From contig SUUL01000002.1 in NCBI GenBank assembly GCA_015062545.1, forward strand, positions 19,175-83,174: 64,000 nt of DNA. Reading direction: 5' to 3'. Source of the stretch: Alphaproteobacteria bacterium (lineage in GTDB: Bacteria > Pseudomonadota > Alphaproteobacteria > Rs-D84). The position numbers were made by a program, and so were the translations under genes. A model generated the notes under the pieces. That model worked only from the letters and a program-made list of their open reading frames with translations. It had not been told where the DNA came from and made no database searches. Of this stretch, positions 1-64,000 are shown one piece after another. Position 1 is the stretch's first letter. The number at the start of each line of letters is the position of its first letter.

Positions 1-35
1 GATAAAAACAAAGCGCGTATATTAAAAGGAAATTG

Positions 36-58
36 AAACCCGCCAGATGGCGGGTTTT
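36..58. terminator. GC hairpin with flanking A/T runs (bidirectional-looking terminator)
   Basis: AAACCCGCC-AGAT-GGCGGGTTT followed by TTAT; overlaps the stop of the kinase-like gene. Confidence 0.55.
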
Positions 59-653
59 ATTTCTGGCGCATCAGGCGCATAATATGCGCCATCAAACGTG
101 GATTATATTTATTCTTAATCGGTTGCAAGATATAATCTATGTCCAGACCCGAATTCAAAAAGTCAATCGGATCGCATGTGTTCATACGTCTGACATCAAG
201 ATCGTTCGGCATGTTCGCACGCCCTGCAACGGTGTCAAAATTATTTTCAGGTGGCAAGAAATACGCAACACGAAAATTGTATTCTGAATCCAACCCTTGT
301 TTTTTGAACCAATCTATTAACTGACGTGAATAACGTGGCTGAATTACGTCATATATCAAGTTCTGCCCCAAATTATCATATACTTCAAATTCTGGTATGC
401 CGTACATCCATTTTGGTGTTCCGGGGGTCCATAGGCCTTCATTAACCCATAAATGTGTCGCCAAGGGCGCAGTATCAAAATACGCTTCGTCACGAAAGAA
501 ATATGGCGCGCCCTCGCTTTCGCCAGCACGCATGGGACGTGTGGTCGCAGAACGTAAATTGTAAAATAATCCGCGCGGTAATGTATTTTTTACAAAATAC
601 GACTTGCCGCTGCCTGACAGACCATTACATAGCAAAAGTGTTTTCTTTTTCAT
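57..653 (-). CDS. Divergent guanylate-kinase-like P-loop nucleoside monophosphate kinase
   Basis: ORF 57..695 trimmed to the MKKKTLLL start (ATG 651-653). Walker A GLSGSGKS plus guanylate-kinase signature TTRPMRAGESEGAPYFF. Confidence 0.6.
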   Translation of the reverse strand: MKKKTLLLCNGLSGSGKSYFVKNTLPRGLFYNLRSATTRPMRAGESEGAPYFFRDEAYFDTAPLATHLWVNEGLWTPGTPKWMYGIPEFEVYDNLGQNLIYDVIQPRYSRQLIDWFKKQGLDSEYNFRVAYFLPPENNFDTVAGRANMPNDLDVRRMNTCDPIDFLNSGLDIDYILQPIKNKYNPRLMAHIMRLMRQK

Positions 654-697
654 GATGTAACTCCATAAATATGCCCCGCATGGGCGGGGCGACAATA

Positions 698-2779
698 CTA
701 GTCTTCCAAGAAACTGCGCAATTTACGTGCGCGCGTTGGATGCTTTAACTTGTTCAACGCTTTTTGTTCAATCTGACGGATACGTTCGCGGGTTACACCA
801 ATGTATTCGCCAACCTCTTCCAAGGTGCTGGTTTTATTGGTGGACATACCGAAACGTTGACGCAGAACGGTTTCTTCCTTGGGATCCAATTCAGACAAAA
901 TCTGTGTTACAATCTTGCGCAGATTCTTTTGCGCGGCAGATGTAAATGGATTCTTGGCTGTTTCGTCCGCAATAATTTCAATACGAGAACTGTCGTCTTC
1001 GGTGCCAACAGGTGCTTCTAATGAAATTGGTTTCAGATTAACCTTCATTGCCTTGTGAATCTTGTCAACCGGCAGATAGATAATCTTGGACAATTCTTCG
1101 GCAGTTGGCTGACGACCGTATTTATGCATAAACTGACGTGATGCACGTTGAATCTTGTGTATATTATCAATCATATGCACAGGGATACGAATTGTGCGTG
1201 CCTGATCCGCAATACTGCGTGAAATGCCCTGCTGAATCCAGTTTGTCGCGTACGTAGAGAATTTGTTACCTAAACGATAATCAAACTTGTCCACAGCCTT
1301 CATCAAACCGATATTGCCGTCCTGAACCAAGTCTGAAAAATCCAATCCCAGACCGCGATTACTGGATTTCTTGGCGAATTTGATTACCAGACGCAAGTTG
1401 GCTTCTATCATTTCGCGCTTGGCACGTGCCGCTTCGGTTTGACCACGGCGCACCAATTCAACAACCTTTTTATATTCAGATGTAGGCTGGCCCGTTTCTG
1501 TTGCAATCGCCGTAATGTCATCTTGGATTTTCAAGATGTCATCGCCATGTTTCTTGGCGAAGTTTGACCATGCTGTATTCTTGTGCTTGGACAGTTTCTT
1601 GACCCAATTACGGTTCAATTCGTTGCCCGCATATTCCGCCAAGAAATCTTCACGTTTAATCTTGTTTGCCAATGCCAAACGTAACAATTTCCCTTCCAGC
1701 CCCATTAACAACTGGTCACGTTTAGTCAACTGTTCCAAAATTTCCGCAATACGATCATCGTTCAAGCGAATCTTGCTGACATGTTCGAACAATTCCAGAC
1801 GCATTTTGGTATATTTCTTTTCCAATGTCGCATCTGGTGTATCAGATGTCAACAAATTGTCCAAACGTTTTGCCTGCAATTTCTGCATGCTGTTAAAGAT
1901 ACGTTTAATCTTGGCAAATAAATCCAAAACCATTGGCATCAAAGATTCTTCCATTACAGGAATTGGAACACCAGATGTGCCGCGTGGTGTATCTTCTTTC
2001 TTGATACCATCTTCGTCATCATCTTCTTCGTCTTCGTCATCTTCTTCAACGGATGCATCTGCCAAATCGTCCAAATCATCATCATCCAATTCGTCAACAT
2101 GTTCCACTCCCTTGGATTTCAGGGCTTCGGACAAGGCGGCCAATGATTTTTGTTCGGAATCACTGGAATACATAACTTCTAAATTAACGATATAGCGCAA
2201 ACGAATATCTTCGTTCAGCAACTGTTGATACCAATCCAGCATTGCCTGAATAGTCATCGGGCTTTCGCACAGACCATACACCATCAAACGGGATGCGGCC
2301 TCGATACGTTGCGCGATGGCAACTTCGCCCGCAGCGGTCAGCAACTGAACCGTACCAATTTGTTTCAGGTATGATTGAACAGAATCTTGAACACCCAACA
2401 CCAAAGAGCCTGTCTGGCTGCGTTCCAGCTGTTTGGCATAGTGTTCATAGTCGTCATCGTTGACATCAACCTGTTCGGCATCCGCATTCAGCAAGTTACG
2501 TGTTTTATCGCGCGGTTCGTCATCTTCGTCCGTCCCGTAATAGCGATTCAAATCCTGGGGATAATTATCCGATTCCAAGATTTCCAACCCCAGGTCTTGC
2601 TGAAAGAAATCCAAAACTTCATCATGTTCTTCGGCAGGAACTTCGTCCGCTTCGGTGGCATCATCAAAATCCATACGTGACAGATAGCCAACCTCTACCG
2701 CAGATTGCGCCAATTTTTGCAGATTTTCAGGCAAAGAATCTATTAACAATTTTGTTGCCTGATCCAATTTTTTTACCAT
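698..2779 (-). CDS. rpoD: RNA polymerase primary sigma factor (sigma-70)
   Basis: 693 aa. Region 2 [35 protein letters not shown], region 4 [19 protein letters not shown], acidic spacer. Confidence 0.95.
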
Positions 2780-2827
2780 TAATCACCCTTTCGCAGTTTT
2801 TAATGTTTTCCAAATGGTTTATTAAGA

Positions 2828-3373
2828 TTATTTCTTTTTAGTTGCCTTGTTGGCCTGCTTTTGCGCCTTGGCAACCGCATCATGGATTGCAGATTCAGAC
2901 ACCAATCCCAATACGATTGGGCTTTGGATTTGAATAATTGAATATGACTTGTGTGTTTTATTGCGTACAGATGCAACCGTTGGGTTTGTACTGCGCATCA
3001 AGCGTGCAATCTGACCATCCGACAATTCTGGGTAATTCTTGACAATCCACAAGATACCGCCCAGACGATTTTGACGATGCAATTTTGGCGTATAACCAAC
3101 ACCCTTTTTGTTTTGCTTCTGTTGTGCATCAACGATTTCCTTGCGCAGGGTCAAACGCGCAGAAGAATCTGCTTCGCAATTTTCAATATCTTCACGTGTC
3201 AACTGACCGCTTAAAATTGGGTTCAATGGTTGAATTTTGTATGTTTCCGCATCCGCGATATTTTTAACTTCAAGTTCATGCAAGCCGCAGAATTCTGCGA
3301 TTTGTTCAAATGTCAACGCTGTGTTTTCAATTAACCACAAGGCTGTTGATTTAGGCATATATGGATAGTTCAT
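2828..3373 (-). CDS. DUF1013 family protein (TrcR-like, alphaproteobacterial)
   Basis: MPKSTALWLIENTALTFEQIAEFCGLHELEVKNIADAE matches the conserved DUF1013 N-terminus. Start trimmed to MNYPYMPK. Confidence 0.8.
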   Translation of the reverse strand: MNYPYMPKSTALWLIENTALTFEQIAEFCGLHELEVKNIADAETYKIQPLNPILSGQLTREDIENCEADSSARLTLRKEIVDAQQKQNKKGVGYTPKLHRQNRLGGILWIVKNYPELSDGQIARLMRSTNPTVASVRNKTHKSYSIIQIQSPIVLGLVSESAIHDAVAKAQKQANKATKKK

Positions 3374-3461
3374 GGAAATTTCCTCTATTGTTAACGGGGG
3401 CAATATACACTAATATTGCCCCAATTTCAACATATTTTTATTATTTTTTTATTTTTATGGC

Positions 3462-4880
3462 TTATGCTTTTTTGACGATTTTATATCCGTCTTTGCCGTC
3501 CAGTATTGTCCAACCGGCGGCATCTATTTGTGCGCGCAAACTGTCTGCGGTTGCCCAATCCTTGGCGGCCTTGGCATCGGCACGGGCAGCAGCCATTGCA
3601 ACAATTTCGTCTGGGGCGGATTCTGATTCCAGTGCCACCAGTTTTTTTGCACGGTCAATAAATTGCAATCCCAACAGTCGGTCGATAAATTCAAATAACG
3701 CCAATTTTGTCGCAGGGTTAACAGTCGCGTCTTTTAATAATTCTTGAATAACGACCAATGATTCCGCAGTTTTGAAATTGTCTGATGCGGGTGCCAAAAT
3801 TTTATCGTGCCATGTGTTATAAGCACTGGAATCCAGTTCGCCAATATTGTCAGCGTTCATTAAATCTGCAATTTTACGAACAATATTTTTATATCCATTT
3901 GCCGCCGCATCCAATGATTCAAATGAAAATTCCAGTGGTTGGCGATAATGGCTTTGCAGTAATAAATATCTGTATGCCATTGGGTCATATCCGCGTTCAA
4001 CCAATGTACGTACAGTATATGCAGTCCCGGCAGATTTAGACATTTTACCATCTTTTAACAACAACCATTCGAAATGTGTCCAATATGAAACCCATGGCGC
4101 ACCGACCAATGGTTCGCTTTGGGCGATTTCGTTAGAGTGGTGTACTTTTGCGTGTTCTTGTCCCCCAACATGCAGGTCAAAATGTTTGCCCAGGTATTTC
4201 ATACTCATGGCGCTGCATTCAATGTGCCAGCCTGGGAATCCGACACCCCATGGACTGTCCCATTCCATTTGGCGTTTGGTGTCTGTGGGTGAAAATTTCC
4301 ATAATGCAAAGTCTGTTGAATTTCTTTTACCACTGTCATCAATGCGGGCACCACCACGTAATTCGGATAAATTTTGACCGCCCAATGCGCCGTATGCAGC
4401 AAATTTAGATGTGTCATAGTATATTCCATCGCCCGGGATTTCGTATGTGTACCCCAATGCTTCTAACTGTTTTACTTGTTCAATTTGTTCGGCAATGTGA
4501 TCTGTGGCGCGTGGCGTGTATGTTGGACGAATAATGTTTAACAAGTCAGAATCATGTAAAAAGTTGTCTATGTATTTTTGTGCAACATCCCATACAGACA
4601 GGTTTTCACGTGCAGCGCCCTTTTCCATTTTATCGTCACCTGTATCACCGTCACTGGTTAAATGACCAACGTCTGTAAAGTTCATAACATGTGTGACATC
4701 GTATCCATTTTCGATAAATACACGTTTGATAATATCACTGTTGACAATTGTACGCATATTGCCAATATGTGCATCCCAGTAAACCGTTGGACCGCATGTA
4801 TAAAACCCCATTTTTCCGGGTTGTAATGGTTTAAATTCTTCCAATTTTCTGGACATGGTATTGTATAATTTAATTATCAT
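3462..4880 (-). CDS. cysS: Cysteine--tRNA ligase
   Basis: 472 aa. HIGN (class I HIGH) and KMSKS motifs; N-terminus LYNTMSRKLEEFKP typical of CysS. Confidence 0.95.
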   Translation of the reverse strand: MIIKLYNTMSRKLEEFKPLQPGKMGFYTCGPTVYWDAHIGNMRTIVNSDIIKRVFIENGYDVTHVMNFTDVGHLTSDGDTGDDKMEKGAARENLSVWDVAQKYIDNFLHDSDLLNIIRPTYTPRATDHIAEQIEQVKQLEALGYTYEIPGDGIYYDTSKFAAYGALGGQNLSELRGGARIDDSGKRNSTDFALWKFSPTDTKRQMEWDSPWGVGFPGWHIECSAMSMKYLGKHFDLHVGGQEHAKVHHSNEIAQSEPLVGAPWVSYWTHFEWLLLKDGKMSKSAGTAYTVRTLVERGYDPMAYRYLLLQSHYRQPLEFSFESLDAAANGYKNIVRKIADLMNADNIGELDSSAYNTWHDKILAPASDNFKTAESLVVIQELLKDATVNPATKLALFEFIDRLLGLQFIDRAKKLVALESESAPDEIVAMAAARADAKAAKDWATADSLRAQIDAAGWTILDGKDGYKIVKKA

Positions 4881-5073
4881 AATGCGTTCCTTTTCCGATT
4901 TAAGTTCGTTGAGATTTTAGTAATTGTGTGATTGAAATGCAAACAAATAAGTTCGCCAAAGATGCAAATTAACAACAACAGTAAAAATTGATAAAACGAA
5001 TTGTCATTGTGTGACTATTATGCCACATAAGATAAAACGAAGTCAAGAATCTTTGTTTTTTGGATTTTCGTGC

Positions 5074-5102
5074 TTGCATTTGATTTAGTGTTTATATATA
5101 AT
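5074..5102 (+). promoter_or_regulatory. Sigma-70-type promoter for tRNA-Ser
   Basis: TTGCAT-17 nt-TATAAT, ending 11 nt before the tRNA 5' end. Confidence 0.55.
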
Positions 5103-5113
5103 AACCCACGCAC

Positions 5114-5201
5114 GGAGCGTTGGCAGAGTGGTAATGCAGCAGATTGCTAATCTGTGACCGAAATTTTTGGTCCATAGGTTCGAGTCCTATACGCTCCGCC
5201 A
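5114..5201 (+). tRNA. tRNA-Ser (anticodon GCT)
   Basis: Acceptor GGAGCGT/ACGCTCC plus G-CCA. Anticodon loop TTGCTAA, long variable arm GACCGAAATTTTTGGTC, T-loop GGTTCGAGTCC. Confidence 0.9.
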
Positions 5202-5209
5202 GAAAATTC

Positions 5210-5236
5210 AACCCGCCATTTGGCGGGTTTAATTTT
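5210..5236 (+). terminator. Intrinsic terminator after tRNA-Ser
   Basis: ACCCGCC-ATTT-GGCGGGT followed by TTTAATTTT. Confidence 0.7.
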
Positions 5237-5275
5237 GTGCTGCGGACGTTTATTTTTACAATTTTTTGTAAACTT

Positions 5276-5298
5276 AAAATCCCCGTGTGGGGGATTTT
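5276..5298 (-). terminator. Terminator hairpin of Cys-rich gene A (duplicated at 26741-26764)
   Basis: AAAATCCCC-GTGTG-GGGGATTTT directly after the stop codon. Near-identical to the hairpin after the paralogue. Confidence 0.65.
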
Positions 5299-6948
5299 TT
5301 ATTCACTGTACGGGCAGTATGGATTGAATTGATATATACCATGCAACCCCCTGAATTTGTGATCGATTGCGATATGACAGTCCGAGATCTTTGTAGCGGC
5401 CTGTGGACTGGTGGCAGGAACTGTAATTTTGCTGCCGCTGGCGCTTAGGGCTGTGTGCGAGGGGCAATCTTTACATTCTGTCTGTCCCACCTGGTTTTGA
5501 TATGAACCCGCTTCACAATTATAACAATAGTCCATCCCTTCGTCATATTGATAGGTACCCTTTGGGCAATCAAGACACATTCCGCGTTTATTATATTGCC
5601 CCGCAGGACACCAGTCGCTGCAATTCAAGTTATAATTATAACCGGCGGATAATTCTTCAAGAAAAGACCCAAGTGTGACATCAGAACCTTCAAAAAATTC
5701 AAGGATAGGTTCGTATGCATAACTCATACGTGTCAGATTATTATGACAGATTTCCACTTCTTCTTCATTTTCCCATTCCGACATATTGTCGCACGCCGTA
5801 TCTCTTAACGTGTAATAATCTTCATTGGGCGAATCGTTATACGCATCAATTAAATATTCCAACACGTCACAACTATGTACGGGTGTACAAACATCGCCAT
5901 ATTCATCATGCAGATATGCGTATGGGCCATAAGGATCATCACCGACCGCATCCAATGCCGCATTATATATTTCACAATTTTTGGCTATATTATAGTGGCA
6001 ATCATAAGCAACTTCAACATCTGGAATAACCCGCCTACAAATATCGTAATAATTGCTTTGATACATATTTTCATATGTATAACCACATGTAAGTGTATCC
6101 CCGGTATTACGATAATGTGCATACACGGCATCCATTACATCGCAGCGTGGTCCAGATACTGATGCCAAACATTCCGTTCCGTAACGGTAATCAGCATATA
6201 AAAATATTTGTGTTAAATCAGAATCCTCCCACTCTGAGTCATGACACAACGAACGTATATAAGATTCTTTATTGTTCAGAATCTCAGCGTAGCAATCGTC
6301 ATCCCCGCCACATGCCGCTTCTATCCCGGTATTCAAAAGTTCACCATCATCTGAACAATTGTAAACATACGTACCCGATTCATTAGCATCATTATGCGCT
6401 TCAACCAACGCTTGCAAATACGCACAATCAACACTCGTGCCAGTTCCACCCCACACACGAGGGGACGCAGTACAACTGTCACATACATATCTTGTGCCTT
6501 CCTCTTCCCAAGAATAATTAATTGAAGTACATTCATCGGGAAAATCATCCTCTGTCGTAGAACAAACATTATACCTGTCAATATACCCATAACTATTTTC
6601 TATACAGCATCGCGCGCATCGTGAATCTGGATTACAGTCGGGCACAACCTCGCACGAATTTGGATCGTCCGTACAATACCCATCGTAACACTCGCTTTCA
6701 CAATTCTCGCCATAATAATCTGACAAACCATTTTCATGGCAACAATACCCATAGTCAGCACCATCGCCGCCACCGCCACCAGGTTCAAGAATTTCAGAAC
6801 AATCGTTTTCTGGGTTCGACACACATTCATCCCAAGAATCGTACTGATTGCCCCACTGATCTTCGTATTCTTCTGCATACGATATGGTGGGGGTAATAAA
6901 AATTGTAAATAATGCAATAAGCGCAGAAAACAGCACAGTTTTTTTCAT
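5299..6948 (-). CDS. Secreted Cys/Asp/Tyr-rich protein with C-terminal ephrin-receptor-like (GCC2_GCC3) repeats, paralogue A
   Basis: 549 aa. Signal peptide MKKTVLFSALIALFTIFITPTISYA. CPKGTYQYDEGMDYCYNCEAGSYQNQVGQTECKDCP near the C-terminus. RBS GGAGAG upstream. Confidence 0.8.
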   Translation of the reverse strand: MKKTVLFSALIALFTIFITPTISYAEEYEDQWGNQYDSWDECVSNPENDCSEILEPGGGGGDGADYGYCCHENGLSDYYGENCESECYDGYCTDDPNSCEVVPDCNPDSRCARCCIENSYGYIDRYNVCSTTEDDFPDECTSINYSWEEEGTRYVCDSCTASPRVWGGTGTSVDCAYLQALVEAHNDANESGTYVYNCSDDGELLNTGIEAACGGDDDCYAEILNNKESYIRSLCHDSEWEDSDLTQIFLYADYRYGTECLASVSGPRCDVMDAVYAHYRNTGDTLTCGYTYENMYQSNYYDICRRVIPDVEVAYDCHYNIAKNCEIYNAALDAVGDDPYGPYAYLHDEYGDVCTPVHSCDVLEYLIDAYNDSPNEDYYTLRDTACDNMSEWENEEEVEICHNNLTRMSYAYEPILEFFEGSDVTLGSFLEELSAGYNYNLNCSDWCPAGQYNKRGMCLDCPKGTYQYDEGMDYCYNCEAGSYQNQVGQTECKDCPSHTALSASGSKITVPATSPQAATKISDCHIAIDHKFRGLHGIYQFNPYCPYSE

Positions 6949-6973
6949 ATCAATCTCTCCGAATTGGTTGTTG

Positions 6974-7026
6974 TGCCTTATAAATGGTTTCTACGCCATG
7001 CCACGATAACACATCGTGACATGGTC
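6974..7026 (-). promoter_or_regulatory. Conserved 5' leader of the Cys-rich genes (dyad 6996-7024 plus GCGTAGAAACCAnTTATAAGGCA box)
   Basis: Part of a 104-nt block (6974-7077) repeated at 30018-30121. Substitutions within the dyad keep pairing on the minus-strand RNA. Confidence 0.6.
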
Positions 7027-7055
7027 ACTATAGTAAAATGCAGAATTTATTGCAA
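7027..7055 (-). promoter_or_regulatory. Sigma-70-type promoter of Cys-rich gene A
   Basis: Minus strand reads TTGCAA-17 nt-TATAGT. The same hexamers and spacing occur at 30071-30099. Confidence 0.6.
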
Positions 7056-7138
7056 CAGCAAAAATAGGTATTTTTTATGCTTTTTTTATGTGCGTATAAA
7101 TGGTAATTTTTTATGTGAAAAATTATGAAAATTTGGAT

Positions 7139-7167
7139 AAAAAAATCCCCACGCAGGTGGGGATTTT
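7139..7167 (-). terminator. Terminator of the cold-shock gene
   Basis: AAAATCCCC-8 nt-GGGGATTTT with a 7-A run on the plus strand (U-run on the minus strand). Confidence 0.7.
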
Positions 7168-7186
7168 AGCAATAGTTTTATAAAAA

Positions 7187-7528
7187 TTATTTCTTCCAAA
7201 AGGCAAAACCACGACGTGCAGATTTTTCTTCACGTTGTTTTCTGTCTTCGGCAGCGCGTCTGCGTTCGGCACGGCGTTCTTGAAAACGGCGCGCGGATTC
7301 TTCGTCACGCTGAACAACAGCGATTGTTGTTGCAGATAATTTACCATTGCGAACTTCTTCTTCAAATTCAACAATGTCATTTTCATTCAAAAATCTGATG
7401 CCGGCAGCCTTTAATGAACTGGAATGAACAAATACATCATCTGTGTTACCTTCTGCGTTTGGTGTATCAGGACTGATGAAACCAAAACACTTCTTGCCAT
7501 TATACCATTTTACTTTTCCTTGACGCAT
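7187..7528 (-). CDS. Cold-shock domain protein with Arg/Glu-rich C-terminal tail
   Basis: GKVKWYNGKKCFGFISPD and DVFVHSSSL (RNP1/RNP2-like CSD motifs). 45-aa basic tail RRFQERRAERRRAAEDRKQREEK. Confidence 0.9.
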   Translation of the reverse strand: MRQGKVKWYNGKKCFGFISPDTPNAEGNTDDVFVHSSSLKAAGIRFLNENDIVEFEEEVRNGKLSATTIAVVQRDEESARRFQERRAERRRAAEDRKQREEKSARRGFAFWKK

Positions 7529-7623
7529 AATCCTATCCTTTCCTTATGCAAGTTATGGTCCCGAGAGACACGTTCAGAACCTGATATAATTTTGACATTT
7601 TTATCAAATTATTGCAAGGGGAA

Positions 7624-7647
7624 TAAAAATGCCCCATTGTGGGGCAT
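7624..7647 (-). terminator. Terminator after the 468-aa ORF
   Basis: ATGCCCC-ATTGT-GGGGCAT, with AAAAA on the plus-strand side (U-run on the minus strand). Confidence 0.7.
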
Positions 7648-7655
7648 GTTATATG

Positions 7656-9062
7656 TTACTTCTTGTAATATCTTTGCACTTCGTTCATTACAAAGTTAAA
7701 CAACTTGCCCGCCTGAGTGGTCGCAGGCATCGCCCAGTCACGCTGCATATATGGCATCGCAGCAACCAGAACAAAGCGTGCCATAAAATGGAAAATTCGC
7801 GCCTCTTGATGCTTGGACAATTTCGCAGGCGAATTTGATACACGAAATACTTCGTTTTCAATCGCATCGTCCAACTTCTCATTTATATTATCCAATATTT
7901 TTTGCGGATAATACAATGTGCATTCCTTGGGAAAGCCTTCAAATATGGAAATGTTGTTGTTACGTGTGTATAAAATATTCCAACCAACACGTTCAAATAA
8001 GTCTTCCAAGCAATTACATATCATGCGATTGTATGATTTTACACCATCTTCCATGAATGTGGCAAGGCGCGCCTCGATACTGTCAGATTTGGCGTTCTTC
8101 TTTTTACGCGCAGCCTCGTATGCGACATGGGTTTGACGTTCAAACTCAAAAAACGTACGTACCTGACAGATGATTTCCATCGGAATTACATGGTCCGCAC
8201 TGGGGCCAATGTTCAAGATTATCTTGGCATCACGATAGTTACGCGGATTTTGCATGTTGTAAAAACAATCGCGTACAGATAAAATTCTGTCGGGCATCAT
8301 TTCACGCAAGCGTTCAATAAATAAACGCGCCTGAGGTATCAAGTCAAATAAACACTTAACACGCCATACGTCTTGTAATCTGAAATGTGGCGCAGGTATC
8401 TTGTCAATCGCACGAACCAAATCAACCGCAATCTTTTCATGACCGCGACCAATTATCGCCAAGACCGCTTCGGATGCCGCGCTGATGTATTTTTCGTGAA
8501 ACTTTTCATGAATCTTGTCAGAAATCGCCTGGGCAGATGCATCGCGATCATGCGCAACCAAAACTTTGTAAGCGGCATGCGCAACATCGTTAACGTAATC
8601 ATCGTAATATTTGCCCGTCATCTTGTCCAGGGCACGGTCTATCTTCTTTTGCGCGCCAACAATAACGGTTACAATAGATGATACAGACAAATCAATTTTA
8701 TGCCCAGCAGAACTGGTAAAAAACTGATTACGCATTGGGTCTGCATCCAGACGATGATTTACAACGTATGGTGATAATGGGTTAATGTCCGCAATACGTA
8801 TTGGTTCATCAATCGCGCTGTCTGTGGCATAATCGTACTTCATAACCGCAGCCTTGGGCGCACCAAAGCATTTGCCCAAAACATAAAATACTTCGCGCAG
8901 CCATGACATACTGTCTGAATACAGTATCTTGAGGTATTCGCCCGCTTCGTCATTAATACGCCCAGATTCAATCGCACGATCAATCGCCGCCAGATTCTTT
9001 CTGTCGTTTTCTGTTGTGATATCCTGGGCCCAGGTATCAGAGCCTATGTGTGACATATCCAT
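7656..9062 (-). CDS. Hypothetical protein with a RelA/SpoT-like nucleotidyltransferase-fold core
   Basis: 468 aa, RBS AGGGGGGA, start 10 nt after the lysS stop. aa 228-320 carry WRVK...SVRD...NYRDAKIILN...MEIICQVRT...THVAYE in the order of RSH synthetase motifs. Confidence 0.7.
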   Translation of the reverse strand: MDMSHIGSDTWAQDITTENDRKNLAAIDRAIESGRINDEAGEYLKILYSDSMSWLREVFYVLGKCFGAPKAAVMKYDYATDSAIDEPIRIADINPLSPYVVNHRLDADPMRNQFFTSSAGHKIDLSVSSIVTVIVGAQKKIDRALDKMTGKYYDDYVNDVAHAAYKVLVAHDRDASAQAISDKIHEKFHEKYISAASEAVLAIIGRGHEKIAVDLVRAIDKIPAPHFRLQDVWRVKCLFDLIPQARLFIERLREMMPDRILSVRDCFYNMQNPRNYRDAKIILNIGPSADHVIPMEIICQVRTFFEFERQTHVAYEAARKKKNAKSDSIEARLATFMEDGVKSYNRMICNCLEDLFERVGWNILYTRNNNISIFEGFPKECTLYYPQKILDNINEKLDDAIENEVFRVSNSPAKLSKHQEARIFHFMARFVLVAAMPYMQRDWAMPATTQAGKLFNFVMNEVQRYYKK

Positions 9063-9072
9063 CCCCCCTGCA

Positions 9073-10548
9073 CTACTTCATCATCGGAAACAGCACGATG
9101 TCACGCGCAGTCGGCTGATCAAAGATTATGCATGCCAATCTGTCAACACCCATGCCCACACCGGAAATTGGTGGAAAACCATGTTCCATAGAACGAACAA
9201 AGTCGTTGTCCGGATTAAAGGCTTCGTCATCACCGTTGGCAATATTGCGCGCCTGTTCTTCAAACGCAGACAACTGCTGAATCGGGTTCACAAGTTCTGA
9301 ATACCCCTTGCAAATTTCTGCGCCACAAACCAATAACTGATACATATCAATACGGCGTTCGTCCGCATCGCTGCGGCGTGCCAATGGAACCATGTATGCC
9401 GGATAATTGTACAAGAATGTTGGGTTTACAATATTACCGCGGATTTTGCGCTTGTAAACATAGTCAACCAATGCAGGGATAGATTTCAGATCTTCTAATT
9501 CCGCATAAGGGAACATGCCATTATCAACCAGTTTCTGACGCAACGTATCAACATCATCAAAATCCAAGATGTCACAGCCAAAGAATTCATTCATCTTGGC
9601 GGTGTAGTCAATCATTTCGTATTTGCTGAAATCCAATGATGTGCCTTGGTATTCAATCTGTAATGTGCCACGACATTTCATCAATAATTCTTGAATCAGA
9701 TTCCATGTAAAATCAATATTCTGCTTGTAATCCCAATATGCCGCATACCATTCAACCATTGTAAATTCTTGCAAGTGGGTGGCATCCATGCCTTCGTTAC
9801 GGAAGTCTTTGGCAACTTCGTAAACACGGTCAAAACCGGCACCGATTGCCTGCTTTAAGAATAATTCTGGGGAAATGCGCAACTGAAAATCTGCATCCAA
9901 TGCATTGTGATGTGTTGTAAATGGACGCGCAGCAGCACCAGATGCAATATTTTGCAAAATCGGTGTTTCAATTTCCAAGAAACCGTTACGGTTCATATAA
10001 TCACGCCAATACTGCGTCATCTTGAAACGCCCCAGTAATGCGTTGCGGGCTTCTGGATTAGAAATGATGTCCAAATAACGCTGACGATAACGCGTTTCCA
10101 TATCTGTCAGGCCATGATACTTTTCCGGTAATGGACGCAAGGCCTTGGACAAGATTTCATAATTCGCAACCTTGACCGTCAATTCGCCCGCAGTTGTGTG
10201 ATACAGTTCACCAGTGATGCCAATAAAGTCACCCAAGTCAACGTTGGCCTTCATAAATTTGTAATTTTCTTCGCCCAATTCTTCGCGGGACATAGAAAAC
10301 TGAATTTCGCCATTGATATCATAAATACGGCCAAACATTAATTTGCCCAGCCAACGTAATGCCGTTACACGACCTGCCAATTTAACAGGTGTACCATCCG
10401 CCAATGCGCGGGCATCTTCAATGGTGTGTGAGCGATCAAATTTATCTTTCCAAACAACGCCATCGCGCGCTTTGATGTTTTCTGCCTTTTGCAGACGCGC
10501 AGTCAATTCATTGGTTGAAATTGGTGTGTTGTTTGTATTTTCTGACAT
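9073..10548 (-). CDS. lysS: Lysine--tRNA ligase (class II)
   Basis: 491 aa. OB-fold N-domain (VKLAGRVTALRWLGKLMFGRIYD) and class II core (FLEIETPILQ, GMGVDRL). Confidence 0.95.
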   Translation of the reverse strand: MSENTNNTPISTNELTARLQKAENIKARDGVVWKDKFDRSHTIEDARALADGTPVKLAGRVTALRWLGKLMFGRIYDINGEIQFSMSREELGEENYKFMKANVDLGDFIGITGELYHTTAGELTVKVANYEILSKALRPLPEKYHGLTDMETRYRQRYLDIISNPEARNALLGRFKMTQYWRDYMNRNGFLEIETPILQNIASGAAARPFTTHHNALDADFQLRISPELFLKQAIGAGFDRVYEVAKDFRNEGMDATHLQEFTMVEWYAAYWDYKQNIDFTWNLIQELLMKCRGTLQIEYQGTSLDFSKYEMIDYTAKMNEFFGCDILDFDDVDTLRQKLVDNGMFPYAELEDLKSIPALVDYVYKRKIRGNIVNPTFLYNYPAYMVPLARRSDADERRIDMYQLLVCGAEICKGYSELVNPIQQLSAFEEQARNIANGDDEAFNPDNDFVRSMEHGFPPISGVGMGVDRLACIIFDQPTARDIVLFPMMK

Positions 10549-10684
10549 TTTATTTGGCCTTTTTGTTAATAAAAAAACGGACGTACCAAAAGTGCGCCCG
10601 CAGTTGTTATTCTGTTGGTCGCACGTGTTAATTAAAACGTTTAATAAACAATTTCATTATTTTATGCATCCATTATTCTTTTTT

Positions 10685-10709
10685 GATAAAACCGCCCTGA
10701 GGCGGTTTT
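10685..10709 (-). terminator. Terminator after tRNA-Gly
   Basis: AAACCGCC-CTGA-GGCGGTTT with a T-run on the minus strand. Confidence 0.65.
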
Positions 10710-10718
10710 ATCGAATTT

Positions 10719-10795
10719 TGGTGCGAGCAAAGGGGCTCGAACCCTCGACCTCAACCTTGGCAAGGTTGCGCTCTAGCCAACTGAGCTACGCTCGC
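10719..10795 (-). tRNA. tRNA-Gly (anticodon GCC)
   Basis: Reverse complement GCGAGCGTAGCTCAGTTGGCTAGAGCGCAACCTTGCCAAGGTTGAGGTCGAGGGTTCGAGCCCCTTTGCTCGCACCA. Anticodon loop TTGCCAA. Confidence 0.9.
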
Positions 10796-10855
10796 ATTGC
10801 GTGGTATATATTGACATATCTTTTTTATAATTGCAAGCGTTTTTTGCAAAAAATA

Positions 10856-10876
10856 TAAAAAGCCCGCAAACGCGGG
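10856..10876 (-). terminator. Terminator after the 76-aa ORF
   Basis: CCCGC-AAAC-GCGGG with a U5 run on the minus strand. Confidence 0.5.
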
Positions 10877-10880
10877 ACTT

Positions 10881-11111
10881 TTACTTTTGTTTTTGTGGCG
10901 CGTAATAGCGCAAAGAATCTAAAGAATACTGCTGTTTGGCAACTTCTAGTTGTTGCCGGCGTAAATCATTTGATTTTTCTATTTCGCGCCTGCCGGCCGC
11001 AATATTAATCGCCATAGATACCAATGACAGCGCAACAAAAAATTTGAATAAATCACTGTTTGTATCTACTTTGATTTTATTACTTACATTAACTGCTTTG
11101 TAATCTGACAT
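10881..11111 (-). CDS. Small membrane-anchored protein with QKQK C-terminal tail
   Basis: 76 aa, RBS GGGGGTGA, one hydrophobic span (LFKFFVALSLVSMAINIAA). Its last 20 nt are nearly identical to the last 20 nt of ORF 16299..16727. Confidence 0.6.
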   Translation of the reverse strand: MSDYKAVNVSNKIKVDTNSDLFKFFVALSLVSMAINIAAGRREIEKSNDLRRQQLEVAKQQYSLDSLRYYAPQKQK

Positions 11112-11128
11112 ATCTTATCACCCCCATA

Positions 11129-12118
11129 TTAAAACCATTTCCAAGGCTGAAACACTTTCAACAAGCCCATAGCGGTACGTTTGTCCGCATAGGTATGACC
11201 GCAACGTGGACATACGTTAAACGGTTTGATAATTGATTTGACCTTTTTAGACACCATTAACCACAAATATATACCAATCGCCCAGGCAGCCACCACCAGA
11301 CCCCATGCCACATAATCAAAGTATGAATCAACTGTGCGCGTGATAACCGTTATTGTTGTTACGTCTGATTTTGACAAGTCATTATAAATCTTGGTCGCAA
11401 CAGGCCAAGATGACGGACACCATGGATAGACATGTTCAATGCCGTAATTGGTCAATAACGTTGTTCCCAAGCCACCAGATTGCTTGTCCAGCGCAGATTT
11501 AATCGCAGAATCCAGCATTGTGTCAAATTCCGTTTGCGCAACACGTGTCAGATCTGATTTTATCTTGTCCAGTTGCGCGTTTACTTTGGCGGCGGTATTA
11601 TCAACCGATGCGATTGCAGAATTTGTTTTTTCAATACCACGGTCCAGTTCGGCGACTGCCTTGTCAACACCGTCTGTTTTTGCACCAAACATTTTGGCAA
11701 AACCGGTTAACTTTTTCACACCAGATGTTGTTTCGGATGCTTTGGCGGTTTCTGCGCGTGCCTTGGCGGTTGTGTCTGTTACCTTGTCAACTGCGTTTTC
11801 TGCCATCTTTACCTTGTCAATGGCAACAGAGATTGGCTTTTCCAAGTTAATTGATTTTGCAACACCATCCAGTAATGCTTCGTATTGCTTTACTATGCCC
11901 TTTTGCAGGTCAAAGAACATGGACACAACGATTGATTTCTTAATCGGCCCCGAATAAGTATTTTTTACATGCAATGGTGCCCATATCAGCAATGCAAACC
12001 ATATAACCGTTATAATGGAAAATGTGGTTTTAATGCCGCGTACAAATGACTTCTTCTTTGCGACTGTTTTTGCGCCACCCATATCAATAACTTCAATCTG
12101 TTTTTTCTGTTTCGCCAT
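11129..12118 (-). CDS. Membrane protein with Ala/Lys-rich coiled-coil region and C-terminal CPRCGH zinc-ribbon-like motif
   Basis: 329 aa. N-terminal TM span, long helical K/A/D-rich middle, second TM span, CPRCGHTYADKRT near the end. Confidence 0.6.
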   Translation of the reverse strand: MAKQKKQIEVIDMGGAKTVAKKKSFVRGIKTTFSIITVIWFALLIWAPLHVKNTYSGPIKKSIVVSMFFDLQKGIVKQYEALLDGVAKSINLEKPISVAIDKVKMAENAVDKVTDTTAKARAETAKASETTSGVKKLTGFAKMFGAKTDGVDKAVAELDRGIEKTNSAIASVDNTAAKVNAQLDKIKSDLTRVAQTEFDTMLDSAIKSALDKQSGGLGTTLLTNYGIEHVYPWCPSSWPVATKIYNDLSKSDVTTITVITRTVDSYFDYVAWGLVVAAWAIGIYLWLMVSKKVKSIIKPFNVCPRCGHTYADKRTAMGLLKVFQPWKWF

Positions 12119-12135
12119 CCTTTTCCCCTTGTGTT

Positions 12136-12477
12136 TTATTTCTGCTTATGCGCCGCGTGAAACTGGGCAATTAATTCTTTGTTAAATTCTGCCATACCAT
12201 CATATATTTTGCTGTGCGTTTGCGCCTGTTGTATTTGTTGTAATGTTGCATAATATACCTTGGCATCGCTTGATTTCTTGAAAGTTAACATTTCTGATTC
12301 AGCTCTGGCATTATATACACCATCCAGTTCGCGCCCGCGACAAAACAATGTATGGATAAACGCCAAGAGTTCCGACTGATTAAATGCAATCGCCAGATAC
12401 ATCTTGTCATTTGCAGACAGGGTTAAATCTGGACCACCTTTAATCTTTTTATTTGTCTTCGTTTTGTCCGTCATCAT
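12136..12477 (-). CDS. Hypothetical protein (ends HKQK)
   Basis: ORF 12136..12555 trimmed to the MMTDKT start; overlaps the tgt stop by about 29 nt. Confidence 0.5.
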   Translation of the reverse strand: MMTDKTKTNKKIKGGPDLTLSANDKMYLAIAFNQSELLAFIHTLFCRGRELDGVYNARAESEMLTFKKSSDAKVYYATLQQIQQAQTHSKIYDGMAEFNKELIAQFHAAHKQK

Positions 12478-13585
12478 TACCCCCTGTATAGTTTTTAATA
12501 AATTCTGATTTGAATTCGTGGAATCTGCCCTGCTCGATTGATTCACGAATGCCACGCATTAAATCCTGATAGAACCACAGGTTGTGTTGTGTCAATAATG
12601 TTGCGCCCAAGATTTCATTACACTTAATCAAGTGATGGATATATGCGCGCGACCGTTGGCACGCGGGACATTTACATTTGTCATCCAATGGGCGTGGGTC
12701 GTCCCTGAATTTAGCGTTGCGCATATTCATTGTGCCGTGTCTGGTAAATGCCTGGGCGGTACGACCGGCACGTGTTGGCATTACACAGTCAAACATATCA
12801 ATACCACGTTCAACCGCACCCAATATATCCAATGGTGTACCGACCCCCATCAGATAACGTGGCTTGTCCGCAGGCAATAATGGTGTTGTGGTCGCAATCA
12901 TGTCAAACATTACATTTTGGGGTTCGCCAACCGCCAGACCACCGACCGCATATCCATCAAAACCTATTTCCGTCAGGGCGCGCGCAGATTTTTCACGCAA
13001 ATCCGGAAAATCCGCCCCCTGAACAATACCAAAAATACCATAGCCCGGTCTGTCAATAAAGGCATCTTTGCTGCGGCGCGCCCAACGCGTAACCATATCT
13101 ACGTTCTTTTCAACACGTGCGCGTTCCGCAGGTAATTTCAGACATTCATCCAAAACCATTGTAATATTGGAATCAAGTTGATGTTGAATATGAACAGAAT
13201 CTTCGGGGCGCAAGAAATGTTTTTTCCCACCGTCAAAGTGGGATGTAAACTGAACGCCTTCTTCACTCATTTTCGTCAGGGTTGACAGGGACATCACCTG
13301 GAAACCACCGCTGTCGGTTAAAATCGGGCCATGCCAGCCACCAAACTTGTGCAGACCGCCCATTTGTTCAACCAAATCACCCCCCGGGCGCATCATCAAA
13401 TGATATGTGTTGCCCAAGATTACTTCGGTCCCGGTTGCGGCGACCTGATCCATGGTCAATGCCTTGACCGTGGCCGCAGTTCCAACCGCCATAAATGCAG
13501 GTGTTTGAAATGTCCCATGCGCCGTTTCAACCGCGCCACGGCGCGCATTACCATCTGTTGCAATCAAATTGAATTTCAGTGCCAT
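12449..13585 (-). CDS. tgt: tRNA-guanine transglycosylase (queuine tRNA-ribosyltransferase)
   Basis: 378 aa. TPAFMAVGT, LGNTYHL, DSGGFQ, and zinc site CKCPAC...H. Confidence 0.95.
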   Translation of the reverse strand: MALKFNLIATDGNARRGAVETAHGTFQTPAFMAVGTAATVKALTMDQVAATGTEVILGNTYHLMMRPGGDLVEQMGGLHKFGGWHGPILTDSGGFQVMSLSTLTKMSEEGVQFTSHFDGGKKHFLRPEDSVHIQHQLDSNITMVLDECLKLPAERARVEKNVDMVTRWARRSKDAFIDRPGYGIFGIVQGADFPDLREKSARALTEIGFDGYAVGGLAVGEPQNVMFDMIATTTPLLPADKPRYLMGVGTPLDILGAVERGIDMFDCVMPTRAGRTAQAFTRHGTMNMRNAKFRDDPRPLDDKCKCPACQRSRAYIHHLIKCNEILGATLLTQHNLWFYQDLMRGIRESIEQGRFHEFKSEFIKNYTGGNDDGQNEDK

Positions 13586-13596
13586 TTATGCCCATC

Positions 13597-14874
13597 CTAT
13601 GCCTTGAAATTTTCATTCCATATTTGTTTCAAATCTGCATCAAAATCTGCCCCTTGGGTTACAATGGCCATCGGACCATCAAAGTAACCGCGCGAATATT
13701 TTATTACATCGTCAACAGTTATGCGATTAAACATATCCAGTGTGTCATAAAAATCATATAAACAACCATGATGATGATAAAAACCCAACAGTTTATCACA
13801 ACGAGCTGTCGCAGATTCTAACCAATCCGCATCCCCCAATTTATCCTTGCGATTGTATCTGTCCAGAACATCAGGTGTAATTTCCGGAGAATTGTAAATC
13901 CGAAATGCATTTTGAGCAATCAAAGATACAACACGCGATATATTTGTCGCAGACGTTTCTGTACCAAAGCCATTCCACGAACGTTCATTATTGCCAACAA
14001 CAATACCACCAAAACCGTAAACCAAACCATTATCTTGACGTAAAACATTTGATATTTCTTTTGTCATAAAACGTTCAAAACGTCCCAACGCACAGTTCTT
14101 GGCACGATTTTCGTATGTATGTGGCCAAATATTTGGAAATAAAATACGCAGTTTTACGTTATTCTTGTCGGACTTGGTATTATGTGCAACACATGGTGTG
14201 TATGGTATATCTGTGTTTTCAGACACATCGTGTGTCGGTAAAAATGAAAATGATTTTTCCAACTGTTTTAACAGTGCATCTGTGTCCAGTATGCGACCAG
14301 AAATACCAATCGTACAATTTTTAGCAGACAAACGCCGCGATAAAAATTCCAACATCTGGTCACGTGTAAATGACATAATTGTATCTATTGTACCTAAATT
14401 TAATGTTGATGATACGGCATTACCAAATACTTTTTCCGACATAAAATCATTAAACTGACGCGATGGATTATCCAATGCACGGCGCAATTCGTCACATACG
14501 ACACTGCGTTCAATTTCTATCTTGGCCGGGTCAAACAACGAGTTCTGTAGTTGGTCACCAATAAAATCAACCAAAATATTTATATTTTCTGCCAGAATAC
14601 GACCGTAAAAGTTTAATGAACCAGAACCTGTGGATGCATTGCGAAAGCCACCATAATAATCCATATAATCATCAATAGAACGCTTGTTTGGAAAACGTGG
14701 GGTACCTTTGCACAGCATGTGTTCGCAAAAATGTGTTAATCCGTATTCATGTGGTAATTCATCACGTGAACCTGTGGCAAAAGCAACCTTGACAGATACC
14801 GTTTCCAATTCCATCGGATCCAAGATAACAGTTACACCATTAGATAATTTGTGCAACGTTGGATTATATTGCAT
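13597..14874 (-). CDS. M16 (pitrilysin/insulinase) family zinc peptidase
   Basis: HFCEHMLCKG inverted zinc motif HxxEH. Start trimmed to MQYNPTLHKLSNGVTV. Confidence 0.85.
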   Translation of the reverse strand: MQYNPTLHKLSNGVTVILDPMELETVSVKVAFATGSRDELPHEYGLTHFCEHMLCKGTPRFPNKRSIDDYMDYYGGFRNASTGSGSLNFYGRILAENINILVDFIGDQLQNSLFDPAKIEIERSVVCDELRRALDNPSRQFNDFMSEKVFGNAVSSTLNLGTIDTIMSFTRDQMLEFLSRRLSAKNCTIGISGRILDTDALLKQLEKSFSFLPTHDVSENTDIPYTPCVAHNTKSDKNNVKLRILFPNIWPHTYENRAKNCALGRFERFMTKEISNVLRQDNGLVYGFGGIVVGNNERSWNGFGTETSATNISRVVSLIAQNAFRIYNSPEITPDVLDRYNRKDKLGDADWLESATARCDKLLGFYHHHGCLYDFYDTLDMFNRITVDDVIKYSRGYFDGPMAIVTQGADFDADLKQIWNENFKA

Positions 14875-15904
14875 TATTCCCCCCTTGCTTGAACAGTAAA
14901 CAACAGTCACCATAACTGAAAAAACGATATTTTTCAGCAACCGCATGCGAATACGCAGCCTTCATTTCTGGCAGCCCAGCAAATGCAGACACCAACATAA
15001 ACAATGTGGATTTTGGCAGATGAAAGTTGGTCAACAATACATCAACCGCACGAAATTCATACCCGGGTGTAATAAATATATTGGTTGTACGACAAAATGG
15101 CGCAACACGGCGATATTTTTCAGGATTTTTGTTGTATTGCGCCGCGCTTTCTAACAGTCGCATTGACGTTGTGCCAACCGCAATTACGCGCGTGGCATTA
15201 TTTATAATTTCTGCCTGGGATTCTGTGATGCGACCCCATTCGCTGTGCATTTTATGTTCAGACAGATTTTCAGTTTTTACCGGCATCCAAGTTCCTGCAC
15301 CAACATGCAACGTAATGTTCACAATTTTCGCACCACGCGCACGTATGGCATCCAATAATTCTGTGGTAAAGTGCAATCCTGCCGTTGGTGCCGCCATTGA
15401 CCCCAGGGGCTGGGCATAGACGGTTTGATACCTGTCGCGGTCGGACAATTCTTCATCGCGTTTCATGTATGGTGGCAACGGCATTTTTCCAACCTTGTCC
15501 AAAACAGCCATTGGGTCATCACACAGGAATTTAATTTTCAGACCACTGTCCGGATGTTGGGAAACGATTTTTATTTCTGTGCCATCAGACAATTTCAAAA
15601 TACGACCTGGTTTTAGTTTTGGAAAATTCTTGCATAATCCCCACCAACAACCGTCTTTGGTGGATGTGTGCAGTGTAATTTCATGTTTACCATCGGCAAT
15701 AAAACGCGCAGGAATTACACGCGAATTATTAAACACAACAACATCACCTGGGCGCAAATACGCAACAAAGTCACGTATATGTTTGTCTTGGATTTCTGGG
15801 CCATCATTTACCACCAACATACGTGATGCGTCACGATTTTCCAATGGGCGTGACGCGATTAGTTCACTTGGTAATTCAAAATCAAAATCAGATAGTGTAT
15901 ACAT
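14864..15904 (-). CDS. queA: S-adenosylmethionine:tRNA ribosyltransferase-isomerase
   Basis: 346 aa. FDFELPSELIASRP, GKMPLPPYM, TAGLHFT. Confidence 0.95.
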   Translation of the reverse strand: MYTLSDFDFELPSELIASRPLENRDASRMLVVNDGPEIQDKHIRDFVAYLRPGDVVVFNNSRVIPARFIADGKHEITLHTSTKDGCWWGLCKNFPKLKPGRILKLSDGTEIKIVSQHPDSGLKIKFLCDDPMAVLDKVGKMPLPPYMKRDEELSDRDRYQTVYAQPLGSMAAPTAGLHFTTELLDAIRARGAKIVNITLHVGAGTWMPVKTENLSEHKMHSEWGRITESQAEIINNATRVIAVGTTSMRLLESAAQYNKNPEKYRRVAPFCRTTNIFITPGYEFRAVDVLLTNFHLPKSTLFMLVSAFAGLPEMKAAYSHAVAEKYRFFSYGDCCLLFKQGGNNAI

Positions 15905-15907
15905 TAT

Positions 15908-16294
15908 TTATCTTTGCTTTTCCTGACCCCATCTTTTGCGCAATAAATTTATTTGGTGCCGCTGTTGCAACTTTTCAAGCGTGCAACCATTTATGTCAAC
16001 TATATAACTGTTACCCCACCTTGGTGTCACAGACAAATTAACATTATTTTTCTTTTTTGTTTTGTATCGTATTGTATCACCAATTGACACATAGTCGCAG
16101 AAATGCTTATCCTTTATTGACATTTGTCTATCTGCCAGACCATCCCCGTCAATGTCCAAGATAAATGCAGTTGCATTTCTATTTACCCGCATGTCAATAA
16201 TCCTACCCTGAAGTGTTACAAGTTCTTTATGTGTACACCCAGCCAATATTCCTGCACCGGACAATGTCAAAAATACTTTTTTATACAGTTTCAT
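15908..16294 (-). CDS. Small lipoprotein with DIDGDGLAD calcium-site-like motif, tandem paralogue 1
   Basis: Start trimmed to MKLYKKVFLTLSGAGILAGC (lipobox). Ends QEKQR. Confidence 0.7.
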   Translation of the reverse strand: MKLYKKVFLTLSGAGILAGCTHKELVTLQGRIIDMRVNRNATAFILDIDGDGLADRQMSIKDKHFCDYVSIGDTIRYKTKKKNNVNLSVTPRWGNSYIVDINGCTLEKLQQRHQINLLRKRWGQEKQR

Positions 16295-16298
16295 TTCT

Positions 16299-16727
16299 TT
16301 ACCTTTGTTTTTGTGGCGTGACAGACTGACGCAATTCATCAATTTGCATTTGTCGTTCAAACGCATCCAACAGTTGGTCTGTAGGTTTATCATTTATAGA
16401 ATCTGGATGCCCGCGATGGTAAAACACATTTTGATAAACATCGTGCGGATTTTCCGTATAGAATTTAATCGTATCACCGATATGCAAAGCATGTCTTAAC
16501 AAACGCCTTTGGTTGTATCGATATGCATAATCAACATGCGCATCAATCAGGCCATCACCATCCGTATCACACAGATATGCCGCAGAACGATTATGATCGC
16601 GTTGAATAATAACTGCACTAACGCGATACAGCTTTACGGGTGGCGGCGGTGTTCTTTTCGTTTTGCACCCCCCCAGCAATATTCCCGCGCCGGACAATGT
16701 CAAAAATACTTTTTTATACAGTTTCAT
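16299..16727 (-). CDS. Small lipoprotein with DTDGDGLID motif, tandem paralogue 2
   Basis: MKLYKKVFLTLSGAGILLGGC. First ~45 nt nearly identical to paralogue 1. Ends PQKQR. Confidence 0.7.
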   Translation of the reverse strand: MKLYKKVFLTLSGAGILLGGCKTKRTPPPPVKLYRVSAVIIQRDHNRSAAYLCDTDGDGLIDAHVDYAYRYNQRRLLRHALHIGDTIKFYTENPHDVYQNVFYHRGHPDSINDKPTDQLLDAFERQMQIDELRQSVTPQKQR

Positions 16728-16734
16728 TTTTTAT

Positions 16735-17097
16735 TTATCTCAATTTCTGTTGGCCGATTTGTGCACGGATTTTATTTTCTTTGTACAGGCGACGAATGTC
16801 CTTTATTGAACGATTGTTCACATATCGCAGACAACCGCCATCACACTTTAATGTATCGCCAGGCTGGATATACTCACATACAGCATTACCGTACTGAAAA
16901 ATTCTCTCTTTCTTATCTGCCAGTCCATCACCATCAATATCGATATAAACAGACTTGCCTTTTTTATCTACAACTGTTGATTTTTCAGGCATATCTAAAT
17001 TTACTATTGCAATGACACTGGTTGTTATAACACCAGCCATCAACAATACCAGACACCCTTGCGCATCGATGTTGGCTTTTTGTCTACGTTCACTCAT
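16735..17097 (-). CDS. Small membrane-anchored protein with DIDGDGLAD motif, tandem paralogue 3
   Basis: 120 aa. TM anchor instead of a lipobox. Ends QQKLR. Confidence 0.65.
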   Translation of the reverse strand: MSERRQKANIDAQGCLVLLMAGVITTSVIAIVNLDMPEKSTVVDKKGKSVYIDIDGDGLADKKERIFQYGNAVCEYIQPGDTLKCDGGCLRYVNNRSIKDIRRLYKENKIRAQIGQQKLR

Positions 17098-17111
17098 TTT
17101 TTATCCCTTTA

Positions 17112-18008
17112 TTATTTACCAAAATCCAATCCTTGGTCGGTGTAGTTTTCGGCTTTTTCTTCCCAGTCTGGTTCAACGCGCACAAACAAATGCAGGCGCG
17201 CGTTCACGCCCCATTGGTCTTGGATGTCATGACGGGCGGCGGTGCCGATTTGTTTCAGTTGCGTGCCACCCTTGCCCACAACAATCTTTTTATGCCCGTC
17301 ATTACGGACGGCAATTTTTTGATATATGTCCAAGACACCTTCGTCATCAACGTCAACGCGTTCGGTCACAACGTTGATATGATATGGTAATTCTTGGTGA
17401 ATGTATTTATAAATCTTTTCGCGGGTTAATTCCGCCAAATACAATTCATCTGGCACATCGGGCGCGTCAACCGTATCAAATAAATATGGCGATTCCGGCA
17501 TTACATCTGCCAAGGATTTCAACATTGGTTCAATACCGTCATTTTTCAGCGCAGAAATCATAAAGATTTCACGCCAAGGTGCCATTTGGGAAATCTGCGC
17601 CACCATTGGCAACAGTTCTAATTTTGGAATCGCATCAACCTTGTTTAATGCAACAAAAATATTTGGGCGGTCTTTGATTTTTTCTGCCAGCGCACTTATC
17701 GTTTCTGTTATCCCCTTTTGCGCATCAATCAGCAGTAATACCGCATCGGCATCCGCCACCGCATCCATAGCCGCCGCGACCATCGCCCTGTCCAATCTGC
17801 GCGAAGGCTTGAAAACACCGGGGGTATCCACGAAAATCAGTTGTTTTGCCCCAATCATCTTGACCGCACGCAGACGTGTGCGCGTTGTTTGCACCTTGTG
17901 CGAAACAATGGCGACTTTGCGCCCCATGATTTGATTTAGTAATGTACTTTTGCCCGCATTTGTCGGGCCGATAATAGCCACAAAGCCTGAGTATGTTTTT
18001 TCTGTCAT
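17112..18008 (-). CDS. era: GTPase Era
   Basis: Start trimmed to MTEKTYSGFVAIIGPTNAGKST (G1). DTPG (G3), NKVD (G4), C-terminal KH domain. Confidence 0.93.
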   Translation of the reverse strand: MTEKTYSGFVAIIGPTNAGKSTLLNQIMGRKVAIVSHKVQTTRTRLRAVKMIGAKQLIFVDTPGVFKPSRRLDRAMVAAAMDAVADADAVLLLIDAQKGITETISALAEKIKDRPNIFVALNKVDAIPKLELLPMVAQISQMAPWREIFMISALKNDGIEPMLKSLADVMPESPYLFDTVDAPDVPDELYLAELTREKIYKYIHQELPYHINVVTERVDVDDEGVLDIYQKIAVRNDGHKKIVVGKGGTQLKQIGTAARHDIQDQWGVNARLHLFVRVEPDWEEKAENYTDQGLDFGK

Positions 18009-18117
18009 ACCCAGACAATAGCACACCAAAATGAAAAGTGAATAAAAATCTTGAAAAAATTTGAATATATTGATATGAATTCTGTTGTGGGTGGGAACAA
18101 CAGAAAAGGAAATAAAA

Positions 18118-18825
18118 ATGCAATTAACCGGACCAGAAATCCTGTACCGTATGCAAGACAAAGCACACCCAGACATCGTCATACGACCATTTGATAAACG
18201 CTGTTTGGGATCAAATAGTTACGATTTGCATTTGGCAGATACTTTGCGTGTATATAAGCATACAATCCCCAAAGGTATGAAACCCGCAATTCCGTACAAG
18301 GGCAGTTTTGGTATGCACCATATGAAGGATTGGTTTGAACATCCAACCGCATACGCAAATTATTGCAGAACACCGGGGGATTTCGACCCACGCAACCCAC
18401 GATTTTTAATTGACCCAACAAATCCGGCACACCACGAAACAATCGATATAAAAATTCCAGAAACAGGCCTGGTATTATCGCCAGACGTTGGTTATTTGGG
18501 GTCAACAGTTGAATATACCGAAACACGTAATTTGTTCCCTTATATTGACGGAAAATCCAGTGTTGGGCGTAATTTCATCTTAAATCATCACACGGCGGGT
18601 CGCGGTGATGATGGGTTCTGTGGTGAATGGACATTGGAAATACGCGTTTTGTACCCAACGGTTGTTTATCCATACATGCGCATCGGCCAGATTTATTACG
18701 AAGAGTTTACAGGCGACCGTATGCCATACAACGAAAACCCACACAGTCATTACAACGGTCAACGCGGTCCAACCGCCGCCGCAGTTATCCCCATAGATAA
18801 ATTCTTGCAGGAAAAAGTACGCTAA
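18118..18825 (+). CDS. dcd: dCTP deaminase family protein (dUTPase fold)
   Basis: Start trimmed to MQLTGPEIL after RBS AAAGGAAA. GKSSVGRNFILNHHTAGRGDDGFCGEWTLEI matches the Dcd core. Confidence 0.8.
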   Translation: MQLTGPEILYRMQDKAHPDIVIRPFDKRCLGSNSYDLHLADTLRVYKHTIPKGMKPAIPYKGSFGMHHMKDWFEHPTAYANYCRTPGDFDPRNPRFLIDPTNPAHHETIDIKIPETGLVLSPDVGYLGSTVEYTETRNLFPYIDGKSSVGRNFILNHHTAGRGDDGFCGEWTLEIRVLYPTVVYPYMRIGQIYYEEFTGDRMPYNENPHSHYNGQRGPTAAAVIPIDKFLQEKVR

Positions 18826-18852
18826 AAAAAAATCCCGCGATTGCGGGATTTC
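18826..18852. terminator. Bidirectional terminator between dcd and the XRE regulator
   Basis: AATCCCGC-GATT-GCGGGATT flanked by an A-run and a T-run. Confidence 0.7.
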
Positions 18853-19278
18853 TTATTCTTTGTTCTGCTTGTTCAATGCGTTTACCATTTTCATTATCAA
18901 GTCGCGCTGATTATCCGCAGGCAATTTCCAATATGCCATTAACAAACGCAAAGATTCATTTTTGGCCAATGGATCAAATGGTGTTTGGTCGCCAACATGC
19001 ACCTTGGGCCAATGACCATTACGGGGTTCGCGTTCCATGTGTCCAGGCAGCCCAGCAAAGAAAAAAGATACAGGTGTTTGCAAGGCAACACTAAGTTCAA
19101 ACAGGCGCGATGCTGCAATACGATTGCCCGCCGTTTCATACTTTTGAATCTGTTGAAATGTTACACCACACAACTTGGCCAAATCTTTCTGGGACAGCCC
19201 CATCATAGAGCGGCGCAGCTGCATGCGCTGACCAATATGTTCATCAATAGATGTTGGCGCAAAACGCTTTTTCGTCAT
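18853..19278 (-). CDS. XRE-family helix-turn-helix transcriptional regulator
   Basis: IGQRMQLRRSMMGLSQKDLAKLCGVTFQQIQKYETAGNRIAASRL. Confidence 0.85.
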   Translation of the reverse strand: MTKKRFAPTSIDEHIGQRMQLRRSMMGLSQKDLAKLCGVTFQQIQKYETAGNRIAASRLFELSVALQTPVSFFFAGLPGHMEREPRNGHWPKVHVGDQTPFDPLAKNESLRLLMAYWKLPADNQRDLIMKMVNALNKQNKE

Positions 19279-19402
19279 GTACTTAATCCCCCTGTAAAAA
19301 TATTTCCTTGTGATATGACATATTTTACACTTTTTTCTTTTGCTTTTGCAATCAAAAAACGGTTATGATACCATGTCAAATGATAGCATGAAGGGGAAGA
19401 AC

Positions 19403-20878
19403 ATGAAAAAACCATTGGTTCTGTGTATTATGGATGGGGTTGGAATAAACATCAATAGTGAAAACAATGCCGTCAAATTGGCTAAAATGCCTTTCTTTGA
19501 TGAATTATTGGAAAAATATCCACACTCGCAAATAAATGCCAGTGGTGTTGCCGTTGGATTGCCAGATGGCACAATGGGAAATTCCGAAGTTGGGCATATC
19601 ACAATGGGCGCAGGACGTGTTGTTAATCAATTCTTGCGCAGATTTCAGATTGAAAATTGGGATGAAAACCCCGCATTGAATGCATTTGTGAATACAGTTA
19701 AACATGATGGTGGTATTGTTCACTTGGCAGGATTGATGTCAGATGGACGTGTACATTCTGATATAAACGACATTATATTTATCGCCAAGAAAATATTGGG
19801 AATGGGGCTGCGTGTTTGTATTCACTTTGTGGCAGACGGACGTGATACACCACCAAAATCTGCACAGACATATATATCCTTGATTCAAGATAAATTAAAA
19901 GACGAATTGGCAGATGGGCGTGCGTTCTGGGGTACTTTGTCCGGACGTTATTGGACAATGGACAGAAACAACAATAACGACAGAACAGAATTGGCGTTCA
20001 ATGCAATCGCAAATGCCGTGGCAGAATATCATGCACCAACAATTAATGATGCGTTACAGGCGGCATACGAACGTGGCGAAACAGATGAATTTATCAAGCC
20101 AACCATTATTGATGGGGATGTGGCAATAACGCCAAAAGACGGGTTCCTGTTTGGCAATTACCGCAGTGATCGCGCACGTCAAATTATGCGCGCAATGCTG
20201 CAGACACAGGCGCATATATTATGCTTTTCACAATATGGCGAAGGTCTGAATGACAGTTGCCCCGCCCTGTTGCCCGATGAAGTAATAACTAATACGTTGG
20301 GGGATGTGTTGGCGGAACACGGATTGTCACAATTACGTATCGCAGAAACAGAAAAGTATAATCACGTGACTTATTTCTTTGATGCAGAAAGAAATATTGA
20401 TTTGAATGGTGAAAAGAAAGTATTGATTCCATCACCAGATGTTGCGACTTTTGATTTGAAACCTGAAATGTCTGCGGTGGAAATTACAGATGCCTTGTTG
20501 CCGATTTTGGGCGAATACGATGTAGTAATTCTGAACTGGGCAAATGGCGATATGGTTGGACATACCGGAAATATAGATGCCGCCGTGCGTGCAATGGAAA
20601 CGCTGGATGCGCAACTGGCGCGATTGGTTCCCGCGGTATTACAGTTGGGTGGTACATTATTGATTACAGCAGACCACGGTAATGCAGAACAAATGTGGGA
20701 CGATAAGAATAATGCCCCATGGACCGCGCATACAACAAATCCTGTGAACCTGATTGTGGTGTCAAACACACCGCCAACGCATGTCAGCGATGGTGGATTG
20801 GCGGATATTGCACCAACTATGTTAAAGATTCTGGGGATACAGCAACCAGAATGTATGACAGGAAAACCGTTAATATAA
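19403..20878 (+). CDS. gpmI: 2,3-bisphosphoglycerate-independent phosphoglycerate mutase
   Basis: Start trimmed to MKKPLVLCIMDGVG after RBS GAAGGGGAAG. GNSEVGH; ADHGNAE. Confidence 0.93.
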   Translation: MKKPLVLCIMDGVGININSENNAVKLAKMPFFDELLEKYPHSQINASGVAVGLPDGTMGNSEVGHITMGAGRVVNQFLRRFQIENWDENPALNAFVNTVKHDGGIVHLAGLMSDGRVHSDINDIIFIAKKILGMGLRVCIHFVADGRDTPPKSAQTYISLIQDKLKDELADGRAFWGTLSGRYWTMDRNNNNDRTELAFNAIANAVAEYHAPTINDALQAAYERGETDEFIKPTIIDGDVAITPKDGFLFGNYRSDRARQIMRAMLQTQAHILCFSQYGEGLNDSCPALLPDEVITNTLGDVLAEHGLSQLRIAETEKYNHVTYFFDAERNIDLNGEKKVLIPSPDVATFDLKPEMSAVEITDALLPILGEYDVVILNWANGDMVGHTGNIDAAVRAMETLDAQLARLVPAVLQLGGTLLITADHGNAEQMWDDKNNAPWTAHTTNPVNLIVVSNTPPTHVSDGGLADIAPTMLKILGIQQPECMTGKPLI

Positions 20879-20883
20879 AAAAT

Positions 20884-20911
20884 AATCTGCCATTGGGCAG
20901 GTTATTTTTTT
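20884..20911. terminator. Bidirectional terminator between gpmI and tadA
   Basis: AATCTGCC-ATTG-GGCAGGTT followed by T7; overlaps the tadA stop. Confidence 0.6.
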
Positions 20912-21348
20912 CTGCGTAACGCAAAGAATTCTTTTAACAGTTGGGCAGATTCCACGGCGTATTCTGGCACCTGATGAACATTTGGTTTCCACAGATGTTT
21001 GTCCGTTTCATAAATACGTGCGTTTGACGTTATGCCGCCCCCTTTGTCATCCGATGCCGCATAATAAATGTTGTTTATACGCGCAAAAGATATCGCGGTG
21101 GCACACATGGCGCACGGTTCCAGCGACACATATATGTCACAGCCGTCCAAGAATTTAGTCCCCAATTTTTTACATGCACGATTGATTGCAACAATTTCCG
21201 CATGCAGGGTTGGGTTCTTTTTCAACTGAACCTGATTTTCACCGCGGGCAATTATTTTGCCATCACGAACAATTACCGCACCAATTGGTACGTCTTCGTG
21301 TGAAAATGCGCGTATTGCACAAACAATGGCTTGATTCATAAATTTCAT
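20902..21348 (-). CDS. tadA: tRNA adenosine(34) deaminase
   Basis: HAEIVAI and PCAMCATAI (CDA zinc motifs). Confidence 0.92.
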   Translation of the reverse strand: MKFMNQAIVCAIRAFSHEDVPIGAVIVRDGKIIARGENQVQLKKNPTLHAEIVAINRACKKLGTKFLDGCDIYVSLEPCAMCATAISFARINNIYYAASDDKGGGITSNARIYETDKHLWKPNVHQVPEYAVESAQLLKEFFALRRKK

Positions 21349-21365
21349 ACTTTATACTGTAATAC

Positions 21366-21926
21366 ATGGAATCAAAATTGCAAATTATTTCCGGTCAATA
21401 TCGCGGGCGTAAATTACGTCTGCCCGCAGGGGCGCGCCCAACACAAAATCGGGCGCGTATCGCACTGTTTAATATGTTGGAATCGGGTATAATTGATGGG
21501 GGCGCAGAAATACGTGTTTGGGATGCCTTTGCCGGCAGTGGTGCATTTGGATTGGAATGTCTGTCACGATATGCGGGGGCGCAAGTTATATTCACAGATG
21601 TTGCCCCGACATCAATCCAGACTGTACGTGATAATTTGGCAACATTGAATGTGGGGGCGCGTGCATCTGTGGTGCAAATGGATGCGATTGGCGCAATCGG
21701 GAAATATGCACAAAATACAGATTTAATATTCATTGACCCGCCATATACAGAATATGAACTGGGGATAAATTTTGTAAAAAAAGTGGCTAAGGTTGCCAAA
21801 TCTGGCACGATTTTAATCTGGGAACAGGAAACCGTCAATCGGGTCAGCCCAGATATTACACAATGGAACGTATTACGCGACAAGACATACGGCCGCGCCA
21901 GATTTTTAATTTTGCAAAAGATTTAA
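21366..21926 (+). CDS. rsmD: 16S rRNA (guanine966-N2)-methyltransferase
   Basis: GQYRGRKL, DAFAGSGAFGLE, IFIDPPY. Confidence 0.9.
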   Translation: MESKLQIISGQYRGRKLRLPAGARPTQNRARIALFNMLESGIIDGGAEIRVWDAFAGSGAFGLECLSRYAGAQVIFTDVAPTSIQTVRDNLATLNVGARASVVQMDAIGAIGKYAQNTDLIFIDPPYTEYELGINFVKKVAKVAKSGTILIWEQETVNRVSPDITQWNVLRDKTYGRARFLILQKI

Positions 21927-22032
21927 GTATAAAAATCCTTGATTTTATAAACTTTTTAAGTAATAATATGCCCCGCACAGCACCCTTGGAGGCTGTGAAA
22001 GTAAGTAAAACATGCTATAAAAGGATATAAAA

Positions 22033-22608
22033 ATGGCAATTAATATTAACGCAGAAATTCGCAACGTTGCTGGCAAGGGGGCCGCACGTAGCATCCGCAA
22101 TAACAAAAACGTCCCTGCAGTTATCTATGGGGAAAAGAAAGCCCCTGTCGCGATTGAATTGAACGGTCGTGAATTTGAAATGTTGCTGCAAACATCTGGA
22201 TTGCGGACTAAATTGTTCCAAATCAAAACAGCAGAAGGTACAGAAGATGCAATGCTGATGGATATTCAATATCACCCAGTAAGCGATGCTGTTATCCACG
22301 CAGACTTCAAACGTATTGACGTTAAAAAGCCTGTTAACGTGGTTGTACCTGTTGAAGTTATCAATGTAGAAACATCCAAGGGATTGAAATTGGGTGGTAC
22401 GTTGAACTTTGCAGTTCGCAAGGTTGCATTGCGTGGTTTGGTTGATGTTATCCCTGAAAAAATCATCATTGATTTGGCAGATTTGACAATCGGTGACGTG
22501 GTTCACGGTACTGACTTGGTATTGCCAAATGGTGTTGAATTGGGCTTGCATCAGGCAGAATTGGCATTCGCAACAATCGGCGGTAAAATGCCAGACGAAG
22601 CAAAATAA
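22033..22608 (+). CDS. rplY: 50S ribosomal protein L25/Ctc
   Basis: 191 aa. GKGAARSIRNNKNVPAVIYG and HPVSDAVIHADFKRI. Confidence 0.92.
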   Translation: MAININAEIRNVAGKGAARSIRNNKNVPAVIYGEKKAPVAIELNGREFEMLLQTSGLRTKLFQIKTAEGTEDAMLMDIQYHPVSDAVIHADFKRIDVKKPVNVVVPVEVINVETSKGLKLGGTLNFAVRKVALRGLVDVIPEKIIIDLADLTIGDVVHGTDLVLPNGVELGLHQAELAFATIGGKMPDEAK

Positions 22609-22609
22609 T

Positions 22610-22637
22610 AAAAACCGCCAGATGGCGGTTTTTTTCT
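22610..22637 (+). terminator. Terminator after rplY
   Basis: AAAACCGCC-AGAT-GGCGGTTTT followed by TTTC. Confidence 0.75.
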
Positions 22638-22663
22638 TGTTCCACGTTATTGTGGAACTTTTT

Positions 22664-23380
22664 TTATTCCAAAATCTGATTCTGTAAATCTATCAATTTC
22701 TGACAACCATCTTGCGCCATCGACATTAACTGGTTTAATTGTTCAGATGTAAATGGATGCTGTTCGCCTGTGGCCTGAATTTCAATGAAACGACCATCAT
22801 CAGACATTACAAAGTTAGAATCCATTTCGGCAACACAATCTTCTTCGTAATCTAAATCCAGAATCAATTCGTTATTCCACAGCCCTGCAGATACCGCTGC
22901 AACATTTGCAGAAATTGGATTTTCGTTAATACGCCCCTGGGCCAGTAACCAACGCACCGCCAACGCCAGTGCAACAAAGCCCCCTGTTATACTGGCACAA
23001 CGTGTGCCACCATCGCCCTGAATAACGTCACAGTCAATCGTAATCGTATGACGGCCTAATTTTTCCATATCAACAACGCTGCGCAGGGAACGCCCAATCA
23101 AACGAGAAATTTCAACCGCACGATTGTCTTTGGTCATCGCTTCGTGACTTTTACGCGTGCCATTTGCACGGGGCAGCATTGAATATTCCGCCGTCACCCA
23201 ACCACCAGTTTTGTTCTGAATACGTTTCCAGGTTGGCTGATTAAAGTCAACAGATGCAGTACACAAAACATGTGTGCCACCCATTTTTATTAGGCATGAC
23301 CCTTCGGCCCATTTGTTTATGCCTGTTTCCATGGACACAGGGCGCATTTGGTTTGACTTTCTGAGTGACGGACGCAACAT
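22664..23380 (-). CDS. rph: Ribonuclease PH
   Basis: 238 aa. GWVTAEYSMLPRANGTR; DCDVIQGDGGTRCASITG. Confidence 0.95.
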   Translation of the reverse strand: MLRPSLRKSNQMRPVSMETGINKWAEGSCLIKMGGTHVLCTASVDFNQPTWKRIQNKTGGWVTAEYSMLPRANGTRKSHEAMTKDNRAVEISRLIGRSLRSVVDMEKLGRHTITIDCDVIQGDGGTRCASITGGFVALALAVRWLLAQGRINENPISANVAAVSAGLWNNELILDLDYEEDCVAEMDSNFVMSDDGRFIEIQATGEQHPFTSEQLNQLMSMAQDGCQKLIDLQNQILE

Positions 23381-23503
23381 AATAAAATCCTTTGGTTTTA
23401 ATGTTTTTGTATATTATATCGGTGGATATAAATTTTGCAATTTTTTTTGGGTTTGATTTTTTGTATAATATTATATATGCTATGATTCCGAAAAAGGATT
23501 TTT

Positions 23504-24526
23504 ATGTCAGTCAAGGCAAAGCGTCTTTTGAAACGCATCGTTAATTATTCAGGTATCTTCTTCTTTATATTGGCGGCAGGTATGCTGTGGTGGCAGTTGC
23601 GCGATTACAGTTTATCAGATATTGCGCATGCCATCTTGGACATTCCAATTACACACCTGATTTTCGCATGTATTGCGTGTTTTGGTGCGTATTTTATATT
23701 ATCACTGTATGATTATTTGGCACTGAAGTACGTTGGTGGCAAGGTGTCATGGTGGAAATGGATGCTGGCGGGGATGTTGGGGTTCGCAATCAGTAACAAT
23801 GCCGGAAATGCCGCGGTCAGTGGTGGTGCAATTCGGTACAGGTTATATACCCGCTGGCGTATTCGTGGTAGCGATATTGTAAAGATGCTGACTTTTTCCG
23901 GTTTTACATATTTCTTGGGTGCGTCTGCGATTGTATTGGTTGGATATTTCTTGATTCCAGATATGGCAACAGATGAATCTGTTGGGCTTAGCATGGGCTT
24001 GAACACATTATTTATTATATGCGCCACTGTATTACTGACCTACTTTGCGTTGACGATATTCTTGCGCGATAAATGGGTCAAGATTGGCGAAATCAAGTTT
24101 CACGTTCCATCTTTCAAGACCGCAGTAATTCAGACATTGTTGGGAATAACAGACAGTGTGTTGACGGGGCTGGTATTGTATTCTTGTATGGTGCCATTTG
24201 TACATATTCCGTTTGGTACATTTATCGGTTTGTTTGTTATTGCCCAAGCCACAGGTATATTCAGTCAAGTTCCTGGGGGTATCGGTGTATTTGAGAGTAT
24301 ATTCCTGATGGCCCTGCCCGATGGCGTGGACAAGGCTAATATATTTGGCGCACTGTTGGCATACAGAATTATTTACTATGTTTTACCACTGATGGGTATT
24401 GGCAGTTTGTTCTTTGTTTATGAAAGATGGTTGCGCGCAAAAATGAAACAATGGCTGGCCGAAGCCAAGGAAAAAATTCCCGCCAAAATCAAAAGCATAA
24501 AATCAGAAATTAAAATTAGAAAATAA
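23504..24526 (+). CDS. Lysylphosphatidylglycerol-synthase-TM-region/UPF0104 family membrane protein
   Basis: 340 aa, about 8 hydrophobic spans. GGAIRYRLY and PGGIGVFE motifs typical of the flippase-like domain. Confidence 0.7.
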   Translation: MSVKAKRLLKRIVNYSGIFFFILAAGMLWWQLRDYSLSDIAHAILDIPITHLIFACIACFGAYFILSLYDYLALKYVGGKVSWWKWMLAGMLGFAISNNAGNAAVSGGAIRYRLYTRWRIRGSDIVKMLTFSGFTYFLGASAIVLVGYFLIPDMATDESVGLSMGLNTLFIICATVLLTYFALTIFLRDKWVKIGEIKFHVPSFKTAVIQTLLGITDSVLTGLVLYSCMVPFVHIPFGTFIGLFVIAQATGIFSQVPGGIGVFESIFLMALPDGVDKANIFGALLAYRIIYYVLPLMGIGSLFFVYERWLRAKMKQWLAEAKEKIPAKIKSIKSEIKIRK

Positions 24527-24531
24527 ATACC

Positions 24532-24561
24532 TTGCGAATACATATTATGTCATGTTAGAAT
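24532..24561 (+). promoter_or_regulatory. Candidate promoter for rne, giving a ~165-nt 5' UTR
   Basis: TTGCGA-18 nt-TAGAAT. Confidence 0.4.
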
Positions 24562-24732
24562 GGCACTTGTGTATGATATGGGGTTTATAATAAGTGCTTG
24601 TATTATCACTGATTTCAACAATTCGCATGGCACCTTTTGGTATCGTGGTGCAATCCCTTGGCATGGGCATGGACGCCCCATGGGGACGGGTTGTTGCCAA
24701 GACATACACCGCCAAAACAAAAGGATTATTAA

Positions 24733-26526
24733 ATGTCAAAAAAAATATACGTGGATGCAGTCCACCCAGAAGAAACACGTGTTGTGGTTCTGGATACTGC
24801 AACGAATCGTGTTTCTGATTTTGATGTTGAAACCACGACCAAGCCACAGATTAAGGGAAATATCTATCTGGCCAAGGTTATCCGTGTTGAACCATCATTA
24901 CAGGCGGCATTTGTTGATTATGGAACTGGGAAAAATGGTTTCTTGCCGTTTTCTGAAATCCATCCAGATTATTATCAGGTGACCGCTGAACAGAAAAAGA
25001 AATTATTAGAACTGGCGCATGCCAATATCGTTGATGACGATGACGATCCAAATGACGAAGAGGACGAAGTCGCAGAATACGATGATCACAGCGCAGGTGA
25101 AGATAACAAAGAATTTGCAAAACGCGCACGCGAATTCAAGATTCAAGACGTTATCAAGCCAAAGCAAATATTGCTGATTCAAGGTGTAAAAGAAGAACGT
25201 GGGCAAAAAGGCGCGTCCATGACAACATACTTGTCATTGGCGGGACGTTTTGCGGTTCTGATGCCTAATTCACGCAAGCGCAACAGTTATGGTATATCCA
25301 AGAAGATTTCAGACAAGGCAGAACGCGCAAGATTACGTGACGTGTTGCACGCCCTGAAAATTCCCAAGGGTATGACCGTTGTTTTGCGTACCGCGGCAAT
25401 GGGTGCATCACCTGCAGATATTACGGCGGACTATGATTATCTGGTGAATTTGTGGAATGAAATCCGCAAAACAACACTGGAATCCGTTGCGCCGGTAACA
25501 ATTCATACCGAAGATTCTTTGTTGCGCCGTGTTGTACGCGATTTCTTGAGTGACAAAGAAGATGTCTTGGTCATCCAAGGCGAAGAAGCGTACGATGCCG
25601 CAAAACAGTACTTTCAGCAGATGTACGGTCGCGCCCCACGCAAGCAGTTGGTGCACTATAAAGATGCCGCCGTGCCATTGATGGTCAAGGCCGGTGTTGA
25701 AAAGCAGTTGGAAGGCTTGCATGGGCCATACGTTCAGTTGCCATCTGGTGGGTCTTTGGTTATTAACCAGACCGAAGCAATGGTTACGATTGACGTTAAC
25801 TCTTCACGCGCAATCAAGGAAAAAGATATTGAACAAACCGCACTGAACACCAATTTAGAAGCAGCCGAAGAAATCGCATTACAATTACGTTTGCGTGACT
25901 TGGCGGGGATTGTGGCGGTTGACTTTATTGACATGGAAGAAGAAAAGAACAACCGTAAATTGGAACTGAAAATGCGCGAAGTTATGAAGCGCGACCGCGC
26001 ACGCACACAGGTTGCAAAAATTAATAACTTTGGTGTGTTGATGTTGTCACGTCAAAGACTGCGCAGCAGTTTCATGGAATCTTCGTATGTGGCATGTCCG
26101 CATTGTATGGGTGCAGGTGTTGTTCCATCAATTCAGACGGCTGCAATTATTCTGTTCCGTCATTTGCAAGAAAAACTGTTGGCGAAATCTGCCCAGAAAA
26201 TCATTATGACTGTTCCAACAGACGTTGCGGTTTATCTGTTGAATCACAAACGTGCAGAATTGGCAGAAATGGAAGCCAAGTTTGAAACCGAAATTGTGAT
26301 TGTTGGCGATGACAGTTTGATGAATATTGATCAATATTCAATTCAACGCGTTGCCCCAGAACAGAATAAAACAGAAGACTTGTTGGGTGCGTATGCGCCA
26401 TCAACGGATGCGAAAAAGAAAAACGCGCAACATGTTGATGCGAAAAAGACAACTGTATCTGCACAGCGGCGCAAGCGCAAAAAACAACAAAAGAAGAAAA
26501 CTTTCTGGCAAAAATTGGTCAGTTAA
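24733..26526 (+). CDS. rne: Ribonuclease E/G family endoribonuclease (short form)
   Basis: 597 aa. S1 domain GNIYLAKVIRVEPSLQAAFVDYG, DNase-I-like and Zn-link CPHCMGAG, Lys-rich tail. Confidence 0.9.
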   Translation: MSKKIYVDAVHPEETRVVVLDTATNRVSDFDVETTTKPQIKGNIYLAKVIRVEPSLQAAFVDYGTGKNGFLPFSEIHPDYYQVTAEQKKKLLELAHANIVDDDDDPNDEEDEVAEYDDHSAGEDNKEFAKRAREFKIQDVIKPKQILLIQGVKEERGQKGASMTTYLSLAGRFAVLMPNSRKRNSYGISKKISDKAERARLRDVLHALKIPKGMTVVLRTAAMGASPADITADYDYLVNLWNEIRKTTLESVAPVTIHTEDSLLRRVVRDFLSDKEDVLVIQGEEAYDAAKQYFQQMYGRAPRKQLVHYKDAAVPLMVKAGVEKQLEGLHGPYVQLPSGGSLVINQTEAMVTIDVNSSRAIKEKDIEQTALNTNLEAAEEIALQLRLRDLAGIVAVDFIDMEEEKNNRKLELKMREVMKRDRARTQVAKINNFGVLMLSRQRLRSSFMESSYVACPHCMGAGVVPSIQTAAIILFRHLQEKLLAKSAQKIIMTVPTDVAVYLLNHKRAELAEMEAKFETEIVIVGDDSLMNIDQYSIQRVAPEQNKTEDLLGAYAPSTDAKKKNAQHVDAKKTTVSAQRRKRKKQQKKKTFWQKLVS

Positions 26527-26528
26527 GA

Positions 26529-26591
26529 AAATCCCCCATCCGGGCCCCGCGCAAATATTTATTTGCGTGGGTGGACATAGGGGGATTTTTT
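26529..26591 (+). terminator. Long compound terminator hairpin after rne
   Basis: AAATCCCCCAT...CGCGCAAAT-ATTT-ATTTGCGTG...ATAGGGGGATTTTTT. Confidence 0.7.
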
Positions 26592-26668
26592 GTCATTACT
26601 GCGCCCGGGTCCTGCCGCCGCAGGCGGTAACAAGAATCACAGATTCGTGTAAAAATATTGGCAGAGAA

Positions 26669-26696
26669 CCCCTGCCCCCTTGTGGGGCGGGTTTTT
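26669..26696 (+). terminator. Second plus-strand terminator (tandem terminator or 3' end of a small RNA)
   Basis: CCCCTGCCCC-CTTGT-GGGGCGGG followed by TTTTT. There is no U-run on the minus strand. Confidence 0.55.
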
Positions 26697-26734
26697 ATTC
26701 ACATGTGTTTTTACAAAACATGTCAATGTTTTGT

Positions 26735-26764
26735 AAAATTAAAATCCCCCATGTGGGGGATTTT
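26735..26764 (-). terminator. Terminator of Cys-rich gene B (paralogous to 5276-5298)
   Basis: AAAATCCCCC-ATGT-GGGGGATTTT directly after the stop. An AT hairpin TTACAAAACAT/ATGTTTTGTAA lies just downstream at 26711-26736. Confidence 0.65.
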
Positions 26765-26765
26765 T

Positions 26766-29700
26766 TTATTTACTGTACGAACAACTGGGGTTAAATTTGT
26801 ACGTACCATGTCCACCCTTGAAACTGTAAGTGGATGGAATTTTGCACGCGCCAATATCGGTGGATGCGGTTGATTCCGTTGTACCATATACCGTTACATT
26901 GGTGGTGCTTTTTACACCGTATGCCGGACAATCTTTGCACGATGTTTTTCCTGTTTCATCTTGATAGTCGCCCACCGAGCATGCCTGTTTAGCATACGTA
27001 CCATTCCAACCTTCTTGCGAGAAATTTGTCAGCCCATAATACCCCTTTGGCACCGGTGTGTCACAGCGCATCATATCAATCGCACGGGCGGATATTGTGC
27101 TTTCACATGAATACACATACCCGTCCAGTTCGTCTGACCAGTCAGAGCCATTACATTCCTGTTCAAAATCATACGGATAGTAAAAATCCAATCCGACCAA
27201 ACAATTCCCGTCTGCATCATAATCTGCGCAATCAGTTTGATCCCACGATGAATAATAAACACACAATGGGCGACCCAGACTGTCAAAACCATATCCATTA
27301 CAGTCATAATCAGCGTAGTTGCCATCTTGGAATTTTGCACCCGATGCATCGTAATATCCACCGCCACATTCCAAGGCATTGTATGTACAATCCCAATTTT
27401 TGAAATCATCTGCTAATTCGCATTTCAAATCATAGATTTTCAGCCCCGCGTTTTCAATGGTATCATACGTATGGGCGCACTTTGTACTGCCCGGGGTCCA
27501 ATTTACAAAGTCTTCATACTTGGACGTTGGTAATTCGCAGTCATAGCATTGTCCATGCTTATTATATTGCCTTTCGCCACATGAATCGGCACATGTTAAC
27601 CCAATACGGTTACGAAAATTTTGTAATGTGGTGCTATAATCTTCCCTCATGTCATCATACCAATAATTCATACATCTTTCTTCAAATTCATAACGATCTC
27701 CAGGATAGACAACAAAGTTTAAATTATACTTGCATCTGTAATAATCTGCAGTACCAGGTTGATATGCATCCCCACATATTTCGTCAAGATTGCAATAGTT
27801 ACTATCCTCGTAATCAGAACCTGATTTGGTCATGTAATTATACCATACGTCTGCGAATTCACAGTTGTCATCCGCAACATCATCAATATGTTCCCCGTTA
27901 TAGCATCCCAAATATGTTGCAATATTATTCTCGTCGTACCAATCGCCATTATACAGCTCATTATAATCTTCGCAATTCAGCAATACGCGCGATATTGTCA
28001 GTGGGTCACTGTACGCTTCATTAAAATTACGATAATTGCACGCCGCATCGGTATAGCCATGTTCATCTATCTCATTAAACAGATGTTCGTAATTACACAA
28101 TGGTTTACAGTTTATGCCCAGTTCGTTTGCAGCCTTGTCCAACCAATACGACATCCGGTCAGAGTTTTGCAACTCATTTTCACCGATTTCATCCCAAAAA
28201 CTGTCGACCACATTCATGTATGCATCAACACGACCAGAATCGACCGCGTCTTGCAATGCTTTGTTCAGGTATTTTTGTGTATCGCTTGGGTATTTACTGA
28301 AACTGCCATAACATTCTGTTTCGTCGGTTTCTTCGTTTGCAGAACAAGTTATAGTATCGCTACCATTATAATAACTGTTTAAAAAACCTGCCAGTAAAAC
28401 GCAATTATAACCATCTGTACGTGTTGTATCAAAATAACATGACATGCCATTTGCCGCCAATAAATCTTGTGCATCAAAATTATTAAAATACCCTCCAGTA
28501 CAATCTATATCTATGTAATTTACTATCGCGTTACATGTGGATGTGCCATTTAACGCCTTGATACATTTGTTATATGCCACTGTACCAGATGCACCAAACT
28601 GGGAACAAACGTCTGACAATGCACCATTTTCCCCGTCTTCACATGGTGAAGCACAACTGTCAGTGTTATAATAATCAAATGCCGCCTTCAGATAACTACA
28701 TTCTTCATCATTCGTTGGACAGTTGTTTGCCATATAATCGCTTATATAATTCCTAACCGTTGAAGCGGCCGCTTCTTCATCCCCACCGTTTGTGTTGTAT
28801 TCGCTGTCCAACGCGGCAAGTATTTTTTTACAATGTTCAGATTCATTTTCAGATACATAGTCTTCACAATCGGAATCACCTTCACAGGTGTAGTAAGCAT
28901 CATTGAGACAAAATTCATTTCTGCGTTCAGAAATATCGCTGTATTCATCTTCATAGTAGCCCGGTCCCCACCAAGCATCAATAACCACATTGGCATAGTT
29001 GTCAGAACACTCAATATCGCCCAACAGCCCAGCAATTGGTACATAACACGATGCACCATATTGTTCGTTCGCATACATATTAACATCGGTCAGATTCAAG
29101 GTTGTGCCGGTATCTTCTCCTCCCCATACGCCTCGTATGATACTTGAATACGCACATGCGTTAATCTGCATATGGTTTTGACATTCCAAATCGTCCGATT
29201 CGCAGACTTTTAAAAACGATGGGGAATACTCGCCACAATCACTAGTGTCCACATAAATTGTGCCCAGATTTACACCAACCACAAAATTCTTTAAATAGTC
29301 ACAATTAATTTCAAAATCATGTCCCCCACAGTCCACACACATATCTGTTGCACACCTTCCGCTGCCTTCATCACCAGTGGTACATGAGTACGCCCATCCA
29401 TATTCGTCATAGACCGTTAAACCGAGACAGTCGTTCTGATCCACCACTTCTTCCGCTGCACACGGGTCGGATGTATCATAATCGGAACCGGGTTCTGAAT
29501 CGCATACTTCTTCCCAAGATGCACCTTGACCACACCAACCATCAAAACATTCATCGTTACAGCTGGACAGACTGGTAAATTCGCCCATATTGGTACCACA
29601 ACAGTAAAAGTAGCCATCAGCATCGCTGCCGCTATCTTCTTCATCATCCCAACCTTCACCCACACTGCCGCCAACACCTTCGCAACCGCCGGCAAGGCCA

Positions 29701-29870
29701 GATGACGCGTCAGACTCGCAATCTTCTTTGGAACCGTATATTTGCCCAGTCCAGTTTACCCACACATCACAATCCCCCGTATCTTCACAAGCGTACGATA
29801 CGGTTGGAGTCAAAACAGCCGGCACAAAAACAACAAACAACGATAATGCAAAAATAATCAGTTTCTTCAT
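26766..29870 (-). CDS. Secreted Cys/Asp/Tyr-rich protein with ephrin-receptor-like repeats, expanded paralogue B
   Basis: 1034 aa. Signal peptide MKKLIIFALSLFVVFVPAVLTPTVSYA. N-terminal block DADGYFYCCGTNMGEF...CNDECFDGWC and C-terminal CSVGDYQDETGKTSCKDCP...GGHGTYKFNPSCSYSK are homologous to gene A. Confidence 0.8.
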   Translation of the reverse strand: MKKLIIFALSLFVVFVPAVLTPTVSYACEDTGDCDVWVNWTGQIYGSKEDCESDASSGLAGGCEGVGGSVGEGWDDEEDSGSDADGYFYCCGTNMGEFTSLSSCNDECFDGWCGQGASWEEVCDSEPGSDYDTSDPCAAEEVVDQNDCLGLTVYDEYGWAYSCTTGDEGSGRCATDMCVDCGGHDFEINCDYLKNFVVGVNLGTIYVDTSDCGEYSPSFLKVCESDDLECQNHMQINACAYSSIIRGVWGGEDTGTTLNLTDVNMYANEQYGASCYVPIAGLLGDIECSDNYANVVIDAWWGPGYYEDEYSDISERRNEFCLNDAYYTCEGDSDCEDYVSENESEHCKKILAALDSEYNTNGGDEEAAASTVRNYISDYMANNCPTNDEECSYLKAAFDYYNTDSCASPCEDGENGALSDVCSQFGASGTVAYNKCIKALNGTSTCNAIVNYIDIDCTGGYFNNFDAQDLLAANGMSCYFDTTRTDGYNCVLLAGFLNSYYNGSDTITCSANEETDETECYGSFSKYPSDTQKYLNKALQDAVDSGRVDAYMNVVDSFWDEIGENELQNSDRMSYWLDKAANELGINCKPLCNYEHLFNEIDEHGYTDAACNYRNFNEAYSDPLTISRVLLNCEDYNELYNGDWYDENNIATYLGCYNGEHIDDVADDNCEFADVWYNYMTKSGSDYEDSNYCNLDEICGDAYQPGTADYYRCKYNLNFVVYPGDRYEFEERCMNYWYDDMREDYSTTLQNFRNRIGLTCADSCGERQYNKHGQCYDCELPTSKYEDFVNWTPGSTKCAHTYDTIENAGLKIYDLKCELADDFKNWDCTYNALECGGGYYDASGAKFQDGNYADYDCNGYGFDSLGRPLCVYYSSWDQTDCADYDADGNCLVGLDFYYPYDFEQECNGSDWSDELDGYVYSCESTISARAIDMMRCDTPVPKGYYGLTNFSQEGWNGTYAKQACSVGDYQDETGKTSCKDCPAYGVKSTTNVTVYGTTESTASTDIGACKIPSTYSFKGGHGTYKFNPSCSYSK

Positions 29871-29895
29871 TCCCCTTTCCCCCTGTTCAGGTAAT

Positions 29896-29998
29896 AAAAA
29901 ACCGCAATATTTTATTAAAGCGGTTGGAGGTTAGAAACTACTATAAGGAATAGCGGGCTTATTCAATTTATTCACCACCCTCCAACCCGTGGTTGGAG
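29896..29998 (-). promoter_or_regulatory. Attenuator-like insert in the leader of Cys-rich gene B
   Basis: On minus-strand RNA: CUCCAACC-ACG-GGUUGGAG hairpin. The alternative pairing is GGUUGGAGG with CCUCCAACC 48 nt downstream. Terminator-like AACCGC-14 nt-GCGGUU-UUUU shares AACC with that alternative helix. Confidence 0.45.
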
Positions 29999-30017
29999 TG
30001 ATTTTCATCAATTCTGA

Positions 30018-30070
30018 TGCCTTATAAGTGGTTTCTACGCCACATCATGACAACTCATCATGACATGATC
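30018..30070 (-). promoter_or_regulatory. Conserved 5' leader, copy B (dyad 30040-30068)
   Basis: Same 104-nt block as 6974-7077, at a constant offset. Confidence 0.6.
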
Positions 30071-30099
30071 ACTATAGTAAAATGCAAAATTTATTGCAA
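30071..30099 (-). promoter_or_regulatory. Sigma-70-type promoter of Cys-rich gene B
   Basis: Minus strand reads TTGCAA-17 nt-TATAGT. Confidence 0.6.
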
Positions 30100-30273
30100 C
30101 AGCAAAAATAGGTATTTTTTAGTAAAATAAACATAAACAAAATTTTTGCGAAAAAAAATTGTAAAATATACCGCTGCTGTTTCCTGCGCCCGGGGGATTA
30201 ACGGTCAATGGTTAAATAATATCAGTAAATAAAAATTTTATATTATGTAATATGAAGTTTCTTAAAAACATAT

Positions 30274-30298
30274 ATAAAATCCCGCCTGATGGCGGGAT
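30274..30298 (-). terminator. Terminator after rpsD
   Basis: AATCCCGCC-TGAT-GGCGGGATT with a U-run on the minus strand. Confidence 0.7.
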
Positions 30299-30317
30299 TC
30301 TTCTTTTCCCCGTTCTA

Positions 30318-30950
30318 TTAACGAGAATAGAATTCAACAACCAATTCTGGTGACATCTGTACCGGATATGGAACGTCTTCAAACGCAGGTACGCGTGTGA
30401 ATGTCGCTGTGAAGTTCGCACTGTCAACAGATACATAGTCCGCAAAGTTGCGTTCCGCAGATTCCAATGCCAATACCACCAATGGCATCTGTTTGGCTTT
30501 TTCACTGACGGTGATGACATCGCCAGGATTTACACGATAAGATGCAATCTTAACGCGTTTGCCATTAACATAGATGTGACCATGGCTGATTAACTGACGT
30601 GAAGAGAATACAGTTGGTGCCAATTTTGCACGATATACAACCGCATCCAAACGGCGTTCCAGTAAACCAATCAAGTTTTCTGGGGTGTCGCCCTTCATAT
30701 TGTTCGCTTCGTCATAATACTTATGGAACTTCTTTTCACCGATGTTGCCATAATAACCCTTTAATGTCTGCTTGGCACGCATCTGTTTTGCGTAATCTGA
30801 TGAATTACCACCACGTGATGTTGGACCATGCTGACCCGGTTTGTATTTACGTTTGTTAAATGGAGATTTTGCCTGACCCCACAGGTTTACACCCAGGGAA
30901 CGAGCAATCTTCAATTTGCGTGTGCTGCGCTTTGCGCCTGCTCTTGCCAT
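30318..30950 (-). CDS. rpsD: 30S ribosomal protein S4
   Basis: Start trimmed to MARAGAKRSTRKLKIARSLG. YGNIGEKKF and the S4 RNA-binding domain RLDAVVYRAKLAPT. Confidence 0.95.
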   Translation of the reverse strand: MARAGAKRSTRKLKIARSLGVNLWGQAKSPFNKRKYKPGQHGPTSRGGNSSDYAKQMRAKQTLKGYYGNIGEKKFHKYYDEANNMKGDTPENLIGLLERRLDAVVYRAKLAPTVFSSRQLISHGHIYVNGKRVKIASYRVNPGDVITVSEKAKQMPLVVLALESAERNFADYVSVDSANFTATFTRVPAFEDVPYPVQMSPELVVEFYSR

Positions 30951-31100
30951 AGTTTTTTTCCTTTGTTTTTGGTTTTTACGGTGCCAAGTATTTGACAGAA
31001 TCCTTATCGCGGGCGGGACCAAAAAAGCACCGCCGTTTAATCAGTTCTGATTACCCAGCGGAGCCTAGTTTATAGTGTTTTATTCAAAAAATCAAGCATT

Positions 31101-31709
31101 TTATTCGTGTTGACCACGCATGGCCGCATTAAATCTGGCCCTTTGCGTTTCTGTCAACTTTCTGATTTTATCCGTAAATTCTTGTGATCCTCTAAATTCA
31201 ACAACAGGATGACCACCATAACCAGGTCTGTGATATATACGCATATCGTGATTTTCTGGATCACAGAACGTATAGGCAATTTCTTTATATTCAGGATCTG
31301 TATCCACTAATGATGTTTCTTCATACTGAACCAAATTACGTGCAATAATATCATGTGTCACAGACTCTAGCGTGGCTGGCTTTAATCGTTTGGTTGCATC
31401 ATTTAATTTTTCTGCAGTCGTCTTGTTTGTTTTGGCTTCATAAAACTGCTGTGCCTGCGTTTGATGCTGATGCTCTACCGCTTTCCAGGTATCATCAGAC
31501 AAACGGAATCGCACACCTGCAGCCCCGCCCATTCCCGGCTTGTGAAAGATTTCAATATCCCCACCATGTGGACTAGCAAACGTCCATTCTTCTCCCTCTT
31601 CTAAAATATCGTCAGTATCTTGTGATGTTTTTAATGTATAGTTTATAATGTTCTGTTCCGCCAGCTTTAAAACCAACTGTTCCAGTGTTTGCTGTTGTTT
31701 TTCTGCCAT
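31101..31709 (-). CDS. Hypothetical protein built from two copies of a ~80-aa module
   Basis: WTFASPHGGDIEIFHKPGMGGAAGVRFR aligns with YTFCDPENHDMRIYHRPGYGGHPVVEFR. Confidence 0.6.
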   Translation of the reverse strand: MAEKQQQTLEQLVLKLAEQNIINYTLKTSQDTDDILEEGEEWTFASPHGGDIEIFHKPGMGGAAGVRFRLSDDTWKAVEHQHQTQAQQFYEAKTNKTTAEKLNDATKRLKPATLESVTHDIIARNLVQYEETSLVDTDPEYKEIAYTFCDPENHDMRIYHRPGYGGHPVVEFRGSQEFTDKIRKLTETQRARFNAAMRGQHE

Positions 31710-31765
31710 TTTTTACTCCTTTTATGAGTGTATGGTAACACAAAATATACGCAGAAGCAAGGACA

Positions 31766-32617
31766 CTATCTGTTTTTTTCGTCAAGTCTAAGTGTGTTCA
31801 AGGTCAAAAAGTTTTTAATCCTATAATCTTGTGCCAGTGCCCGCGCAACATCAAAATGACGACCGATTTGGGACACATGATGCGCATCATCGCTGATTAA
31901 TACAGGAATGTTTTCCTGTGCAACCCGTTCCAGAATTTGCGCCGATGGATACATCGCACCGCATTGTTTTATGCCGCTGGTGTTAATCTCTAGCGGGGTT
32001 TTGTTGCGGGAAATTATGTCCAAAGCACGGTCTTGGGCATCTTGCGCCACCACAGAACACCCCAAGCCAACCTTCTTGGGTAAATCAAGGTGCGCCATAA
32101 AGGTAAATAAACCAGATGAGGCAGCCTGAGCAATCTTGTCCCAATATAATTTCAACATGGCCGCCCTGTCCACATCGTTCGCCATCGCCATATCATGGAC
32201 ATTGCACAGACGACCACCATATTCAATGAAATGACACGAACCAATTATATAATCTGGTCGCAAAATTTTTATCGCACGCGTAAAGCCACGATACCAAGCA
32301 GGAGTGTGAAAATAGTCAACCTCCATCCCGCGCAGAATCCTTGTGCCAGATTGGGTGGCAGCCTGGTCTATTTCGGCATAATTTGTCGTAAAATCGCGTA
32401 TCGTGTCCGCAAATGTCGTGTGATACATGTTTGCATAACCGCCACGTACCGCAAATGGATAAAACTGCGCATCGCAGATATCTGGATGTACAATAAAGTG
32501 ATTTGATATGCCAATCGCAGACATACCTAAATCTTTTGCCCGTTGAGCCATTTCCGATACAGTATTCTTGCCGTCAAATATGTCGGTGTGCGTGTGTAAT
32601 GTAAAGTCTTGAGCCAT
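31766..32617 (-). CDS. PHP-family phosphoesterase (histidinol-phosphatase-like)
   Basis: LHTHTDIFDGK N-terminal PHP motif. Internal HF..., MAHLD and DDAHH metal-ligand motifs. Confidence 0.75.
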   Translation of the reverse strand: MAQDFTLHTHTDIFDGKNTVSEMAQRAKDLGMSAIGISNHFIVHPDICDAQFYPFAVRGGYANMYHTTFADTIRDFTTNYAEIDQAATQSGTRILRGMEVDYFHTPAWYRGFTRAIKILRPDYIIGSCHFIEYGGRLCNVHDMAMANDVDRAAMLKLYWDKIAQAASSGLFTFMAHLDLPKKVGLGCSVVAQDAQDRALDIISRNKTPLEINTSGIKQCGAMYPSAQILERVAQENIPVLISDDAHHVSQIGRHFDVARALAQDYRIKNFLTLNTLRLDEKNR

Positions 32618-32629
32618 TATATCACCACC

Positions 32630-33277
32630 CTAGGGCCGAAAATACGGATTGTTTTTATGCAACCAATCAATCGTTGTGTCCATCCCATGACCATGTATAA
32701 CCCCCGTATCAGACGGCAAGTTCATATTATAAATGTGCGCGATTGACTGAAACAGCATATTCTTGTCACCACCAGGTAAGTCATAGCGACCAATATCGGC
32801 TTGGAATAACGTGTCGCCAATCAACAATACCTTTTCGTCCGGAAAATGATATGCCACACCACCCGGCGTATGCCCAGGTGTTTCAATAATATCCATGCGC
32901 AGCCCAGGCAAGATTTCTGTGGATTTGATTTCCAATGGTGTTGGACGCGTATCATTAACATTAATCGGCGGCAATCCAAAATGTTCCAGTAATCCATTAC
33001 CCCAACCAACCAGACGAAAATCACCACTGTGCAAATACCACGGAACATTATATTTTTGCGCCAATGCAGGTGCCGCCGCAATATGATCCGGGTGACCGTG
33101 GGTTGCGTATATCGCACGTAAATTCAATCCACGTTCGTCTAAAATACGACACCAATCGTCCGCACGACCCCATGGGTCAAATATTACACAATCTTTGCCA
33201 GACGTAACCAGCACAGACTGGGTGTTTTGCGGTTCCATTTGGAACAGTGTAAAATTATCATTTTTTAGATACTGCAT
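32630..33277 (-). CDS. MBL-fold metallo-hydrolase (glyoxalase II-like)
   Basis: ATHGHPDHIAAAP (HxHxDH), TPGHTPGG. Start trimmed to MQYLKNDNF. Confidence 0.8.
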   Translation of the reverse strand: MQYLKNDNFTLFQMEPQNTQSVLVTSGKDCVIFDPWGRADDWCRILDERGLNLRAIYATHGHPDHIAAAPALAQKYNVPWYLHSGDFRLVGWGNGLLEHFGLPPINVNDTRPTPLEIKSTEILPGLRMDIIETPGHTPGGVAYHFPDEKVLLIGDTLFQADIGRYDLPGGDKNMLFQSIAHIYNMNLPSDTGVIHGHGMDTTIDWLHKNNPYFRP

Positions 33278-35180
33278 TTTTACGCGTTTTAGTTGCTTTT
33301 TTGGTTGCCGATTTTTTGGCTTCCTTGCCAAACACAATTTCGCGGATTTCCGCACCCGTCAAGGTTTCGCGTGCCAGCAATTCGGTTGCCAATTTTTCAA
33401 CGGTCTTTTTGTTCTTGGTCAAATGTTTGGTAGCATCTGCGTGCGCCGCATCCAACCATGCGCGAATTTCAGAATCAACCAATTCTGCCGTCTTTTCAGA
33501 TGCGTTTTCCAACGCACCACGAACGCCAAATGTACCAACCTGATTAATCGCAGGTAAACCAACCTTTTTAGACAAGCCAGCAGTCGTTATAGAATAACGT
33601 GCCAAACGTGTCGCCATGGCAATATCACTTTCGGCACCTGTCGTAACCTTGTCAGCACCAAAGAAGATTTCTTCGGCACAACGACCCGCCAAAGCAATAG
33701 ACAAATTCGCACGAACTTCGGCCAAGGTCATGGAAACTTTGTCGTCAATCGGCAAATGCTGAACCATACCAAGGGCGCGACCACGTGGGATAATTGTCGC
33801 CTTGTGAATTGGATCGGCAACGTCTTCGTACATAAGGCTGACAAAGGCATGACCCGCTTCGTGATATGCGGTTAATTTAATGTCTTCTGGGCGCATCTTG
33901 CGAACCTTGCGCGGGCCCATCATGATTTTGTCGCGCGCTTCTTCTATGTCAACAGCGGATATCTTGTCGCGACCATTACGAACAGCGTGCAAGGCTGCTT
34001 CGTTTAACAGGTTTTCCAAGTCCGCCCCAGAAAAGCCGGTTGTGCCACGCGCCAAATCTTGCAGGTTAACACCATCGCCAATTTTTACCTTCTTGGCATA
34101 TAAGTCCAAGATTTCACGGCGACCCGCCATGTCCGGTAATTCAATGTATACCTGACGATCAAAACGACCGGGGCGCAACAATGCCGCATCCAACATATCT
34201 GGACGGTTGGTTGCACCAATCACAATAATACCCGTGTCATTCGCAAACCCATCCATTTCAATCAATAACTGATTCAATGTTTGTTCGCGGTCTTGGTCGT
34301 TATACGAGTGCGTAGAACGCTTTTGACCAATCGCATCAATTTCATCAATAAACAAAATACATGGGGCGTTGCGTTTTGCCATTTCAAAGATTTCTTTTAT
34401 CTTGGCAACACCCAGACCAACAATTATCCCAGAAAAGTCAGACCCAGATGCCGCAAAAAACGGAACGTTCGCTTCGCCTGCAATCGCACGCGCCAACAAG
34501 GTCTTACCCGTTCCCGGCTGGCCCGACAACAGAACACCACGCGGAACACGCGCACCCAATGATTTGTATTTGTCTTTGTTTTTCAAGAAATCTACGATTT
34601 CAGATAATTCTTGCTTTTCAGAATCAATACCGGCAACGTCTTTGAATGTCGTCTTGGGCTTGCCCGTGGCAATCTTGGTTGGGTTTTGACCAATTATACT
34701 GCGACCAATACCAGCAGGTCCACCGCGGCGAAAACCGCGTAAAATCCAGAAGATAAACAGCAAAGTTAAAGCCAATGGTGCAAATGTCGCAACACTTTCC
34801 CAGAACGACTTGGACGTGTCCAATGTTATTGCTGTGCCGCCTTGCGCCAAGGTCGCCAACATTTCTGGATCGTATGTTATCGTGGCGGTATATTTAGTGC
34901 CATCTGCCAATAAACCATGCGCATCATTACCACGAATTGTCATGGTCTTGATATCTGGTGCGCGGCGCAGTACGTCTGAAAAAGACAATTCGACCGGTAC
35001 AGTTTCTGGGACGTTCATATCTGAGGGCATTTGTGGTGTTACGCCACCAATAAAGATTACACGCCCCATCATCGCGATAAACAATGCCACGAATATCATT
35101 AAAAACCAATTTGCACCATCACGTGGCCTGCCAGATTTATTGTTGTTTTTGTTTCTTTTGAAGTCTTTTAAGTTTTTCAT
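33258..35180 (-). CDS. ftsH: ATP-dependent zinc metalloprotease FtsH
   Basis: GQPGTGKTLLARAIAGEA (Walker A), ILFIDEID, SRH, HEAGHA zinc motif. Start trimmed to MKNLKDF. Confidence 0.95.
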   Translation of the reverse strand: MKNLKDFKRNKNNNKSGRPRDGANWFLMIFVALFIAMMGRVIFIGGVTPQMPSDMNVPETVPVELSFSDVLRRAPDIKTMTIRGNDAHGLLADGTKYTATITYDPEMLATLAQGGTAITLDTSKSFWESVATFAPLALTLLFIFWILRGFRRGGPAGIGRSIIGQNPTKIATGKPKTTFKDVAGIDSEKQELSEIVDFLKNKDKYKSLGARVPRGVLLSGQPGTGKTLLARAIAGEANVPFFAASGSDFSGIIVGLGVAKIKEIFEMAKRNAPCILFIDEIDAIGQKRSTHSYNDQDREQTLNQLLIEMDGFANDTGIIVIGATNRPDMLDAALLRPGRFDRQVYIELPDMAGRREILDLYAKKVKIGDGVNLQDLARGTTGFSGADLENLLNEAALHAVRNGRDKISAVDIEEARDKIMMGPRKVRKMRPEDIKLTAYHEAGHAFVSLMYEDVADPIHKATIIPRGRALGMVQHLPIDDKVSMTLAEVRANLSIALAGRCAEEIFFGADKVTTGAESDIAMATRLARYSITTAGLSKKVGLPAINQVGTFGVRGALENASEKTAELVDSEIRAWLDAAHADATKHLTKNKKTVEKLATELLARETLTGAEIREIVFGKEAKKSATKKATKTRKNAVSKK

Positions 35181-36132
35181 TTTTCTTCCTGATACTTGTT
35201 TTTGCGCCTTCGGGAACAATTAATATCTGGCTGTTAAAACGCCGAACCGTACAATGCCCCAAGGTAAATTTACAATTTTCTTGCAACTTACTTAGTGCAA
35301 ATTCCAACGAATTCAAGCGCGGCTGATATTCATTCCCCCCAATTATTTGGATTAACATGCCCAGACACTTTAGACCAATATGACGCGGTACGTCAAATAG
35401 AAAAGAATCAGAAAACAGCGCATAGTCATCGTAAATCACAGAACGAACGCGTGATTCTATGTCGCCAGTCAATGCATCACTGGCACGCGACAGATTTTCA
35501 ATCGCCAATAAAATCCGGTTGTCAGTTATCCCCAGTTTTTCCGACAGTAAATGACGGTTCTTGCGAATTTTTACGCGTGTGTAACTTTCGTCATCGTTCA
35601 TTTCATCTGAAAAATATTTGATTTTATTTGCATCACAGTACGCAATCAGTTCACTGCGAAACGTACTTAATAATGGACGTACAATTTGAATCCCGTTGCG
35701 ATATGTCACAGGACGTATCGCAGACAAGCCTGTCAGACCACTGCCACGTGCCAAATTCATTAAAAACGTTTCAATCTGATCATCCGCCTGATGCGCAATC
35801 ATCAAGGTTTCCACACCATTGTCATGACACCAATCTGTCATAAAACGATAGCGCGCGTCACGGGCCGCCGCTTCGAGCCCAGATGCGGGCTTGGCATCTG
35901 TCCAATCAAAGATATGACACGGGATGTTTAATTTCTGACACAGGTCTGAAACATAGGCAGCTTCGGTGTCTGCAGATGGGCGTAAATGATGGTTGACATG
36001 TAATGCCGTTACGTTTAATCCGCACAATACCAGCCAATGCAACAAGCACACAGAATCAACACCGCCACTGACCGCGACAGCCACAGGCGTATCCGAAAAT
36101 GTGCGAACAAAATCCAAAAACTTTTCGTTCAT
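35137..36132 (-). CDS. tilS: tRNA(Ile)-lysidine synthase
   Basis: VAVSGGVDSVCLL PP-loop. Lies immediately upstream of ftsH. Confidence 0.9.
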   Translation of the reverse strand: MNEKFLDFVRTFSDTPVAVAVSGGVDSVCLLHWLVLCGLNVTALHVNHHLRPSADTEAAYVSDLCQKLNIPCHIFDWTDAKPASGLEAAARDARYRFMTDWCHDNGVETLMIAHQADDQIETFLMNLARGSGLTGLSAIRPVTYRNGIQIVRPLLSTFRSELIAYCDANKIKYFSDEMNDDESYTRVKIRKNRHLLSEKLGITDNRILLAIENLSRASDALTGDIESRVRSVIYDDYALFSDSFLFDVPRHIGLKCLGMLIQIIGGNEYQPRLNSLEFALSKLQENCKFTLGHCTVRRFNSQILIVPEGAKTSIRKKNEKLKRLQKKQKQQ

Positions 36133-36179
36133 TGTTGTGCTATTTTATGATATAATTTGCAAAAATAAAGGAAAAAGAA

Positions 36180-36731
36180 ATGCCAAAGAAATTAAAATCT
36201 ATTGCGGTTTATTGTGGACACGAATTTGGAAATAATAAAAAATTTAGACGGGATGCCGCCGCAGTTGGAAAAATGTTGGCAGAAAATGGTATTCGTATGG
36301 TTTTTGGCGGCGGAAATGTTGGCCTGATGGGCGCAGTTGCATCTGCCGCACATGAAAATGGTGGCAAAGTTATCGGAATTTCAACCGATGATGTTATCGC
36401 AAAGCAAGAACCTGCGCACCCAAAAATCAAAGTCAAGGTGGTGAATGGCGTTAATGAACGCAAGCAGATTATGTTTGACTTGTCTGATGCTTTTATTATC
36501 TTGCCGGGCGGAATCGGAACATTGAACGAGCTGTCTGATATTATGACAATGCAACAGATTGGTGAAACAAACAAGCCATTGTTCTTTTTGAACACAGATA
36601 ATTTCTGGGAACCGTTTGGCGATTTAATCAAACATATGATTGAATGTGAATTTATCGGCGATATGAGCGAATATACCATATTCGGCGCAGATACAGTGGC
36701 ACAACTGAAAAAAATGATTTTGAATTATTAA
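36180..36731 (+). CDS. LOG family (TIGR00730) nucleotide 5'-monophosphate nucleosidase
   Basis: VFGGGNVGLMGAVA and PGGIGTLNEL. Confidence 0.85.
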   Translation: MPKKLKSIAVYCGHEFGNNKKFRRDAAAVGKMLAENGIRMVFGGGNVGLMGAVASAAHENGGKVIGISTDDVIAKQEPAHPKIKVKVVNGVNERKQIMFDLSDAFIILPGGIGTLNELSDIMTMQQIGETNKPLFFLNTDNFWEPFGDLIKHMIECEFIGDMSEYTIFGADTVAQLKKMILNY

Positions 36732-36943
36732 AATTCAAACACTTTGTCGCGGGATGTCGCACCACGTATGAGTTTAATGCTGGTTTTTGGTACACCATAG
36801 TGTACCGCCAGCATTTTTATTACATCCGCCGTTGCCTTGCCATCAGTCGGCGCGGTTGTCGTATGAACGCGCACGATACCATCGGGCTGAACCTCGACCC
36901 GATTTATCTTGGCACGCGGAATAACACGGACGTTGATTTTCAT
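36728..36943 (-). CDS. DUF167 (YggU) family protein
   Basis: 71 aa. VIPRAKINRV...APTDGKATADVIKMLA...RGATSRDK. Confidence 0.75.
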   Translation of the reverse strand: MKINVRVIPRAKINRVEVQPDGIVRVHTTTAPTDGKATADVIKMLAVHYGVPKTSIKLIRGATSRDKVFEF

Positions 36944-37320
36944 TAGCGGAATTCTGACACCAGTTCTTCAAACGCGTCTGTGCGGTTGCCCGCAACCAAA
37001 TGCAAATGAAAGTGAAATACAGATTGCTTTACAAACGGGGCCGCCGCGCCGGCATTCGCCAAACAATTAAAATTACATTCTATGCCCAAAATATCTGCGG
37101 TCTTGTTAAAACATTCCCAAAAAGCCAGTTGTTCTGCAGGGGTCGCATTTTGCGAAAAATCCAAGATATTTTGATATTCGCCCTTGGGAATTACCAAAAC
37201 ATGGGTCTGAAACATTGGGTTAATATCATAAAATGACATCGCATATTCGTTTTCATACACCTTGTTTGTTGGAATTTCACCACGTATCATTTTCGCAAAG
37301 ACATTATTTTTATCATACAT
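36943..37320 (-). CDS. HIT family protein
   Basis: Start trimmed to MYDKNNVFAKMIRGEIP. Histidine triad HFHLHLV. Confidence 0.88.
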   Translation of the reverse strand: MYDKNNVFAKMIRGEIPTNKVYENEYAMSFYDINPMFQTHVLVIPKGEYQNILDFSQNATPAEQLAFWECFNKTADILGIECNFNCLANAGAAAPFVKQSVFHFHLHLVAGNRTDAFEELVSEFR

Positions 37321-37366
37321 CTTTTTATTCCCCTTGTTTTTCGTTCTCAGCATATTAAAATATAGA

Positions 37367-37394
37367 CTTGAAATCAAGAATTTTAAGACTATAT
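37367..37394 (+). promoter_or_regulatory. RpoH (sigma-32)-type heat-shock promoter of groESL
   Basis: CTTG-17 nt-aCTATATCTG, compared with the alphaproteobacterial heat-shock consensus CTTG-N17-18-CYTATNTNNG. No CIRCE inverted repeat seen. Confidence 0.5.
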
Positions 37395-37428
37395 CTGACG
37401 TACAGGTTTTAATCAAAGGAGATGATTT

Positions 37429-37716
37429 ATGTTTAGACCTTTGCACAATTATGTCTTGCTGGAAAGAATAGAAGAAGAAAACATCACAGCAGGCGGAATT
37501 ATTATCCCAGATAACGCAAAAGAAAAGCCTTCACGCGGACGCGTAATCGCCGTGGGCAACGGAACATACGTTGGTGAAACTTTGGTGCCAGTCAGTGTTC
37601 ATGAAAACGATGTTGTTTTGTTCGCAAAATGGGCACCATCTGCAAATGAAATTAAACTGGAAGGCAAAGACTTTGTGTTAATCAAAGAAACTGATATTTT
37701 AGGAATTATTGAATAA
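37429..37716 (+). CDS. groES: Co-chaperonin GroES
   Basis: 95 aa. [15 protein letters not shown]...[13 protein letters not shown]. Confidence 0.95.
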
Positions 37717-37726
37717 GGATAAAAAA

Positions 37727-39346
37727 ATGGCAAAAGATATTGTTTTTGATACAGATAAACTGGCCGCAGGGGTTGATAAATTGGCAAATGCGGTAAAAAT
37801 TACCATGGGTCCAAAGGGGCGCACCGTTGTTATTGAAAAGTCTTATGGCGCACCGGTCGCAACCAAAGACGGGGTTACCGTTGCCAAGGCCGTGTCACTG
37901 AAAGACCCACAGGAAAACATTGGCGCACGTATGGTACAAGAAGTTGCAAAAAAAGCAGGTGATGATGCAGGCGATGGTACAACAACCGCAACCGTCTTGG
38001 CACAAAAGTTAATCAACGAAGGTCGCCGTGTTATCGCCGCAGGAATGAACCCAATGGACGTTAAACGCGGTATTGACTTGGCAACTGCTGCCGTTATTGC
38101 AGACATTGAAAAACATGCACGTCCCGTCAAAGACAGCGCAGAAATCGCACAAGTCGCAACAATTTCTGCGAATTCTGATGCGGATATTGGCGAAAAAATC
38201 GCAAGCGCAATGGAACGTGTCGGCAAAGAAGGTGTTATCACCGTTGAAGAAGCAAAAGGACTGGATACAGAAATAGACGTTGTTGAAGGTATGCAGTTTG
38301 ACCAAGGATTTATGTCGCCCTATTTCGTTACAAACAGCGAAAAAATGTTGGCAGAATTAGACGGCGCGCAAATCTTGGTATCCGAAAAGAAAATTACAGG
38401 TTTGCAGGCGTTGCTGCCTATCTTGGAACCAATCGCACAATCGGGAAAACCATTATTGATTATTGCCGAAGACGTTGAATCCGAAGCATTGGCAACGTTG
38501 GTGTTGAACCGCTTGCGCGGGGGATTGAAAGTCTGCGCAGTCAAAGCACCAGGCTTTGGCGACAGACGCAAAGAAATGCTGAAAGATATTGCAATCGTCA
38601 CGGGCGCAACGGTTATTTCTGATGATATGGGGATGACATTTGAAAATATCACACCAGCCGTTCTGGGCAGTGCAAAAAAAGTTGTCGTTTCCAAAGATAG
38701 CACACTGTTGGCACATGGCGCAGGTGATAAAGATGCCATAGCCGCACGTGCAGATGAAATCCGTGTAGCTATTGCCGCATCAACCAGTGATTATGACCGC
38801 GAAAAATTGTCCGAAAGATTGGCAAAATTGGTCGGTGGGGTCGCTGTTATCAAAGTTGGTGGCATGACCGAAATAGAAGTAAAAGAAAAGAAAGACCGTG
38901 TTGATGATGCGCTGGCCGCAACACGCGCAGCCGTTGCCGAAGGTATTGTTGCAGGTGGTGGGGTTGCCTTGGTACGCGCAGTTAATGCGTTGGAAAATCT
39001 GACTGGCGAAAACGCAGACCAAAATGTCGGTATTGATATCGTACGCCGCGCAATCGTTGCACCATGCGCACAAATCGCAGAAAACGCAGGTAAATCTGGT
39101 GAAATCGTTGTTGGCAAAGTCAGCGAAGCCACAGATTATAACTTTGGTTATAACGCACAAACTGGTGAATACGTTGATATGATGGACGCGGGTATTATTG
39201 ACCCCGCCAAGGTTGTTAAAACCGCCATCCAAGCCGCTGCAAGCACCGCTGGCGTAATGCTGACCACGGGTGCAGTAATGACTGAAATTCCAGAAGAAAA
39301 ATCCCCTGCCCCACAAATGGGTGGCGGAATGCCTGGGATGATGTAA
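37727..39346 (+). CDS. groEL: Chaperonin GroEL
   Basis: MAKDIVFD..., [12 protein letters not shown]-terminal GGMPGMM. Confidence 0.97.
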
Positions 39347-39349
39347 GAA

Positions 39350-39381
39350 AAAAATACCCCGCCAAAATGGCGGGGTTTTAT
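39350..39381. terminator. Bidirectional terminator between groEL and the ComM-like gene
   Basis: ACCCCGCC-AAAAT-GGCGGGGT flanked by an A-run and a T-run. Confidence 0.7.
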
Positions 39382-39398
39382 TATAATCTGGGTAAAAA

Positions 39399-40919
39399 TT
39401 ATAACTTTACACCGTATTTACCGCGATTAATTGGACGATATGATAGGGCTTCGGCCAAATCAGACATGGCAATATCGTCTGAGCCACGCAAATCTGCAAT
39501 GGTGCGCGCCAAACGTTTGATGCGATTATACCCACGCGCAGACATACCCATCTTTTCTGCAGCACTGTTCAAAAAGGCAGTTAATTCTTCTGATAATGCG
39601 GCAAATCGTTCCAGTTCTGCCCCGTCCAGCATGGCATTAACTTTGCCCTGGCGCGCAATTTGTTTATTCCGAGCTGCCACCACACGCGCACGTATTTCAG
39701 CACTGGTTTCACGTGGGGTTGAATCCGATGTCATTTCCCACGGATTAACCGCATCCACATCAACATGCAAATCAATTCTGTCCAATAATGGCCCGGATAT
39801 TTTATTCTGATATGCTTCGGCGCAACGTGGGGCGCGCGAACAAGACAAGGCCGCATTTCCCAAATGACCGCATGGACACGGATTCATCGCCGCAATCAAC
39901 TGAAAACGTGCGGGATACGTTGCGTTCCGCCGCGCACGGGATATTAAAATGCGCCCTGATTCCATGGGCTGACGCAAAATTTCCAAGGTCGCACGATTAA
40001 ATTCAGGCAATTCATCTAAAAACAAAACACCATTATGCGCCAAAGATATTTCCCCAGGGCGCGCATCAGATCCACCGCCCGCCAATGCAACCGGACTGGA
40101 CGTGTGGTGAACACTGCGAAATGGACGCGAAGATATTAATCCGTTATTATTCAACTGACCCGCAATAGAATATATTGTGGATGTTTCCAGTATTTCTGTT
40201 GCCGTCATTTCTGGCATAATCGTTGGCAAACGTGATGCCAGCATTGTTTTACCAGACCCCGGCGGCCCAACCATTAACATTGCATGTCCACCCGCCGCCG
40301 CAATTTCCAGCGCACGCTTGGCCGCAGATTGCCCATGTACTTCGGACATATCAACCCCAGATTTTGTTTCGTTTTCAGATTCCACAAGTTCTGGTGGCGA
40401 TAACAAACAACGACCCGCGAAATGGTTTATTAATTGGGTAACATGTGATGGTGCCAAAATATTGTCATGCCCAGACATGCGCGCTTCGCCCCCTTGGGCA
40501 GATGGACAAATTATCCCCAAGCCATGTGATTTCGCCCAAACACTGGCCGGCAGAACAGCATCAGTTTTAACAATCGCGCCATCCAGACCAACTTCGCCCA
40601 AAATGACATAGCGTTCTAATTCTGCCACAGGCAAAACACCCAACGCGCATAAAATGCCGCACAAGATTGGCAAGTCAAAGTGAGAACCACTTTTTTCAAC
40701 GTCCGCGGGCGACAAATTTACAGTCAAACGCTTGGACGGTAATGATAAATTTAATGCAGATAACACATTACGAATACGTTCGGCAGATTCCTTGACCGCC
40801 CTGTCCGCCAAGCCAATGATGTTAAATTCAGGCTTTGACAGGCCAGAAGACAGCTGAACCTGAACGTCTATGGCCGTGGCATCCATACCATTAAATATGA
40901 TTGAATTCAAAGATATCAT
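39399..40919 (-). CDS. YifB/ComM family Mg-chelatase-like AAA+ ATPase
   Basis: 506 aa. Lon-protease-like N-domain, GPPGSGKTMLA Walker A, LFLDELPEF, C-terminal ARGYNRIKRLARTIADL. Confidence 0.9.
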   Translation of the reverse strand: MISLNSIIFNGMDATAIDVQVQLSSGLSKPEFNIIGLADRAVKESAERIRNVLSALNLSLPSKRLTVNLSPADVEKSGSHFDLPILCGILCALGVLPVAELERYVILGEVGLDGAIVKTDAVLPASVWAKSHGLGIICPSAQGGEARMSGHDNILAPSHVTQLINHFAGRCLLSPPELVESENETKSGVDMSEVHGQSAAKRALEIAAAGGHAMLMVGPPGSGKTMLASRLPTIMPEMTATEILETSTIYSIAGQLNNNGLISSRPFRSVHHTSSPVALAGGGSDARPGEISLAHNGVLFLDELPEFNRATLEILRQPMESGRILISRARRNATYPARFQLIAAMNPCPCGHLGNAALSCSRAPRCAEAYQNKISGPLLDRIDLHVDVDAVNPWEMTSDSTPRETSAEIRARVVAARNKQIARQGKVNAMLDGAELERFAALSEELTAFLNSAAEKMGMSARGYNRIKRLARTIADLRGSDDIAMSDLAEALSYRPINRGKYGVKL

Positions 40920-40990
40920 GTGTGCATATTATAACTTGAATTAAACTTCTGCAAGTTTTATTATAGCCAATAACAAAGAAAGGATTATAT

Positions 40991-41869
40991 ATGCCGGCAA
41001 AAAATAAAAACGTTGCGCGCGAATGGTTTAATACAATATTTTATGGCGCACTTATCGCTATTGTTTTTCGCAGCTTCTTGCTTGAACCATTTAATATACC
41101 ATCCGGATCAATGATACCTTCGTTGCATGTGGGCGACCATATCTTCGTTACCAAGTGGTCTTATGGGTATTCGCGTTATTCTTTCCCATTTGGTTCTTGG
41201 AAGATGTGGAATGGACGTTTCTGGGCAACAGAACCAGAAGTGGGCGATGTCGTTGTATTCCGCAACCCAATCAATGAATCACAAGATTATGTCAAAAGAC
41301 TGATTGGCAAGCCAGGCGATAAAATCCAGATGATTAATGGTCGATTACATATAAATGGACAGCAGGTTCAACGCGACAACCCACAACCGTATGTCTGGGC
41401 CGTGTTGCCAAAATCCATGCGTGGGGTCGGATATTACAAAGACAATATGTCAATCAAGGGAAATAAAATATGGGTGGATAACGAACCCGCACCATATAAT
41501 TATACCGTTGAATACAAGCCTGATAATTTCTGCAATATGTATGTTGGGGTGTGTGATGTGTTCCATGGCACAGAATATACAGAAACATTGCCAAACGGTG
41601 TAAAACACAGTATCGTTGAATTTGCAGATGATGCATACTTTGACAACACCGAAGCATTTGTCGTGCCAGATAACCACTTCTTCTTTATGGGCGACAATCG
41701 CGACAACAGTGGCGACAGTCGTGGCGAAGTTGGATTTGTACCACGTGATAATGTCTTGGGAAAAGTATGGTTTATATGGTACTCGCATAACTACTATGCG
41801 CCGATGTTGGCAATATGGTCATGGGGCAACAAAATGCGTTGGAACAGATTTGGAATGGGTGTAAATTAA
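40991..41869 (+). CDS. lepB: Signal peptidase I
   Basis: PSGSMIPSL (catalytic Ser), YVKRLIGKPGD (Lys box), GDNRDNSGDSR. Confidence 0.93.
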   Translation: MPAKNKNVAREWFNTIFYGALIAIVFRSFLLEPFNIPSGSMIPSLHVGDHIFVTKWSYGYSRYSFPFGSWKMWNGRFWATEPEVGDVVVFRNPINESQDYVKRLIGKPGDKIQMINGRLHINGQQVQRDNPQPYVWAVLPKSMRGVGYYKDNMSIKGNKIWVDNEPAPYNYTVEYKPDNFCNMYVGVCDVFHGTEYTETLPNGVKHSIVEFADDAYFDNTEAFVVPDNHFFFMGDNRDNSGDSRGEVGFVPRDNVLGKVWFIWYSHNYYAPMLAIWSWGNKMRWNRFGMGVN

Positions 41870-41870
41870 A

Positions 41871-42503
41871 ATGGAAATACTGAAATACAATTTTAAGAAT
41901 AAAGCATTGTTGGAACTGGCACTGACACAAAGTGGCGCAGATGCAACAAATAATAATGAAAGACTGGAATTTGTTGGTGACCGCGTCTTGGGACTGAGTG
42001 TGGCAAGATTACTGTACGAAATGTACCCAAATGAAAGCGAAGGGGAATTGGCACGCAGACATGCGATGTTGGTATCAACAGAAACACTGGGTAAAATCGC
42101 CAAGAAAATTGGTCTGGACAAAATCTTGCGCCATGGACACATGACCGCAGGACGCGTTGTTCACATTCTGGCAAACGCGATGGAGGCGATATTCGGCGCA
42201 ATATATCTGGATGGTGGTTTTGATGTCGCATGTAATGTAATTACAGAAATATGGCGTGATTTGGCCGCACAAGACATTATCGCCCCCAAAGACCCAAAAA
42301 CAACATTGCAAGAACTGGTTCAACGACAAGATGCAGGAAATTTACCAGTATATGAATATCTGGATGCAACAGGCGCATCACACAACCCCATATTCAATGT
42401 GCGCGTAACCGCAATGGGAAAAACCGCAACAGGACGTGGCGCATCAAAAAAGACCGCCAGTATAAATGCAGCAGAAGAGTTGTTGAAAATCCTTGCAATT
42501 TAG
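41871..42503 (+). CDS. rnc: Ribonuclease III
   Basis: NERLEFVGDRVLG signature and a C-terminal dsRBD. Confidence 0.93.
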   Translation: MEILKYNFKNKALLELALTQSGADATNNNERLEFVGDRVLGLSVARLLYEMYPNESEGELARRHAMLVSTETLGKIAKKIGLDKILRHGHMTAGRVVHILANAMEAIFGAIYLDGGFDVACNVITEIWRDLAAQDIIAPKDPKTTLQELVQRQDAGNLPVYEYLDATGASHNPIFNVRVTAMGKTATGRGASKKTASINAAEELLKILAI

Positions 42504-42549
42504 GTTTTAGAACATTAAAATCAGCACATAAGTAAACAAAGGAAAAAGT

Positions 42550-42894
42550 ATGTTTTCAATTTTATTGGTTTTGTTAGTTATTGTCGCAGTTATGATGATT
42601 GGACTGATTCTGTTACAGAAATCCGAAGGATCTGGTATGTCGGGGTCATCCGCCGCATCTATGTTTGGTGGTGCATTGACAGGGGCCGCCGCAGGTAACT
42701 TTCTGACACGCGCAACCGCATGGTTGGCAACAATATTCTTTGTATTGTGTGCCGCGTTGGCGTTGGTGGCAGCAAAATCTGATATGGCCGCACAACAAAG
42801 TGGTTTGCGTAATGAAATTATTATGCAGGAAAATGCAGAAACAGAACCATTGGCGGAACCGCTGGCACAAGACACAGAAAATCAAACAAAATAA
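42550..42894 (+). CDS. secG: Preprotein translocase subunit SecG
   Basis: 114 aa. LLQKSEGSGM and two TM spans. Confidence 0.85.
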   Translation: MFSILLVLLVIVAVMMIGLILLQKSEGSGMSGSSAASMFGGALTGAAAGNFLTRATAWLATIFFVLCAALALVAAKSDMAAQQSGLRNEIIMQENAETEPLAEPLAQDTENQTK

Positions 42895-42921
42895 AAAAAT
42901 CCGCCAAATGGCGGTTTTTTT
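42893..42921. terminator. Bidirectional terminator between secG and the GNAT gene
   Basis: A7-TCCGCC-AAAT-GGCGG-T7. Confidence 0.7.
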
Positions 42922-43648
42922 AACGCTGTAATGCGGTTATATGTGCTAAATATTCGCTTGCTTGTTTTTCTAAGGCATGGCGCACAATCTGCCTTGGATT
43001 ATTATCGCGCACATCAATCAGCATGCCACCATTTGAATCAAGCACCGCATAGCCATTTACATTAGATTGATGATCATAAGACACAAACATTGGCGAATGC
43101 AATTTGTTAATTTGCTTTACTGTATCAGGTGTCAAACCACATGCACGCCCCAATGCAGGCTTGCAGTAAAAAACAGCAGCAGTAACACAACGCGGTCCAG
43201 ACAAGGCCTTTTTGTATTCTGTCCAGGACAAACCCCTATATCCCATTTTTTCATAAAAATGGCGGGCCTTGGACATTGATATCAATTCTATGTGACGTGC
43301 CCCCATAATCGCAGCGGCATCTTGCGCAGCAGCCAGTAATCTGCGCCCAAGGCGTTGACCTTGATATTGTGGTTCAACGTGTAAATGCCCCAGATGCGCA
43401 ACTTTCTGCACAACTGTGCCATGGACACACCCAATCATATTATTATTTTGGTCATACGCACCAAATGCGAAATTTCCGGAACGCGACTTCCAATTATGGT
43501 TATATTCTTTTTTGGCATAAGCAATATCTTCTGCCAGTAACGGCATGTCGTAATCTGCTGTCATTGTGGCACTGCGAATGCGCAAAAAGTCATCCCAGAT
43601 ACCTGGGGCAGATTGATTAAAAATAGGCATAACTTGAAATTCTGTCAT
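42920..43648 (-). CDS. GNAT family N-acetyltransferase
   Basis: VEPQYQGQRLGRRLLAAAQ (acetyl-CoA motif A) and FYEKMGY. Confidence 0.8.
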   Translation of the reverse strand: MTEFQVMPIFNQSAPGIWDDFLRIRSATMTADYDMPLLAEDIAYAKKEYNHNWKSRSGNFAFGAYDQNNNMIGCVHGTVVQKVAHLGHLHVEPQYQGQRLGRRLLAAAQDAAAIMGARHIELISMSKARHFYEKMGYRGLSWTEYKKALSGPRCVTAAVFYCKPALGRACGLTPDTVKQINKLHSPMFVSYDHQSNVNGYAVLDSNGGMLIDVRDNNPRQIVRHALEKQASEYLAHITALQR

Positions 43649-43693
43649 AACGTATCATGTTATAACACAAAAACAATAAATGTCAACCAGTTG

Positions 43694-44419
43694 TCAGAAT
43701 TCAATATTCAGATTTGGGAAATATGTATGGGTTGCGTTCGTTATCATTTCTGGTGTTTGGGGGGAAACCCATTTTCGTGACAGGTGGTTCGGAACAACCT
43801 GGTCGCCATACGCAATATAATGCACCTGGGGAATTTTCGGCAATTCGTTCATATCCATTGAGCGCAACAGTGGCATATCCCCAAAATATTCCGTCCAATC
43901 AGAATGTCTTAGCACACCTGCAATCGTTATCCATTTCTGGACATTAATAGACGGATAATTATTAATAATCAAGCCAGATATCATCGCCCCACCCGAATAC
44001 CCAATCAACACAACAGGACGATTTTGTGCAATCGCAGAAACTGCATCAGCCATTGAATCAATAATCTGATGCGAAAAGCGACCATCTGTCCAATCAGACT
44101 GACGACAGGTACGTGACATAATATACTGACATGGGCGCGCAAGATACACAACATTAGGCGATGGGTCGCGTGCCACCAAATCACGTACAAAGGTGCCAGT
44201 CGGGGTCGGATCTGATGATGGACGACCACGTGAATCAAACGATGCACCATCCCCTTCTATATAAATATGTATGGGGGATGTGCTGTCAGATATGCGCTGA
44301 TATGTTACCAAACTATATTCGCCGGAACGTACAACCATATAAGACAAGTCTGACGGTGCAACCCATGACGATATGCACGCAGATACAATAAAACACAAAA
44401 GTAAAACTATCCGTCCCAT
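43694..44419 (-). CDS. Alpha/beta-hydrolase-fold protein with N-terminal signal/lipoprotein-like sequence
   Basis: GYSGGA nucleophile elbow. N-terminus MGRIVLLLCFIVSAC. Confidence 0.65.
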   Translation of the reverse strand: MGRIVLLLCFIVSACISSWVAPSDLSYMVVRSGEYSLVTYQRISDSTSPIHIYIEGDGASFDSRGRPSSDPTPTGTFVRDLVARDPSPNVVYLARPCQYIMSRTCRQSDWTDGRFSHQIIDSMADAVSAIAQNRPVVLIGYSGGAMISGLIINNYPSINVQKWITIAGVLRHSDWTEYFGDMPLLRSMDMNELPKIPQVHYIAYGDQVVPNHLSRKWVSPQTPEMITNATHTYFPNLNIEF

Positions 44420-44524
44420 CGTTATTTAGTCTAGCCAGATATAGAAATAAAGTCAAAGCGAAAAAAATGTTGACAAATTATTTTTTTGTTCTATATTATA
44501 TCCAAAATAGGGGCAAAATAAAAA

Positions 44525-44950
44525 ATGATAAAACCAATAAAATTAACCGACACACAACGCATGCGCGTTGAAGAAATGAAGCGCATGACCCCACAAGAAT
44601 GGGATGCCCTGTGCAAAAACTGCGGTATATGTTGCTTATATAAAGCTTCAACGGGCAATCAAGTGGTTTATCTGTCCAAGTGTTGCAAATATCTGAACAA
44701 GGACACAAAACAATGTGAAATATACGCAGACAGGTTAACTCATCGTGGCAGCTGCTGCGAAAAAGTTACATTGAATGTTGTGTTAGATGGCGAATTAGTT
44801 CCCCGCACATGCGAATATGTCGAATATATTTATGGCCCTGCCCCAGAACAAATTAATTTAGACTGGTCTATGGTGACAAAACATGAACCAGGCACACCTA
44901 TGACACCAAAAGATTTTATACAAGAATCCGTATTGTGGAATCACAGATAA
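44525..44950 (+). CDS. YkgJ-family cysteine-cluster protein
   Basis: CKNCGICC...CKYL...CEIY pattern. Confidence 0.6.
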   Translation: MIKPIKLTDTQRMRVEEMKRMTPQEWDALCKNCGICCLYKASTGNQVVYLSKCCKYLNKDTKQCEIYADRLTHRGSCCEKVTLNVVLDGELVPRTCEYVEYIYGPAPEQINLDWSMVTKHEPGTPMTPKDFIQESVLWNHR

Positions 44951-44976
44951 ATAACTTTTAACCAAAAGGCGACAAA

Positions 44977-45702
44977 ATGTCAGATAAAAAACAAATCAAA
45001 AAGGCTGCACGCAACGTAAAGCGCGCACGCACAAATACAAAAACACAAAAACGTACCGGTTGGTGGAATCGTGTATGGAGTATCGTCTGTTGGCCCTTCC
45101 GCAAACTGGCACTGGTTTGCAAAATTGTGTGGAACTGGATTCGTAATTTGGAATTGGTCGGCTTGTTAAATCTGACTTTATTGGTTGCAATTATTGTATT
45201 ATTTACAATGTTGATTATTGATTTATTGGGATGCCGCAAAGAAAATATTATTGTCGTTACAAACACACCTGTACACACAGAACAGACAATTACAAAAAGC
45301 AAACCAAAAACCGTCCAGCCACAGGCAGTATTGCCAATTACACAACATAATGCAGAACCTGTGAATGTTGTACCCGTGAAAAAGGTCGAAGTGCAAATTG
45401 TAAAAAAACAGACCGCACGCCAAGACAATAAATTAATGGGTGATGTTATCATTGACAGTCGTGGCGCAGGCGCAATCTTGCGCAAGGGCACGCAAGTAAA
45501 TGGCAACCTGTATTTGCAAAATATGCGTAAATTTACATTACCTTGTAATGTTCGTATTAATGGGAATTTGTTCCTGCGCGATGTTAATAAATTGCAATTC
45601 TGTGGCGAATTTGTCGTAACAGGCAATATTTACGTCAGTCCACGTTCTTCGTTTGGCCCACTGCCAAAGAATGCCAGAATTGGCGGATATGTCGTTTTAT
45701 AA
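44977..45702 (+). CDS. Hypothetical membrane protein (basic N-terminus, one TM span, repetitive beta-rich C-terminus)
   Basis: 241 aa, RBS AAAAGGCGA. The antisense ORF 44958..45626 has no protein-like features. Confidence 0.55.
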   Translation: MSDKKQIKKAARNVKRARTNTKTQKRTGWWNRVWSIVCWPFRKLALVCKIVWNWIRNLELVGLLNLTLLVAIIVLFTMLIIDLLGCRKENIIVVTNTPVHTEQTITKSKPKTVQPQAVLPITQHNAEPVNVVPVKKVEVQIVKKQTARQDNKLMGDVIIDSRGAGAILRKGTQVNGNLYLQNMRKFTLPCNVRINGNLFLRDVNKLQFCGEFVVTGNIYVSPRSSFGPLPKNARIGGYVVL

Positions 45703-45717
45703 GTTTTCAGGAAGTAC

Positions 45718-45749
45718 AAATACCGCCCAAAATCGGGCGGTATTTTTTT
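45718..45749 (+). terminator. Terminator after ORF 44977..45702
   Basis: TACCGCCC-AAAATC-GGGCGGTA followed by T7. Confidence 0.75.
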
Positions 45750-45807
45750 CGTGACATACTTATAAATAAATTGCTATAATCAAAACATCCAAACAAAAGA
45801 GGGAAAA

Positions 45808-46041
45808 ATGTTAGAAAAAATACTGAATGTTCTGTCAAAAAACATGGGATATACGTTTGTTCTGGCGGTGGCAATATTGCTGTTCGCGGTATTTTCTGAT
45901 GGTCTGGTCGCAGGTCTGATTACTGCGGTATCTGCGTTGTTGGCATATACATGCGTGGATGCGTTGTACAAAGAATACAAAGCAATGGGACAAAAGAAGG
46001 TTGCGCCCGCTAAAAAAGCAACTGCAAAAAAGAAAAAATAA
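45808..46041 (+). CDS. Small two-TM membrane protein with Lys-rich tail
   Basis: 77 aa, RBS AAGAGGGAAAA. Confidence 0.55.
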   Translation: MLEKILNVLSKNMGYTFVLAVAILLFAVFSDGLVAGLITAVSALLAYTCVDALYKEYKAMGQKKVAPAKKATAKKKK

Positions 46042-46042
46042 T

Positions 46043-46070
46043 AAAACCGCCATTTTGGCGGTTTTTTTTT
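46043..46070. terminator. Bidirectional terminator
   Basis: AAAACCGCC-ATTTT-GGCGGTTTT followed by T-run. Confidence 0.7.
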
Positions 46071-47034
46071 AGAATTCAAAACGCAATCCCAACATCGCAT
46101 TTGTATATATCATATTCTCTGCCTTGAAATATTCGCGGTGACGGGTGCCATCCTCGTTCGATAATTCCCATTTTATACGTGGCAGATATATCATGCGAAC
46201 CCCAAAATCCAAAAACATGTTTTCAGCGATACCATACGAAAACCCGACAGCCAATATACCCGCAACATTTGATGACGTTGTTTCTGATTTGTAAAAATTC
46301 AAAACCTTGTTTTCATCCAGTTCACCATACGGGTACAAATCGTATTGCACCGACAAATCACCATACGGGTCAGACAAATTCAATACCGTCTTGGAATCAG
46401 CATACCCCAACCCCACGCCAATGTATGGAATAAATGTTTCAATCGGCTTTTGCAGACCGTCAAAGAAATCATAATATGCCATCGCACTGATTATATCTGT
46501 GGTAACGGTGGAATTAACGGCACCACTTTGTACCGAAACAGTAACATCTTCGGCACCACCATACAACTGCAAATCGCCATCAAACATTGGGGATGCGTTA
46601 TAGTCTGTTTTTGCAACATGGTCCCAACCGGCTTCGATACGCCATTGCGGACGGTATGGCAATGTCCAACCAATACTGGCACCGGCGGCAAATGCGTACC
46701 CTTTGAAATCTTTGGATGGCGAAATTTTATCCAAATCACCATATCCAGCCAATTCATACCCTTCGCAGTTATTTTTATTTGCACAATAGCCCGGTGCCAC
46801 AATTACGCCTGTTTCAGGTTCGTAAAAATATGGGTTAACCAGCGCACCAACCTGGTTCTTAATCGAACCAAAACCAAAGGATGCACCACCACGTCCAGAT
46901 ATTACAAAACGCGCACCATCATCTTCGTACCAACCGTCACCAACATACGTTCCGGGATACTGCCAATTTGCAAGGGCCGGCGCACCAACCAGGCACGACA
47001 AAACCGATAAAATATAAAAATTTCTTTTTCTCAT
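46069..47034 (-). CDS. Outer-membrane beta-barrel protein
   Basis: Signal peptide ...LVGAPALA, alternating aromatic beta-strand pattern, C-terminal LGLRFEF. Confidence 0.75.
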   Translation of the reverse strand: MRKRNFYILSVLSCLVGAPALANWQYPGTYVGDGWYEDDGARFVISGRGGASFGFGSIKNQVGALVNPYFYEPETGVIVAPGYCANKNNCEGYELAGYGDLDKISPSKDFKGYAFAAGASIGWTLPYRPQWRIEAGWDHVAKTDYNASPMFDGDLQLYGGAEDVTVSVQSGAVNSTVTTDIISAMAYYDFFDGLQKPIETFIPYIGVGLGYADSKTVLNLSDPYGDLSVQYDLYPYGELDENKVLNFYKSETTSSNVAGILAVGFSYGIAENMFLDFGVRMIYLPRIKWELSNEDGTRHREYFKAENMIYTNAMLGLRFEF

Positions 47035-47087
47035 GCTATATATTATATCACAAACAGGCCACTAAAAAAACAATTTATATTCATAAA

Positions 47088-47113
47088 ATAAAAATGCCCG
47101 AATGGGCATTTTT
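47088..47113 (-). terminator. Terminator after the SIMPL gene
   Basis: AAAATGCCC-GAAT-GGGCATTTT. Confidence 0.7.
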
Positions 47114-47115
47114 AC

Positions 47116-47862
47116 TTATTTCAAATAGAACGTTATTGTCGCAACCACGCGAACTTTCTTGTTTATTGCCTGACGTTCATTGGATGACCATGAATCCGTT
47201 GGATCGCGCGATTCAATACTGAAAACACCTTGATTTGCACTTTTTATCTTGCCCAGACGCGCATCCGCATCCTTGGCAAATTGTTCACCGGCGGCGGTGG
47301 CGTTCTTGGTCGCCTGCTCTATCATAGAAATTTTGATGTCATTTAATCCGTTAAAGATATAAATTGGGCCAGCATAATCTTCGGTAATAGTTATACCACG
47401 GCGCACCAATTCACCCATACGGCGCGATACAGCATCAACCAACATCACATTGTTTGAACGAACCATCACACCTGTTTCAATAACATAACGACCATCATTG
47501 TTCTGATTCTTTAATTCCGCATCAGAATACCCAGCGTATTTATCACGAACCTGAACACGCAAATTCTGAATATCAGATGGCGCAAAGCCCGCATCTGTTA
47601 AAAATGTATGAATTTCTGTGATATCTGAATCAACCTGCGCCTGCAGGGCCGCCAAATCACCACCAACATCATTTATCTTGATATTCCATACCGCAGTATC
47701 TGCAACAACATCACGTTCCGCCAACCCCTTGACCGTAACGGTACGACCAGACATCGCACGATATATGCCATTACCAATAAAATAACCACCCAAGGCAATC
47801 CCCAGTGATAACACAATAACCCAAATACCAGATAATGATTTTACTTTATTTGAAACTTTCAT
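47116..47862 (-). CDS. SIMPL/DUF541 periplasmic protein (BP26-like)
   Basis: 248 aa. N-terminal anchor; overall pattern RTVTVKGLAE...VWNIKI...ATITFYLK is typical of SIMPL. Confidence 0.7.
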   Translation of the reverse strand: MKVSNKVKSLSGIWVIVLSLGIALGGYFIGNGIYRAMSGRTVTVKGLAERDVVADTAVWNIKINDVGGDLAALQAQVDSDITEIHTFLTDAGFAPSDIQNLRVQVRDKYAGYSDAELKNQNNDGRYVIETGVMVRSNNVMLVDAVSRRMGELVRRGITITEDYAGPIYIFNGLNDIKISMIEQATKNATAAGEQFAKDADARLGKIKSANQGVFSIESRDPTDSWSSNERQAINKKVRVVATITFYLK

Positions 47863-47917
47863 GATTCTTCCCCCTGATGAGAATCATCATAAAACAAAAC
47901 ATATAAGAATGTCAAAG

Positions 47918-48598
47918 TTAAATATCGCGAACTATTTCCTGAATAACCCAATTCGCCAAAATAAGTCCAAAAGTACCAGTCACCGTTATCACAGATCCCA
48001 GATTCTTGGCGTGCCCAATAACCGGCGCAGGTTTTTCCGCAGAATATACAACAGGAAAATCTGGCAAATCGGTATCACGCACCATTTTGCGTACACGTGA
48101 TGCCAATGGACATACAGTCGTATGGGATATTGGTGCAATCTTTATTTTGGTCGGGTCGGTCTTGGATGCGGCACCCATAGATGATATAAATGGAATATTG
48201 TGTTTATATGCCCATTTGTACAATGCAACCTTGGATTCAACTGTATCAATCGCATCAATGATAATATCGGGCATGATGTCTAAAACAGTCTTGTCATCAA
48301 AAAATACATTTAATGTATCAACGCACGTGTCAGGATTAATATCACGGATACGGGTTGCCGCAACTTCTACCTTGGGCAAGCCAACTGTTGATTCCAATGC
48401 AAACAGCTGTCTGTTTATATTTGTACGTTCAACCGTATCAAAATCCACCACAACCAGATGCCCAACGCCAGAACGCGCAAGCGCCTCGATTGCGAAAGAG
48501 CCAACCGCCCCACAGCCAACAACCATAACCGTTGCCTGTTGCAATTTCTGGGTGCCAATGTCGCCAAATAATAAACGTGTTCTGTGTAATCTATCCAT
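47918..48598 (-). CDS. tcdA: tRNA threonylcarbamoyladenosine dehydratase (ThiF/E1-like)
   Basis: VMVVGCGAVGSFAIEALARSGVGHLVVVDFDTVERTNINRQ. Confidence 0.8.
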   Translation of the reverse strand: MDRLHRTRLLFGDIGTQKLQQATVMVVGCGAVGSFAIEALARSGVGHLVVVDFDTVERTNINRQLFALESTVGLPKVEVAATRIRDINPDTCVDTLNVFFDDKTVLDIMPDIIIDAIDTVESKVALYKWAYKHNIPFISSMGAASKTDPTKIKIAPISHTTVCPLASRVRKMVRDTDLPDFPVVYSAEKPAPVIGHAKNLGSVITVTGTFGLILANWVIQEIVRDI

Positions 48599-49259
48599 GT
48601 TTCAACATCCGCATTGTGTTATCGTATATTATATCTGCCATTTCTGTGCGGTCAACACTCAATATATCTGCGATTGCATTTACCACGTCCACAATATTTG
48701 ATGGGTCGGTTGAATCTGTTTCTGCCAATATTCTGTTACGCGGCGTTTCCAATATGCGTGCCGGATTTGCAATCTCACGCGGGCCATAAGAAAAATACAT
48801 ATTATAAGAATCTGCAAATTTTTGTATCTGATTTATCGGGCCATTGTATCCATGTGCCAGAATAAATTGCGGCAACTTGTTCTGGGACATCTTTAGTATA
48901 TGCGCAATATGTTCCCATGCACCAACACAATGAATTGACACGCCACGTCCCAATTCATGCGCCAATAATAACTGCCCCTTGAAGACAGATATTTGCAAAT
49001 CCATATCTGGTTTATGTTTATCCAGTCCGATTTCGCCAACCATTAAATCTGGATTATCAATCAATGTTTTGCGTAATTGTTGCAGCCAATCTGTCGGCAG
49101 GCCACTTATATACCATGGATGAACACCAACCGCACCAAAAACACCATCGACCGCCAAGTCCATTACCCTGCCCCAGTCTGTAATCTGGGCTGCATTAACA
49201 ATCGCCCCAACAGTTGGAGCGGCTTTGGCATGACAATGGGCATCAATATATTTCGGCAT
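48591..49259 (-). CDS. TatD family hydrolase
   Basis: Start trimmed to MPKYIDAHCH. GEIGLD, SIHC, ETD motifs. Confidence 0.8.
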   Translation of the reverse strand: MPKYIDAHCHAKAAPTVGAIVNAAQITDWGRVMDLAVDGVFGAVGVHPWYISGLPTDWLQQLRKTLIDNPDLMVGEIGLDKHKPDMDLQISVFKGQLLLAHELGRGVSIHCVGAWEHIAHILKMSQNKLPQFILAHGYNGPINQIQKFADSYNMYFSYGPREIANPARILETPRNRILAETDSTDPSNIVDVVNAIADILSVDRTEMADIIYDNTMRMLKHG

Positions 49260-49296
49260 AGTATTTTTAAGAACCCGCATTTGCGGGTTCGTATTA

Positions 49297-50103
49297 TTAA
49301 TCCAAGTTCTTTAATAAAATATCTTTCATTTCGTTTGGCATCATGCCAGTTGTGGAATAACCACAATCAACATGATGTGTTTCACCGGTAACACCACTGG
49401 ACAGATCGCTGAACAGATACATTGCCGCCCCAGACACATCATCCAAAGTCATATTACGGCGCAACGGGGTTGTTTCTGCGTTCAGGCGCAACATTGCCTT
49501 GAAACCGCCAACACCACTGGATGCCAAGGTCATGATTGGGCCTGCGCTTATCGCGTTTACGCGAATTCCATCACGCCCCAAGTCAGATGCCAGATAGCGA
49601 ACACTGCTGTCCAAGGCGGATTTGGCAACACCCATTACGTTATAATTTGGAACAGATTTTTCACCACCAAAATATGTCAATGTTACAATAGATCCGCCAT
49701 TTGTCATCAATTTAGATGCGCGGCGCGTCAAATCAACCAAAGAATATACCGAAATATCCATCGTATTCTTGAAATTGTCACGGGTTGTATCTGCATAACG
49801 ACCGGTTAATTCGTTCTTGTCAGAAAATGCAATCGCGTGCAACATGCCGTCCAGATGCCCCCATTCTGATTCAATCGCGTTAAACAAAGAATCAAGCTGT
49901 TCATCATTTTGGACATTACATTCCTGAACAAATTTTGCACCAATGGATTCTGCCAATGGACGCACACGCTTTTCCAATGCGGGCATCGCGTATGGCATCG
50001 CAATTTCAGCCCCCATTTCATGCGCACGCTTGGCAATCGCCCACGCCATAGACCAGTCGTTGGCAACACCAGTAATTAAAATCTTTTTTCCCTTTAATAA
50101 CAT
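49297..50103 (-). CDS. fabI: Enoyl-ACP reductase (NADH)
   Basis: Start trimmed to MLLKGKKILITGVAN. Y-x6-K region MGVAKSALDSSVRYLA. Confidence 0.92.
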   Translation of the reverse strand: MLLKGKKILITGVANDWSMAWAIAKRAHEMGAEIAMPYAMPALEKRVRPLAESIGAKFVQECNVQNDEQLDSLFNAIESEWGHLDGMLHAIAFSDKNELTGRYADTTRDNFKNTMDISVYSLVDLTRRASKLMTNGGSIVTLTYFGGEKSVPNYNVMGVAKSALDSSVRYLASDLGRDGIRVNAISAGPIMTLASSGVGGFKAMLRLNAETTPLRRNMTLDDVSGAAMYLFSDLSSGVTGETHHVDCGYSTTGMMPNEMKDILLKNLD

Positions 50104-50152
50104 TTTGTATTCCTTTGTTGTTATCTTTATTGGACATGTAAAATATATCACT

Positions 50153-50185
50153 AAAAAAAACACCCCGCAATAATTATTGCGGGGT
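50153..50185 (-). terminator. Terminator after ugd
   Basis: CCCCGCAAT-AATT-ATTGCGGGG with A8 on the plus strand (U-run on the minus strand). Confidence 0.75.
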
Positions 50186-50199
50186 TGGTGTATTATTAC

Positions 50200-51504
50200 C
50201 TATTTCCGACCAATACAAGAATACTTGAACCCGTGAGATTCCGCATCATCTGGATTCAGCAAATTACGACAATCAACAATCACCTTGTGGCGCATCAGTT
50301 CAGATGTGCGCGCCAAGTCCAATGTACGAAAATCATCCCATTCGGTTAAAATCGCCAAAACGTCCGCACCAGATACCGCAGAATACATATCAGGCGCATA
50401 TTTGATTGCCCCCGCCGGCAAAACCTTTTGCGCAGTTTCCATTGCCTGGGGATCATACGCAGTAATCTGAACGTTGTGTGGCAATAAATCGTTTATTATT
50501 TCAATCGCAGGACTTTCACGACAATCGTCTGTGCCATTTTTGAACGCCAATCCCAACACCGCAATTCGTGGATTTTCAATGCCAGATACTGCATCCAAAA
50601 TACGATTTGCCATCATGGTTTTCCGTGCACGATTTCCACGGATTGCCGCCTTTATCAATGTCATATCAACACCGTTTTCATCCGCCATATATGCCATGGC
50701 AGATGTGTCTTTTGGAAAACACGAACCGCCGTACCCCGGCCCTGCATTCAAAAAGCGATTTCCAATACGTGTGTCCAGTCCCATACCGCGGGAAACCTCG
50801 TTAATATCCGCGCCGGTGGCTTCGCAGAAATTTGCCATTTCATTGATATAGTGAATCTTTATCGCCAAAAATGCATTTGATGCGTATTTAATTGTTTCAG
50901 AAGAACGGCGATTTACGAATAATATTTGGCTTTTGTCAGCAAACGGCGCATATAATTCGCGCAAAACATTACGTGCGCGTTCTGTGTTCGCGCCGACAAT
51001 AATTCTGTCTGGGTTAAAGAAGTCATATACCGCAAAACCTTCGCGCAGGAATTCAGGCAACGATACAACATCAAAATCTGCGGTCGGGTTTTGTGTGCGG
51101 ATAATGTCTTCTATTTTATCCCCTGTTCCAACCGGCACAGTAGATTTTGTCGCAATAACAGTATATCCTGTCAGATATTGAGCCAATTCCGTGGCCGCCG
51201 CATTGATATATTTCATGTCTGCCGCACCTGTTTCAGGGTGTGGCGGTGTACCAACCGCCAGAATAACAATATCCGCATCAGAGACACCTTCTGCCATTGA
51301 TGTAGTAAAAATAATACGCCCCGCTGCAATATTCTTTTGCAACAATTCGTCCAATCCATCTTCAAACAATGTTACATGCCCAGCACGCAACATATCAATT
51401 TTTGATTTATCATAATCAATACATGTCACCTGATTGCCCAATTCGGCAAATCCAACACCCGTTGGTAACCCAACATACCCCGTTCCAATAATTGCAATTT
51501 TCAT
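50200..51504 (-). CDS. ugd: UDP-glucose 6-dehydrogenase
   Basis: MKIAIIGTGYVGL and GGSCFPKD catalytic Cys motif. Confidence 0.93.
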   Translation of the reverse strand: MKIAIIGTGYVGLPTGVGFAELGNQVTCIDYDKSKIDMLRAGHVTLFEDGLDELLQKNIAAGRIIFTTSMAEGVSDADIVILAVGTPPHPETGAADMKYINAAATELAQYLTGYTVIATKSTVPVGTGDKIEDIIRTQNPTADFDVVSLPEFLREGFAVYDFFNPDRIIVGANTERARNVLRELYAPFADKSQILFVNRRSSETIKYASNAFLAIKIHYINEMANFCEATGADINEVSRGMGLDTRIGNRFLNAGPGYGGSCFPKDTSAMAYMADENGVDMTLIKAAIRGNRARKTMMANRILDAVSGIENPRIAVLGLAFKNGTDDCRESPAIEIINDLLPHNVQITAYDPQAMETAQKVLPAGAIKYAPDMYSAVSGADVLAILTEWDDFRTLDLARTSELMRHKVIVDCRNLLNPDDAESHGFKYSCIGRK

Positions 51505-51507
51505 TGA

Positions 51508-53277
51508 CTACCCCTGTTTCTTGAATTGCATATCGTATAAAGATTTATACGCCCCATTTTCAATCGAAATCAGTTCATCATGCGTACCACTTTCCACAAT
51601 TTCACCGTGGTTGACAACAACAATCTTGGCCGCGTTGCGAATTGTGGATAATCTGTGCGCAATTACAAAAACCGTCTTGTCCTGCATCAGATTTTCAATA
51701 GCGCGTTGAACAACGGCTTCGGATTTGTTATCAAGCGCGGATGTTGCCTCGTCCAGAATCAAGATAGGGGAATCTTTCAAGAAAGCACGCGCAATCGCAA
51801 TACGCTGTTTCTGACCACCAGACAGCAAGATACCACGTTCACCAATCTGGGTATCAACCCCGTCTTTTAGTCCCGCAATAAAGTCCGTCAGGCACGCCAT
51901 ATCTATTGCTGTCTGCAGTTGTTCTGGGGTTGCATTTTGATTGCCCAGCATAATATTTTCACGAATTGTGCCTGCAAACAAGAAATTATCCTGGAAAACG
52001 ACCGCAATATTTTCGCGCAACGAATGCAATGTAAAATCACGAATGTCCGTACCATCAACATATATACCACCGCTGGTCACGTCATAAAAACGCGGCAGAA
52101 GGCTTACCAATGTGGTCTTGCCACCCCCGGAATTACCGACCAGCGCAATCGTTTGTCCCTGCTGTACCGTCAAGTTAATATTTTGCAACACTGGACGACC
52201 TTTGATATATTCAAACGACAGGTTGCGAAACTCTATGGTCTTGTGTTCACGTGGCATTGGGCGCGCATCAGGTCTGTCCATAATTGCAGGACAACTGTCC
52301 AAAATAGCCGCAACACGTTCAATCGCCATAAATGACATTAACACAGAATTATAATTGGAACCGATACTTTTCATCGGGGTGTATAACATTATCAATGCAG
52401 TCAAGAAAGATACAAAACCACCACTGGTAATCGTGCCACGTAAAATTAAATATGACCCGTACCATATCGCAACACCAATACCGACAGACAAAATAACGTG
52501 CATCACAGGTGTCAGCCAACGCGTGCGTTGCATCATTTTAATACGCAATTTGAAAACGTTGTCCAATACTGTGTTGAACTTGTTCTTTTGATAATCTGTT
52601 AAATTATAAGATGTAATTGTGCGATTGCCTGCATAAGATTCATTGTACACCGTTATCAAGGTCGAGTCTGCCATAATAGACTTGCTCATCACAGATTGGA
52701 TACGTTTCTTTAATGACATCATGGGCAAAAATGCACCGATTAAGATTGCCGTACAGACCAATGCCAACTGCCAAGAATTATAAAACAACACAAATATCAA
52801 AGATATTGCCGTAAAGAATTTTTGAACAAAATTCTTGAGGTTAGTCAACAAACCCGCGCATGCCATGTCCGCATTGTTATTAAACATAAATATAACATCC
52901 CCAGAATTTTTCTTGTTAAAGAATTCAGTTTCAAAACACAGCATCTTCTTGTACAGGTCAAGTTTCAACAGATTTGTTATTTTCGTACCAACCCATGTGT
53001 TCAGGTAATTCGCACCATACGTCAATCCGCCTTGAACCGTTGTAAAAAGAACAATAACGATTGGAATATACCATGCCGCCTGCAAGGACTTGTCAATCAT
53101 GACATAGTCCATATATGGCTTTAATGACATTGCGATAACACCGTCCAACATACCGATTGGGGCCGCCATCAGAACAGATAATAATGCACGAAACCAGTAC
53201 GGTTTAACATACGGCCACATACGGCGATAGTTTTGAATAAATGAATTATTTAAGATAATTTCTGCTTTCTTGGCCAT
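51508..53277 (-). CDS. ABC exporter, fused permease/ATPase (MsbA-like)
   Basis: 589 aa. Six TM spans, GNSGGGKTT Walker A, LSGGQKQR signature, ILILDEATSALD. Confidence 0.9.
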   Translation of the reverse strand: MAKKAEIILNNSFIQNYRRMWPYVKPYWFRALLSVLMAAPIGMLDGVIAMSLKPYMDYVMIDKSLQAAWYIPIVIVLFTTVQGGLTYGANYLNTWVGTKITNLLKLDLYKKMLCFETEFFNKKNSGDVIFMFNNNADMACAGLLTNLKNFVQKFFTAISLIFVLFYNSWQLALVCTAILIGAFLPMMSLKKRIQSVMSKSIMADSTLITVYNESYAGNRTITSYNLTDYQKNKFNTVLDNVFKLRIKMMQRTRWLTPVMHVILSVGIGVAIWYGSYLILRGTITSGGFVSFLTALIMLYTPMKSIGSNYNSVLMSFMAIERVAAILDSCPAIMDRPDARPMPREHKTIEFRNLSFEYIKGRPVLQNINLTVQQGQTIALVGNSGGGKTTLVSLLPRFYDVTSGGIYVDGTDIRDFTLHSLRENIAVVFQDNFLFAGTIRENIMLGNQNATPEQLQTAIDMACLTDFIAGLKDGVDTQIGERGILLSGGQKQRIAIARAFLKDSPILILDEATSALDNKSEAVVQRAIENLMQDKTVFVIAHRLSTIRNAAKIVVVNHGEIVESGTHDELISIENGAYKSLYDMQFKKQG

Positions 53278-53930
53278 TATTTTGCCTGCTTGGGTTCTGA
53301 TTTAGTATTATATGGATTTTCAACATGTCCGCCCCACATTTTCTGTTGAATCCATAAACTGATTTTACGTTTTGTCTGCTGACCGACCAACTTGTCTAAA
53401 TATATTTGGCGTACTGCCGCGCCCAACGTACGAACGTCAACATCGCTGATATATGGCTTGGCAACCTCAAATCTGATATTTATATGATTGTCTTGCATTA
53501 TCTTGGCGGGAATCATTACCGTGTATTCACTGCGCCGCCCCATACACCAATCTGCAATCTGAACATCATTGGCATAGACGGTTATTTTTTGACAGCCATC
53601 TTCGGGGTCATATACACCGGATGCCTCTATCCCAAAGCGGAAGTCAGCCCCCGCCCCGTCTGGAATAAACAATTTCAATTCCGCGGTTTTCGCAGTAATA
53701 CATCTGTGCTTGGGTTCTTGGCCGCCCCATCTGCCATCAGCGGGCGCAAAGTTCAGACTGTTGCCCGTCTGCGAGAAATCGATAACTTCACCAGGCGTAT
53801 ATACCACGTATCCTTCTGGCACAGATGACGGATCATATACACTTGGATTTGGGCGCAACACCACAAATGCCACAGTGACAACCAGTATTATTACAGATAT
53901 AAATAAAATGATTTTTGTTTTTTTATGCAT
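53277..53930 (-). CDS. Hypothetical N-terminally anchored protein, translationally coupled to the ABC exporter
   Basis: 217 aa. One TM span, then a beta-rich domain. Its stop overlaps the exporter start codon. Confidence 0.6.
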   Translation of the reverse strand: MHKKTKIILFISVIILVVTVAFVVLRPNPSVYDPSSVPEGYVVYTPGEVIDFSQTGNSLNFAPADGRWGGQEPKHRCITAKTAELKLFIPDGAGADFRFGIEASGVYDPEDGCQKITVYANDVQIADWCMGRRSEYTVMIPAKIMQDNHINIRFEVAKPYISDVDVRTLGAAVRQIYLDKLVGQQTKRKISLWIQQKMWGGHVENPYNTKSEPKQAK

Positions 53931-54078
53931 CTTGTCCCCGTTAAAATCTGAAAATTTTATACAAAATCAAATATGACAATAAAACCAATAGGAATTTTAT
54001 CGCATTTTTATTTATACTCCGTTTTTTTTAACTACGACTACACCCTAGCAATTATATTGATGACAGTCAACATTTATA

Positions 54079-54107
54079 TTGATTTTTTTATGTTTTTATG
54101 GTATAAT
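54079..54107 (+). promoter_or_regulatory. Strong sigma-70 promoter with extended -10
   Basis: TTGATT-17 nt (ending TGG)-TATAAT. Confidence 0.6.
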
Positions 54108-54147
54108 TTAGTGTGAATTGGCAGGCATTTCGTCTGTCTTTTTTATT

Positions 54148-54179
54148 GCCCCGATATGTTCGGGGCTTTCTTTCGTTTT
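54148..54179 (+). promoter_or_regulatory. Terminator-like hairpin inside the leader of the tail-fibre-like gene
   Basis: GCCCCGA-TATGT-TCGGGGC followed by TTTCTTTCGTTTT, ending 24 nt before the start codon. Confidence 0.45.
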
Positions 54180-54202
54180 ATATAAAACCAAAAGGAAAAA
54201 AC

Positions 54203-55015
54203 ATGAATAAAATTACTTATTTTGGCGATGGGCAAAGTATGGATTTTGCGTTTTCATTTAATTTCTTTCAAACGTCAGATATTTATGTTAAAATAAACGG
54301 AACACCGCAAACGTCCGGATACACATTGACGTGTATTAACAGCACAACACCTGCAGATATACCATACGTTGGGGGAACTATTTCTTTTAACACGCCACCT
54401 AAATCAACAGATATAATAACAATATATCGTAAAATAGAATTAACGCGTGTCGTGGATTATCAACAAACAGAAAAAATAAACCCAGAAACACTTAATCAAG
54501 ATTTTAATTATCTGATGGAGGTTATCAAAGATTGCGACTGTGCAATCAATGATTTTACAGAAAAATATGCTGATTTATGCAAATTGCCACAGGTATCACA
54601 AATAAATGAAAAACTGAACAAAGTGCAATCAAGCTTGGATAATTGCGCACAAAAAACAGATATAAACGCACTGCAAGACGCGACTGGTTTTACCAACAAA
54701 GGCACAACGGCCATTGCAAATATGGCAATGCCATCTAATCAATATACGGAATTGACACTGGGTGCAGACGGCACAACATATACCGCACCAGCAGATGGAT
54801 ATTTTTATATCGCAAAAATATCCACCGCAGCCGGTCAACGTATCGGATTATTAGAACCTTCGGGTGGGCCAGGCACGATGATTTATTCAACAGATACAGG
54901 TCAAACACTGATGGTGTTTTTGCCTGCACGAAAAAATCAAACTGTCCAACTAAGATATACGTTGGGTGGCACAACAAATGTCTTCAAGTTTATATACGCC
55001 AATGGTGCAAAATAA
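54203..55015 (+). CDS. Phage T7-type tail-fibre-like protein (N-terminal adaptor domain, coiled coil, beta-rich tip)
   Basis: Start trimmed to MNKITYFGDGQSMDFAFSFNFF after RBS AAAGGAAAAA. ...ITIYRKIELTRVVDYQQTEKINPETLNQDFNYLMEVIKD follows the tail-fibre N-domain pattern. Confidence 0.6.
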   Translation: MNKITYFGDGQSMDFAFSFNFFQTSDIYVKINGTPQTSGYTLTCINSTTPADIPYVGGTISFNTPPKSTDIITIYRKIELTRVVDYQQTEKINPETLNQDFNYLMEVIKDCDCAINDFTEKYADLCKLPQVSQINEKLNKVQSSLDNCAQKTDINALQDATGFTNKGTTAIANMAMPSNQYTELTLGADGTTYTAPADGYFYIAKISTAAGQRIGLLEPSGGPGTMIYSTDTGQTLMVFLPARKNQTVQLRYTLGGTTNVFKFIYANGAK

Positions 55016-55033
55016 CAAAAAAAGGAAATTAAA

Positions 55034-55219
55034 ATGTTTTTAGGAATACAAGATGGACTTATTGCTGTGGTCGCACAAACACGCGCAGAAATAGAAAACA
55101 TGCCCTGTATGATTTTTACAGAAATCATAGAAACTAACCAACCTGTCGAAATGGTAAATTGTAAATACTATGTAGGAACAAATAATATTCAAGATGCAAA
55201 AATGGGGCTGACTGAATAA
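55034..55219 (+). CDS. Small hypothetical protein downstream of the tail-fibre-like gene
   Basis: 61 aa, RBS AAAAGGAAA, 18 nt after the preceding stop. Confidence 0.45.
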   Translation: MFLGIQDGLIAVVAQTRAEIENMPCMIFTEIIETNQPVEMVNCKYYVGTNNIQDAKMGLTE

Positions 55220-55246
55220 AAATCCCCCATTTTTGGGGGATTTTTA
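55218..55246. terminator. Bidirectional terminator
   Basis: AAAATCCCCC-ATTTTT-GGGGGATTTT. Confidence 0.7.
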
Positions 55247-55247
55247 T

Positions 55248-56201
55248 TCACCGTTTGGAATTAAACCAGTCAACGAATGTCGCAATACCTGTTTGGAAAT
55301 TCGTATTTGGGTTGTATCCAAGTAATTTATGAGCCTTGGACCAATCGCACACCGTTTTATCAACGTCACCAGGCTGCATCGGCATTTGTTCAATAATTGC
55401 ATCAGTGCCGATCGTCTGTTCAATGGTGTGAATCATATCACGTAATGTAATTGGTTCGCCGCCCCCCAGATTTATTATCTCAAATCCTGTTTTATCGTAA
55501 TCAATCGCTGCACAAATTCCAGACAATATATCCGATATGAACGTATAATCACGCTTGGTAGAGCCATCGCCATACATATGAATCGCCTGATGATTTTTTA
55601 TCATCTTGGCAAATTTATGTATCGCTAAATCCGGTCTTTGGCGCGGCCCATATACTGTAAAGAAACGTAATGCAACAACTGATATGCCGTACAAGTGATG
55701 CCACGTGTATAATAATTGCTCGCATGCAGATTTTGTTGCCGCATATGGCGATATAGGTTCTGTGACTTTCAAATCTTCACTAAAAATATCTTCGGGACAA
55801 TTACCATACACTGACGAAGATGATGCAAACACAATCTTGTTAATATTCTTTGCACGCATACATTCCAGGATATTTACAGTTCCCATAATGTTTGTCTTGA
55901 CATATTCTATGGGCTTTTCCAAAGAAGGACGAACGCCCGCACGTGCCGCCAAATGTACAACAACATCGATGTTATTTTCATTAAAGATGTGCTGTAAAGA
56001 TTCTAAATCTTCAATATCTGTACGATACAGTTTATAGCGTGAATTGCCCAAATTGTGCGCAACATTGTTTTCTTTTATTGAAACATCGTAATAATCATTA
56101 AAATTATCTACAACGATAACCGTATGATTTTCTGATAATAATTTATCCGCCAATGACGATCCGATAAATCCAGCCCCACCAGTAATTAAAATATTCATCA
56201 T
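55248..56201 (-). CDS. NAD-dependent nucleotide-sugar epimerase (UDP-glucuronate 4-epimerase-like)
   Basis: ILITGGAGFIGSSL; SSSSVYG; YAATK (Y-x3-K). Confidence 0.85.
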   Translation of the reverse strand: MMNILITGGAGFIGSSLADKLLSENHTVIVVDNFNDYYDVSIKENNVAHNLGNSRYKLYRTDIEDLESLQHIFNENNIDVVVHLAARAGVRPSLEKPIEYVKTNIMGTVNILECMRAKNINKIVFASSSSVYGNCPEDIFSEDLKVTEPISPYAATKSACEQLLYTWHHLYGISVVALRFFTVYGPRQRPDLAIHKFAKMIKNHQAIHMYGDGSTKRDYTFISDILSGICAAIDYDKTGFEIINLGGGEPITLRDMIHTIEQTIGTDAIIEQMPMQPGDVDKTVCDWSKAHKLLGYNPNTNFQTGIATFVDWFNSKR

Positions 56202-56209
56202 GTCCCCCT

Positions 56210-59164
56210 TTACCTACAAAACTTCCAGTTTTCAAAATCTAATCTTGTCATGTATTCGTCATCCAAATAATCCAGATGACGTAAGATATAATTCACATCG
56301 TATTCGTAGTTGTCTTTCAGATACGAAATTAAACGATACGTATTTGGAGAGTATTTCATCGTATGACCACATACCGTAAAATTTTTAACCTTTAATAGTG
56401 GGCAACGCTGATTTAACAAGTCAATCGGATCGCTGGATGCCAAGAATTCGGGTTTGATATAAGTATCGTATGTAAAACCATATCGCGATAATAGACCCGT
56501 TAATCTGTATTCGTATTTCTTGACAATGTCACTACGAACCTTTTCAACTTTGACGTTTTTCAGAAAATCTGTGAACGCGTATGACGTAAATACATCACGT
56601 GACAAGACGACAAAGTATGACTGAATATGTGTCCCTTCCCTGACGCGATTATTTTGGGTACAACCCCAGAAATCAACATTGCGTCTTTCCATTTCATTGA
56701 ACATATTTTCCAATGGAAATATCGGCCCATAACAAGAATCATTCGCCAATATGATGCCGTCATATTTATACAAGTCTTCGTATGAAAAACGTCCAAATAA
56801 TTTAGACCATGAACCAAAATCATACATTTTGTGCCGCTCGGCACCGGCGAATTTCACAAAATCAGATATTTTTGCCAATTCGCCTCGCTTCATTTGACAA
56901 TCTGCGAAATAATGCACTTCAGCGATTTTTGATAAGTGTCGAATATAATTTATCGCATAATCTTCCATTTTGCCTTTGGCACTGTATCCCGCGAATAAAC
57001 ATAAATAACGTTTTTTATTATTTGGTTTTTTTATGACAGAATTATGTCTGAACACCCTGAAATCTTTATACGATTGTCGGGTATTTATGATAAAGTGCGA
57101 CTTGATATCAGATATGCGATGCTTCCAAAATAGATACATTAAACTTAACTGATCACGGGCGCAGAATTTTGTCAACATATACCACCAATCATTCATTATT
57201 CTGCGCAGAACCATGTTTTTATGATTTCTGTAGAGAATGTTGTTTTCACCAAGTCCCCACCCCTCGGGGAAACCTTCTTTGCGTAACTTGCTCATTAATA
57301 CGTTAACGGTTGCTGGGTTTACCAGTTTCAAGTTTTTTATCTCCGCTGCTTCGGAATAAATGCATTTTCTGCCAAAATGTTGCGGTAATAAAAATGCTTT
57401 TTGCTTGGCCGCAACAGCATCAAAAATATAAGAAGACAATACGTTTATGTTAGAATCTATATAGATACTTTCATTATATTCTTTCAGACAAATATGTGGA
57501 AACACCTTGTGCCATCTGTTGTTCAAAGATGGATTTAACTTATTATAAACCAAGGGTCTGATTTCCCAAATACCAACACGTTGTTTGGCAATTAAGTCTG
57601 TATTGTCTGTAAAACATATATAATCGTATGTGTTGTCAATATAATAGTGAGAAATCAAATCATCATAGTTGCCAGTTATACATGTATATACCGCCCTTTT
57701 AGATTTCCTGGTATCACGAATTTGCCAATATTCTTTAATCTTTTTATTACTTGGTTTGTATAAGTTTTCCTGAACAGTATAGCCACTGCTGCTGCCAGAC
57801 AATAAAAAGTGCAACAAGGGACACATATTAACATGTTTGTATAAAGATAAATATTCATCATTATTAAAGAATTTGGATGGATTATGCCCCAACTGCCAGC
57901 CAACTTGGATATAAAAATCCAGCAAATCATCTGACTTTACGTTATACTTCTTGTAATACTTAGAATCCCACATGCCAGAATCTAACAGCAACTGTTTCTG
58001 AGAGAGATACGTTTTGGTATCTATCTTTTTTACCCTTGATTCATACCATGAAATTATGCATCCATACAAATCCTTGTTATGTTTTCTTAGGAATTCTAGC
58101 AAATGGTTTGGGCAGTCTGCTGCAGTGCTAGACCAGCCACGATTTAACGCCTTGATTTTAACCAGTGGAAAAGAAAACTTCTTAATCAAATATAACGGAT
58201 AAACTGTCTTATTCAGACGCGGTAACGGAATATCCGCAGAATTTACATACGTTTTATACACAAACCCAGCTTCAACAAAATACTTGGTCGTTCCCAATTC
58301 ATAACAACGTATAACCTCTTCAACAGATTTTTGCTTCTTGACGCTGGCAAAAAAATCATAAAAACATTTGTTTTTTAATACATTAGACTTAAAACACATG
58401 AAATATGATTGAACATGCGGAGATAAATCTTGATTGTCCAACACACCCCAGAAATCGCACTTCTTTGTGCGCATTATATTAAACATATCCACAAAAGAAC
58501 CACCAACGGGCCCAAAACAACTGTCGTTACACAATATTAAGCTGGAAATTTTGTCCAAAGCCTGTTTTCTGGCCAAATATAAAACACCACGTTTGTATGA
58601 CCCAAAATCATATTCGCCATGACGTTTACACACAGCATATGTACAATACGGCTTGATTTTATCCATTTCAGATGCAAAAACGGGATTGTCCGCAATAAAA
58701 ATAATGTTGTCTGTGACCGCCTTTAATTTTTCTAAATAGTATACAACATAATCAGGAATAATGCCGTCTGTAAAAAACGATGCAAAAATTGCCACTTTGC
58801 CGTTTTTCTTGATTTTGTTGCCAGATACAAAAGTCTTATTGGTTGCACCTTTTGGAAAAACATTGGTACAACTGTCAACGCACGCAATAAGTTTTAATGG
58901 GCGATTTTCTTTTTTTCCGAATTTTTCATAATGATATAATGGGCATATATCGGCCGCTTTAACGTCTGGATTGCACCTTAGGTATTCATCACCGTTAAAT
59001 GTGGCACACGGATTGCGCGATTCACGCCACCCATATTGTAAATAGTGTTGAACTGGATCCATCTTGGCGGCAGCAACATCGGGGTATGTTTTGAGATACC
59101 ATCTTTTGTTAAAGAATTTTGACTTCTTTATAGTTTTATATTCTTTTGTTGCCCGATTATGCAT
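56210..59164 (-). CDS. Triple-domain polysaccharide biosynthesis protein: RgpF-like, DUF616-like glycosyltransferase, RgpF-like
   Basis: 984 aa. RgpF motifs occur twice (HGEYDFGSYK/NDSCFGP/DFWG/HVQSYF and HKMYDFGSWS/NDSCYGP/DFWG/HIQSYF). The central region carries YTCITGNYDDL...RDQLSLMY. Confidence 0.8.
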   Translation of the reverse strand: MHNRATKEYKTIKKSKFFNKRWYLKTYPDVAAAKMDPVQHYLQYGWRESRNPCATFNGDEYLRCNPDVKAADICPLYHYEKFGKKENRPLKLIACVDSCTNVFPKGATNKTFVSGNKIKKNGKVAIFASFFTDGIIPDYVVYYLEKLKAVTDNIIFIADNPVFASEMDKIKPYCTYAVCKRHGEYDFGSYKRGVLYLARKQALDKISSLILCNDSCFGPVGGSFVDMFNIMRTKKCDFWGVLDNQDLSPHVQSYFMCFKSNVLKNKCFYDFFASVKKQKSVEEVIRCYELGTTKYFVEAGFVYKTYVNSADIPLPRLNKTVYPLYLIKKFSFPLVKIKALNRGWSSTAADCPNHLLEFLRKHNKDLYGCIISWYESRVKKIDTKTYLSQKQLLLDSGMWDSKYYKKYNVKSDDLLDFYIQVGWQLGHNPSKFFNNDEYLSLYKHVNMCPLLHFLLSGSSSGYTVQENLYKPSNKKIKEYWQIRDTRKSKRAVYTCITGNYDDLISHYYIDNTYDYICFTDNTDLIAKQRVGIWEIRPLVYNKLNPSLNNRWHKVFPHICLKEYNESIYIDSNINVLSSYIFDAVAAKQKAFLLPQHFGRKCIYSEAAEIKNLKLVNPATVNVLMSKLRKEGFPEGWGLGENNILYRNHKNMVLRRIMNDWWYMLTKFCARDQLSLMYLFWKHRISDIKSHFIINTRQSYKDFRVFRHNSVIKKPNNKKRYLCLFAGYSAKGKMEDYAINYIRHLSKIAEVHYFADCQMKRGELAKISDFVKFAGAERHKMYDFGSWSKLFGRFSYEDLYKYDGIILANDSCYGPIFPLENMFNEMERRNVDFWGCTQNNRVREGTHIQSYFVVLSRDVFTSYAFTDFLKNVKVEKVRSDIVKKYEYRLTGLLSRYGFTYDTYIKPEFLASSDPIDLLNQRCPLLKVKNFTVCGHTMKYSPNTYRLISYLKDNYEYDVNYILRHLDYLDDEYMTRLDFENWKFCR

Positions 59165-59185
59165 TCTACATCCCTATTTTCACGA

Positions 59186-60118
59186 TTAATTTTGCCTAAA
59201 AACTTTTCCGACCGGTATAAAATCGAACAGGTAAGCCTTGTAACAAACCCATTTGAAATTTTCTTGCTGTTGACGATAAACAGTCCATATTGGAATTGAA
59301 AATAGCGTCAAACGAAAATGTTTCTTGTACTGCGGTATATTGCTTTTGGTAAAGGGCAGCCCCACACGAACCGCATGACGATATATCATATCAACCATCA
59401 AATCCGTTGTGTACGGATACAAATATTGCAGACCATACAGATTCTGTAATGCCGTCTTTTTAACAAATGGTAAACCAGCCTTGAGCATTTCTATGGGCTT
59501 GTCATATATTGCATGGCACACTTCGCCATTTTGACCGCTGATGTATGTGGACATGCGATAACCATGCTGCATAATAAGTTGAGACAAGCCCACTTCGTAT
59601 TTCAGAACAACTAATTGTTTTGTGCCTTGTGTGCGCACAGAATTCATAAAATTATATAAAAAATCAGCATTTGCCACCTGGCGACTTAAACCAACAAACC
59701 AAGACTGTACCTGAACCGGGGTTGGCATATTAATAAAATCAATCATCCCAGTCAGGTCAACACCACGTGATTCCAAATCATTTAATATGCCAGATATATC
59801 AGACAACGGGCCATAAACGCTGTCGTTTACCAGATAAACCCAATCATATTTTGATAAAATTTTGTTCTTGTGCGCCCAATTATATGCACGCTTGTACGAA
59901 CCAAAATCATATTCACCGTGGGGGGCCGCAGATGAATGTAACAGATTTGATACGGTCTTGAGTTTATTTTGTTCTGATGCGCTTAGGTCATTGTCCATAA
60001 CCAGAACAATATCACCCAGCGCAGATAAAGAATTCAAATAATGCAGTAGTGTATTATCAACAATACCAAATTTGTCGTATGCCGCAAATAGAAATAAACG
60101 TTTTTTTGACTTTGCCAT
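59186..60118 (-). CDS. Rhamnan-synthesis-protein-F (RgpF) family protein
   Basis: 310 aa. HGEYDFGSYK, NDSVYGP, QVQSWF. Confidence 0.8.
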   Translation of the reverse strand: MAKSKKRLFLFAAYDKFGIVDNTLLHYLNSLSALGDIVLVMDNDLSASEQNKLKTVSNLLHSSAAPHGEYDFGSYKRAYNWAHKNKILSKYDWVYLVNDSVYGPLSDISGILNDLESRGVDLTGMIDFINMPTPVQVQSWFVGLSRQVANADFLYNFMNSVRTQGTKQLVVLKYEVGLSQLIMQHGYRMSTYISGQNGEVCHAIYDKPIEMLKAGLPFVKKTALQNLYGLQYLYPYTTDLMVDMIYRHAVRVGLPFTKSNIPQYKKHFRLTLFSIPIWTVYRQQQENFKWVCYKAYLFDFIPVGKVFRQN

Positions 60119-60203
60119 ATTGCCTATGCCCCCGCGTTGATATTGTTCTGCTTATGTACTGCAAAATGTCAATAAAGTCAACGACATTTTCACTGCACAA
60201 GAC

Positions 60204-60349
60204 ATAAAAAGACACCTGCAAGCAGATGTCGGGAAGGTAGTTATTCAAAAACGCTTGAACTTGTGGCCTTTAACCAATGGTTTGTTGTATAGCCACAACT
60301 TCCCGACCCAAGTCGGGACTTTGTCAGCTTCAGCGTTTTGGGTAACTAC
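60204..60349 (-). promoter_or_regulatory. Structured leader RNA (multi-helix junction, alternative pairing, intrinsic terminator) upstream of the RgpF operon
   Basis: Helices: 60237-43/60343-49, 60248-59/60329-39, hairpin 60301-07/60312-18, hairpin 60261-67/60292-98. Alternative 9-bp helix 60228-36/60299-307. Terminator hairpin 60212-29 plus U-run (its G-U pairs form only on the minus strand). Confidence 0.5.
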
Positions 60350-60450
60350 TCCCAAATTCCACTAACTACGTCTTCTTTGCGTGTGGTATTTTAATCCAAG
60401 AAATTATTCTTTGGCAAGTGAAAATTATACAAAATATTGTAAAATTGATA

Positions 60451-61224
60451 TTATCGCGCGCGCGCGGCAATCAGATTGTCAATGGCACGCGATAAACTTT
60501 GTGTGTATATTGACCGAATATCTTGCAGCATTTTTATAACAGAATGCCACATCTGTAACGCATCACCAGATAATTTGTCATCCAAAATACAGTATCCGTC
60601 AAATGTTAAATAATGCCGGGCCGCCCGGCGAAAACGCCGCGAAAACGCGCCATTGGGATTGCGGTGCGTACGTGACTGCAACTGTTTCAAACGTTTGATA
60701 TTAACATAACCACTGCGTAAATCGGCCTTGATAGTGTCCAAAGTATATTGTACTAAATCTTCAAGATAAAAGCTTAGCCCTGCCCCATATACAAATTCTG
60801 ATATGCCTGAATGCAACGCTATGGATATGGTTTCAGCACATGCGCCACGACAACTTAGATGACGACTGGAATAAAACGCAGCAGCCGTAAACGCAGATAT
60901 TTCATCCAAACAATATAATAATATTTCTTGGTAATAATTGTCCATGGTGACTTCTGCAACATCGCCAACAGCGCACCAATTACGCCAATGTTGTGTTTCA
61001 TGTTCAATGGAACGCGAACGGTCCTGTCTGACAAACTTGATAATTTTACGTGCCTGGCGAGACTTGCTGTATTCCAGACCAGCCGAGTCATCCAATGTAT
61101 AATCATAAATTATAATAGAATTTGAAGTTGCTTTGTACCGGGCAGCTTGCTGCATCTGCAAGAATTCGTCAATGTTGGCGTTATTAATTGTAATCTGTTT
61201 ATATACAATCTTGGGTTCTTGCAT
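60451..61224 (-). CDS. Hypothetical protein
   Basis: Start trimmed to MQEPKIVYK. No family recognised. Confidence 0.55.
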   Translation of the reverse strand: MQEPKIVYKQITINNANIDEFLQMQQAARYKATSNSIIIYDYTLDDSAGLEYSKSRQARKIIKFVRQDRSRSIEHETQHWRNWCAVGDVAEVTMDNYYQEILLYCLDEISAFTAAAFYSSRHLSCRGACAETISIALHSGISEFVYGAGLSFYLEDLVQYTLDTIKADLRSGYVNIKRLKQLQSRTHRNPNGAFSRRFRRAARHYLTFDGYCILDDKLSGDALQMWHSVIKMLQDIRSIYTQSLSRAIDNLIAARAR

Positions 61225-61350
61225 GTTATTTAACCAATATTTACACACCAGAAAATAGCACAAATATACAACTTGTCAAGACACGAAAAAACTCTGTTGC
61301 GCTGATATGCAAATATTCCTATAATGCCCAACAACAAAAAAGGGGAAAAT

Positions 61351-62280
61351 ATGCTTGTCAGCTTGGTATTATTAATTGTTGGGTTTGTGTGTTTAATCAA
61401 GGGGGCAGATTATCTGGTGGATGGCGCTTCTTCTTTGGCCAAGCGGATGTGTATCCCACCAATTATTATTGGATTGACCGTTGTGGCAATGGGAACCAGT
61501 GCCCCCGAAGCCGCCGTCAGTATATCTTCGGCAATCCACGGTTCAAATGATATTGCAATCGGAAATGTTATCGGGTCTAATATTGCGAATATATTATTTG
61601 TTCTGGGGTTGTCAGCAATGATGAACCAACTGAGAGTGCAAAAGAATACAATACGGTATGAAATACCTTTTGTAATATTTATAACTGTGTTGCTGTGTGG
61701 AATGGGATGGCAATATGGTGAAATTTCGCGCATGTCTGCGGGGATATTGTCGGGGATATTCGTTATGTTCTTGGGCTATTTATATGTTATATCAAAACAA
61801 ACAGAATGTTCCACAGATGATATAAAAACTATATCACCACTGAAAACATGTATATATATATTGTTTGGATTGTGTGCCTTGGTACTGGGCAGCAATATTA
61901 CAGTGTCTGCGGCATGCGATATCGCACGATATATCGGAATATCAGAACGTGTTATCGGATTAACAATTATCGCAATCGGTACCAGTTTGCCAGAATTAGT
62001 AACCAGTGTTATCGCCGCAAAAAAAGGCGAAGCAGATATTTCTGTCGGAAATATTGTTGGTTCCAATATATTTAATATACTGTTTGTGTTGGGTGTTACG
62101 GGATTGATATTACCAATACCATACGACAGTGCGTTTTTATTTGATGGTATATTTGCGATACTGGCGGTGGTGTTGCTGTGGGGATTTACGTGCAGAACAA
62201 AACATCTGACACCAGTGCCGGGAATATTGATGATAAGTATCTATATAACATATTTAGCGTGTCTGATTACCAATATCTGA
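61351..62280 (+). CDS. Calcium/cation antiporter (CaCA/YrbG family)
   Basis: Start trimmed to MLVSLVLL after RBS AGGGGAAAA. Two alpha-repeats, GTSAPEAAVS and GTSLPELVTS. Confidence 0.88.
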   Translation: MLVSLVLLIVGFVCLIKGADYLVDGASSLAKRMCIPPIIIGLTVVAMGTSAPEAAVSISSAIHGSNDIAIGNVIGSNIANILFVLGLSAMMNQLRVQKNTIRYEIPFVIFITVLLCGMGWQYGEISRMSAGILSGIFVMFLGYLYVISKQTECSTDDIKTISPLKTCIYILFGLCALVLGSNITVSAACDIARYIGISERVIGLTIIAIGTSLPELVTSVIAAKKGEADISVGNIVGSNIFNILFVLGVTGLILPIPYDSAFLFDGIFAILAVVLLWGFTCRTKHLTPVPGILMISIYITYLACLITNI

Positions 62281-62284
62281 AATT

Positions 62285-62312
62285 AAAAAACCGCCCGATT
62301 TGGGCGGTGTGG
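62285..62312. terminator. Bidirectional terminator (first copy of a recurring CCGCCCGATTTGGGCGG module)
   Basis: AAAAAACCGCCC-GATTT-GGGCGGTGTGG. Confidence 0.7.
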
Positions 62313-62326
62313 TCGTTTTTGCATTT

Positions 62327-62629
62327 TTATCGTGTCTTGTAATGGTCACACAGTTTGGCGACTTCGTGTGCCACGCCAACCATTACCCGCCTTACATCGG
62401 CAAAATCTTTGCAGCCCATTGTTTCCATTTCCTGCATTGTTTTGGTGATACTGTGGGTGTTACCATTTTTATCGGTGTAACTTTCTATTTTTTTACCGTC
62501 AACACATGGAAAAAACACGTCATTTACACACTTTACCCCCAATTCACAATACTTGTCGCAACCATGGCAACAACAAGCGTCACAGCCATTTCCAAGTCGT
62601 ACCGAATGCAAATCTATATTTTCTAACAT
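62327..62629 (-). CDS. Small Cys-cluster protein
   Basis: ATG at 62627-62629 after RBS AAGGAAAAG (the listed ORF starts at an upstream GTG). GCDACCCHGCDKYCELGVKC...PC. Confidence 0.55.
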   Translation of the reverse strand: MLENIDLHSVRLGNGCDACCCHGCDKYCELGVKCVNDVFFPCVDGKKIESYTDKNGNTHSITKTMQEMETMGCKDFADVRRVMVGVAHEVAKLCDHYKTR

Positions 62630-62719
62630 ATCTTTTCCTTTTTTCACTCACACTATAAACATAGTACAGATTATACGATTGTCAAGCCCCTGTAAAAAAT
62701 TATGTGCGTCAAATACAGG

Positions 62720-62965
62720 TCATTCTTTGTCTAAAAAATCTTGCAGTATACGGGCAAATTCAATCGGACTGGTGTGCGTAGCAATCAAAACCTTGGCCAG
62801 GGTTTCTGTGGTAATCCAACGCGGTTGGCCACATGTGCTGAAATGTTTGCTGCGATTGAATGTGGATGCATCTAATTTGCATTTACGTGCCAGACATGAA
62901 CAACTGATATTATTGATTTCTGCAATACGGTTTACTGCCGCCCACAGCGCCGCATGATGTGTCAT
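62720..62965 (-). CDS. Stand-alone HTH protein resembling the N-domain of alphaproteobacterial S24/LexA-like phage repressors, copy 1
   Basis: 81 aa, RBS AAAGGGGGAAAA. MTHHAALWAAVNRIAEINNISCSCLARKCKLDASTFNRSK...RWITTETLAKVL. Confidence 0.65.
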   Translation of the reverse strand: MTHHAALWAAVNRIAEINNISCSCLARKCKLDASTFNRSKHFSTCGQPRWITTETLAKVLIATHTSPIEFARILQDFLDKE

Positions 62966-63230
62966 GATTTTCCCCCTTTTTTATTGTATATAAACATCGT
63001 TTTGAACAAATGTCACCACACCATGGACACCAATTCCTAAAACAATATAAGAAAACAATTACACAAAGTCAACTCATCCGCCAGCAAAACAACCTGAGGT
63101 TGAAATTACGACAATAAATATCAGACCAAGCTCAAAATCCGCAACATGCAAACGAATCGTCAAACATATAAAAATCCATCTGCCCTTTCCTTTGAGTATC
63201 CTGATAACTTTATCAAAAAATTCCCATAAC

Positions 63231-63307
63231 CCCACATAAAAACCGCCCGATTGGGCGGTGTGGTTGTTTTGTTGTTTCTATCGCTGTTTTTCTGTTACAT
63301 ATTGCAT
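63231..63307. repeat. ~75-nt repeat (terminator plus last codons of a gene), copy 2
   Basis: CCCACAtAAAAACCGCCCGATTGGGCGGTGTGGTTGTTTTGTTGTTTCTATCGCTGTTTTTCTGTTACATATTG aligns with 63838-63913. Confidence 0.7.
63278..63307 (-). pseudogene. Remnant of the 3' end of a gene like the one at 63885-64000
   Basis: Minus strand reads M-Q-Y-V-T-E-K-Q-R-stop versus A-E-Y-V-K-E-K-Q-R-stop at the window edge. No ORF continues upstream. Confidence 0.5.
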
Positions 63308-63403
63308 ACCCTTTTGTGCTTTAATCTTGCTGTGAACTTAGTATAAAATCGCAGTTTTGCAAGTTTTATAAGAAAAAACAGATGATGCGATGTCGAATAT
63401 TAT

Positions 63404-63649
63404 TTATTCTTGATCCAGGAATGATTGAAATATGTTTGCAAATTCTATTGGGGTGATGTTTGTGCCACGCAGTATTTTATACAATGTTTCTGTCGACACC
63501 CAACGTGGCTGACCATGTGAGCTGAAACGCTTGCTGGGGTTGAATGTGGTGGAATCAAGTCCGCATCGGCACGCCAGGCATGAACAGCTGATATTATTAA
63601 TTTTTGCAATATGATTTACCGCCGCCCACAATGCCGCATGATGTGTCAT
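63404..63649 (-). CDS. Stand-alone repressor-N-domain-like HTH protein, copy 2
   Basis: Start trimmed to MTHHAALWAAVNHIAKINNISCSCLACRCGLDSTTFNPSK, RBS AAGGGGGAAAA. Clear paralogue of 62720..62965. Confidence 0.65.
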   Translation of the reverse strand: MTHHAALWAAVNHIAKINNISCSCLACRCGLDSTTFNPSKRFSSHGQPRWVSTETLYKILRGTNITPIEFANIFQSFLDQE

Positions 63650-63837
63650 AATTTTCCCCCTTGATTTATACAACTGCTTTTTGTCACATGTTGCCCAGTA
63701 TGCTATAAATTCACGAATAAATCCATAGGCATATATTCTTTGGGGGGGAAACAAATATCGTCAGATTGATATGTTGATATATGCAATTCTGCAGATTTTC
63801 GTTATTCAAATCGCTTTATAATTGTTTTAGAGCTGTG

Positions 63838-63913
63838 CCCACAAAAAAACCGCCCGATTTGGGCGGTATGGTCGTTTGTTGTTTCTATCGTTGTTTTTCT
63901 TTTACATATTCTG
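63838..63913. repeat. ~75-nt repeat, copy 3 (includes a terminator hairpin)
   Basis: See 63231-63307. Hairpin CCGCCC-GATTT-GGGCGG at 63850-63866. Confidence 0.7.
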
Positions 63914-64000
63914 CGGCACGTTTGCGTTGGGTGATGTTATCAAACACGCCCATATACTCTTCTCGATTTTGTGGGTTTTGATACCGCACAACGATTTCAT
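63885..64000 (-). CDS. 3' end of an unidentified gene running off the window
   Basis: Minus-strand frame reads ...EIVVRYQNPQNREEYMGVFDNITQRKRAAEYVKEKQR-stop. Confidence 0.4.
   Translation of the reverse strand, partial: EIVVRYQNPQNREEYMGVFDNITQRKRAAEYVKEKQR

Follow-up and report, generated by a model that had tools for sequence, protein, structure and literature searches.

Locus and gene organization

The window, meaning the whole stretch of 64 kb of DNA that was analysed, comes from Candidatus Enterousia, an uncultured animal-gut alphaproteobacterium of the order Rs-D84. The original prediction, made from the letters alone, had supposed a eukaryote-associated alphaproteobacterium, and this is in line with the published description of the group (PMC12306168). 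The open reading frame at the centre of that prediction is present with the properties ascribed to it and codes for an acidic, cysteine-rich protein of 549 residues (Table 1); its gene is surrounded by csp, tRNA-Ser and cysS. A longer paralogue lies further along the same window. These two are the only family genes in the 64 kb, which hold no archive of silent copies, and together they take up 4.7 kb of a reduced genome. The GC and GC3 of the gene for the 549-residue protein equal those of the genome, thus giving no sign of a recent foreign origin, and no tandem repeats were detected in or around it.

Table 1. Features of the two family genes and their surroundings, in window positions.
Feature	Position	Strand	Basis
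CDS of the 549-residue secreted, acidic, Cys-rich protein	5299..6948	(-)	ORF list, ATG start
Signal peptide, residues 1-25, predicted cleavage SYA/EE	6874..6948	(-)	sequence features
Variable N-terminal cassette, residues 27-263, 22 Cys including the invariant CC 69-70	6160..6870	(-)	allele comparison
Middle region, residues 264-440, 9 Cys, predicted mostly helical	5629..6159	(-)	helices from a low-confidence AF2 model only
Ephrin_rec_like (GCC2_GCC3-type) cysteine hairpin repeats, residues 441-496	5461..5628	(-)	Pfam PF07699, PDB matches
Conserved C-terminal tail, residues 497-549	5302..5460	(-)	common to paralogue and small Enterousia proteins
Terminator-like hairpin after the gene	5210..5229	(-)	consensus scan
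Shine-Dalgarno-like GGAGAG, 6 nt before the ATG	6955..6960	(-)	read from sequence
Upstream region of ~105 nt common to both paralogues, ~92% identity	6974..7077	(-)	alignment
Putative sigma-70-like promoter TTGCAA-17-TATAGT	7027..7055	(-)	consensus scan
Paralogue, 1034 residues, 69 Cys, pI 4.05	26766..29870	(-)	BLASTP against the 549-residue protein
Variable central cassette of the paralogue, residues 291-760	27591-29000	(-)	comparison with allele P0005
Paralogue's copy of the shared promoter/5' region	30018..30122	(-)	alignment, 25-mer

By manual reading, the N-terminus of the protein carries the features of Sec export and cleavage by signal peptidase I, namely MKK, then TVLFSALIALFTIFITPTI, then SYA-EE, with no lipobox Cys at +1. 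Within MKKTVLFSALIALFTIFITPTISYA/EE a KK n-region precedes a hydrophobic core of about 18 residues, followed by Pro at -6, Ser at -3 and Ala at -1, so that the cleavable signal peptide proposed earlier fits as a prediction. The cleavage motif TPTxSYA is unchanged in all family members. After residue 40 the highest Kyte-Doolittle mean over 19 residues is 0.62, which bears out the claim that no further hydrophobic span follows.

The composition of the mature protein is unusual. Its 41 cysteines make up 7.8% of the residues, compared to 1.8% in the other ORFs of the window, and 101 Asp and Glu stand against 23 Lys and Arg (pI 4.05). The description as strongly acidic with dozens of cysteines is thus accurate. 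As to the Tyr/Asn richness, Tyr reaches 9.9% against 4.3% in the other ORFs, and Asn is just mildly raised (6.7% against 5.3%).

Several putative expression signals could be identified upstream of the gene. The hexamers of the promoter in Table 1 recur with identical spacing upstream of the paralogue, at 30071-30099. Inside the shared upstream region lies a 25-nt element, TGGCGTAGAAACCAYTTATAAGGCA, at 6974-6998, which has exactly two copies in the 64-kb window, one in front of each paralogue, where chance would predict 0; it is also found upstream of every allele fetched. Because the promoter and 5' region are near-identical, the two paralogues are probably co-regulated, as far as the sequence tells. 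In addition to the hairpin after the gene, a hairpin followed by a T-run can be read after csp at about 7140-7160, although it is absent from the list of the consensus scan; with hairpins on both sides the gene looks monocistronic. No Rfam family matched the leader regions, and in the window as a whole Rfam found two tRNAs only.

The C-terminal module and its tail

The only Pfam family found in the 549-residue protein is Ephrin_rec_like (PF07699). The whole protein scores 32.5 bits and the C-terminal 109 residues alone (441-549) reach 43.6 bits (E 2.6e-11), compared to a curated gathering cut-off of 23.1 bits; the part fitting the model above that cut-off is residues 441-507. Eight composition-matched shuffles of the same 109 residues gave no match to Ephrin_rec_like or any other cysteine-repeat family. 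The Pfam search suggested in the original prediction thus recovers the periodicity that had been noticed by eye. The nucleotides given for the repeats, 5461-5622, correspond to residues 443-496, and the quoted string covers residues 447-496.

The module contains cysteines at 443, 447, 458, 461, 475, 478, 492 and 495, forming three CxxC pairs with a spacing of 17 residues. Read from the sequence, the PF07699 framework consists of Cys 447, 458/461, 475/478 and 492/495; in every unit the first Cys is followed by G-x-Y. A PDB profile search with the C-terminal module of the family returned the cysteine-rich domain of EphA2 (8trs, E 0.0019) and the Chlamydomonas mastigoneme protein Mst1 (8tx1). Together with P0003, a protein combining NCD3G and Ephrin_rec_like, these are the best matches outside the family. 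EphA2 (8trs, 3mbw) and Mst1 (8tx1) show the same C-x2-G-x-Y...C-x2-C-P periodicity and CxxC pairs 17 residues apart. In contrast to them, the 549-residue protein has just two to three repeats at the extreme C-terminus of a bacterial, predicted Sec-exported protein, where they follow about 415 residues of no known family and precede a genus-specific tail of 53 residues. The disulfide-bonded stack of beta-hairpins typical of this family would be the expected fold; an AlphaFold2 model of the module, built from an alignment of 11 sequences, had a pLDDT of 41, too low to support any fold.

The tail follows the pattern ...C-x-I-x5-F-x-G-x-HG-x-Y-x-F-N-P-x-C-x-Y-S-E, with the last pair of cysteines at 524 and 545. 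Repeat and tail together are 35% identical to those of the paralogue (E 5e-15). The tail is also present in small secreted proteins of other Enterousia species (L080/P0007, L069, P0008), and a word-indexed homologue search with the profile of the C-terminal module returned P0007 and P0008 only. The P0007-type proteins of L080 and L069 have the same repeat and tail and are encoded near the same lysS-orf468 block. Among 15 other candidate secreted proteins of Enterousia, three exceed the PF07699 cut-off; two of these three also carry typically bacterial parts, either Big_2 domains or BspA-like repeats (the latter recognised by eye). Cysteine-rich proteins with Ephrin_rec_like hairpins in the same genus include L006:1-3072, L070:2067-6113 and L004:1-3303. 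Unlike the 549-residue protein, the other Enterousia Cys-rich proteins have unrelated N-termini (Big_2, Listeria-Bacteroides repeat, LRR-like), and the large ones have a different C-terminal domain; none of them matches its first ~415 mature residues. Being common to otherwise unrelated secreted proteins of the genus, the repeat and tail may constitute an undescribed sorting or attachment signal.

An orphan family of a narrow clade

Outside the C-terminal module, no similarity to known families could be detected. A Pfam scan at E<=10 gave no match to the other 415 mature residues, a PDB search with a three-sequence family profile of the same residues gave none at E<=10 either, and this includes the middle region. 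An AlphaFold2 model of the whole protein, based on five aligned sequences, had a pLDDT of 33.8, likewise too low to indicate a fold. Scans of the protein and its paralogue with NCBIfam, PHROGs and PADLOC returned zero matches, which speaks against their being phage proteins, parts of a defence system or members of a known bacterial family. Regarding known C-terminal sorting and secretion signals (PEP-CTERM, LPXTG, T9SS CTD, autotransporter barrel), NCBIfam contributed 0 families at E<=10.

An exhaustive HMMER profile scan of 1.84 billion representative proteins matched four proteins only, all from this narrow clade, and we therefore regard the family as an orphan. The scan supports the earlier remark that the first ~440 residues fall outside the known families. 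The gene was absent when tblastn was run against 80 syntenic loci of related species. In these 80 species the site after csp is instead occupied by differing genes, among them several further ORFs for Cys-rich secreted proteins, and contigs often end at this site. One of the Cys-rich ORFs at the same position, that of L073, was considered as a relative and set aside (E 0.26, not significant). The conserved peptides YDCHYNI and YQYDEGM and a 22-mer of the shared promoter all had no occurrence in JGI metagenome contigs, a collection apparently without this species. The literature on Rs-D84 and cysteine-rich proteins, and on bacterial Ephrin_rec_like proteins, does not describe the family.

Candidatus Enterousia and Rs-D84 are uncultured and widespread in the guts of ruminants, horses, chickens and humans; their genomes are below 1 Mbp, those of Enterousia are devoid of respiration and standard transporters, and dependence on a partner has been proposed (PMC12306168). 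Disulfide formation needs an oxidising system, and a point against it is that Enterousia reportedly has no respiratory chains.

Alleles and cassette replacement

The identical 549-residue protein, here called allele A, was found on 14-21 public contigs from NCBI, JGI and ENA. Other strains carry intact alleles (P0011/P0012, P0013, P0015), and one divergent version, allele D, was recovered from three independent assemblies. With allele A on so many contigs and allele D in three assemblies, the replacement described in the following is not an assembly artefact.

Important insight is gained by comparing alleles A and D. The 3.5 kb of DNA upstream are 98.6% identical, and over the final ~240 nt plus the signal-peptide codons the identity reaches 100%. 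Similarity is then lost from codon 27-28 to about codon 263, after which it returns at 89%. Divergence thus begins at most two codons from the predicted cleavage site. Within the N-terminal cassette no nucleotide similarity is left, the amino acid identity is 44% and dS is 1.87, compared to 98.6% nucleotide identity in the flanks. The cysteines follow a different rule: 21 of 22 are kept in the replaced cassette at a non-Cys identity of 38.9%, and all four target alleles have exactly 41. Cys counts throughout the family are odd, from which one cysteine without a partner is predicted. The middle region shows 80-95% amino acid identity between alleles (dN/dS 0.37-0.51), and the C-terminal module and tail form the conserved end of the protein with 94-95%.

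Between strains whose flanking housekeeping genes are ~99% identical, nonsynonymous and synonymous changes stand at about 3:1 in the target and 1:7 in the flanks. In detail, the comparison with strain L087 gave 40.5:13.5 in the target and 13.5:94.5 in five flanking genes (Fisher p 1e-14), and that with L088 gave 60.5:21.5 and 12.5:92.5 (p 2e-18). The overall dN/dS of the target was 0.69-0.75 versus 0.00-0.09 in the flanks, and for the N-terminal cassette it rose to 0.89 and 1.44 against the close alleles. In a set of four alleles, a dN/dS near 1 between close ones can stem from relaxed constraint just as from positive selection. Anciently diverged cassettes have intact reading frames and a dN/dS of 0.29-0.33, which indicates long-term constraint. 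Altogether, the gene shows what is expected of a variable surface protein, namely an excess of nonsynonymous change and the replacement of a cassette relative to the flanking genes.

Individual alleles recur unchanged in many samples, which gives no hint of rapid switching within a strain. The copy in L083 has a 1-nt deletion, a single G lost from a GGGG run. A slippage-prone tract at this position was considered and is not supported, as L085 and L086 carry an undamaged copy of the same allele; the deletion is probably sporadic or an error. Tracts of (TA)10-12 occur only upstream of distant P0007-type genes in L080.

The paralogue

BLASTP aligns the paralogue to the 549-residue protein at both ends, with E 5e-15 for the C-terminus and E 3e-10 for the N-terminus. 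The two proteins have in common the type of signal peptide, an N-terminal domain and the C-terminal Ephrin-like repeat with its 53-residue tail. Cassette replacement is found here as well, this time in the centre of the protein. Compared to allele P0005, identity is 86-95% at the ends and falls to ~40% in the centre, where dS is at least 1.5; in the same comparison the adjoining rne gene is 100% identical at the amino acid level. Again the cysteines are retained, 24/25 and 27/27 of those aligned at 36-44% non-Cys identity.

Recent gene conversion between the paralogues was rejected as a source of the variation, as the N-domains are 24-28% identical to the paralogue; an exception is a 107-residue stretch of allele D with 40% identity to P0006. 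A search for inverted repeats able to drive an inversion of the paralogue yielded only weak matches of 15-22 nt.

Interpretation and rival explanations

On balance, we favour as somewhat probable that the protein is an exported, probably disulfide-held scaffold presenting variable, exposed cassettes, that is to say a surface or contact protein under diversifying selection. A very acidic protein with a scaffold of 41 conserved cysteines would be exported by Sec, and after export the cysteines would form disulfides and thereby keep a protease-resistant fold. The conserved C-terminal module would serve as a stalk, or as a piece for attachment or oligomerisation. The variable cassette would be the exposed face touching host mucosa, antibody, partner cell or phage, and as such would come under diversifying selection. 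Between conserved ends, cassettes would be traded among strains by homologous recombination, and they gain amino acid changes about 10 times faster than the neighbouring genes. The sequences show the export signal, the PF07699 membership, the conservation of the cysteines, the orphan distribution, the common cis element, the fast evolution of the protein and the replacement of cassettes; we infer the disulfide bonding, the passage to the cell surface and the role as adhesin or contact protein. Pfam and NCBIfam recognised no outer-membrane anchor, autotransporter barrel, lipobox or C-terminal sorting signal in the protein, which consequently could stay in the periplasm; furthermore, in the reducing environment of the gut lumen the cysteines might bind metal rather than form disulfides.

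The variability could also be that of a mere protective coat, an abundant, acidic, disulfide-locked surface layer that varies only to evade antibody or phage and is not an adhesin. The acidic pI, the high and conserved Cys content, a C-terminus that is conserved while the remainder varies, and a strong-looking putative promoter and ribosome-binding site are all compatible with such a layer, which would be analogous to the VSP coats of Giardia and the immobilisation-antigen coats of ciliates. However, bacterial S-layer proteins are typically poor in cysteine, Pfam and NCBIfam revealed neither a membrane anchor nor a self-assembly domain, and the family is limited to two genes in 64 kb without silent copies. 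We consider this explanation unlikely. Less likely still, and not supported in that form, is the host mimicry put forward in the original prediction, in which the repeats would imitate surface proteins of the Eph-receptor or SCUBE type and engage partners in host signalling or adhesion; such a view would have the module come from a eukaryote. The module does pass the PF07699 cut-off, its best non-family matches are those named above, and the bacterium inhabits animal guts. In the literature the domain is treated as eukaryotic in origin, with the few bacterial cases put down to horizontal transfer (PMC6993872). Against mimicry stands that within Eph receptors PF07699 forms a generic spacer of cysteine hairpins, ephrin being bound by another domain, and that Pfam found no Ephrin_lbd, fn3 or kinase. 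The identity to eukaryotic repeats is low and mostly limited to the Cys/Gly/Tyr framework, the GC and GC3 agree with the genome, and the module recurs in other candidate secreted proteins of Enterousia, in two of three beside bacterial parts. It is moreover the slowest-evolving part of the protein, with the fast-evolving parts elsewhere.

A periplasmic metal or redox buffer would explain the composition in another way, with the cysteines and acidic residues binding metals or buffering thiols in a protein that never leaves the periplasm. The 7.8% Cys with CxxC and CC motifs, the strong negative charge and the lack of a recognised signal for export past the periplasm go along with this, and the reported absence of respiratory chains would complicate oxidation of the DsbB type. 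For a housekeeping buffer, however, neither an orphan confined to a narrow clade nor whole-cassette swaps and a 3:1 ratio beside genes at 1:7 would be expected, and the Ephrin_rec_like fold is disulfide-bonded in solved structures; we regard a buffer as very unlikely. Strain-variable, mosaic and predicted to be secreted, the protein might alternatively be a polymorphic toxin or bacteriocin, with toxicity or receptor binding residing in its variable part. This is highly improbable, since polymorphic toxins vary at the C-terminus, here the conserved end, while a toxin domain and an adjacent immunity gene are both absent (csp, tRNA-Ser and cysS being the neighbours) and the PADLOC and PHROG scans were blank. 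Equally improbable is a decaying, functionless gene, in which the dN/dS of 0.7-1.4 between close alleles would reflect lost constraint and the L083 deletion its consequence. That allele is intact in L085 and L086, frames are intact in four alleles and four further paralogue sequences with dS up to ~1.9, and the long-term dN/dS is 0.29-0.33. The cysteines are kept almost perfectly, and promoter and signal peptide are perfectly conserved between alleles A and D.

Likeness to known variable surface proteins

Giardia VSPs and ciliate immobilisation antigens are eukaryotic, membrane- or GPI-anchored proteins; their genes form large repertoires, and a single clone switches between them. Like these antigens, the 549-residue protein is predicted to be exported, is Cys-rich with many CxxC motifs, is conserved at one end and variable over the rest, and belongs to an inhabitant of the animal gut; the cysteine framework is constant while residues vary at the surface, the surface placement being a prediction here. 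In contrast to them, the family has two genes in the window, lacks a recognised anchor and varies between strains. The Giardia VSP model had no Pfam match at E<=10 in the protein, which also has no C-terminal hydrophobic span. Regarding Eph receptor tyrosine kinases, Pfam and hydropathy show the protein to be without their ligand-binding, fn3, transmembrane and kinase parts.

Among bacteria, Vsp-type lipoproteins of Mycoplasma and Msp2/P44 of Anaplasma represent variable surface families that conserve either the 5' region with the signal peptide or both ends of a protein whose core is hypervariable. The similarities extend to the near-identical promoter, 5' region and signal peptide in front of differing mature parts of the paralogues, to the hypervariable cassette between conserved ends and to the reduced genome. 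The differences consist of the absence of sequence similarity, of a lipobox, of size variation driven by tandem repeats and, in the window, of an archive of donor pseudogenes.

Significance

In conclusion, this two-gene family is previously undescribed, and its more informative features lie beyond the original prediction: a paralogue with which the promoter is shared, mosaic hypervariability and the status of an orphan. In a genome so small, a probably co-regulated, fast-evolving pair that swaps cassettes is a strong candidate for the molecules touching a partner or host. A wider reading, which we put forward tentatively and consider possible but rather doubtful, is that both genes are contact determinants of a partner-dependent gut alphaproteobacterium, a bacterial counterpart of Giardia VSPs and ciliate surface antigens that would use the same scaffold of eukaryote-type cysteine hairpins. 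The swapped cassettes would then set which host, protist, bacterial partner, antibody or phage is met by each strain, and the C-terminal repeat and tail would be a new signal for envelope attachment or export.

Both proteins lend themselves to practical use: they could be baits in pull-downs, imaging could target them with antibodies, and strains could be told apart by them. Additionally, the Ephrin_rec_like hairpin, usually deemed a eukaryotic invention, is a routine building block of the secreted proteins of one bacterial genus, and this routine bacterial use bears on how the origin of the module is described.

Export signal, composition and cysteine-rich module

The target ORF was recovered with 549 residues and the sequence quoted in the original prediction. 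Its N-terminus, MKKTVLFSALIALFTIFITPTISYA/EE, has a Sec/signal peptidase I layout as read from sequence features (KK n-region, hydrophobic core of ~18 residues, Pro at -6, Ser at -3 and Ala at -1), which bears out the proposed cleavable signal peptide. Beyond residue 40 no membrane span was found, the highest 19-residue Kyte-Doolittle mean being only 0.62, in line with the claim of no later hydrophobic stretch. The mature protein contains 41 Cys (7.8%, against 1.8% across the other long ORFs of the window), 9.9% Tyr (4.3% in those ORFs) and 101 Asp+Glu versus 23 Lys+Arg, with a computed pI of 4.05. The description as acidic and rich in Cys and Tyr thus holds, whereas Asn is only mildly raised.

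The sole Pfam family in the target is PF07699, Ephrin_rec_like (formerly GCC2_GCC3), the cysteine-hairpin module of e.g. Eph receptors. The whole protein scored 32.5 bits (curated cut-off 23.1 bits) and residues 441-549 alone 43.6 bits (E 2.6e-11), while eight same-composition shuffles of these 109 residues gave no cysteine-repeat match in Pfam. In the PDB, the single target sequence matched the Chlamydomonas mastigoneme protein Mst1 via its Ephrin-like repeats, and a profile built on the C-terminal module of the family matched the EphA2 cysteine-rich domain (E 0.0019) as well as Mst1. Altogether, score, shuffles and concordant PDB matches confirm the predicted module, and the target belongs to PF07699 by score and by cysteine framework. 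The remaining 415 mature residues had no Pfam match even at E<=10, as anticipated for a part of no known family. Eph receptors have ligand-binding, fn3, transmembrane and kinase parts; the target has none of these and was ruled out as an Eph receptor relative.

A paralogue with shared upstream DNA

A second Cys-rich ORF, with 69 Cys and a pI of 4.05, came up when the window was surveyed for such proteins; by its sequence it is a paralogue of the target. Its signal peptide, MKKLIIFALSLFVVFVPAVLTPTVSYA, is of the same type. At the N-terminal domain the similarity extends over ~310 residues (25% identity, E 3e-10), and at the C-terminus (35% identity, E 5e-15) over one Ephrin-like repeat and a 53-residue tail ending in ...F-x-G-x-HG-x-Y-x-F-N-P-x-C-x-Y-S-[EK]. 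The upstream DNA is much more similar than the proteins, with ~105 nt at ~92% identity, promoter-like hexamers included. Additionally, each paralogue is preceded by the 25-nt element TGGCGTAGAAACCAYTTATAAGGCA; these are its only two exact copies in the 64 kb, where chance predicts none. Because of this upstream region and two-copy element, the two genes are likely under shared control. The element was also found upstream in every allele fetched. Judging by its own promoter-like element, ribosome-binding site and hairpins before and after, the target gene looks like an independent unit.

The paralogue leader holds a hairpin (CCAACCACGGGTTGG) and a hairpin-plus-T-run (CCGC...GCGGTTTTTT), the latter resembling a terminator or attenuator of the leader; a second leader copy lies elsewhere in L084 (85% identity). 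In a more distant relative, carrying the P0009 allele, the entire paralogue unit with its promoter lies in the opposite orientation with respect to rne and rpsD, which flank it. Around the window unit, only weak inverted repeats of 15-22 nt were seen. Two further small Cys-rich ORFs of the window (10% Cys with no Pfam match, and 7.1% Cys) are without signal peptide and were judged by eye unrelated to the family.

Coordinates and motifs of the features described
Feature	Location or motif	Strand	Remark
Target ORF	window 5299-6948	-	549 aa
Target promoter-like element	TTGCAA-17-TATAGT		sequence motif
Target ribosome-binding site	GGAGAG		sequence motif, 6 nt 5' of ATG
Terminator-like hairpins			one on either side of target gene
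Paralogue ORF	window 26766-29870	-	1034 aa
Paralogue leader	window 29871-30017	-	extra ~120 nt between shared promoter element and start codon
Second leader copy	L084:9473-9582
Inverted paralogue unit	L090:3147-6367, L091:768-3988		versus window 26770-30123
tRNA-Ser(GCT)	window 5114-5201	+	directly downstream of target, convergent with it
tRNA-Gly(GCC)	window 10719-10795	-	just upstream of lysS
468-aa ORF	window 7656-9062	-	between lysS and csp
~0.8 kb insert	L085:5125-6347, L086:5612-6543, L088:5484-6734		equivalent to window 4881-5298
cysS	window 3462-4880, L087:8335-9768		472 and 477 aa
Small Cys-rich ORF	window 62327-62629	-	100 aa
Small Cys-rich ORF	window 44525-44950	+	141 aa
Deletion in allele D	L083:4320-4330		single G of GGGG run
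TA tracts	L080:12925-12955, 16135-16160		(TA)12 and (TA)10 respectively
Third small Cys-rich copy	L080:13666-13947		no start codon
ORFs with separate ending	L004:1-3303, L006:1-3072, L007, L033, L054, L063, L070:2067-6113, L078

Accelerated and mosaic evolution

Cluster look-ups gave four target alleles: A (window), B (P0011/P0012), C (P0013) and D (P0015, 583 aa). In all three allele comparisons the flanking genes (orf466, csp and trcR always; lysS and rpoD in those loci long enough to contain them) showed 99-100% protein identity, with dN 0.000-0.005, dS 0.03-0.14 and dN/dS 0.00-0.09. In the case of the target, dN was 0.031 (dN/dS 0.75) between A and C and 0.047 (0.69) between A and B, and its N-terminal domain reached dN/dS values of 0.89 and 1.44 against these close alleles. 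Nonsynonymous to synonymous changes were 40.5 : 13.5 in the target versus 13.5 : 94.5 in five flanking genes for A and C (locus L087; Fisher p 1e-14), and 60.5 : 21.5 versus 12.5 : 92.5 for A and B (locus L088; p 2e-18).

Allele D is 98.6% identical to the window over 3.5 kb upstream and 100% identical over the final ~240 nt and the signal-peptide codons. From codon 27-28 to ~263 nucleotide similarity is gone (44% aa identity, dS 1.87), and beyond it returns at 89%. Such a pattern marks an old, divergent cassette brought in by recombination; one break point lies at most two codons from the signal-peptide cleavage site. Comparing the paralogue of the window with that of GCA_045593615.1, the ends are 86-95% identical and residues 291-760 only ~40% (dS 1.5 to saturation), next to an rne with 100% protein identity. 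As the target is 94% identical in this same pair, target and paralogue vary independently. Assembly artefacts were ruled out by the occurrence of D in three assemblies from two studies and of A on 14-21 contigs from NCBI, JGI and ENA. In one D copy a single-G deletion leaves two ORFs of 358 and 244 aa; the gene is intact in L085 and L086, whose copies are identical apart from this base.

What stays constant are the cysteines. All four alleles have exactly 41. In the exchanged N-terminal cassette 21 of 22 Cys are kept at 39% non-Cys identity, and in the paralogue cassettes 24/25 and 27/27 aligned Cys at 36-44%. Between cassettes of ancient divergence, dN/dS is 0.29-0.33, so these sequences point to proteins under long-run constraint, neither decaying nor random. 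The Cys number was odd in 10/10 members counted (P0001, P0011, P0013, P0015, P0004, P0014, P0005, P0006, P0009 and P0007), namely 41 four times, 69 three times, 65, 67 and 13. Together with an invariant vicinal CC pair (target residues 69-70), this is suggestive, though not proof, of one unpaired thiol or an intermolecular disulfide.

Genomic surroundings

In 80 related loci, contig ends concentrate at the borders by tRNA-Ser(GCT) and tRNA-Gly(GCC), with 12 ends in the first kb upstream of lysS and 17 between 1 and 3 kb downstream; other 1-kb bins mostly hold 0-3 (maximum 6). Strains with alleles B and D carry a ~0.8 kb insert between target and tRNA-Ser/cysS that is missing from the window. 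It encodes a 93-102-aa GIY-YIG ORF, has a ~510-nt core with 38-nt terminal inverted repeats (opposite orientation in L085 and L088, 97.5% identical) and repeats ~72 nt of the target terminator and tRNA-Ser 3' end, thus looking like a small mobile or invertible element aimed at the tRNA. In L087, the GCA_045593615.1 locus, cysS has just 36.5% protein identity to that of the window between genes (trcR, rpoD, csp, lysS) that are 99-100% identical, an apparent replacement by a distant cysS in place. The 468-aa ORF, beside lysS in 79/80 related species and unmatched in Pfam and PADLOC, is a conserved protein of the genus.

Distribution and host organism

The nearest relatives of the neighbouring lysS (84-96% aa) are from MAGs named Candidatus Enterousia or 'Alphaproteobacteria bacterium', derived from guts of cattle, sheep, yak, deer, horse and human. 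Enterousia belongs to the uncultured order Rs-D84; its genomes are mostly <1 Mbp and without TCA cycle, respiratory chains and standard transporters, and a partner-dependent lifestyle was proposed (PMC12306168). Given these relatives and this placement, the predicted eukaryote-associated alphaproteobacterium came close.

With the target as query, a word-indexed search of 5.8 billion proteins gave only the target itself, one diverged allele (P0002) and P0003, a multi-repeat Ephrin_rec_like protein that is unrelated. The paralogue gave only itself and two relatives, P0005 and P0006. An N-terminal and middle profile, run with HMMER against all 1.84 billion cluster representatives, gave four proteins at E<=0.001, all of this clade. 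The target gene was missing from 80 related species searched after the conserved lysS-orf468-csp block, downstream of which lie wholly different genes. By these searches the distribution is very narrow, and our literature search found no publication describing this Cys-rich family.

The C-terminal repeat and tail are distributed slightly wider: other Enterousia species have secreted Cys-rich proteins of ~190 aa (L080/P0007, L069, P0008) that share them and lie near the lysS-orf468-csp block. Two small L080 genes with this module have a conserved upstream element with a TA tract amid promoter-like hexamers, a candidate phase-variable promoter; a third copy is a fragment. In 1.28 Mb of Enterousia DNA the motif C..G.[YFW]...C..C occurs in 15 ORFs. 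Three large ones exceed the Pfam cut-off for Ephrin_rec_like, two with the module beside typically bacterial parts (Big_2 domains; BspA-like repeats, by eye). Judging from these sequences, the hairpin is a common building block within Enterousia. The one paper we found on bacterial Ephrin_rec_like regards it as a rare case of transfer out of eukaryotes (PMC6993872). In other Enterousia species, large ORFs share a separate ending, ~...K-L-[KR]-V-x3-G-x2-Y-x3-D-D..., possibly another C-terminal domain for sorting or anchoring used across the genus; some N-termini are signal-peptide-like, and the bodies consist of Big_2, Listeria-Bacteroides repeat, BspA-like repeat and Ephrin-like units.

Discussion

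At the sequence level, the data show export signals, module membership, a scaffold that is conserved, signs of co-regulation, and evolution that is both fast and recombining. On balance we lean towards a Sec-exported, cysteine-framed protein showing variable cassettes outside. It would fold on its cysteine framework, probably through disulfides, like solved Ephrin_rec_like structures. After passing the outer membrane it would expose the cassettes, presumably for binding, and the conserved C-terminal hairpins and tail would form a stalk, or an attachment or oligomerisation piece. Host antibody, phage or a partner-cell receptor are candidate selective agents. Weaknesses are the reducing habitat, as regards disulfides, and, as regards the surface, that Pfam and NCBIfam recognised no anchor or sorting signal in the target.

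Cys-rich variable coat proteins exist in gut protists. Mycoplasma Vsp-type families keep promoter and signal peptide constant, and Anaplasma Msp2/P44 keeps both ends constant around a hypervariable core. Functionally the target would be most like these, although it has no sequence in common with any of them, and their switching machinery was not seen, the target being without repeats, silent archive (in the window) or within-strain variation. Membership of the Giardia VSP family was rejected. A VSP-like protective coat, a close variant of the exported-cassette reading, is unlikely, and specific Eph or host mimicry somewhat more so. Of the original interpretation, module, signal peptide and organism stood, and mimicry is the part judged less likely. 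A periplasmic metal or redox buffer, which the many cysteines might evoke, is very unlikely. A toxin seems least plausible, on a par with a decaying gene, against which the dN/dS of the ancient cassettes speaks.

By analogy, the family would fall among variable exported or surface proteins. Altogether, a gut symbiont with a reduced genome carries an orphan family of secreted, Cys-rich proteins that exchange cassettes and are probably co-regulated.

Follow-up and report, generated by a model that had tools for sequence, protein, structure and literature searches.

Domain-wise mosaic variation in a family of cysteine-rich, putatively exported proteins from an uncultured gut alphaproteobacterium

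What sort of protein is encoded at 26766..29870 on the minus strand of this alphaproteobacterial DNA, and by what route does its family vary? A complete ORF, here called gene B, gives 1034 aa plus a stop codon, and at 5299..6948, also on the minus strand, there is a second ORF of 549 aa, gene A. Both had been pointed out in an initial annotation of the window (the whole 64,000-nucleotide stretch that was analyzed), and all of the peptides quoted there are found where it put them, including an ephrin-like repeat, C936 to P982, at nt 26925-27065. A and B are the only strongly acidic, Cys-rich ORFs in the window. The B product has 18% D+E, 5% K+R, and 69 Cys, the A product has 41 Cys, and the Cys contents of 6.7% for B and 7.5% for A compare with at most 2.8% in all other ORFs of the window. 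By comparison of strains gene B is a real gene, since intact ORFs are kept across four alleles at 32-68% identity (the orthologues in other strains are 1017, 1008, and 1001 aa), and it has its own sigma70-like promoter and conserved Cys columns.

Residues 1-27 of gene B (29790..29870, minus strand), as read from the sequence, are a signal peptide consisting of MKK, a hydrophobic core, and TPTVSYA, with cleavage predicted after SYA. The ending TPT[VIA]SYA is kept in all 6 of the 6 family members, gene A also has a signal peptide, and we assign that of gene B to the SPase I type, with no lipobox. A bacterial lipoprotein was considered and rejected, as the lipobox is [LVI][ASTVI][GAS]C with an invariant +1 Cys and residues -3/-2, being S and Y, do not fit. 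The residue after SYA is Cys in the alleles P0001 and P0002 (VSYAC); P0003 has SYAY, gene A has SYAE, and P0007 has a shifted SYASC. The window has an ORF at 40991-41869 that, by its N-terminal sequence, we take to be LepB-like. Scans of gene B with Pfam and NCBIfam at E ≤ 1 find Ephrin_rec_like as the sole match, with no outer-membrane anchor, autotransporter barrel, RTX, sorting domain, or secretion signal, and on the absence of barrel, RTX, and sorting domain we rejected assignment to the autotransporter, T1SS, and known surface-export classes. The family profile finds no sequence relatives in the PDB at E ≤ 10. Because no surface anchor or secretion signal is recognizable, the gene B protein could stay in the periplasm.

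The initial annotation took B to be an expanded paralogue of A, and this is borne out. BLASTP joins the two over the C-terminus (E = 4 × 10−15), the N-terminus (1-286, E = 4 × 10−7), and a segment named the QYNK box (E = 3 × 10−5), and hhalign finds corresponding blocks, with probabilities of 95.5% for A31-266 against B39-281, 77% for A420-468 against B743-785, and 97.4% for A462-549 against B941-1034. By these alignments A and B are true paralogues, with a similarity well beyond the low-complexity level. The signal-peptide style, QYNK box, and C-terminus said to be shared are indeed shared, about 100 C-terminal residues aligning significantly, and the shared N-terminal block is homologous as well, but it turns out to be a domain of about 250 residues and not one short block.

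Gene A can accordingly be laid out as a signal peptide (1-25), an N-domain (26-266), a helical middle (267-419), and three tandem ephrin-like repeats plus a tail (420-549). In gene B, where all coordinates are on the minus strand, the N-domain, common to A31-266, is residues 28-280 (29031..29789), with 22 Cys and a prediction of beta/coil followed by helices. Then comes a hypervariable middle, residues 281-756 (27603..29030), which is predicted to be all-alpha with Cys on the helix faces, and which is the allelic cassette described below. The QYNK box, residues 757-785 (27516..27602), is the first ephrin-receptor-like Cys repeat (C764-x10-C775-x2-C778), and residues 936-1034 (26769..27065) form the C-terminal module, containing another such repeat (C964..C978-x2-C981) and a conserved tail with the pattern F-[KR]-G-x-[HN]-G-x-Y-x-F-x-P-x-C-x-Y. 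Between these is a conserved insert specific to B, residues 786-935 (27066..27515; CAHTY..LKCELADD..NALECGGGY..ISARAIDM), which has no Pfam match, is 75-93% identical within the allele pairs P0001/P0002 and P0003/P0007, and occupies the place that in A is taken, according to the alignments, by the second ephrin-like repeat. The gene B middle has three times the length of the gene A middle, with no homology detected between the two (hhalign probability 0.3%). Since the insert amounts to a second insertion of about 150 aa, inside the ephrin-like repeat array, the extra length of B is not confined to the middle.

The ephrin-type assignment is firmest in gene A, which passes the gathering threshold of Pfam PF07699 (23.1 bits) with 32.5 bits over 3 stretches and has three consecutive units at 447-495. 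Gene B alone scores 19.5 bits (E = 8.4 × 10−4), below the threshold, yet its residues 941-1034 align to the A repeat region with the 97.4% hhalign probability given above. The spacing C-x2-G-x-[YF]-x5-8-C-x2-C can be read twice in B, as C764-GERQYNKHGQ-C775-YD-C778 and as C964-SVGDYQDETGKTS-C978-KD-C981. Judged by this spacing, a single kind of unit, C-x2-G-x-Y-x5-8-C-x2-C, makes up both the QYNK box and the ephrin-like repeat and occurs three times in tandem in A, and the C-terminal ephrin-receptor-like Cys repeats, with the QYNK box among them, are the only genuine repeats that we recognize in the family.

The middle was described by the initial annotation quite differently, as an array of degenerate modules, each a Cys followed by an amphipathic helix, that are gained and lost between fixed termini. 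There is something to recommend this. The strings quoted as modules are present in both proteins, and predicted helices begin at the quoted Cys (C190, C347, C391, C446, C490, and C670 in B; C175, C269, and C360 in A), although these come from AlphaFold2 models of low confidence (pLDDT 41.5 for B and 38.7 for A, from 6 sequences only) that tell nothing of the fold and served for secondary structure alone; DSSP on the B model gives a helical middle. A loose motif, C-x2-h-x2-h-h, is found 6 times in B where 2.0 are expected (P ~ 0.015) and 3 times in A where 1.1 are expected (P ~ 0.1), and runs about 3-fold above shuffles in the B alleles with P from 0.0015 to 0.05, the sites being orthologous so that these counts are not independent. 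P0002 has an allele-specific 14-aa insertion (GWCIEDNIDDFADY) that resembles one unit, and the threefold length of the B middle over that of A also counts in favor.

Self-comparison, however, goes the other way. BLASTP has no off-diagonal HSP at E ≤ 10, the best off-diagonal hhalign match has a probability of 1.6% (P = 0.033, with power limited by shallow alignments of Neff 1.7), the Smith-Waterman self-alignments of the middles are inside the shuffle range, the observed score being reached by 4 of 60 and 10 of 60 shuffles, and a Cys-anchored averaged hydrophobicity profile is flat after the Cys. No significant internal periodicity is thus detected in either protein. The loose motif is borne by only about 6 of the 35 middle Cys, and in an anchor-residue control the pattern follows Cys no more often than it follows Ile or Leu. 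That control and the loose motif replaced a strict regular-expression test, which we discarded as circular because its pattern was built from the examples of the initial annotation. Also set aside was the excess of whole-protein Smith-Waterman scores over global shuffles (z ~ 3.4-4.3), for which the traceback is protein-length, gappy, and low in identity, as is typical of a composition biased to D, Y, and C. The A and B middles, as already noted, do not align with each other. Nor do the alleles differ as module gain and loss would have them differ, for in all four the middle keeps a length of 458-476 aa with 27-29 Cys and no indel longer than 14 residues, and the termini are not fixed, given an N-domain that is 34% identical between P0003 and P0007 and that in gene A is itself swapped between strains. 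Hence the quoted strings amount to amphipathic helices of an ordinary kind, in which Cys lies on the buried side and which are conserved at orthologous positions, and are not a repeat family; at the sequence level the module model is already largely refuted, and we consider it quite improbable.

How then do the alleles differ? All known alleles, four of B (P0001, P0002, P0003, and P0007) and two of A, were compared. Between the window and the same-species locus L001, DNA identity is 97-98.4% in the flanks and 94-95% at the ends of gene B, while codons ~279-757 have no DNA similarity save one 206-bp stretch at 68%. The flanking proteins are 99.5-100% identical and the gene B product 62%, its middle falling to 32% aa identity between ends at 89-90%, and to this extent the proposal that the family evolves like variable surface antigens is well founded. 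Synonymous divergence has the same shape, with dS of 0.015-0.14 in the flanks, 0.07-0.09 at the gene B ends, and ~2, which is saturation, in the middle. Even the "conserved" ends change in amino acids 20-50 times faster than the neighbor genes, with dN/dS of 0.48 in the N-domain and 0.76 at the other end as compared with 0-0.15 in the flanks. Since dN/dS is below 1 in every gene B segment, with the middle value unreliable owing to the saturated dS, these values do not prove positive selection, and a relaxation of constraint combined with recombination would fit as well.

The relationships among the four B alleles are, by pairwise identity, incongruent from segment to segment. In the N-domain, the same-species pair P0001/P0002 is 90% identical and other pairs are at 34-52%, P0003/P0007 being at 34%; in the middle, P0001/P0002 is at 32% and P0001/P0003 at 49%, and P0003/P0007 has a block at 85%; at the C-terminus, P0001/P0002 is at 89% and P0003/P0007 at 87%. 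The breakpoints, at codons ~279 and ~757, match the limits of the blocks of homology between A and B. In gene A, the segment swapped between strains is the N-domain, codons ~27-263. Consistent conservation in the family is limited to the signal peptide and, at the C-terminus, the ephrin-like module. Within the middle, 21 of 34 Cys columns are invariant. The variation is therefore read, from these alignments, as domain replacement with the scaffold kept and not as a change of repeat number, and in both B and A there is the incongruence, with segment divergence far above that of flanking core genes, that marks a mosaic recombining protein. The P0001 allele is identical on at least 23 metagenome contigs, and rapid switching within a population is accordingly not in evidence.

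The family is narrow: its known members number six and come from two sister species. Among 1.84 billion (1.84 × 10^9) representative proteins there are 4 family representatives and the family is otherwise absent, and in 185,579 species-representative genomes 19 stretches matched the search patterns with 0 confirmed. Gene A has a single match outside the family, P0006, which has many ephrin-type repeats. At the syntenic site gene B is absent from 12 sibling species; Cys-rich ORFs near RNase E/G in L012, L015, L016, and L021 were considered as relatives and rejected, because the family HMM shows only CPxG-type repeats in common. The neighbors of gene B are housekeeping genes, a convergent RNase E/G downstream and rpsD, and in the sister species gene B is inverted, with other indels close by. 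The RNase E/G of the window is 85-96% identical to those of Candidatus Enterousia and of alphaproteobacterial metagenome-assembled genomes from the guts of ruminants and other animals, and on this similarity the host is an uncultured, reduced-genome gut alphaproteobacterium, Candidatus Enterousia of order Rs-D84. [quoted passage not shown]

The reading that we prefer, with a probability of about one half, is an exported, disulfide-rich, acidic protein whose domains are swapped by recombination and which would be exposed on the outside, either for contact with a partner or host or as a target of immunity or phages, under diversifying or balancing selection. Its most likely role is contact with a partner or host outside the cell, as a disulfide-stapled protein on which diversifying selection acts. 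The protein consists of an N-domain, a long middle predicted to be all-helical and stapled by conserved Cys, and a C-terminal stalk of ephrin-receptor-like repeats. Homologous recombination at the domain borders exchanges whole domains between alleles, preserving the Cys scaffold and domain lengths as the sequence between the Cys turns over. Outside the cell, the protein may contact or recognize the cell, partner or host, that the bacterium depends on, or may itself be what host immunity or phages act on, and diversifying or balancing selection would keep domain cassettes of ancient divergence in circulation within the population. We count against this reading that 69 Cys would have to be oxidized in an anaerobic organism that has no respiratory chain.

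A quieter explanation is that B is a weakly constrained structural protein of the envelope or periplasm, its mosaicism coming from neutral drift with occasional inter-species recombination at a recombination-prone locus. The dN/dS below 1 in every segment, the undetected surface anchor and secretion signal, the instability of the locus (inverted in the sister species, absent in 12 siblings, with indels nearby), and the one allele unchanged on at least 23 contigs are all compatible with that. But drift cannot saturate dS in a 1.4-kb internal segment with ends and flanks below 0.14, so that import or long-term upkeep of old alleles is required, and drift does not account well for the same domain-wise replacement in two unlinked paralogues, or for a Cys scaffold and domain length that are strictly held, or for the retention, in a genome below 1 Mb, of 1.6 kb and 3.1 kb of intact genes of this sort (PMC12306168). 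We regard it as unlikely. Very improbable, in our estimation, is that the protein is a secreted effector, or is like a polymorphic toxin, and acts on competitors or on eukaryotic cells, with the ephrin-type repeats mimicking eukaryotic surface proteins. The protein is predicted to be secreted and it is variable, repeats of this kind are mainly eukaryotic, and P0006, the sole outside match of A, is rich in them. Against this, Pfam and NCBIfam find no toxin or enzyme domain and the PDB no sequence relative, the variation lies in internal or N-terminal segments and not in a C-terminal toxin tip, and next to the gene, between RNase E/G and rpsD, there is no small immunity-like gene and no secretion-system gene. 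A polymorphic toxin system in the strict sense was rejected because the C-terminus is the most conserved part and the downstream neighbor is the convergent RNase E/G.

Several established systems resemble the preferred reading, that of a contact protein with exchanged domains. Mosaic recombining surface proteins include pneumococcal PspA and CbpA, Neisseria Opa and TbpB, and the mosaic adhesin alleles of Helicobacter and Streptococcus, which likewise have conserved ends, internal domains exchanged through homologous recombination, incongruent segments, and divergence far above that of flanking core genes. A and B differ in having no sequence or domain homology to them, a putative surface exposure, and an uncultured reduced-genome gut symbiont as host, and their Cys-stapled scaffold is unusual among bacterial surface proteins. 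Anaplasma Msp2/P44, Borrelia VlsE, and Neisseria PilE/pilS have in common with B, as compared between the window and L001, a hypervariable center between conserved ends, but B has no silent donors or gene repeats in the 64-kb window, and P0001, being identical on at least 23 contigs, gives no evidence of programmed switching inside a lineage. A silent-donor cassette system was rejected because tblastn and blastn with A and B in the window find only the two genes themselves, and a diversity-generating retroelement target because the window has no second copy of B DNA and the divergence extends over 1.4 kb and includes indels, a pattern other than that of adenine-specific mutagenesis.

The Ephrin_rec_like family (GCC2_GCC3, PF07699) is mostly eukaryotic. 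A and B resemble it in their C-terminal units, three in tandem in A with those of B homologous to them, and depart from it in their bacterial host, in that the repeats make up only about 5-20% of the proteins, and in that the N-domain, the helical middle, and the 786-935 insert match no known family. Matches to ephrin- or furin-like repeats are common in Giardia VSPs and ciliate immobilization antigens. Judged via Pfam only, these are alike in being extracellular, very Cys-rich, CxxC-containing, variable, and from anaerobic gut organisms; they are nearly all CxxC repeats with a TM or GPI anchor, however, where the bulk of A and B is non-repetitive and helical and an anchor is not seen.

Mosaic variable surface proteins being already well known, the present case extends a known kind in protein architecture and in lineage, both of them new, and brings no new principle. 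Ca. Enterousia/Rs-D84 are widespread uncultured animal-gut bacteria thought to live off other cells, and we know of no means of partner contact in them. The A and B genes (1.65 kb and 3.1 kb) are intact in a small genome and have domains swapped between strains ~98% identical, making their proteins strong candidates to form the interaction interface or to be what host or phage pressure mainly bears on, and the genes a handle for partner identification and for strain typing in metagenomes. A bolder version, which we put forward tentatively and think doubtful as a whole, is a new type of bacterial variable contact protein, in which a Cys-stapled all-helical domain on a eukaryote-like ephrin-type stalk would recognize the host or partner of Rs-D84/Enterousia, with ancient cassettes under balancing selection shuffled at domain borders and with the paralogues co-regulated via a common promoter-leader. 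If that is true, reduced-genome gut Alphaproteobacteria that depend obligately on a partner would recognize their host or partner cell through the A/B family.

The promoter element common to A and B is at 30018..30121 (minus strand), where a promoter scan assigns a sigma70-like TTGCAA-17-TATAGT (30071-30099) that is followed by a 13-bp hairpin. The gene A copy, 104 bp at 6974..7077 (minus strand), is 90% identical to it, the element is also found upstream of P0003 and P0007, and the hairpin persists in 4 copies, 1 pair being compensatory. From there to the start of gene B runs a B-specific 5′ leader of ~147 nt (29871..30017, minus strand). It contains a stem, GGUUGGAGG/CCUCCAACC, and a terminator-like hairpin and U-run some 25 nt ahead of the ATG. 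Positions 29914-29987 resemble the Rfam family sRNA-Xcc1 with a score below threshold. In L001, a copy of the gene B leader at 85% identity is found upstream of an ORF for an unrelated secreted protein.

Gene B, the 1034-aa ORF (26766-29870, minus strand), and its shorter 549-aa paralogue gene A (5299-6948, minus strand) contain 69 Cys (6.7%, with D+E at 18% and K+R at 5%) and 41 Cys (7.5%), respectively, while no other window ORF of at least 200 aa exceeds 2.8%. Both begin with an SPase-I-type signal peptide made up of MKK, a hydrophobic core and then TPT[VI]SYA. A lipoprotein lipobox in B was rejected because the Cys that follows is unconserved across the family and the S/Y at -3/-2 is a misfit.

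All the peptides quoted in the initial annotation are present in the two proteins, and the paralogy it described is borne out at the N-terminus, the QYNK box and the C-terminus. BLASTP of B against A gives significant blocks at the C-terminus (E = 4 × 10−15), the N-terminus (1-286, E = 4 × 10−7) and the QYNK box (E = 3 × 10−5), and hhalign gives probabilities of 95.5% for A 31-266 against B 39-281, 77% for A 420-468 against B 743-785 and 97.4% for A 462-549 against B 941-1034, with just 0.3% for the A middle (268-399) against the B middle. From the BLASTP blocks and the profile comparison, B is therefore divided into a signal peptide (1-27), an N-domain (28-280), a middle (281-756), a first ephrin-like Cys repeat that is the QYNK box (757-785), a B-specific conserved insert (786-935), and a last ephrin-like repeat with a conserved tail (936-1034). 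The "ephrin repeat" and QYNK box represent one type of unit, of which A has three in tandem (447-495). Pfam Ephrin_rec_like scores 32.5 bits on A, which passes, and 19.5 bits on B, below the cut-off of 23.1. The Pfam scan of A and B finds no other family, the NCBIfam scan finds no match, and the PDB sequence library has none at E ≤ 10.

The main new result is the domain-wise allelic mosaicism of B. Strain L001 (GCA_045593615.1) is the same species, having flank DNA 97-98.4% identical to the window and proteins 99.5-100% identical for RNase E/G, RNase PH, LPG synthase and L25, but despite these near-identical neighbors its B protein is only 62% identical. In DNA, the first ~278 and last ~277 codons of B are 94-95% identical, and codons ~279-757 have similarity limited to 206 bp at 68%. 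Using Nei-Gojobori estimates, the flanking genes have dS 0.015-0.14, dN ≤ 0.002 and dN/dS 0-0.15. The comparison of ends with middle that had been suggested can be read for the ends, where dN/dS is 0.48 in the N-domain (dS 0.088, dN 0.043) and 0.76 in the C-terminal part (dS 0.068, dN 0.052), and not for the middle, where dN is 0.56 and a saturated dS of ~2 makes the ratio unreliable. Given this saturation against the low dS of the ends and flanks, the middle is of a far older allelic lineage than the remaining locus, and the supposedly conserved ends also change fast in protein sequence.

Relationships among four B alleles (1, 2, 3 and 7, where allele 1, P0001, is that of the window) shift from segment to segment. 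Alleles 1 and 2 are 90% identical in the N segment, 32% in the middle and 89% in the C segment; alleles 1 and 3 are at 52%, 49% and 53%; and alleles 3 and 7 are at 34%, 47% overall including an 85% block, and 87%. Such incongruence requires recombination. Since the breakpoints fall where the A/B homology blocks begin or end, exchange is by whole domains. The middle keeps its scaffold across the four alleles, at 458-476 aa with 27-29 Cys, 21 of 34 Cys columns invariant and every indel ≤14 residues; its length is near-constant, not polymorphic by modules. Within the 64-kb window, A and B have neither silent cassettes nor a second DNA copy. P0001 is identical on at least 23 contigs, which gives no indication of programmed switching.

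Gene A is mosaic in the same manner with a different domain swapped. When A is compared with L093, a contig with an A orthologue (flanks 98.6%), DNA similarity is absent over codons ~27-263, which make up the N-domain, and identity is 89% in the rest of the gene. The L093 allele is frameshifted at ~4330-4420, after ...YAHYRNTG, into ORFs of 358 aa and 244 aa, which may be real (a pseudogene or phase variation) or an assembly error.

The middle had been proposed to consist of repeated Cys-helix modules, which every alignment-based test run left unsupported. BLASTP of B against itself gives zero off-diagonal HSPs even at E ≤ 10, hhalign self-comparison of the four-allele profile reaches no more than 1.6% probability off the diagonal (P = 0.033), and Smith-Waterman self-alignment of the middles alone scores inside the shuffle range. 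The whole-protein Smith-Waterman excess over shuffles was rejected as a repeat signal, its tracebacks being protein-length, gappy, low-identity alignments of the biased-composition type. Relative to shuffles, the loose motif C-x2-h-x2-h-h is enriched two- to four-fold (B has 6 where 2.0 are expected, A has 3 where 1.1 are expected); its sites are orthologous across all alleles and involve ~6 of 35 middle Cys, Ile or Leu precede the pattern at least as often as Cys does, and the mean hydrophobicity profile downstream of Cys is flat. AF2 models are poor for both B and A (pLDDT 41.5 and 38.7), and both have an all-helical middle with beta/coil ends and helices beginning at the cysteines that had been quoted. 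The middle is most simply read as a non-repetitive helical domain with cysteines on buried helix faces, as in disulfide stapling, and the "modules" as its conserved scaffold islands.

RNase E/G next to B is 85-96% identical to that of MAGs that bear the label Candidatus Enterousia or uncultured Alphaproteobacteria and come from the guts of yak, goat, deer and others. The genomes of Enterousia (order Rs-D84) are smaller than 1 Mb, the group lacks respiration and most biosynthetic capacity, and an obligate dependence on a partner has been proposed for it (PMC12306168). The A/B family is tiny. Indexed searches of 5.8 × 10^9 proteins find only B, its alleles P0002 and P0003, A and a further A allele, P0005; an exhaustive HMM search with the N-domain and middle over 1.84 × 10^9 representatives adds the one allele P0007; and 185,579 species-representative genomes give no relatives. 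No family member adjoins RNase E/G in 12 sibling Enterousia species, several of which have non-homologous Cys-rich proteins with CPxG-type repeats there instead. Such large ORFs (6.5-8% Cys) are at L012 7860-10331 (-), L021 6511-9435 (-), L015 7937-9040 (+) and L016 1482-2981 (+), with tandem CEPCPxG-type repeats and a common C-terminus ...CNPGYKMW; the family HMM rules them out as A/B homologues. The genus seems to have a diverse repertoire of Cys-repeat proteins at a variable RNase E/G locus.

A and B are thus a real, lineage-restricted two-gene family, Cys-rich and exported by a predicted signal peptide, which evolves by recombinational replacement of whole domains with the scaffold kept and protein-level change raised throughout, and which appears non-repetitive save for the C-terminal ephrin-like units. 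We put at about 0.5 the probability that they would be extracellular contact or recognition proteins of a partner-dependent symbiont, diversified by partner, host-immunity or phage selection. The exchange and the raised dN/dS could instead belong to a weakly constrained envelope protein sitting at a recombination hotspot, which, with the Cys scaffold kept among alleles, we consider unlikely. An array of modules, for all the enrichment of the loose motif, is more doubtful after the self-comparisons, and an effector or toxin, which would also be exported, is the least probable. Mosaic variable surface proteins are an already known kind; what is undescribed is the architecture, in which an Rs-D84 symbiont joins an orphan N-domain to a Cys-stapled helical cassette and to ephrin-like repeats.

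B lies in the RNase E/G-rpsD gap, convergent with RNase E/G. The sister species, which has alleles P0003 and P0007 and flanks 80-92% identical to those of the window, has B in the same gap, inverted; in contigs L090, L091 and L092, the entire gene with its promoter is flipped relative to window 26538-30317. The sister species is also without the 202-aa hypothetical ORF at 31101-31709, between rpsD and the PHP-domain gene. Upstream of B (30018-30121, minus) and A (6974-7077, minus) is a 104-bp element, 90% identical between the two, with further copies at L090 491-587, L091 3134-3230 and L093 3270-3373. It contains a sigma70-like TTGCAA-17-TATAGT and, directly after it, a hairpin of 13 bp. Four copies preserve the hairpin, one base pair having changed in a compensatory way (UA->CG) and several other changes being compatible with G-U pairing. 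The arrangement suggests a common promoter with a 5' stem-loop or operator co-regulating the family. RpoD is encoded within the window. Directly upstream of A's promoter, between gene A and a 468-aa ORF, is a 113-aa cold-shock-domain protein (7100-7530, minus; PF00313 CSD) with a basic C-terminal extension.

B also has a 5' leader of ~147 nt that A lacks (29871-30017, minus), which allows alternative pairings of GGUUGGAGG/CCUCCAACC and carries a terminator-like hairpin and U-run ~25 nt upstream of the ATG. Its segment 29914-29987 scores 35.2 bits (E ~ 5 × 10−5 to 2 × 10−4) against the full model of Rfam RF02221 (sRNA-Xcc1), below the gathering score of 53, and an 85% identical copy is at L001 9473-9582, upstream of an unrelated 306-aa signal-peptide ORF. 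It may be a mobile element that serves genes for secreted proteins as leader or attenuator. That 306-aa protein, with no Pfam hit on record, is encoded by a ~1.37-kb insertion (L001 8306-9678) relative to the window at ~21931-21937, beyond L25 on the far side from RNase PH, which is a second strain-variable locus for a putative secreted protein.

A 321-aa signal-peptide protein (46069-47034, minus) containing …ANWQYPGTYVGDGWY… has no Pfam hit and is conserved between species, and the last residue of its homologue at L011 11406-12383 (-) is aromatic; the protein looks to be a candidate outer-membrane beta-barrel or porin. The low-GC block at 54000-60200 (35-38%) encodes a 984-aa RgpF/TOD1-type glycosyltransferase fusion at 56210-59164 along with neighbouring ORFs; it probably serves surface-polysaccharide synthesis and may have arrived by horizontal transfer.

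Follow-up and report, generated by a model that had tools for sequence, protein, structure and literature searches.

A tail-fibre-like gene within a glycan locus

The window, by which we mean the whole 64,000-nt stretch of DNA analysed here, carries on its plus strand an open reading frame (54203..55015) for a 270-aa protein, whose translation agrees exactly with the one quoted in the original prediction. We place the start at 54203 on the strength of homologues, which begin MNKITY or MQKVSY; a longer GTG frame from 54113 adds leader only. Three parts can be told apart, all on the plus strand: a podovirus tail-anchor domain of the T7 gp17 N-terminal type (residues 1-110; 54203..54532), a helical shaft, presumed to be a coiled coil (residues 94-175; 54482..54727), and a beta-sandwich tip that resembles a TNF/C1q-like jelly roll (residues 177-270; 54731..55015, stop codon included).

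The likeness of the N-terminus to tail fibres, first proposed from its residue pattern, is borne out by profile and structure searches. Residues 4-110 match PHROG tail and tail-fibre families (best E 7e-12), always over the N-terminal part of the profile, and Foldseek, a search proposed at the outset, returned the fibre chains of solved podovirus tails with probability 1.00 (LME-1 9efk_AE, Carin-1 8ck1_B, PhiM1, Kp7 and P-SCSP1u). VIA gave Z values of 9.3 for 9efk_AE, 8.3 for 8ck1_B, 7.0 for 7y22_e and 6.6 for the T7 gp17 N-terminus itself (7boz_a; rmsd 2.0 over 67 residues), values below 8 being, by the tool's own caveat, a range that may reflect a common arrangement. An alignment of homologues has 23 invariant columns, nearly all of them within residues 1-110, and by tblastn the protein finds genes for fibres or tailspikes in podoviruses of 35-45 kb. 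Pfam is silent: PF03906 (Phage_T7_tail) is not among the hmmscan matches at E<=10, which comprise five weak, unrelated families, among them Endotoxin_N at 0.0036, below the family cut-off and at chance level. A sequence search of the PDB yielded only the N-terminus of the Dpo31 tailspike at E 0.04. Mtd_N (PF18454) has no match in the fibre protein or elsewhere in its genome and is carried only by the most distant database matches of the fibre. By both protein search and profile search, the fibre is the sole anchor-domain match in its own genome.

In an AF2 monomer model the shaft consists of helices at residues 94-126, 129-148, 151-158 and 165-175, and its length differs between homologues. 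The tip is modelled with pLDDT above 90. Its VIA matches (residues 178-268) are to C1q, APRIL, BclA, the Bd2133 fibre tip, PLTL lectin and CBMs, with Z values of 6-7, all in the range below 8 to which the same caveat applies. By tblastn the tip finds Dulem virus 31 (45%, 1e-14) and the tail fibre of Desulfovibrio phage ProddE.

As originally described, an open reading frame for 61 aa (55034..55219, plus strand) begins 18 nt 3' of the fibre gene, in the same transcription unit. Databases hold four homologues at 73-77% identity. In another genome (G104), a homologue with 47% identity lies directly 3' of an open reading frame bearing the same tip type, marking the small gene as a conserved partner of that tip; the start of this larger frame in G104 looks Mtd_N-like by eye. 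No family of Pfam or PHROG matches the 61-aa product with a useful E-value, nor does BLASTP show it to resemble the PF16778 chaperone encoded beside the fibre of genome G014, and the leads from its structure to tail-fibre assembly clusters (Atlas) fall below that tool's threshold. It is possibly an assembly factor or chaperone for this tip type. A bidirectional terminator (55223..55239, both strands) is common to the fibre unit and the convergent epimerase gene.

The fibre pair is flanked by genes on the opposite strand, again as first described and here assigned by Pfam: ugd, an ABC exporter (51508..53277), a 217-aa protein of unassigned family recognised as a conserved neighbour (53277..53930), an NAD epimerase (55248..56201), a 984-aa RgpF/TOD1-like glycosyltransferase (56210..59164) and a 310-aa RgpF-family protein (59186..60118), the last five all on the minus strand. 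We compared this genome with five relatives whose fibre occupies the same locus. Conserved flanks are formed by the exporter (76-79% identity to the five, 86-90% among them), the 217-aa protein (37-44%) and the 310-aa protein (62-65%); none of the related loci has a counterpart of the epimerase, and the 984-aa glycosyltransferase finds only partial matches of 33-36% there, so that the flank between fibre and 310-aa gene is variable. Contigs of related strains likewise diverge from the window leftward of 59186. The position and strand of the fibre within the same locus vary between genomes. At the same time, the similarity groups of the fibres are those of the adjacent large glycosyltransferases, while the exporter is 76-90% identical throughout (six genomes, three groups).

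Replacement within the fibre gene itself is seen between close strains, in which residues 1-60 are kept and the rest is replaced. Two such proteins, P0017 and P0019, are identical at 58 of residues 1-60 and unrelated past about residue 150, and the breakpoint in close strains falls at about residue 60-70. One related-strain contig is about 95% identical to the window over 52550-54408 and then diverges; in these strain comparisons, evidence was taken only from contigs that continue with different sequence, not from parts left uncovered. An X7 contig joins 55024 to 57329 through 34 other letters; we attach no meaning to this joint, as a likeness of 80% leaves room for an origin in other organisms.

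The window holds no other phage genes that we could recognise, in agreement with the original reading: no PHROG family for capsid, portal, terminase, tail or integrase was found among 39 further open reading frames of the window, and no such family among the Pfam matches of 16 neighbouring ones. Together with the presence of the fibre family in 128 of 151 family genomes and its varied chromosomal sites, this led us to reject the edge of an ordinary prophage as an explanation.

A particle cluster with an empty fibre slot

The contig that carries the fibre also carries, about 90 kb downstream of it, a pared-down T7-like cluster for head, tail and packaging, with genes for a portal, both halves of a split TerL, gp12-like and gp11-like proteins, a major head protein and a scaffold-like protein; alongside it, neither replication nor integrase genes were seen. 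In relatives, a gene of about 190 aa with the same anchor domain lies in this cluster after gp12 and before the terminase, filling 546-561 nt between p115 and the TerL-ATPase gene in all seven examined. In the present genome this slot is empty, p115 abutting the TerL-ATPase gene, and it is equally empty in 20/20 other genomes, picked for having dispersed fibres only (that is, fibre genes outside the cluster), with a gap of 5-205 nt in these and in the present genome. The search proposed originally, for a particle cluster lacking a fibre gene elsewhere in the genome, has thus found one on the same contig. A tailocin, which had been offered as one possible partner of the fibre, is unlikely, because the cluster holds capsid, portal and terminase genes. 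A reading of p115 (115 aa) as the remnant of a fibre was dismissed, for the protein is helical and basic, gives no matches and occurs in both classes of genome. A complex prediction of the gp12-like and gp11-like proteins with fibre residues 1-125, run without controls, scored 0.00 and speaks neither for nor against binding.

Across the family, in-cluster and dispersed fibres tend to replace one another. Among the matches listed, the 132 genomes with gp12 divide into 74 with an in-cluster fibre only, 43 with a dispersed fibre only, 7 with both and 8 with neither, counts that are not independent since the genomes are kin; eight fibre matches lie outside those used for this tally. A fibre match was found in 2 of the 19 genomes without a full gp12, again among the matches listed. 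Dispersed fibre genes are longer than the in-cluster gene. Of the 15 dispersed fibres with wide context, 12 are surrounded by glycan genes, in loci of at least seven compositions; two lie between bamB and der, and one has an unclear context. The position beside glycan genes, called suggestive in the original prediction, has thereby gained weight as a pattern of location.

A leader common to fibre, cluster and lysozyme operon

Upstream of the fibre gene, on the plus strand, lies a candidate promoter (54079..54107) found by site scan and conserved columns, with TTGATT and TATAAT separated by 17 nt and an upstream TG (extended -10), just as had been proposed. Taken as a lone site it is at chance level, the region having seven promoter-like sites where shuffles give 7.8 +/- 3.5; it is credible because it is conserved in more than 30 orthologous leaders, rather than for its single-site score. 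Invariant among 35 aligned leaders are the TTG of the -35 and T.TG.TA...T of the -10. The promoter is followed by two terminator-like hairpins, where the original prediction had one: its terminator-like character stands, its being single does not. The first (54120..54147, stem-loop 54120..54138) reads GGCAGGC-ATTTC-GTCTGTC followed by a T-run, and the second (54148..54176, stem-loop 54148..54166) reads GCCCCGA-TATGT-TCGGGGC with a T-rich tail; both occur in orthologous leaders as well. Terminator-like sites in the region number six, against 1.3 +/- 1.3 in shuffles. Next, as read from the sequence, come the palindrome GTTTTATATAAAAC and the ribosome-binding site AAGGA (54175..54196); TTTTGTTATAACAAAA stands at the place of the palindrome in most other dispersed-fibre leaders.

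All dispersed fibre genes have a leader of one conserved type, in which an extended -10 promoter precedes terminator hairpins, usually two in number. At least two terminator-like hairpins were counted in 28 of 41 leaders, compared with 10 of 574 control upstream regions. The count was made per sequence because the MAFFT leader alignment registered the hairpins too poorly for a covariation count, and it is crude: it misses some hairpins, since RNAfold absorbs T-runs into stems, and our own fibre leader scores one by it and two by the terminator scan.

When presented with the genome under study, an nhmmer model trained on 31 leaders of dispersed fibres from other genomes matched the fibre leader (E 2.7e-12), the leader of a lysozyme operon (E 2.4e-13) and, weakly, the leader of the particle cluster (E 0.029). 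In relatives it found the leader 5' of the cluster in 7/7 cases, with E from 6e-13 to 9e-6. The lysozyme operon encodes a lysozyme-domain protein, a Tlde1/YkuD-like protein and a GH108 enzyme, with small membrane proteins adjoining. A further nhmmer match, at C6:2470, was rejected as a member of the regulon, being merely a similar promoter ahead of a lipoprotein gene.

A promoter followed closely by intrinsic terminators and then by genes is an antitermination-type arrangement, here a feature of sequence design, and the fibre is probably under antitermination control. As for an antiterminator, Pfam searches of eight cluster-region proteins, including P0119 and small HTH proteins, returned HTH domains only, and a PDB sequence search of P0119 for likeness to an antiterminator gave nothing beyond HTH domains.

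What the fibre may serve

We consider it likely that the gene supplies the receptor-binding fibre for the tail of a domesticated T7-like DNA-packaging particle, encoded by the cluster about 90 kb downstream. This reading is favoured by the presence of the cluster on the same contig, by a slot that is empty here and filled in relatives, and by the leader held in common with the cluster and the lysozyme operon. The best reading of the gene, going by its sequence and setting, is that of a relocated, swappable fibre of a GTA-like particle in an uncultured MAG, and of the options first offered it is the domesticated receptor-binding protein of a GTA-like particle encoded elsewhere that we prefer. 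By analogy with T7, where gp17 docks by its N-domain at the adaptor/nozzle junction, three fibre chains would form a trimer whose N-domains dock where the gp11-like adaptor meets the gp12-like nozzle, with the 61-aa product perhaps aiding folding or assembly of the tip type. The TNF/C1q-like head would bind a surface glycan of the recipient cell, probably the product of the surrounding locus; ligand and receptor would in that case travel together, both in inheritance and in exchange. A strong constitutive promoter would be held off by the two leader terminators until a putative antiterminator reads through, switching on cluster, fibre and lysis genes together. In its widest form, the proposal is that the fibre has moved into the host glycan locus, that tip and receptor make up a co-swapped cassette acting as a kin or 'mating-type' label for the receipt of DNA, and that the leader plugs such cassettes into an antitermination regulon; this we put forward tentatively, as a possibility clearly short of an even chance.

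A rival account, less likely than not, is that the fibre serves the particle while its site is incidental, a recombination hot spot, with the tip binding some other receptor. Since insertion and exchange are frequent in glycan loci at large, the site could be accidental, and a cassette with its own promoter and terminators is portable; the variable position and strand of the fibre within one locus, the two dispersed fibres between bamB and der and the one in unclear context all fit such an account. It sits less well with the glycan-locus setting, in at least seven compositions, of 12 of the 15 dispersed fibres, with fibre groups that follow the neighbouring glycosyltransferase groups when the conserved exporter does not sort so, and with a tip fold of a kind that often serves as a lectin.

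It is improbable that cluster and fibre make up a PBSX-like or bacteriocin-like device for killing or lysis instead of a gene-transfer particle. The particle's putative gene-transfer function is read from gene content, and the same leader drives the operon of the lysozyme-domain, Tlde1/YkuD-like and GH108 proteins; however, the cluster retains its portal and capsid genes as well as the two halves of the terminase, for which a tailocin proper would have no use, and peptidoglycan enzymes with adjoining small membrane proteins fit a lysis cassette for release as well. We give still less credence to a cell-displayed adhesin or lectin fibre that acts independently of any particle, like BclA or Bdellovibrio Bd2133. 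The neighbours are glycan genes, and in fold the tip is similar to the C-terminal domain of BclA, the tip of the Bd2133 fibre and PLTL lectin (Z 6.3-6.8, a range VIA calls common), but no signal peptide or anchor is evident in the fibre sequence, and the N-domain is of the type that docks fibres on podovirus tails and that fills the cluster fibre slot in relatives. Least probable of all is a scar or moron of a past podovirus, retained by accident or for some role in the host that has nothing to do with the particle cluster, since the relatives of N-domain and tip in real phages and a GC content slightly below that of the flanks (0.33-0.38) are set against a window free of other phage genes, an intact frame with full-length homologues in many genomes, a distribution complementary to that of the in-cluster gene and a leader common to cluster and lysis operon.

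If the relocated-fibre reading is right, a gut lineage with genomes below 1 Mb has apparently kept, lineage-wide, a T7-like particle with an exchangeable targeting protein, which many species encode within a cell-surface polysaccharide locus. Should the tip bind the polysaccharide of its own locus, receptor and ligand would be linked and recipient specificity would be heritable and swappable; matching tip types to glycan types could then help to predict how genes move among uncultured gut strains. As a sequence tag, the conserved leader allows members of the particle regulon to be traced, and it makes the antitermination model testable. New here are a genome whose only anchor-domain gene is a fibre in a glycan locus, the tally of in-cluster and dispersed fibres, a leader model that matches cluster and lysozyme operon, and the breakpoint at about residue 60-70. 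To our knowledge, GTAs are mostly siphovirus-like particles of free-living Alphaproteobacteria, and recipient choice is understood for RcGTA only. The literature collection that we searched yielded no paper on a podovirus-type GTA and, among the titles listed, none linking Enterousia with phage-like particles; the Enterousia genome paper (PMC12306168) contains no occurrence of phage, prophage, capsid or gene transfer.

T7 gp17 is a protein of 553 aa. The present fibre (270 aa) shares with it the N-terminal beta domain and the order of anchor, helical shaft and distal tip; it differs in being half the size, in its TNF/C1q-like tip, in lying outside any phage genome and in leaving PF03906 silent. 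Antitermination is reported to coordinate GTA loci through GafYZ in Caulobacter CcGTA (PMC11150451) and BrrG in Bartonella BaGTA (bioRxiv 10.1101/2024.11.20.624540), both modelled on lambdoid Q proteins. The likeness lies in a promoter followed by terminators to be bypassed, which in those systems coordinates separate loci of one particle. In our case it is the DNA design that is seen, at the fibre, cluster and lysozyme operons, and no homologue of GafZ, Q or BrrG was identified by Pfam among eight cluster-region proteins or by the PDB sequence search of P0119.

RcGTA of Rhodobacter capsulatus reportedly has a multilocus layout, in which the genes for tail fibre and head spike are separate from the main cluster. 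Compared by layout, the two systems are alike in being phage-derived particles whose attachment genes lie away from the structural cluster. The tail fibre and head spike of RcGTA are reported to bind the capsular polysaccharide of the recipient (PMC10218006). RcGTA is siphovirus-like, whereas the Enterousia-lineage particle, known here from its genes, is T7-like (podovirus-type); its fibre gene lies inside glycan loci, alternates with an in-cluster gene across species and comes with a portable leader of promoter and double terminator.

A tail-fibre-type gene unit within a glycan locus

As quoted in the original prediction, the ORF at 54203..55015 (plus strand) encodes a protein of 270 aa (P0001); its ATG at 54203 follows AAGGA, and the same start residue is seen in homologues. 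The 61-aa ORF P0002 (55034..55219) lies behind it after the expected 18-nt gap, and a bidirectional terminator (55223..55239) closes the unit. Upstream, the promoter TTGATT-17-TATAAT with its extended TG was found at 54079..54107, while the single terminator-like leader hairpin that had been described turned out to be two (54120..54138 and 54148..54166). The pair is, as claimed, convergent or divergent to the genes for ugd, the ABC exporter, a 217-aa protein, the NAD epimerase and two RgpF-family proteins, and, in line with the lack of such genes reported before, searches of 39 further window ORFs (PHROGs) and 16 neighbouring ORFs (Pfam) hit no phage structural or integrase family.

The 217-aa protein (53277-53930, minus strand) begins with a hydrophobic segment and matched neither a Pfam nor a PHROG family. 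There is a one-base overlap between its gene and the start of the ABC exporter gene, and all five related loci keep the two genes side by side (37-44% identity for the 217-aa protein). The protein probably works with the glycan export system as a component not recognised so far.

P0001 itself gave nothing significant in Pfam, and it matched PHROG tail and tail-fibre families (best E 7e-12), always with residues ~4-110 aligned to the N-terminal ~110 positions of profiles that are far longer, in keeping with the tail-fibre-type N-terminus proposed for it. An AF2 model built from 39 homologues (mean pLDDT 86.9) runs from a beta domain (residues 3-76) through long helices (94-175) to a beta sandwich (177-266). 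Structure searches (Foldseek; VIA against all representatives) matched residues 1-87 to fibre chains whose structures were determined on the podovirus tail itself, among them LME-1 (9efk_AE, Z 9.3), Carin-1 (8ck1_B, Z 8.3), Kp7, P-SCSP1u and cyanophage A4, and the N-domain also superposed on the T7 gp17 N-terminus (7boz_a; Z 6.6, rmsd 2.0 over 67 residues). For residues 178-268 the matches were TNF/C1q-type jelly rolls together with carbohydrate-binding modules, at Z 6-7, a range that is suggestive only (C1q, APRIL, BclA, the Bdellovibrio Bd2133 fibre tip and PLTL lectin). When phage records were searched with tblastn, the N-domain was found in fibre or tailspike genes of podoviruses of 35-45 kb, and the tip separately matched Dulem virus 31 (45%, E 1e-14) and a tail fibre of Desulfovibrio phage ProddE. 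The shaft of P0001 carries four cysteines (C111, C113, C126 and C148; window 54530-54650, residues 110-148) at positions that are charged in most homologues (KDRKDELD...), and the cysteines may stabilise a presumed trimer through disulfides or metal.

P0002 matched no Pfam or PHROG family at useful E-values. It has four database homologues (73-77% identity), two of which may lie on the same contigs as the fibre homologues P0004 and P0009, since the longest contigs recorded for them agree in length. Among 110 other genomes of the genus sample only one, G104, encodes a homologue (47%), immediately behind a ~150-aa ORF in which a P0001-type tip follows a different, Mtd_N-like start (read by eye). 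This locus (L077, G104:C3:41393-44563; 1483-2219 minus, 2378-3004 plus) is flanked by serine recombinase and GT8 glycosyltransferase genes, and G104 also retains the ~190-aa anchor-domain gene in its particle cluster, so tips may occur on more than one kind of anchor. Since the homologue sits beside the same tip on a different start, P0002 would appear to travel with the tip rather than with the anchor. Tip-specific assembly factors of phage fibres travel with the tip, and P0002 may serve as such a chaperone.

A particle cluster with an empty fibre slot

A particle encoded elsewhere in the genome was one possibility raised before, and in this assembly (938,825 bp, 15 contigs, 97% complete) PHROGs place one on the same contig, ~84-96 kb beyond the fibre gene. 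It encodes a portal and a terminase, the latter in two genes (nuclease and ATPase) with dnaB and an HTH gene between them, as well as gp12-like and gp11-like tail proteins, a major head protein, a scaffold-like protein and a cell-wall hydrolase. Queried with P0001 or with the family profile, the genome yielded the P0001 gene as the single match, and a search for PF18454 returned none. In seven relatives (G025, G057, G139, G097, G090, G098 and G016) a ~190-aa gene with the P0001 N-domain lies between the genes for a 115-aa cluster protein (p115) and the TerL-ATPase, the slot that gene 17 occupies in T7 gene order. In our genome these two genes are 24-28 nt apart.

We then joined the fibre and gp12 tables for one sample of 151 genomes of the family, which are kin to one another; a fibre-family match is present in 128 genomes and a gp12 match in 133, and all but 8 of the fibre matches entered the tally. 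Among the matches listed, 74 of the 132 genomes with full gp12 have only the in-cluster gene (frames of 148-213 aa), 43 only a dispersed gene outside the cluster (mostly 262-767 aa), seven both and eight neither, six of these eight having a very divergent gp12. Genomes lacking full gp12 showed a fibre match, again among those listed, in 2 of 19 cases, both incomplete genomes. We inspected the cluster sequence of 20 genomes drawn from the 'dispersed only' class, and in every one the p115-TerL-ATPase gap measures 5-205 nt and contains no anchor-domain gene; the gap is 546-561 nt in seven in-cluster genomes. A gp12 tree of 26 genomes picked by fibre state requires at least three changes of that state. 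It groups our genome with G106 (dispersed) and G057 (in-cluster), apart from the all-dispersed clade to which the other genomes with a fibre in the same glycan locus belong.

Glycan loci and exchange of fibre ends

Twelve of 15 dispersed fibres lie in glycan loci; two others are flanked by bamB and der, a PF16778 chaperone accompanying one of these two, and one is in an ambiguous context. Neighbouring genes encode GT2/GT8 (G131), GT2/TupA (G137), GT2, pyruvyl-transferase and GT11 (G065), a TagF-like protein (G119), RmlD/WavE (G112) or Glf/GT2/GT1 (G106). Full-length P0001 homologues of G083, G126, G094, G038 and G050 occupy the same ABC-exporter/RgpF locus, at other positions and on the strand of the glycan genes. 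The fibres of these six same-locus genomes form three identity groups (G083-G126, 62%; G094-G038-G050, 55-61%; and our own alone, 35-43%), and the adjacent large glycosyltransferase falls into the same groups; for the ABC exporter, every pair shows 76-90% identity.

The RgpF-family protein at 59186-60118 shows 39-46% identity in the nearest gp12 relatives versus 62-65% in a more distant clade, and the 217-aa gene was not found with the window query in those nearest relatives (G057, G106, G062, G133 and G055), which hints that the whole glycan locus may have moved between lineages together with its fibre. One metagenome record is ~95% identical over 52550-54408 and then unlike the window (contigs of other runs), and two match rightwards from 59186 and are unlike it to the left. 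The close homologues P0017 and P0019 share 58 of the first 60 residues with P0001, about 60% over residues 61-120, and are unrelated past about residue 150; the anchor is thus retained among close strains and what follows it is replaced. A contig of metagenome run X7 joins window 55024 to 57329 through 34 other letters, so that it lacks P0002, the epimerase and some of the large glycosyltransferase; the joint may be a locus variant or a chimeric match.

A shared leader and comparison with known systems

Every dispersed fibre gene examined carries a common upstream unit, TTGAT/CTTTT and then TTT(T/G)TG(A/G)TATAAT, followed by a short segment in which CAT often occurs, in most cases by two hairpins each with a T-run (one only in three of those listed), usually by the palindrome TTTTGTTATAACAAAA, and then by the ribosome-binding site. 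In-cluster genes lack this leader and directly follow p115. A crude RNAfold count gave at least two terminator-like hairpins in 28 of 41 leaders, against 10 of the 574 regions taken from upstream of long ORFs in our genome. An nhmmer model of 31 dispersed-fibre leaders, with our own genome left out, recovered the P0001 leader (E 2.7e-12) and a second site at C11:129245-129144 (E 2.4e-13). At the 5' end of our cluster it matched only weakly (E 0.029); the leader there is of the same design (TTGACT-17-TAACAT with TG, then two hairpins). In relatives, the cluster 5' end matched in 7 of 7 loci (E 6e-13 to 9e-6).

The second site heads an operon outside the window (C11:125616-129245, minus strand; L054:5619-9258) encoding a 378-aa protein that ends in a phage lysozyme domain, three short ORFs resembling membrane proteins or lipoproteins, a Tlde1/YkuD-like protein and, behind a weaker leader match, a GH108 enzyme. 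The operon adjoins a tRNA-Lys island, and probably serves the particle regulon as its lysis module. Two more matches in relatives (E about 3e-6; L049:18275-18429 and L050:4449-4593, both plus) lie ahead of genes other than a fibre or the first gene of a cluster, and may mark further members of the regulon. In the P0001 leader the palindrome is GTTTTATATAAAAC (54175-54188, after the second hairpin and ahead of the ribosome-binding site); most other dispersed-fibre leaders (L005-L042) have TTTTGTTATAACAAAA there and cluster leaders have none. It may be an operator for a DNA-binding protein that acts as a dimer, or may work at the RNA level by hiding the ribosome-binding site.

The earlier reading, a domesticated receptor-binding protein of a particle encoded elsewhere, is thus supported and can now be made specific: on the best reading, the P0001 gene has been relocated and can be exchanged, and it encodes the receptor-binding fibre of a putative domesticated T7-like particle; the fibre would dock on the particle tail through its N-domain and bind glycan. 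The shared promoter and double-terminator leader is the predicted wiring of the fibre gene to the particle's other operons. A near-consensus promoter with two immediate terminators is the layout of lambdoid late operons, and antitermination would act at these units; Pfam searches of eight cluster-region proteins and a PDB sequence search of P0119 gave no candidate antiterminator. The same layout is described for GTA loci under GafZ (PMC11150451) and BrrG (bioRxiv 10.1101/2024.11.20.624540), and the fibre leader resembles these in placing a promoter before two terminators, a likeness known here from DNA design. Dispersed GTA attachment loci are a known kind of system, of which the fibre gene appears to be a variant.
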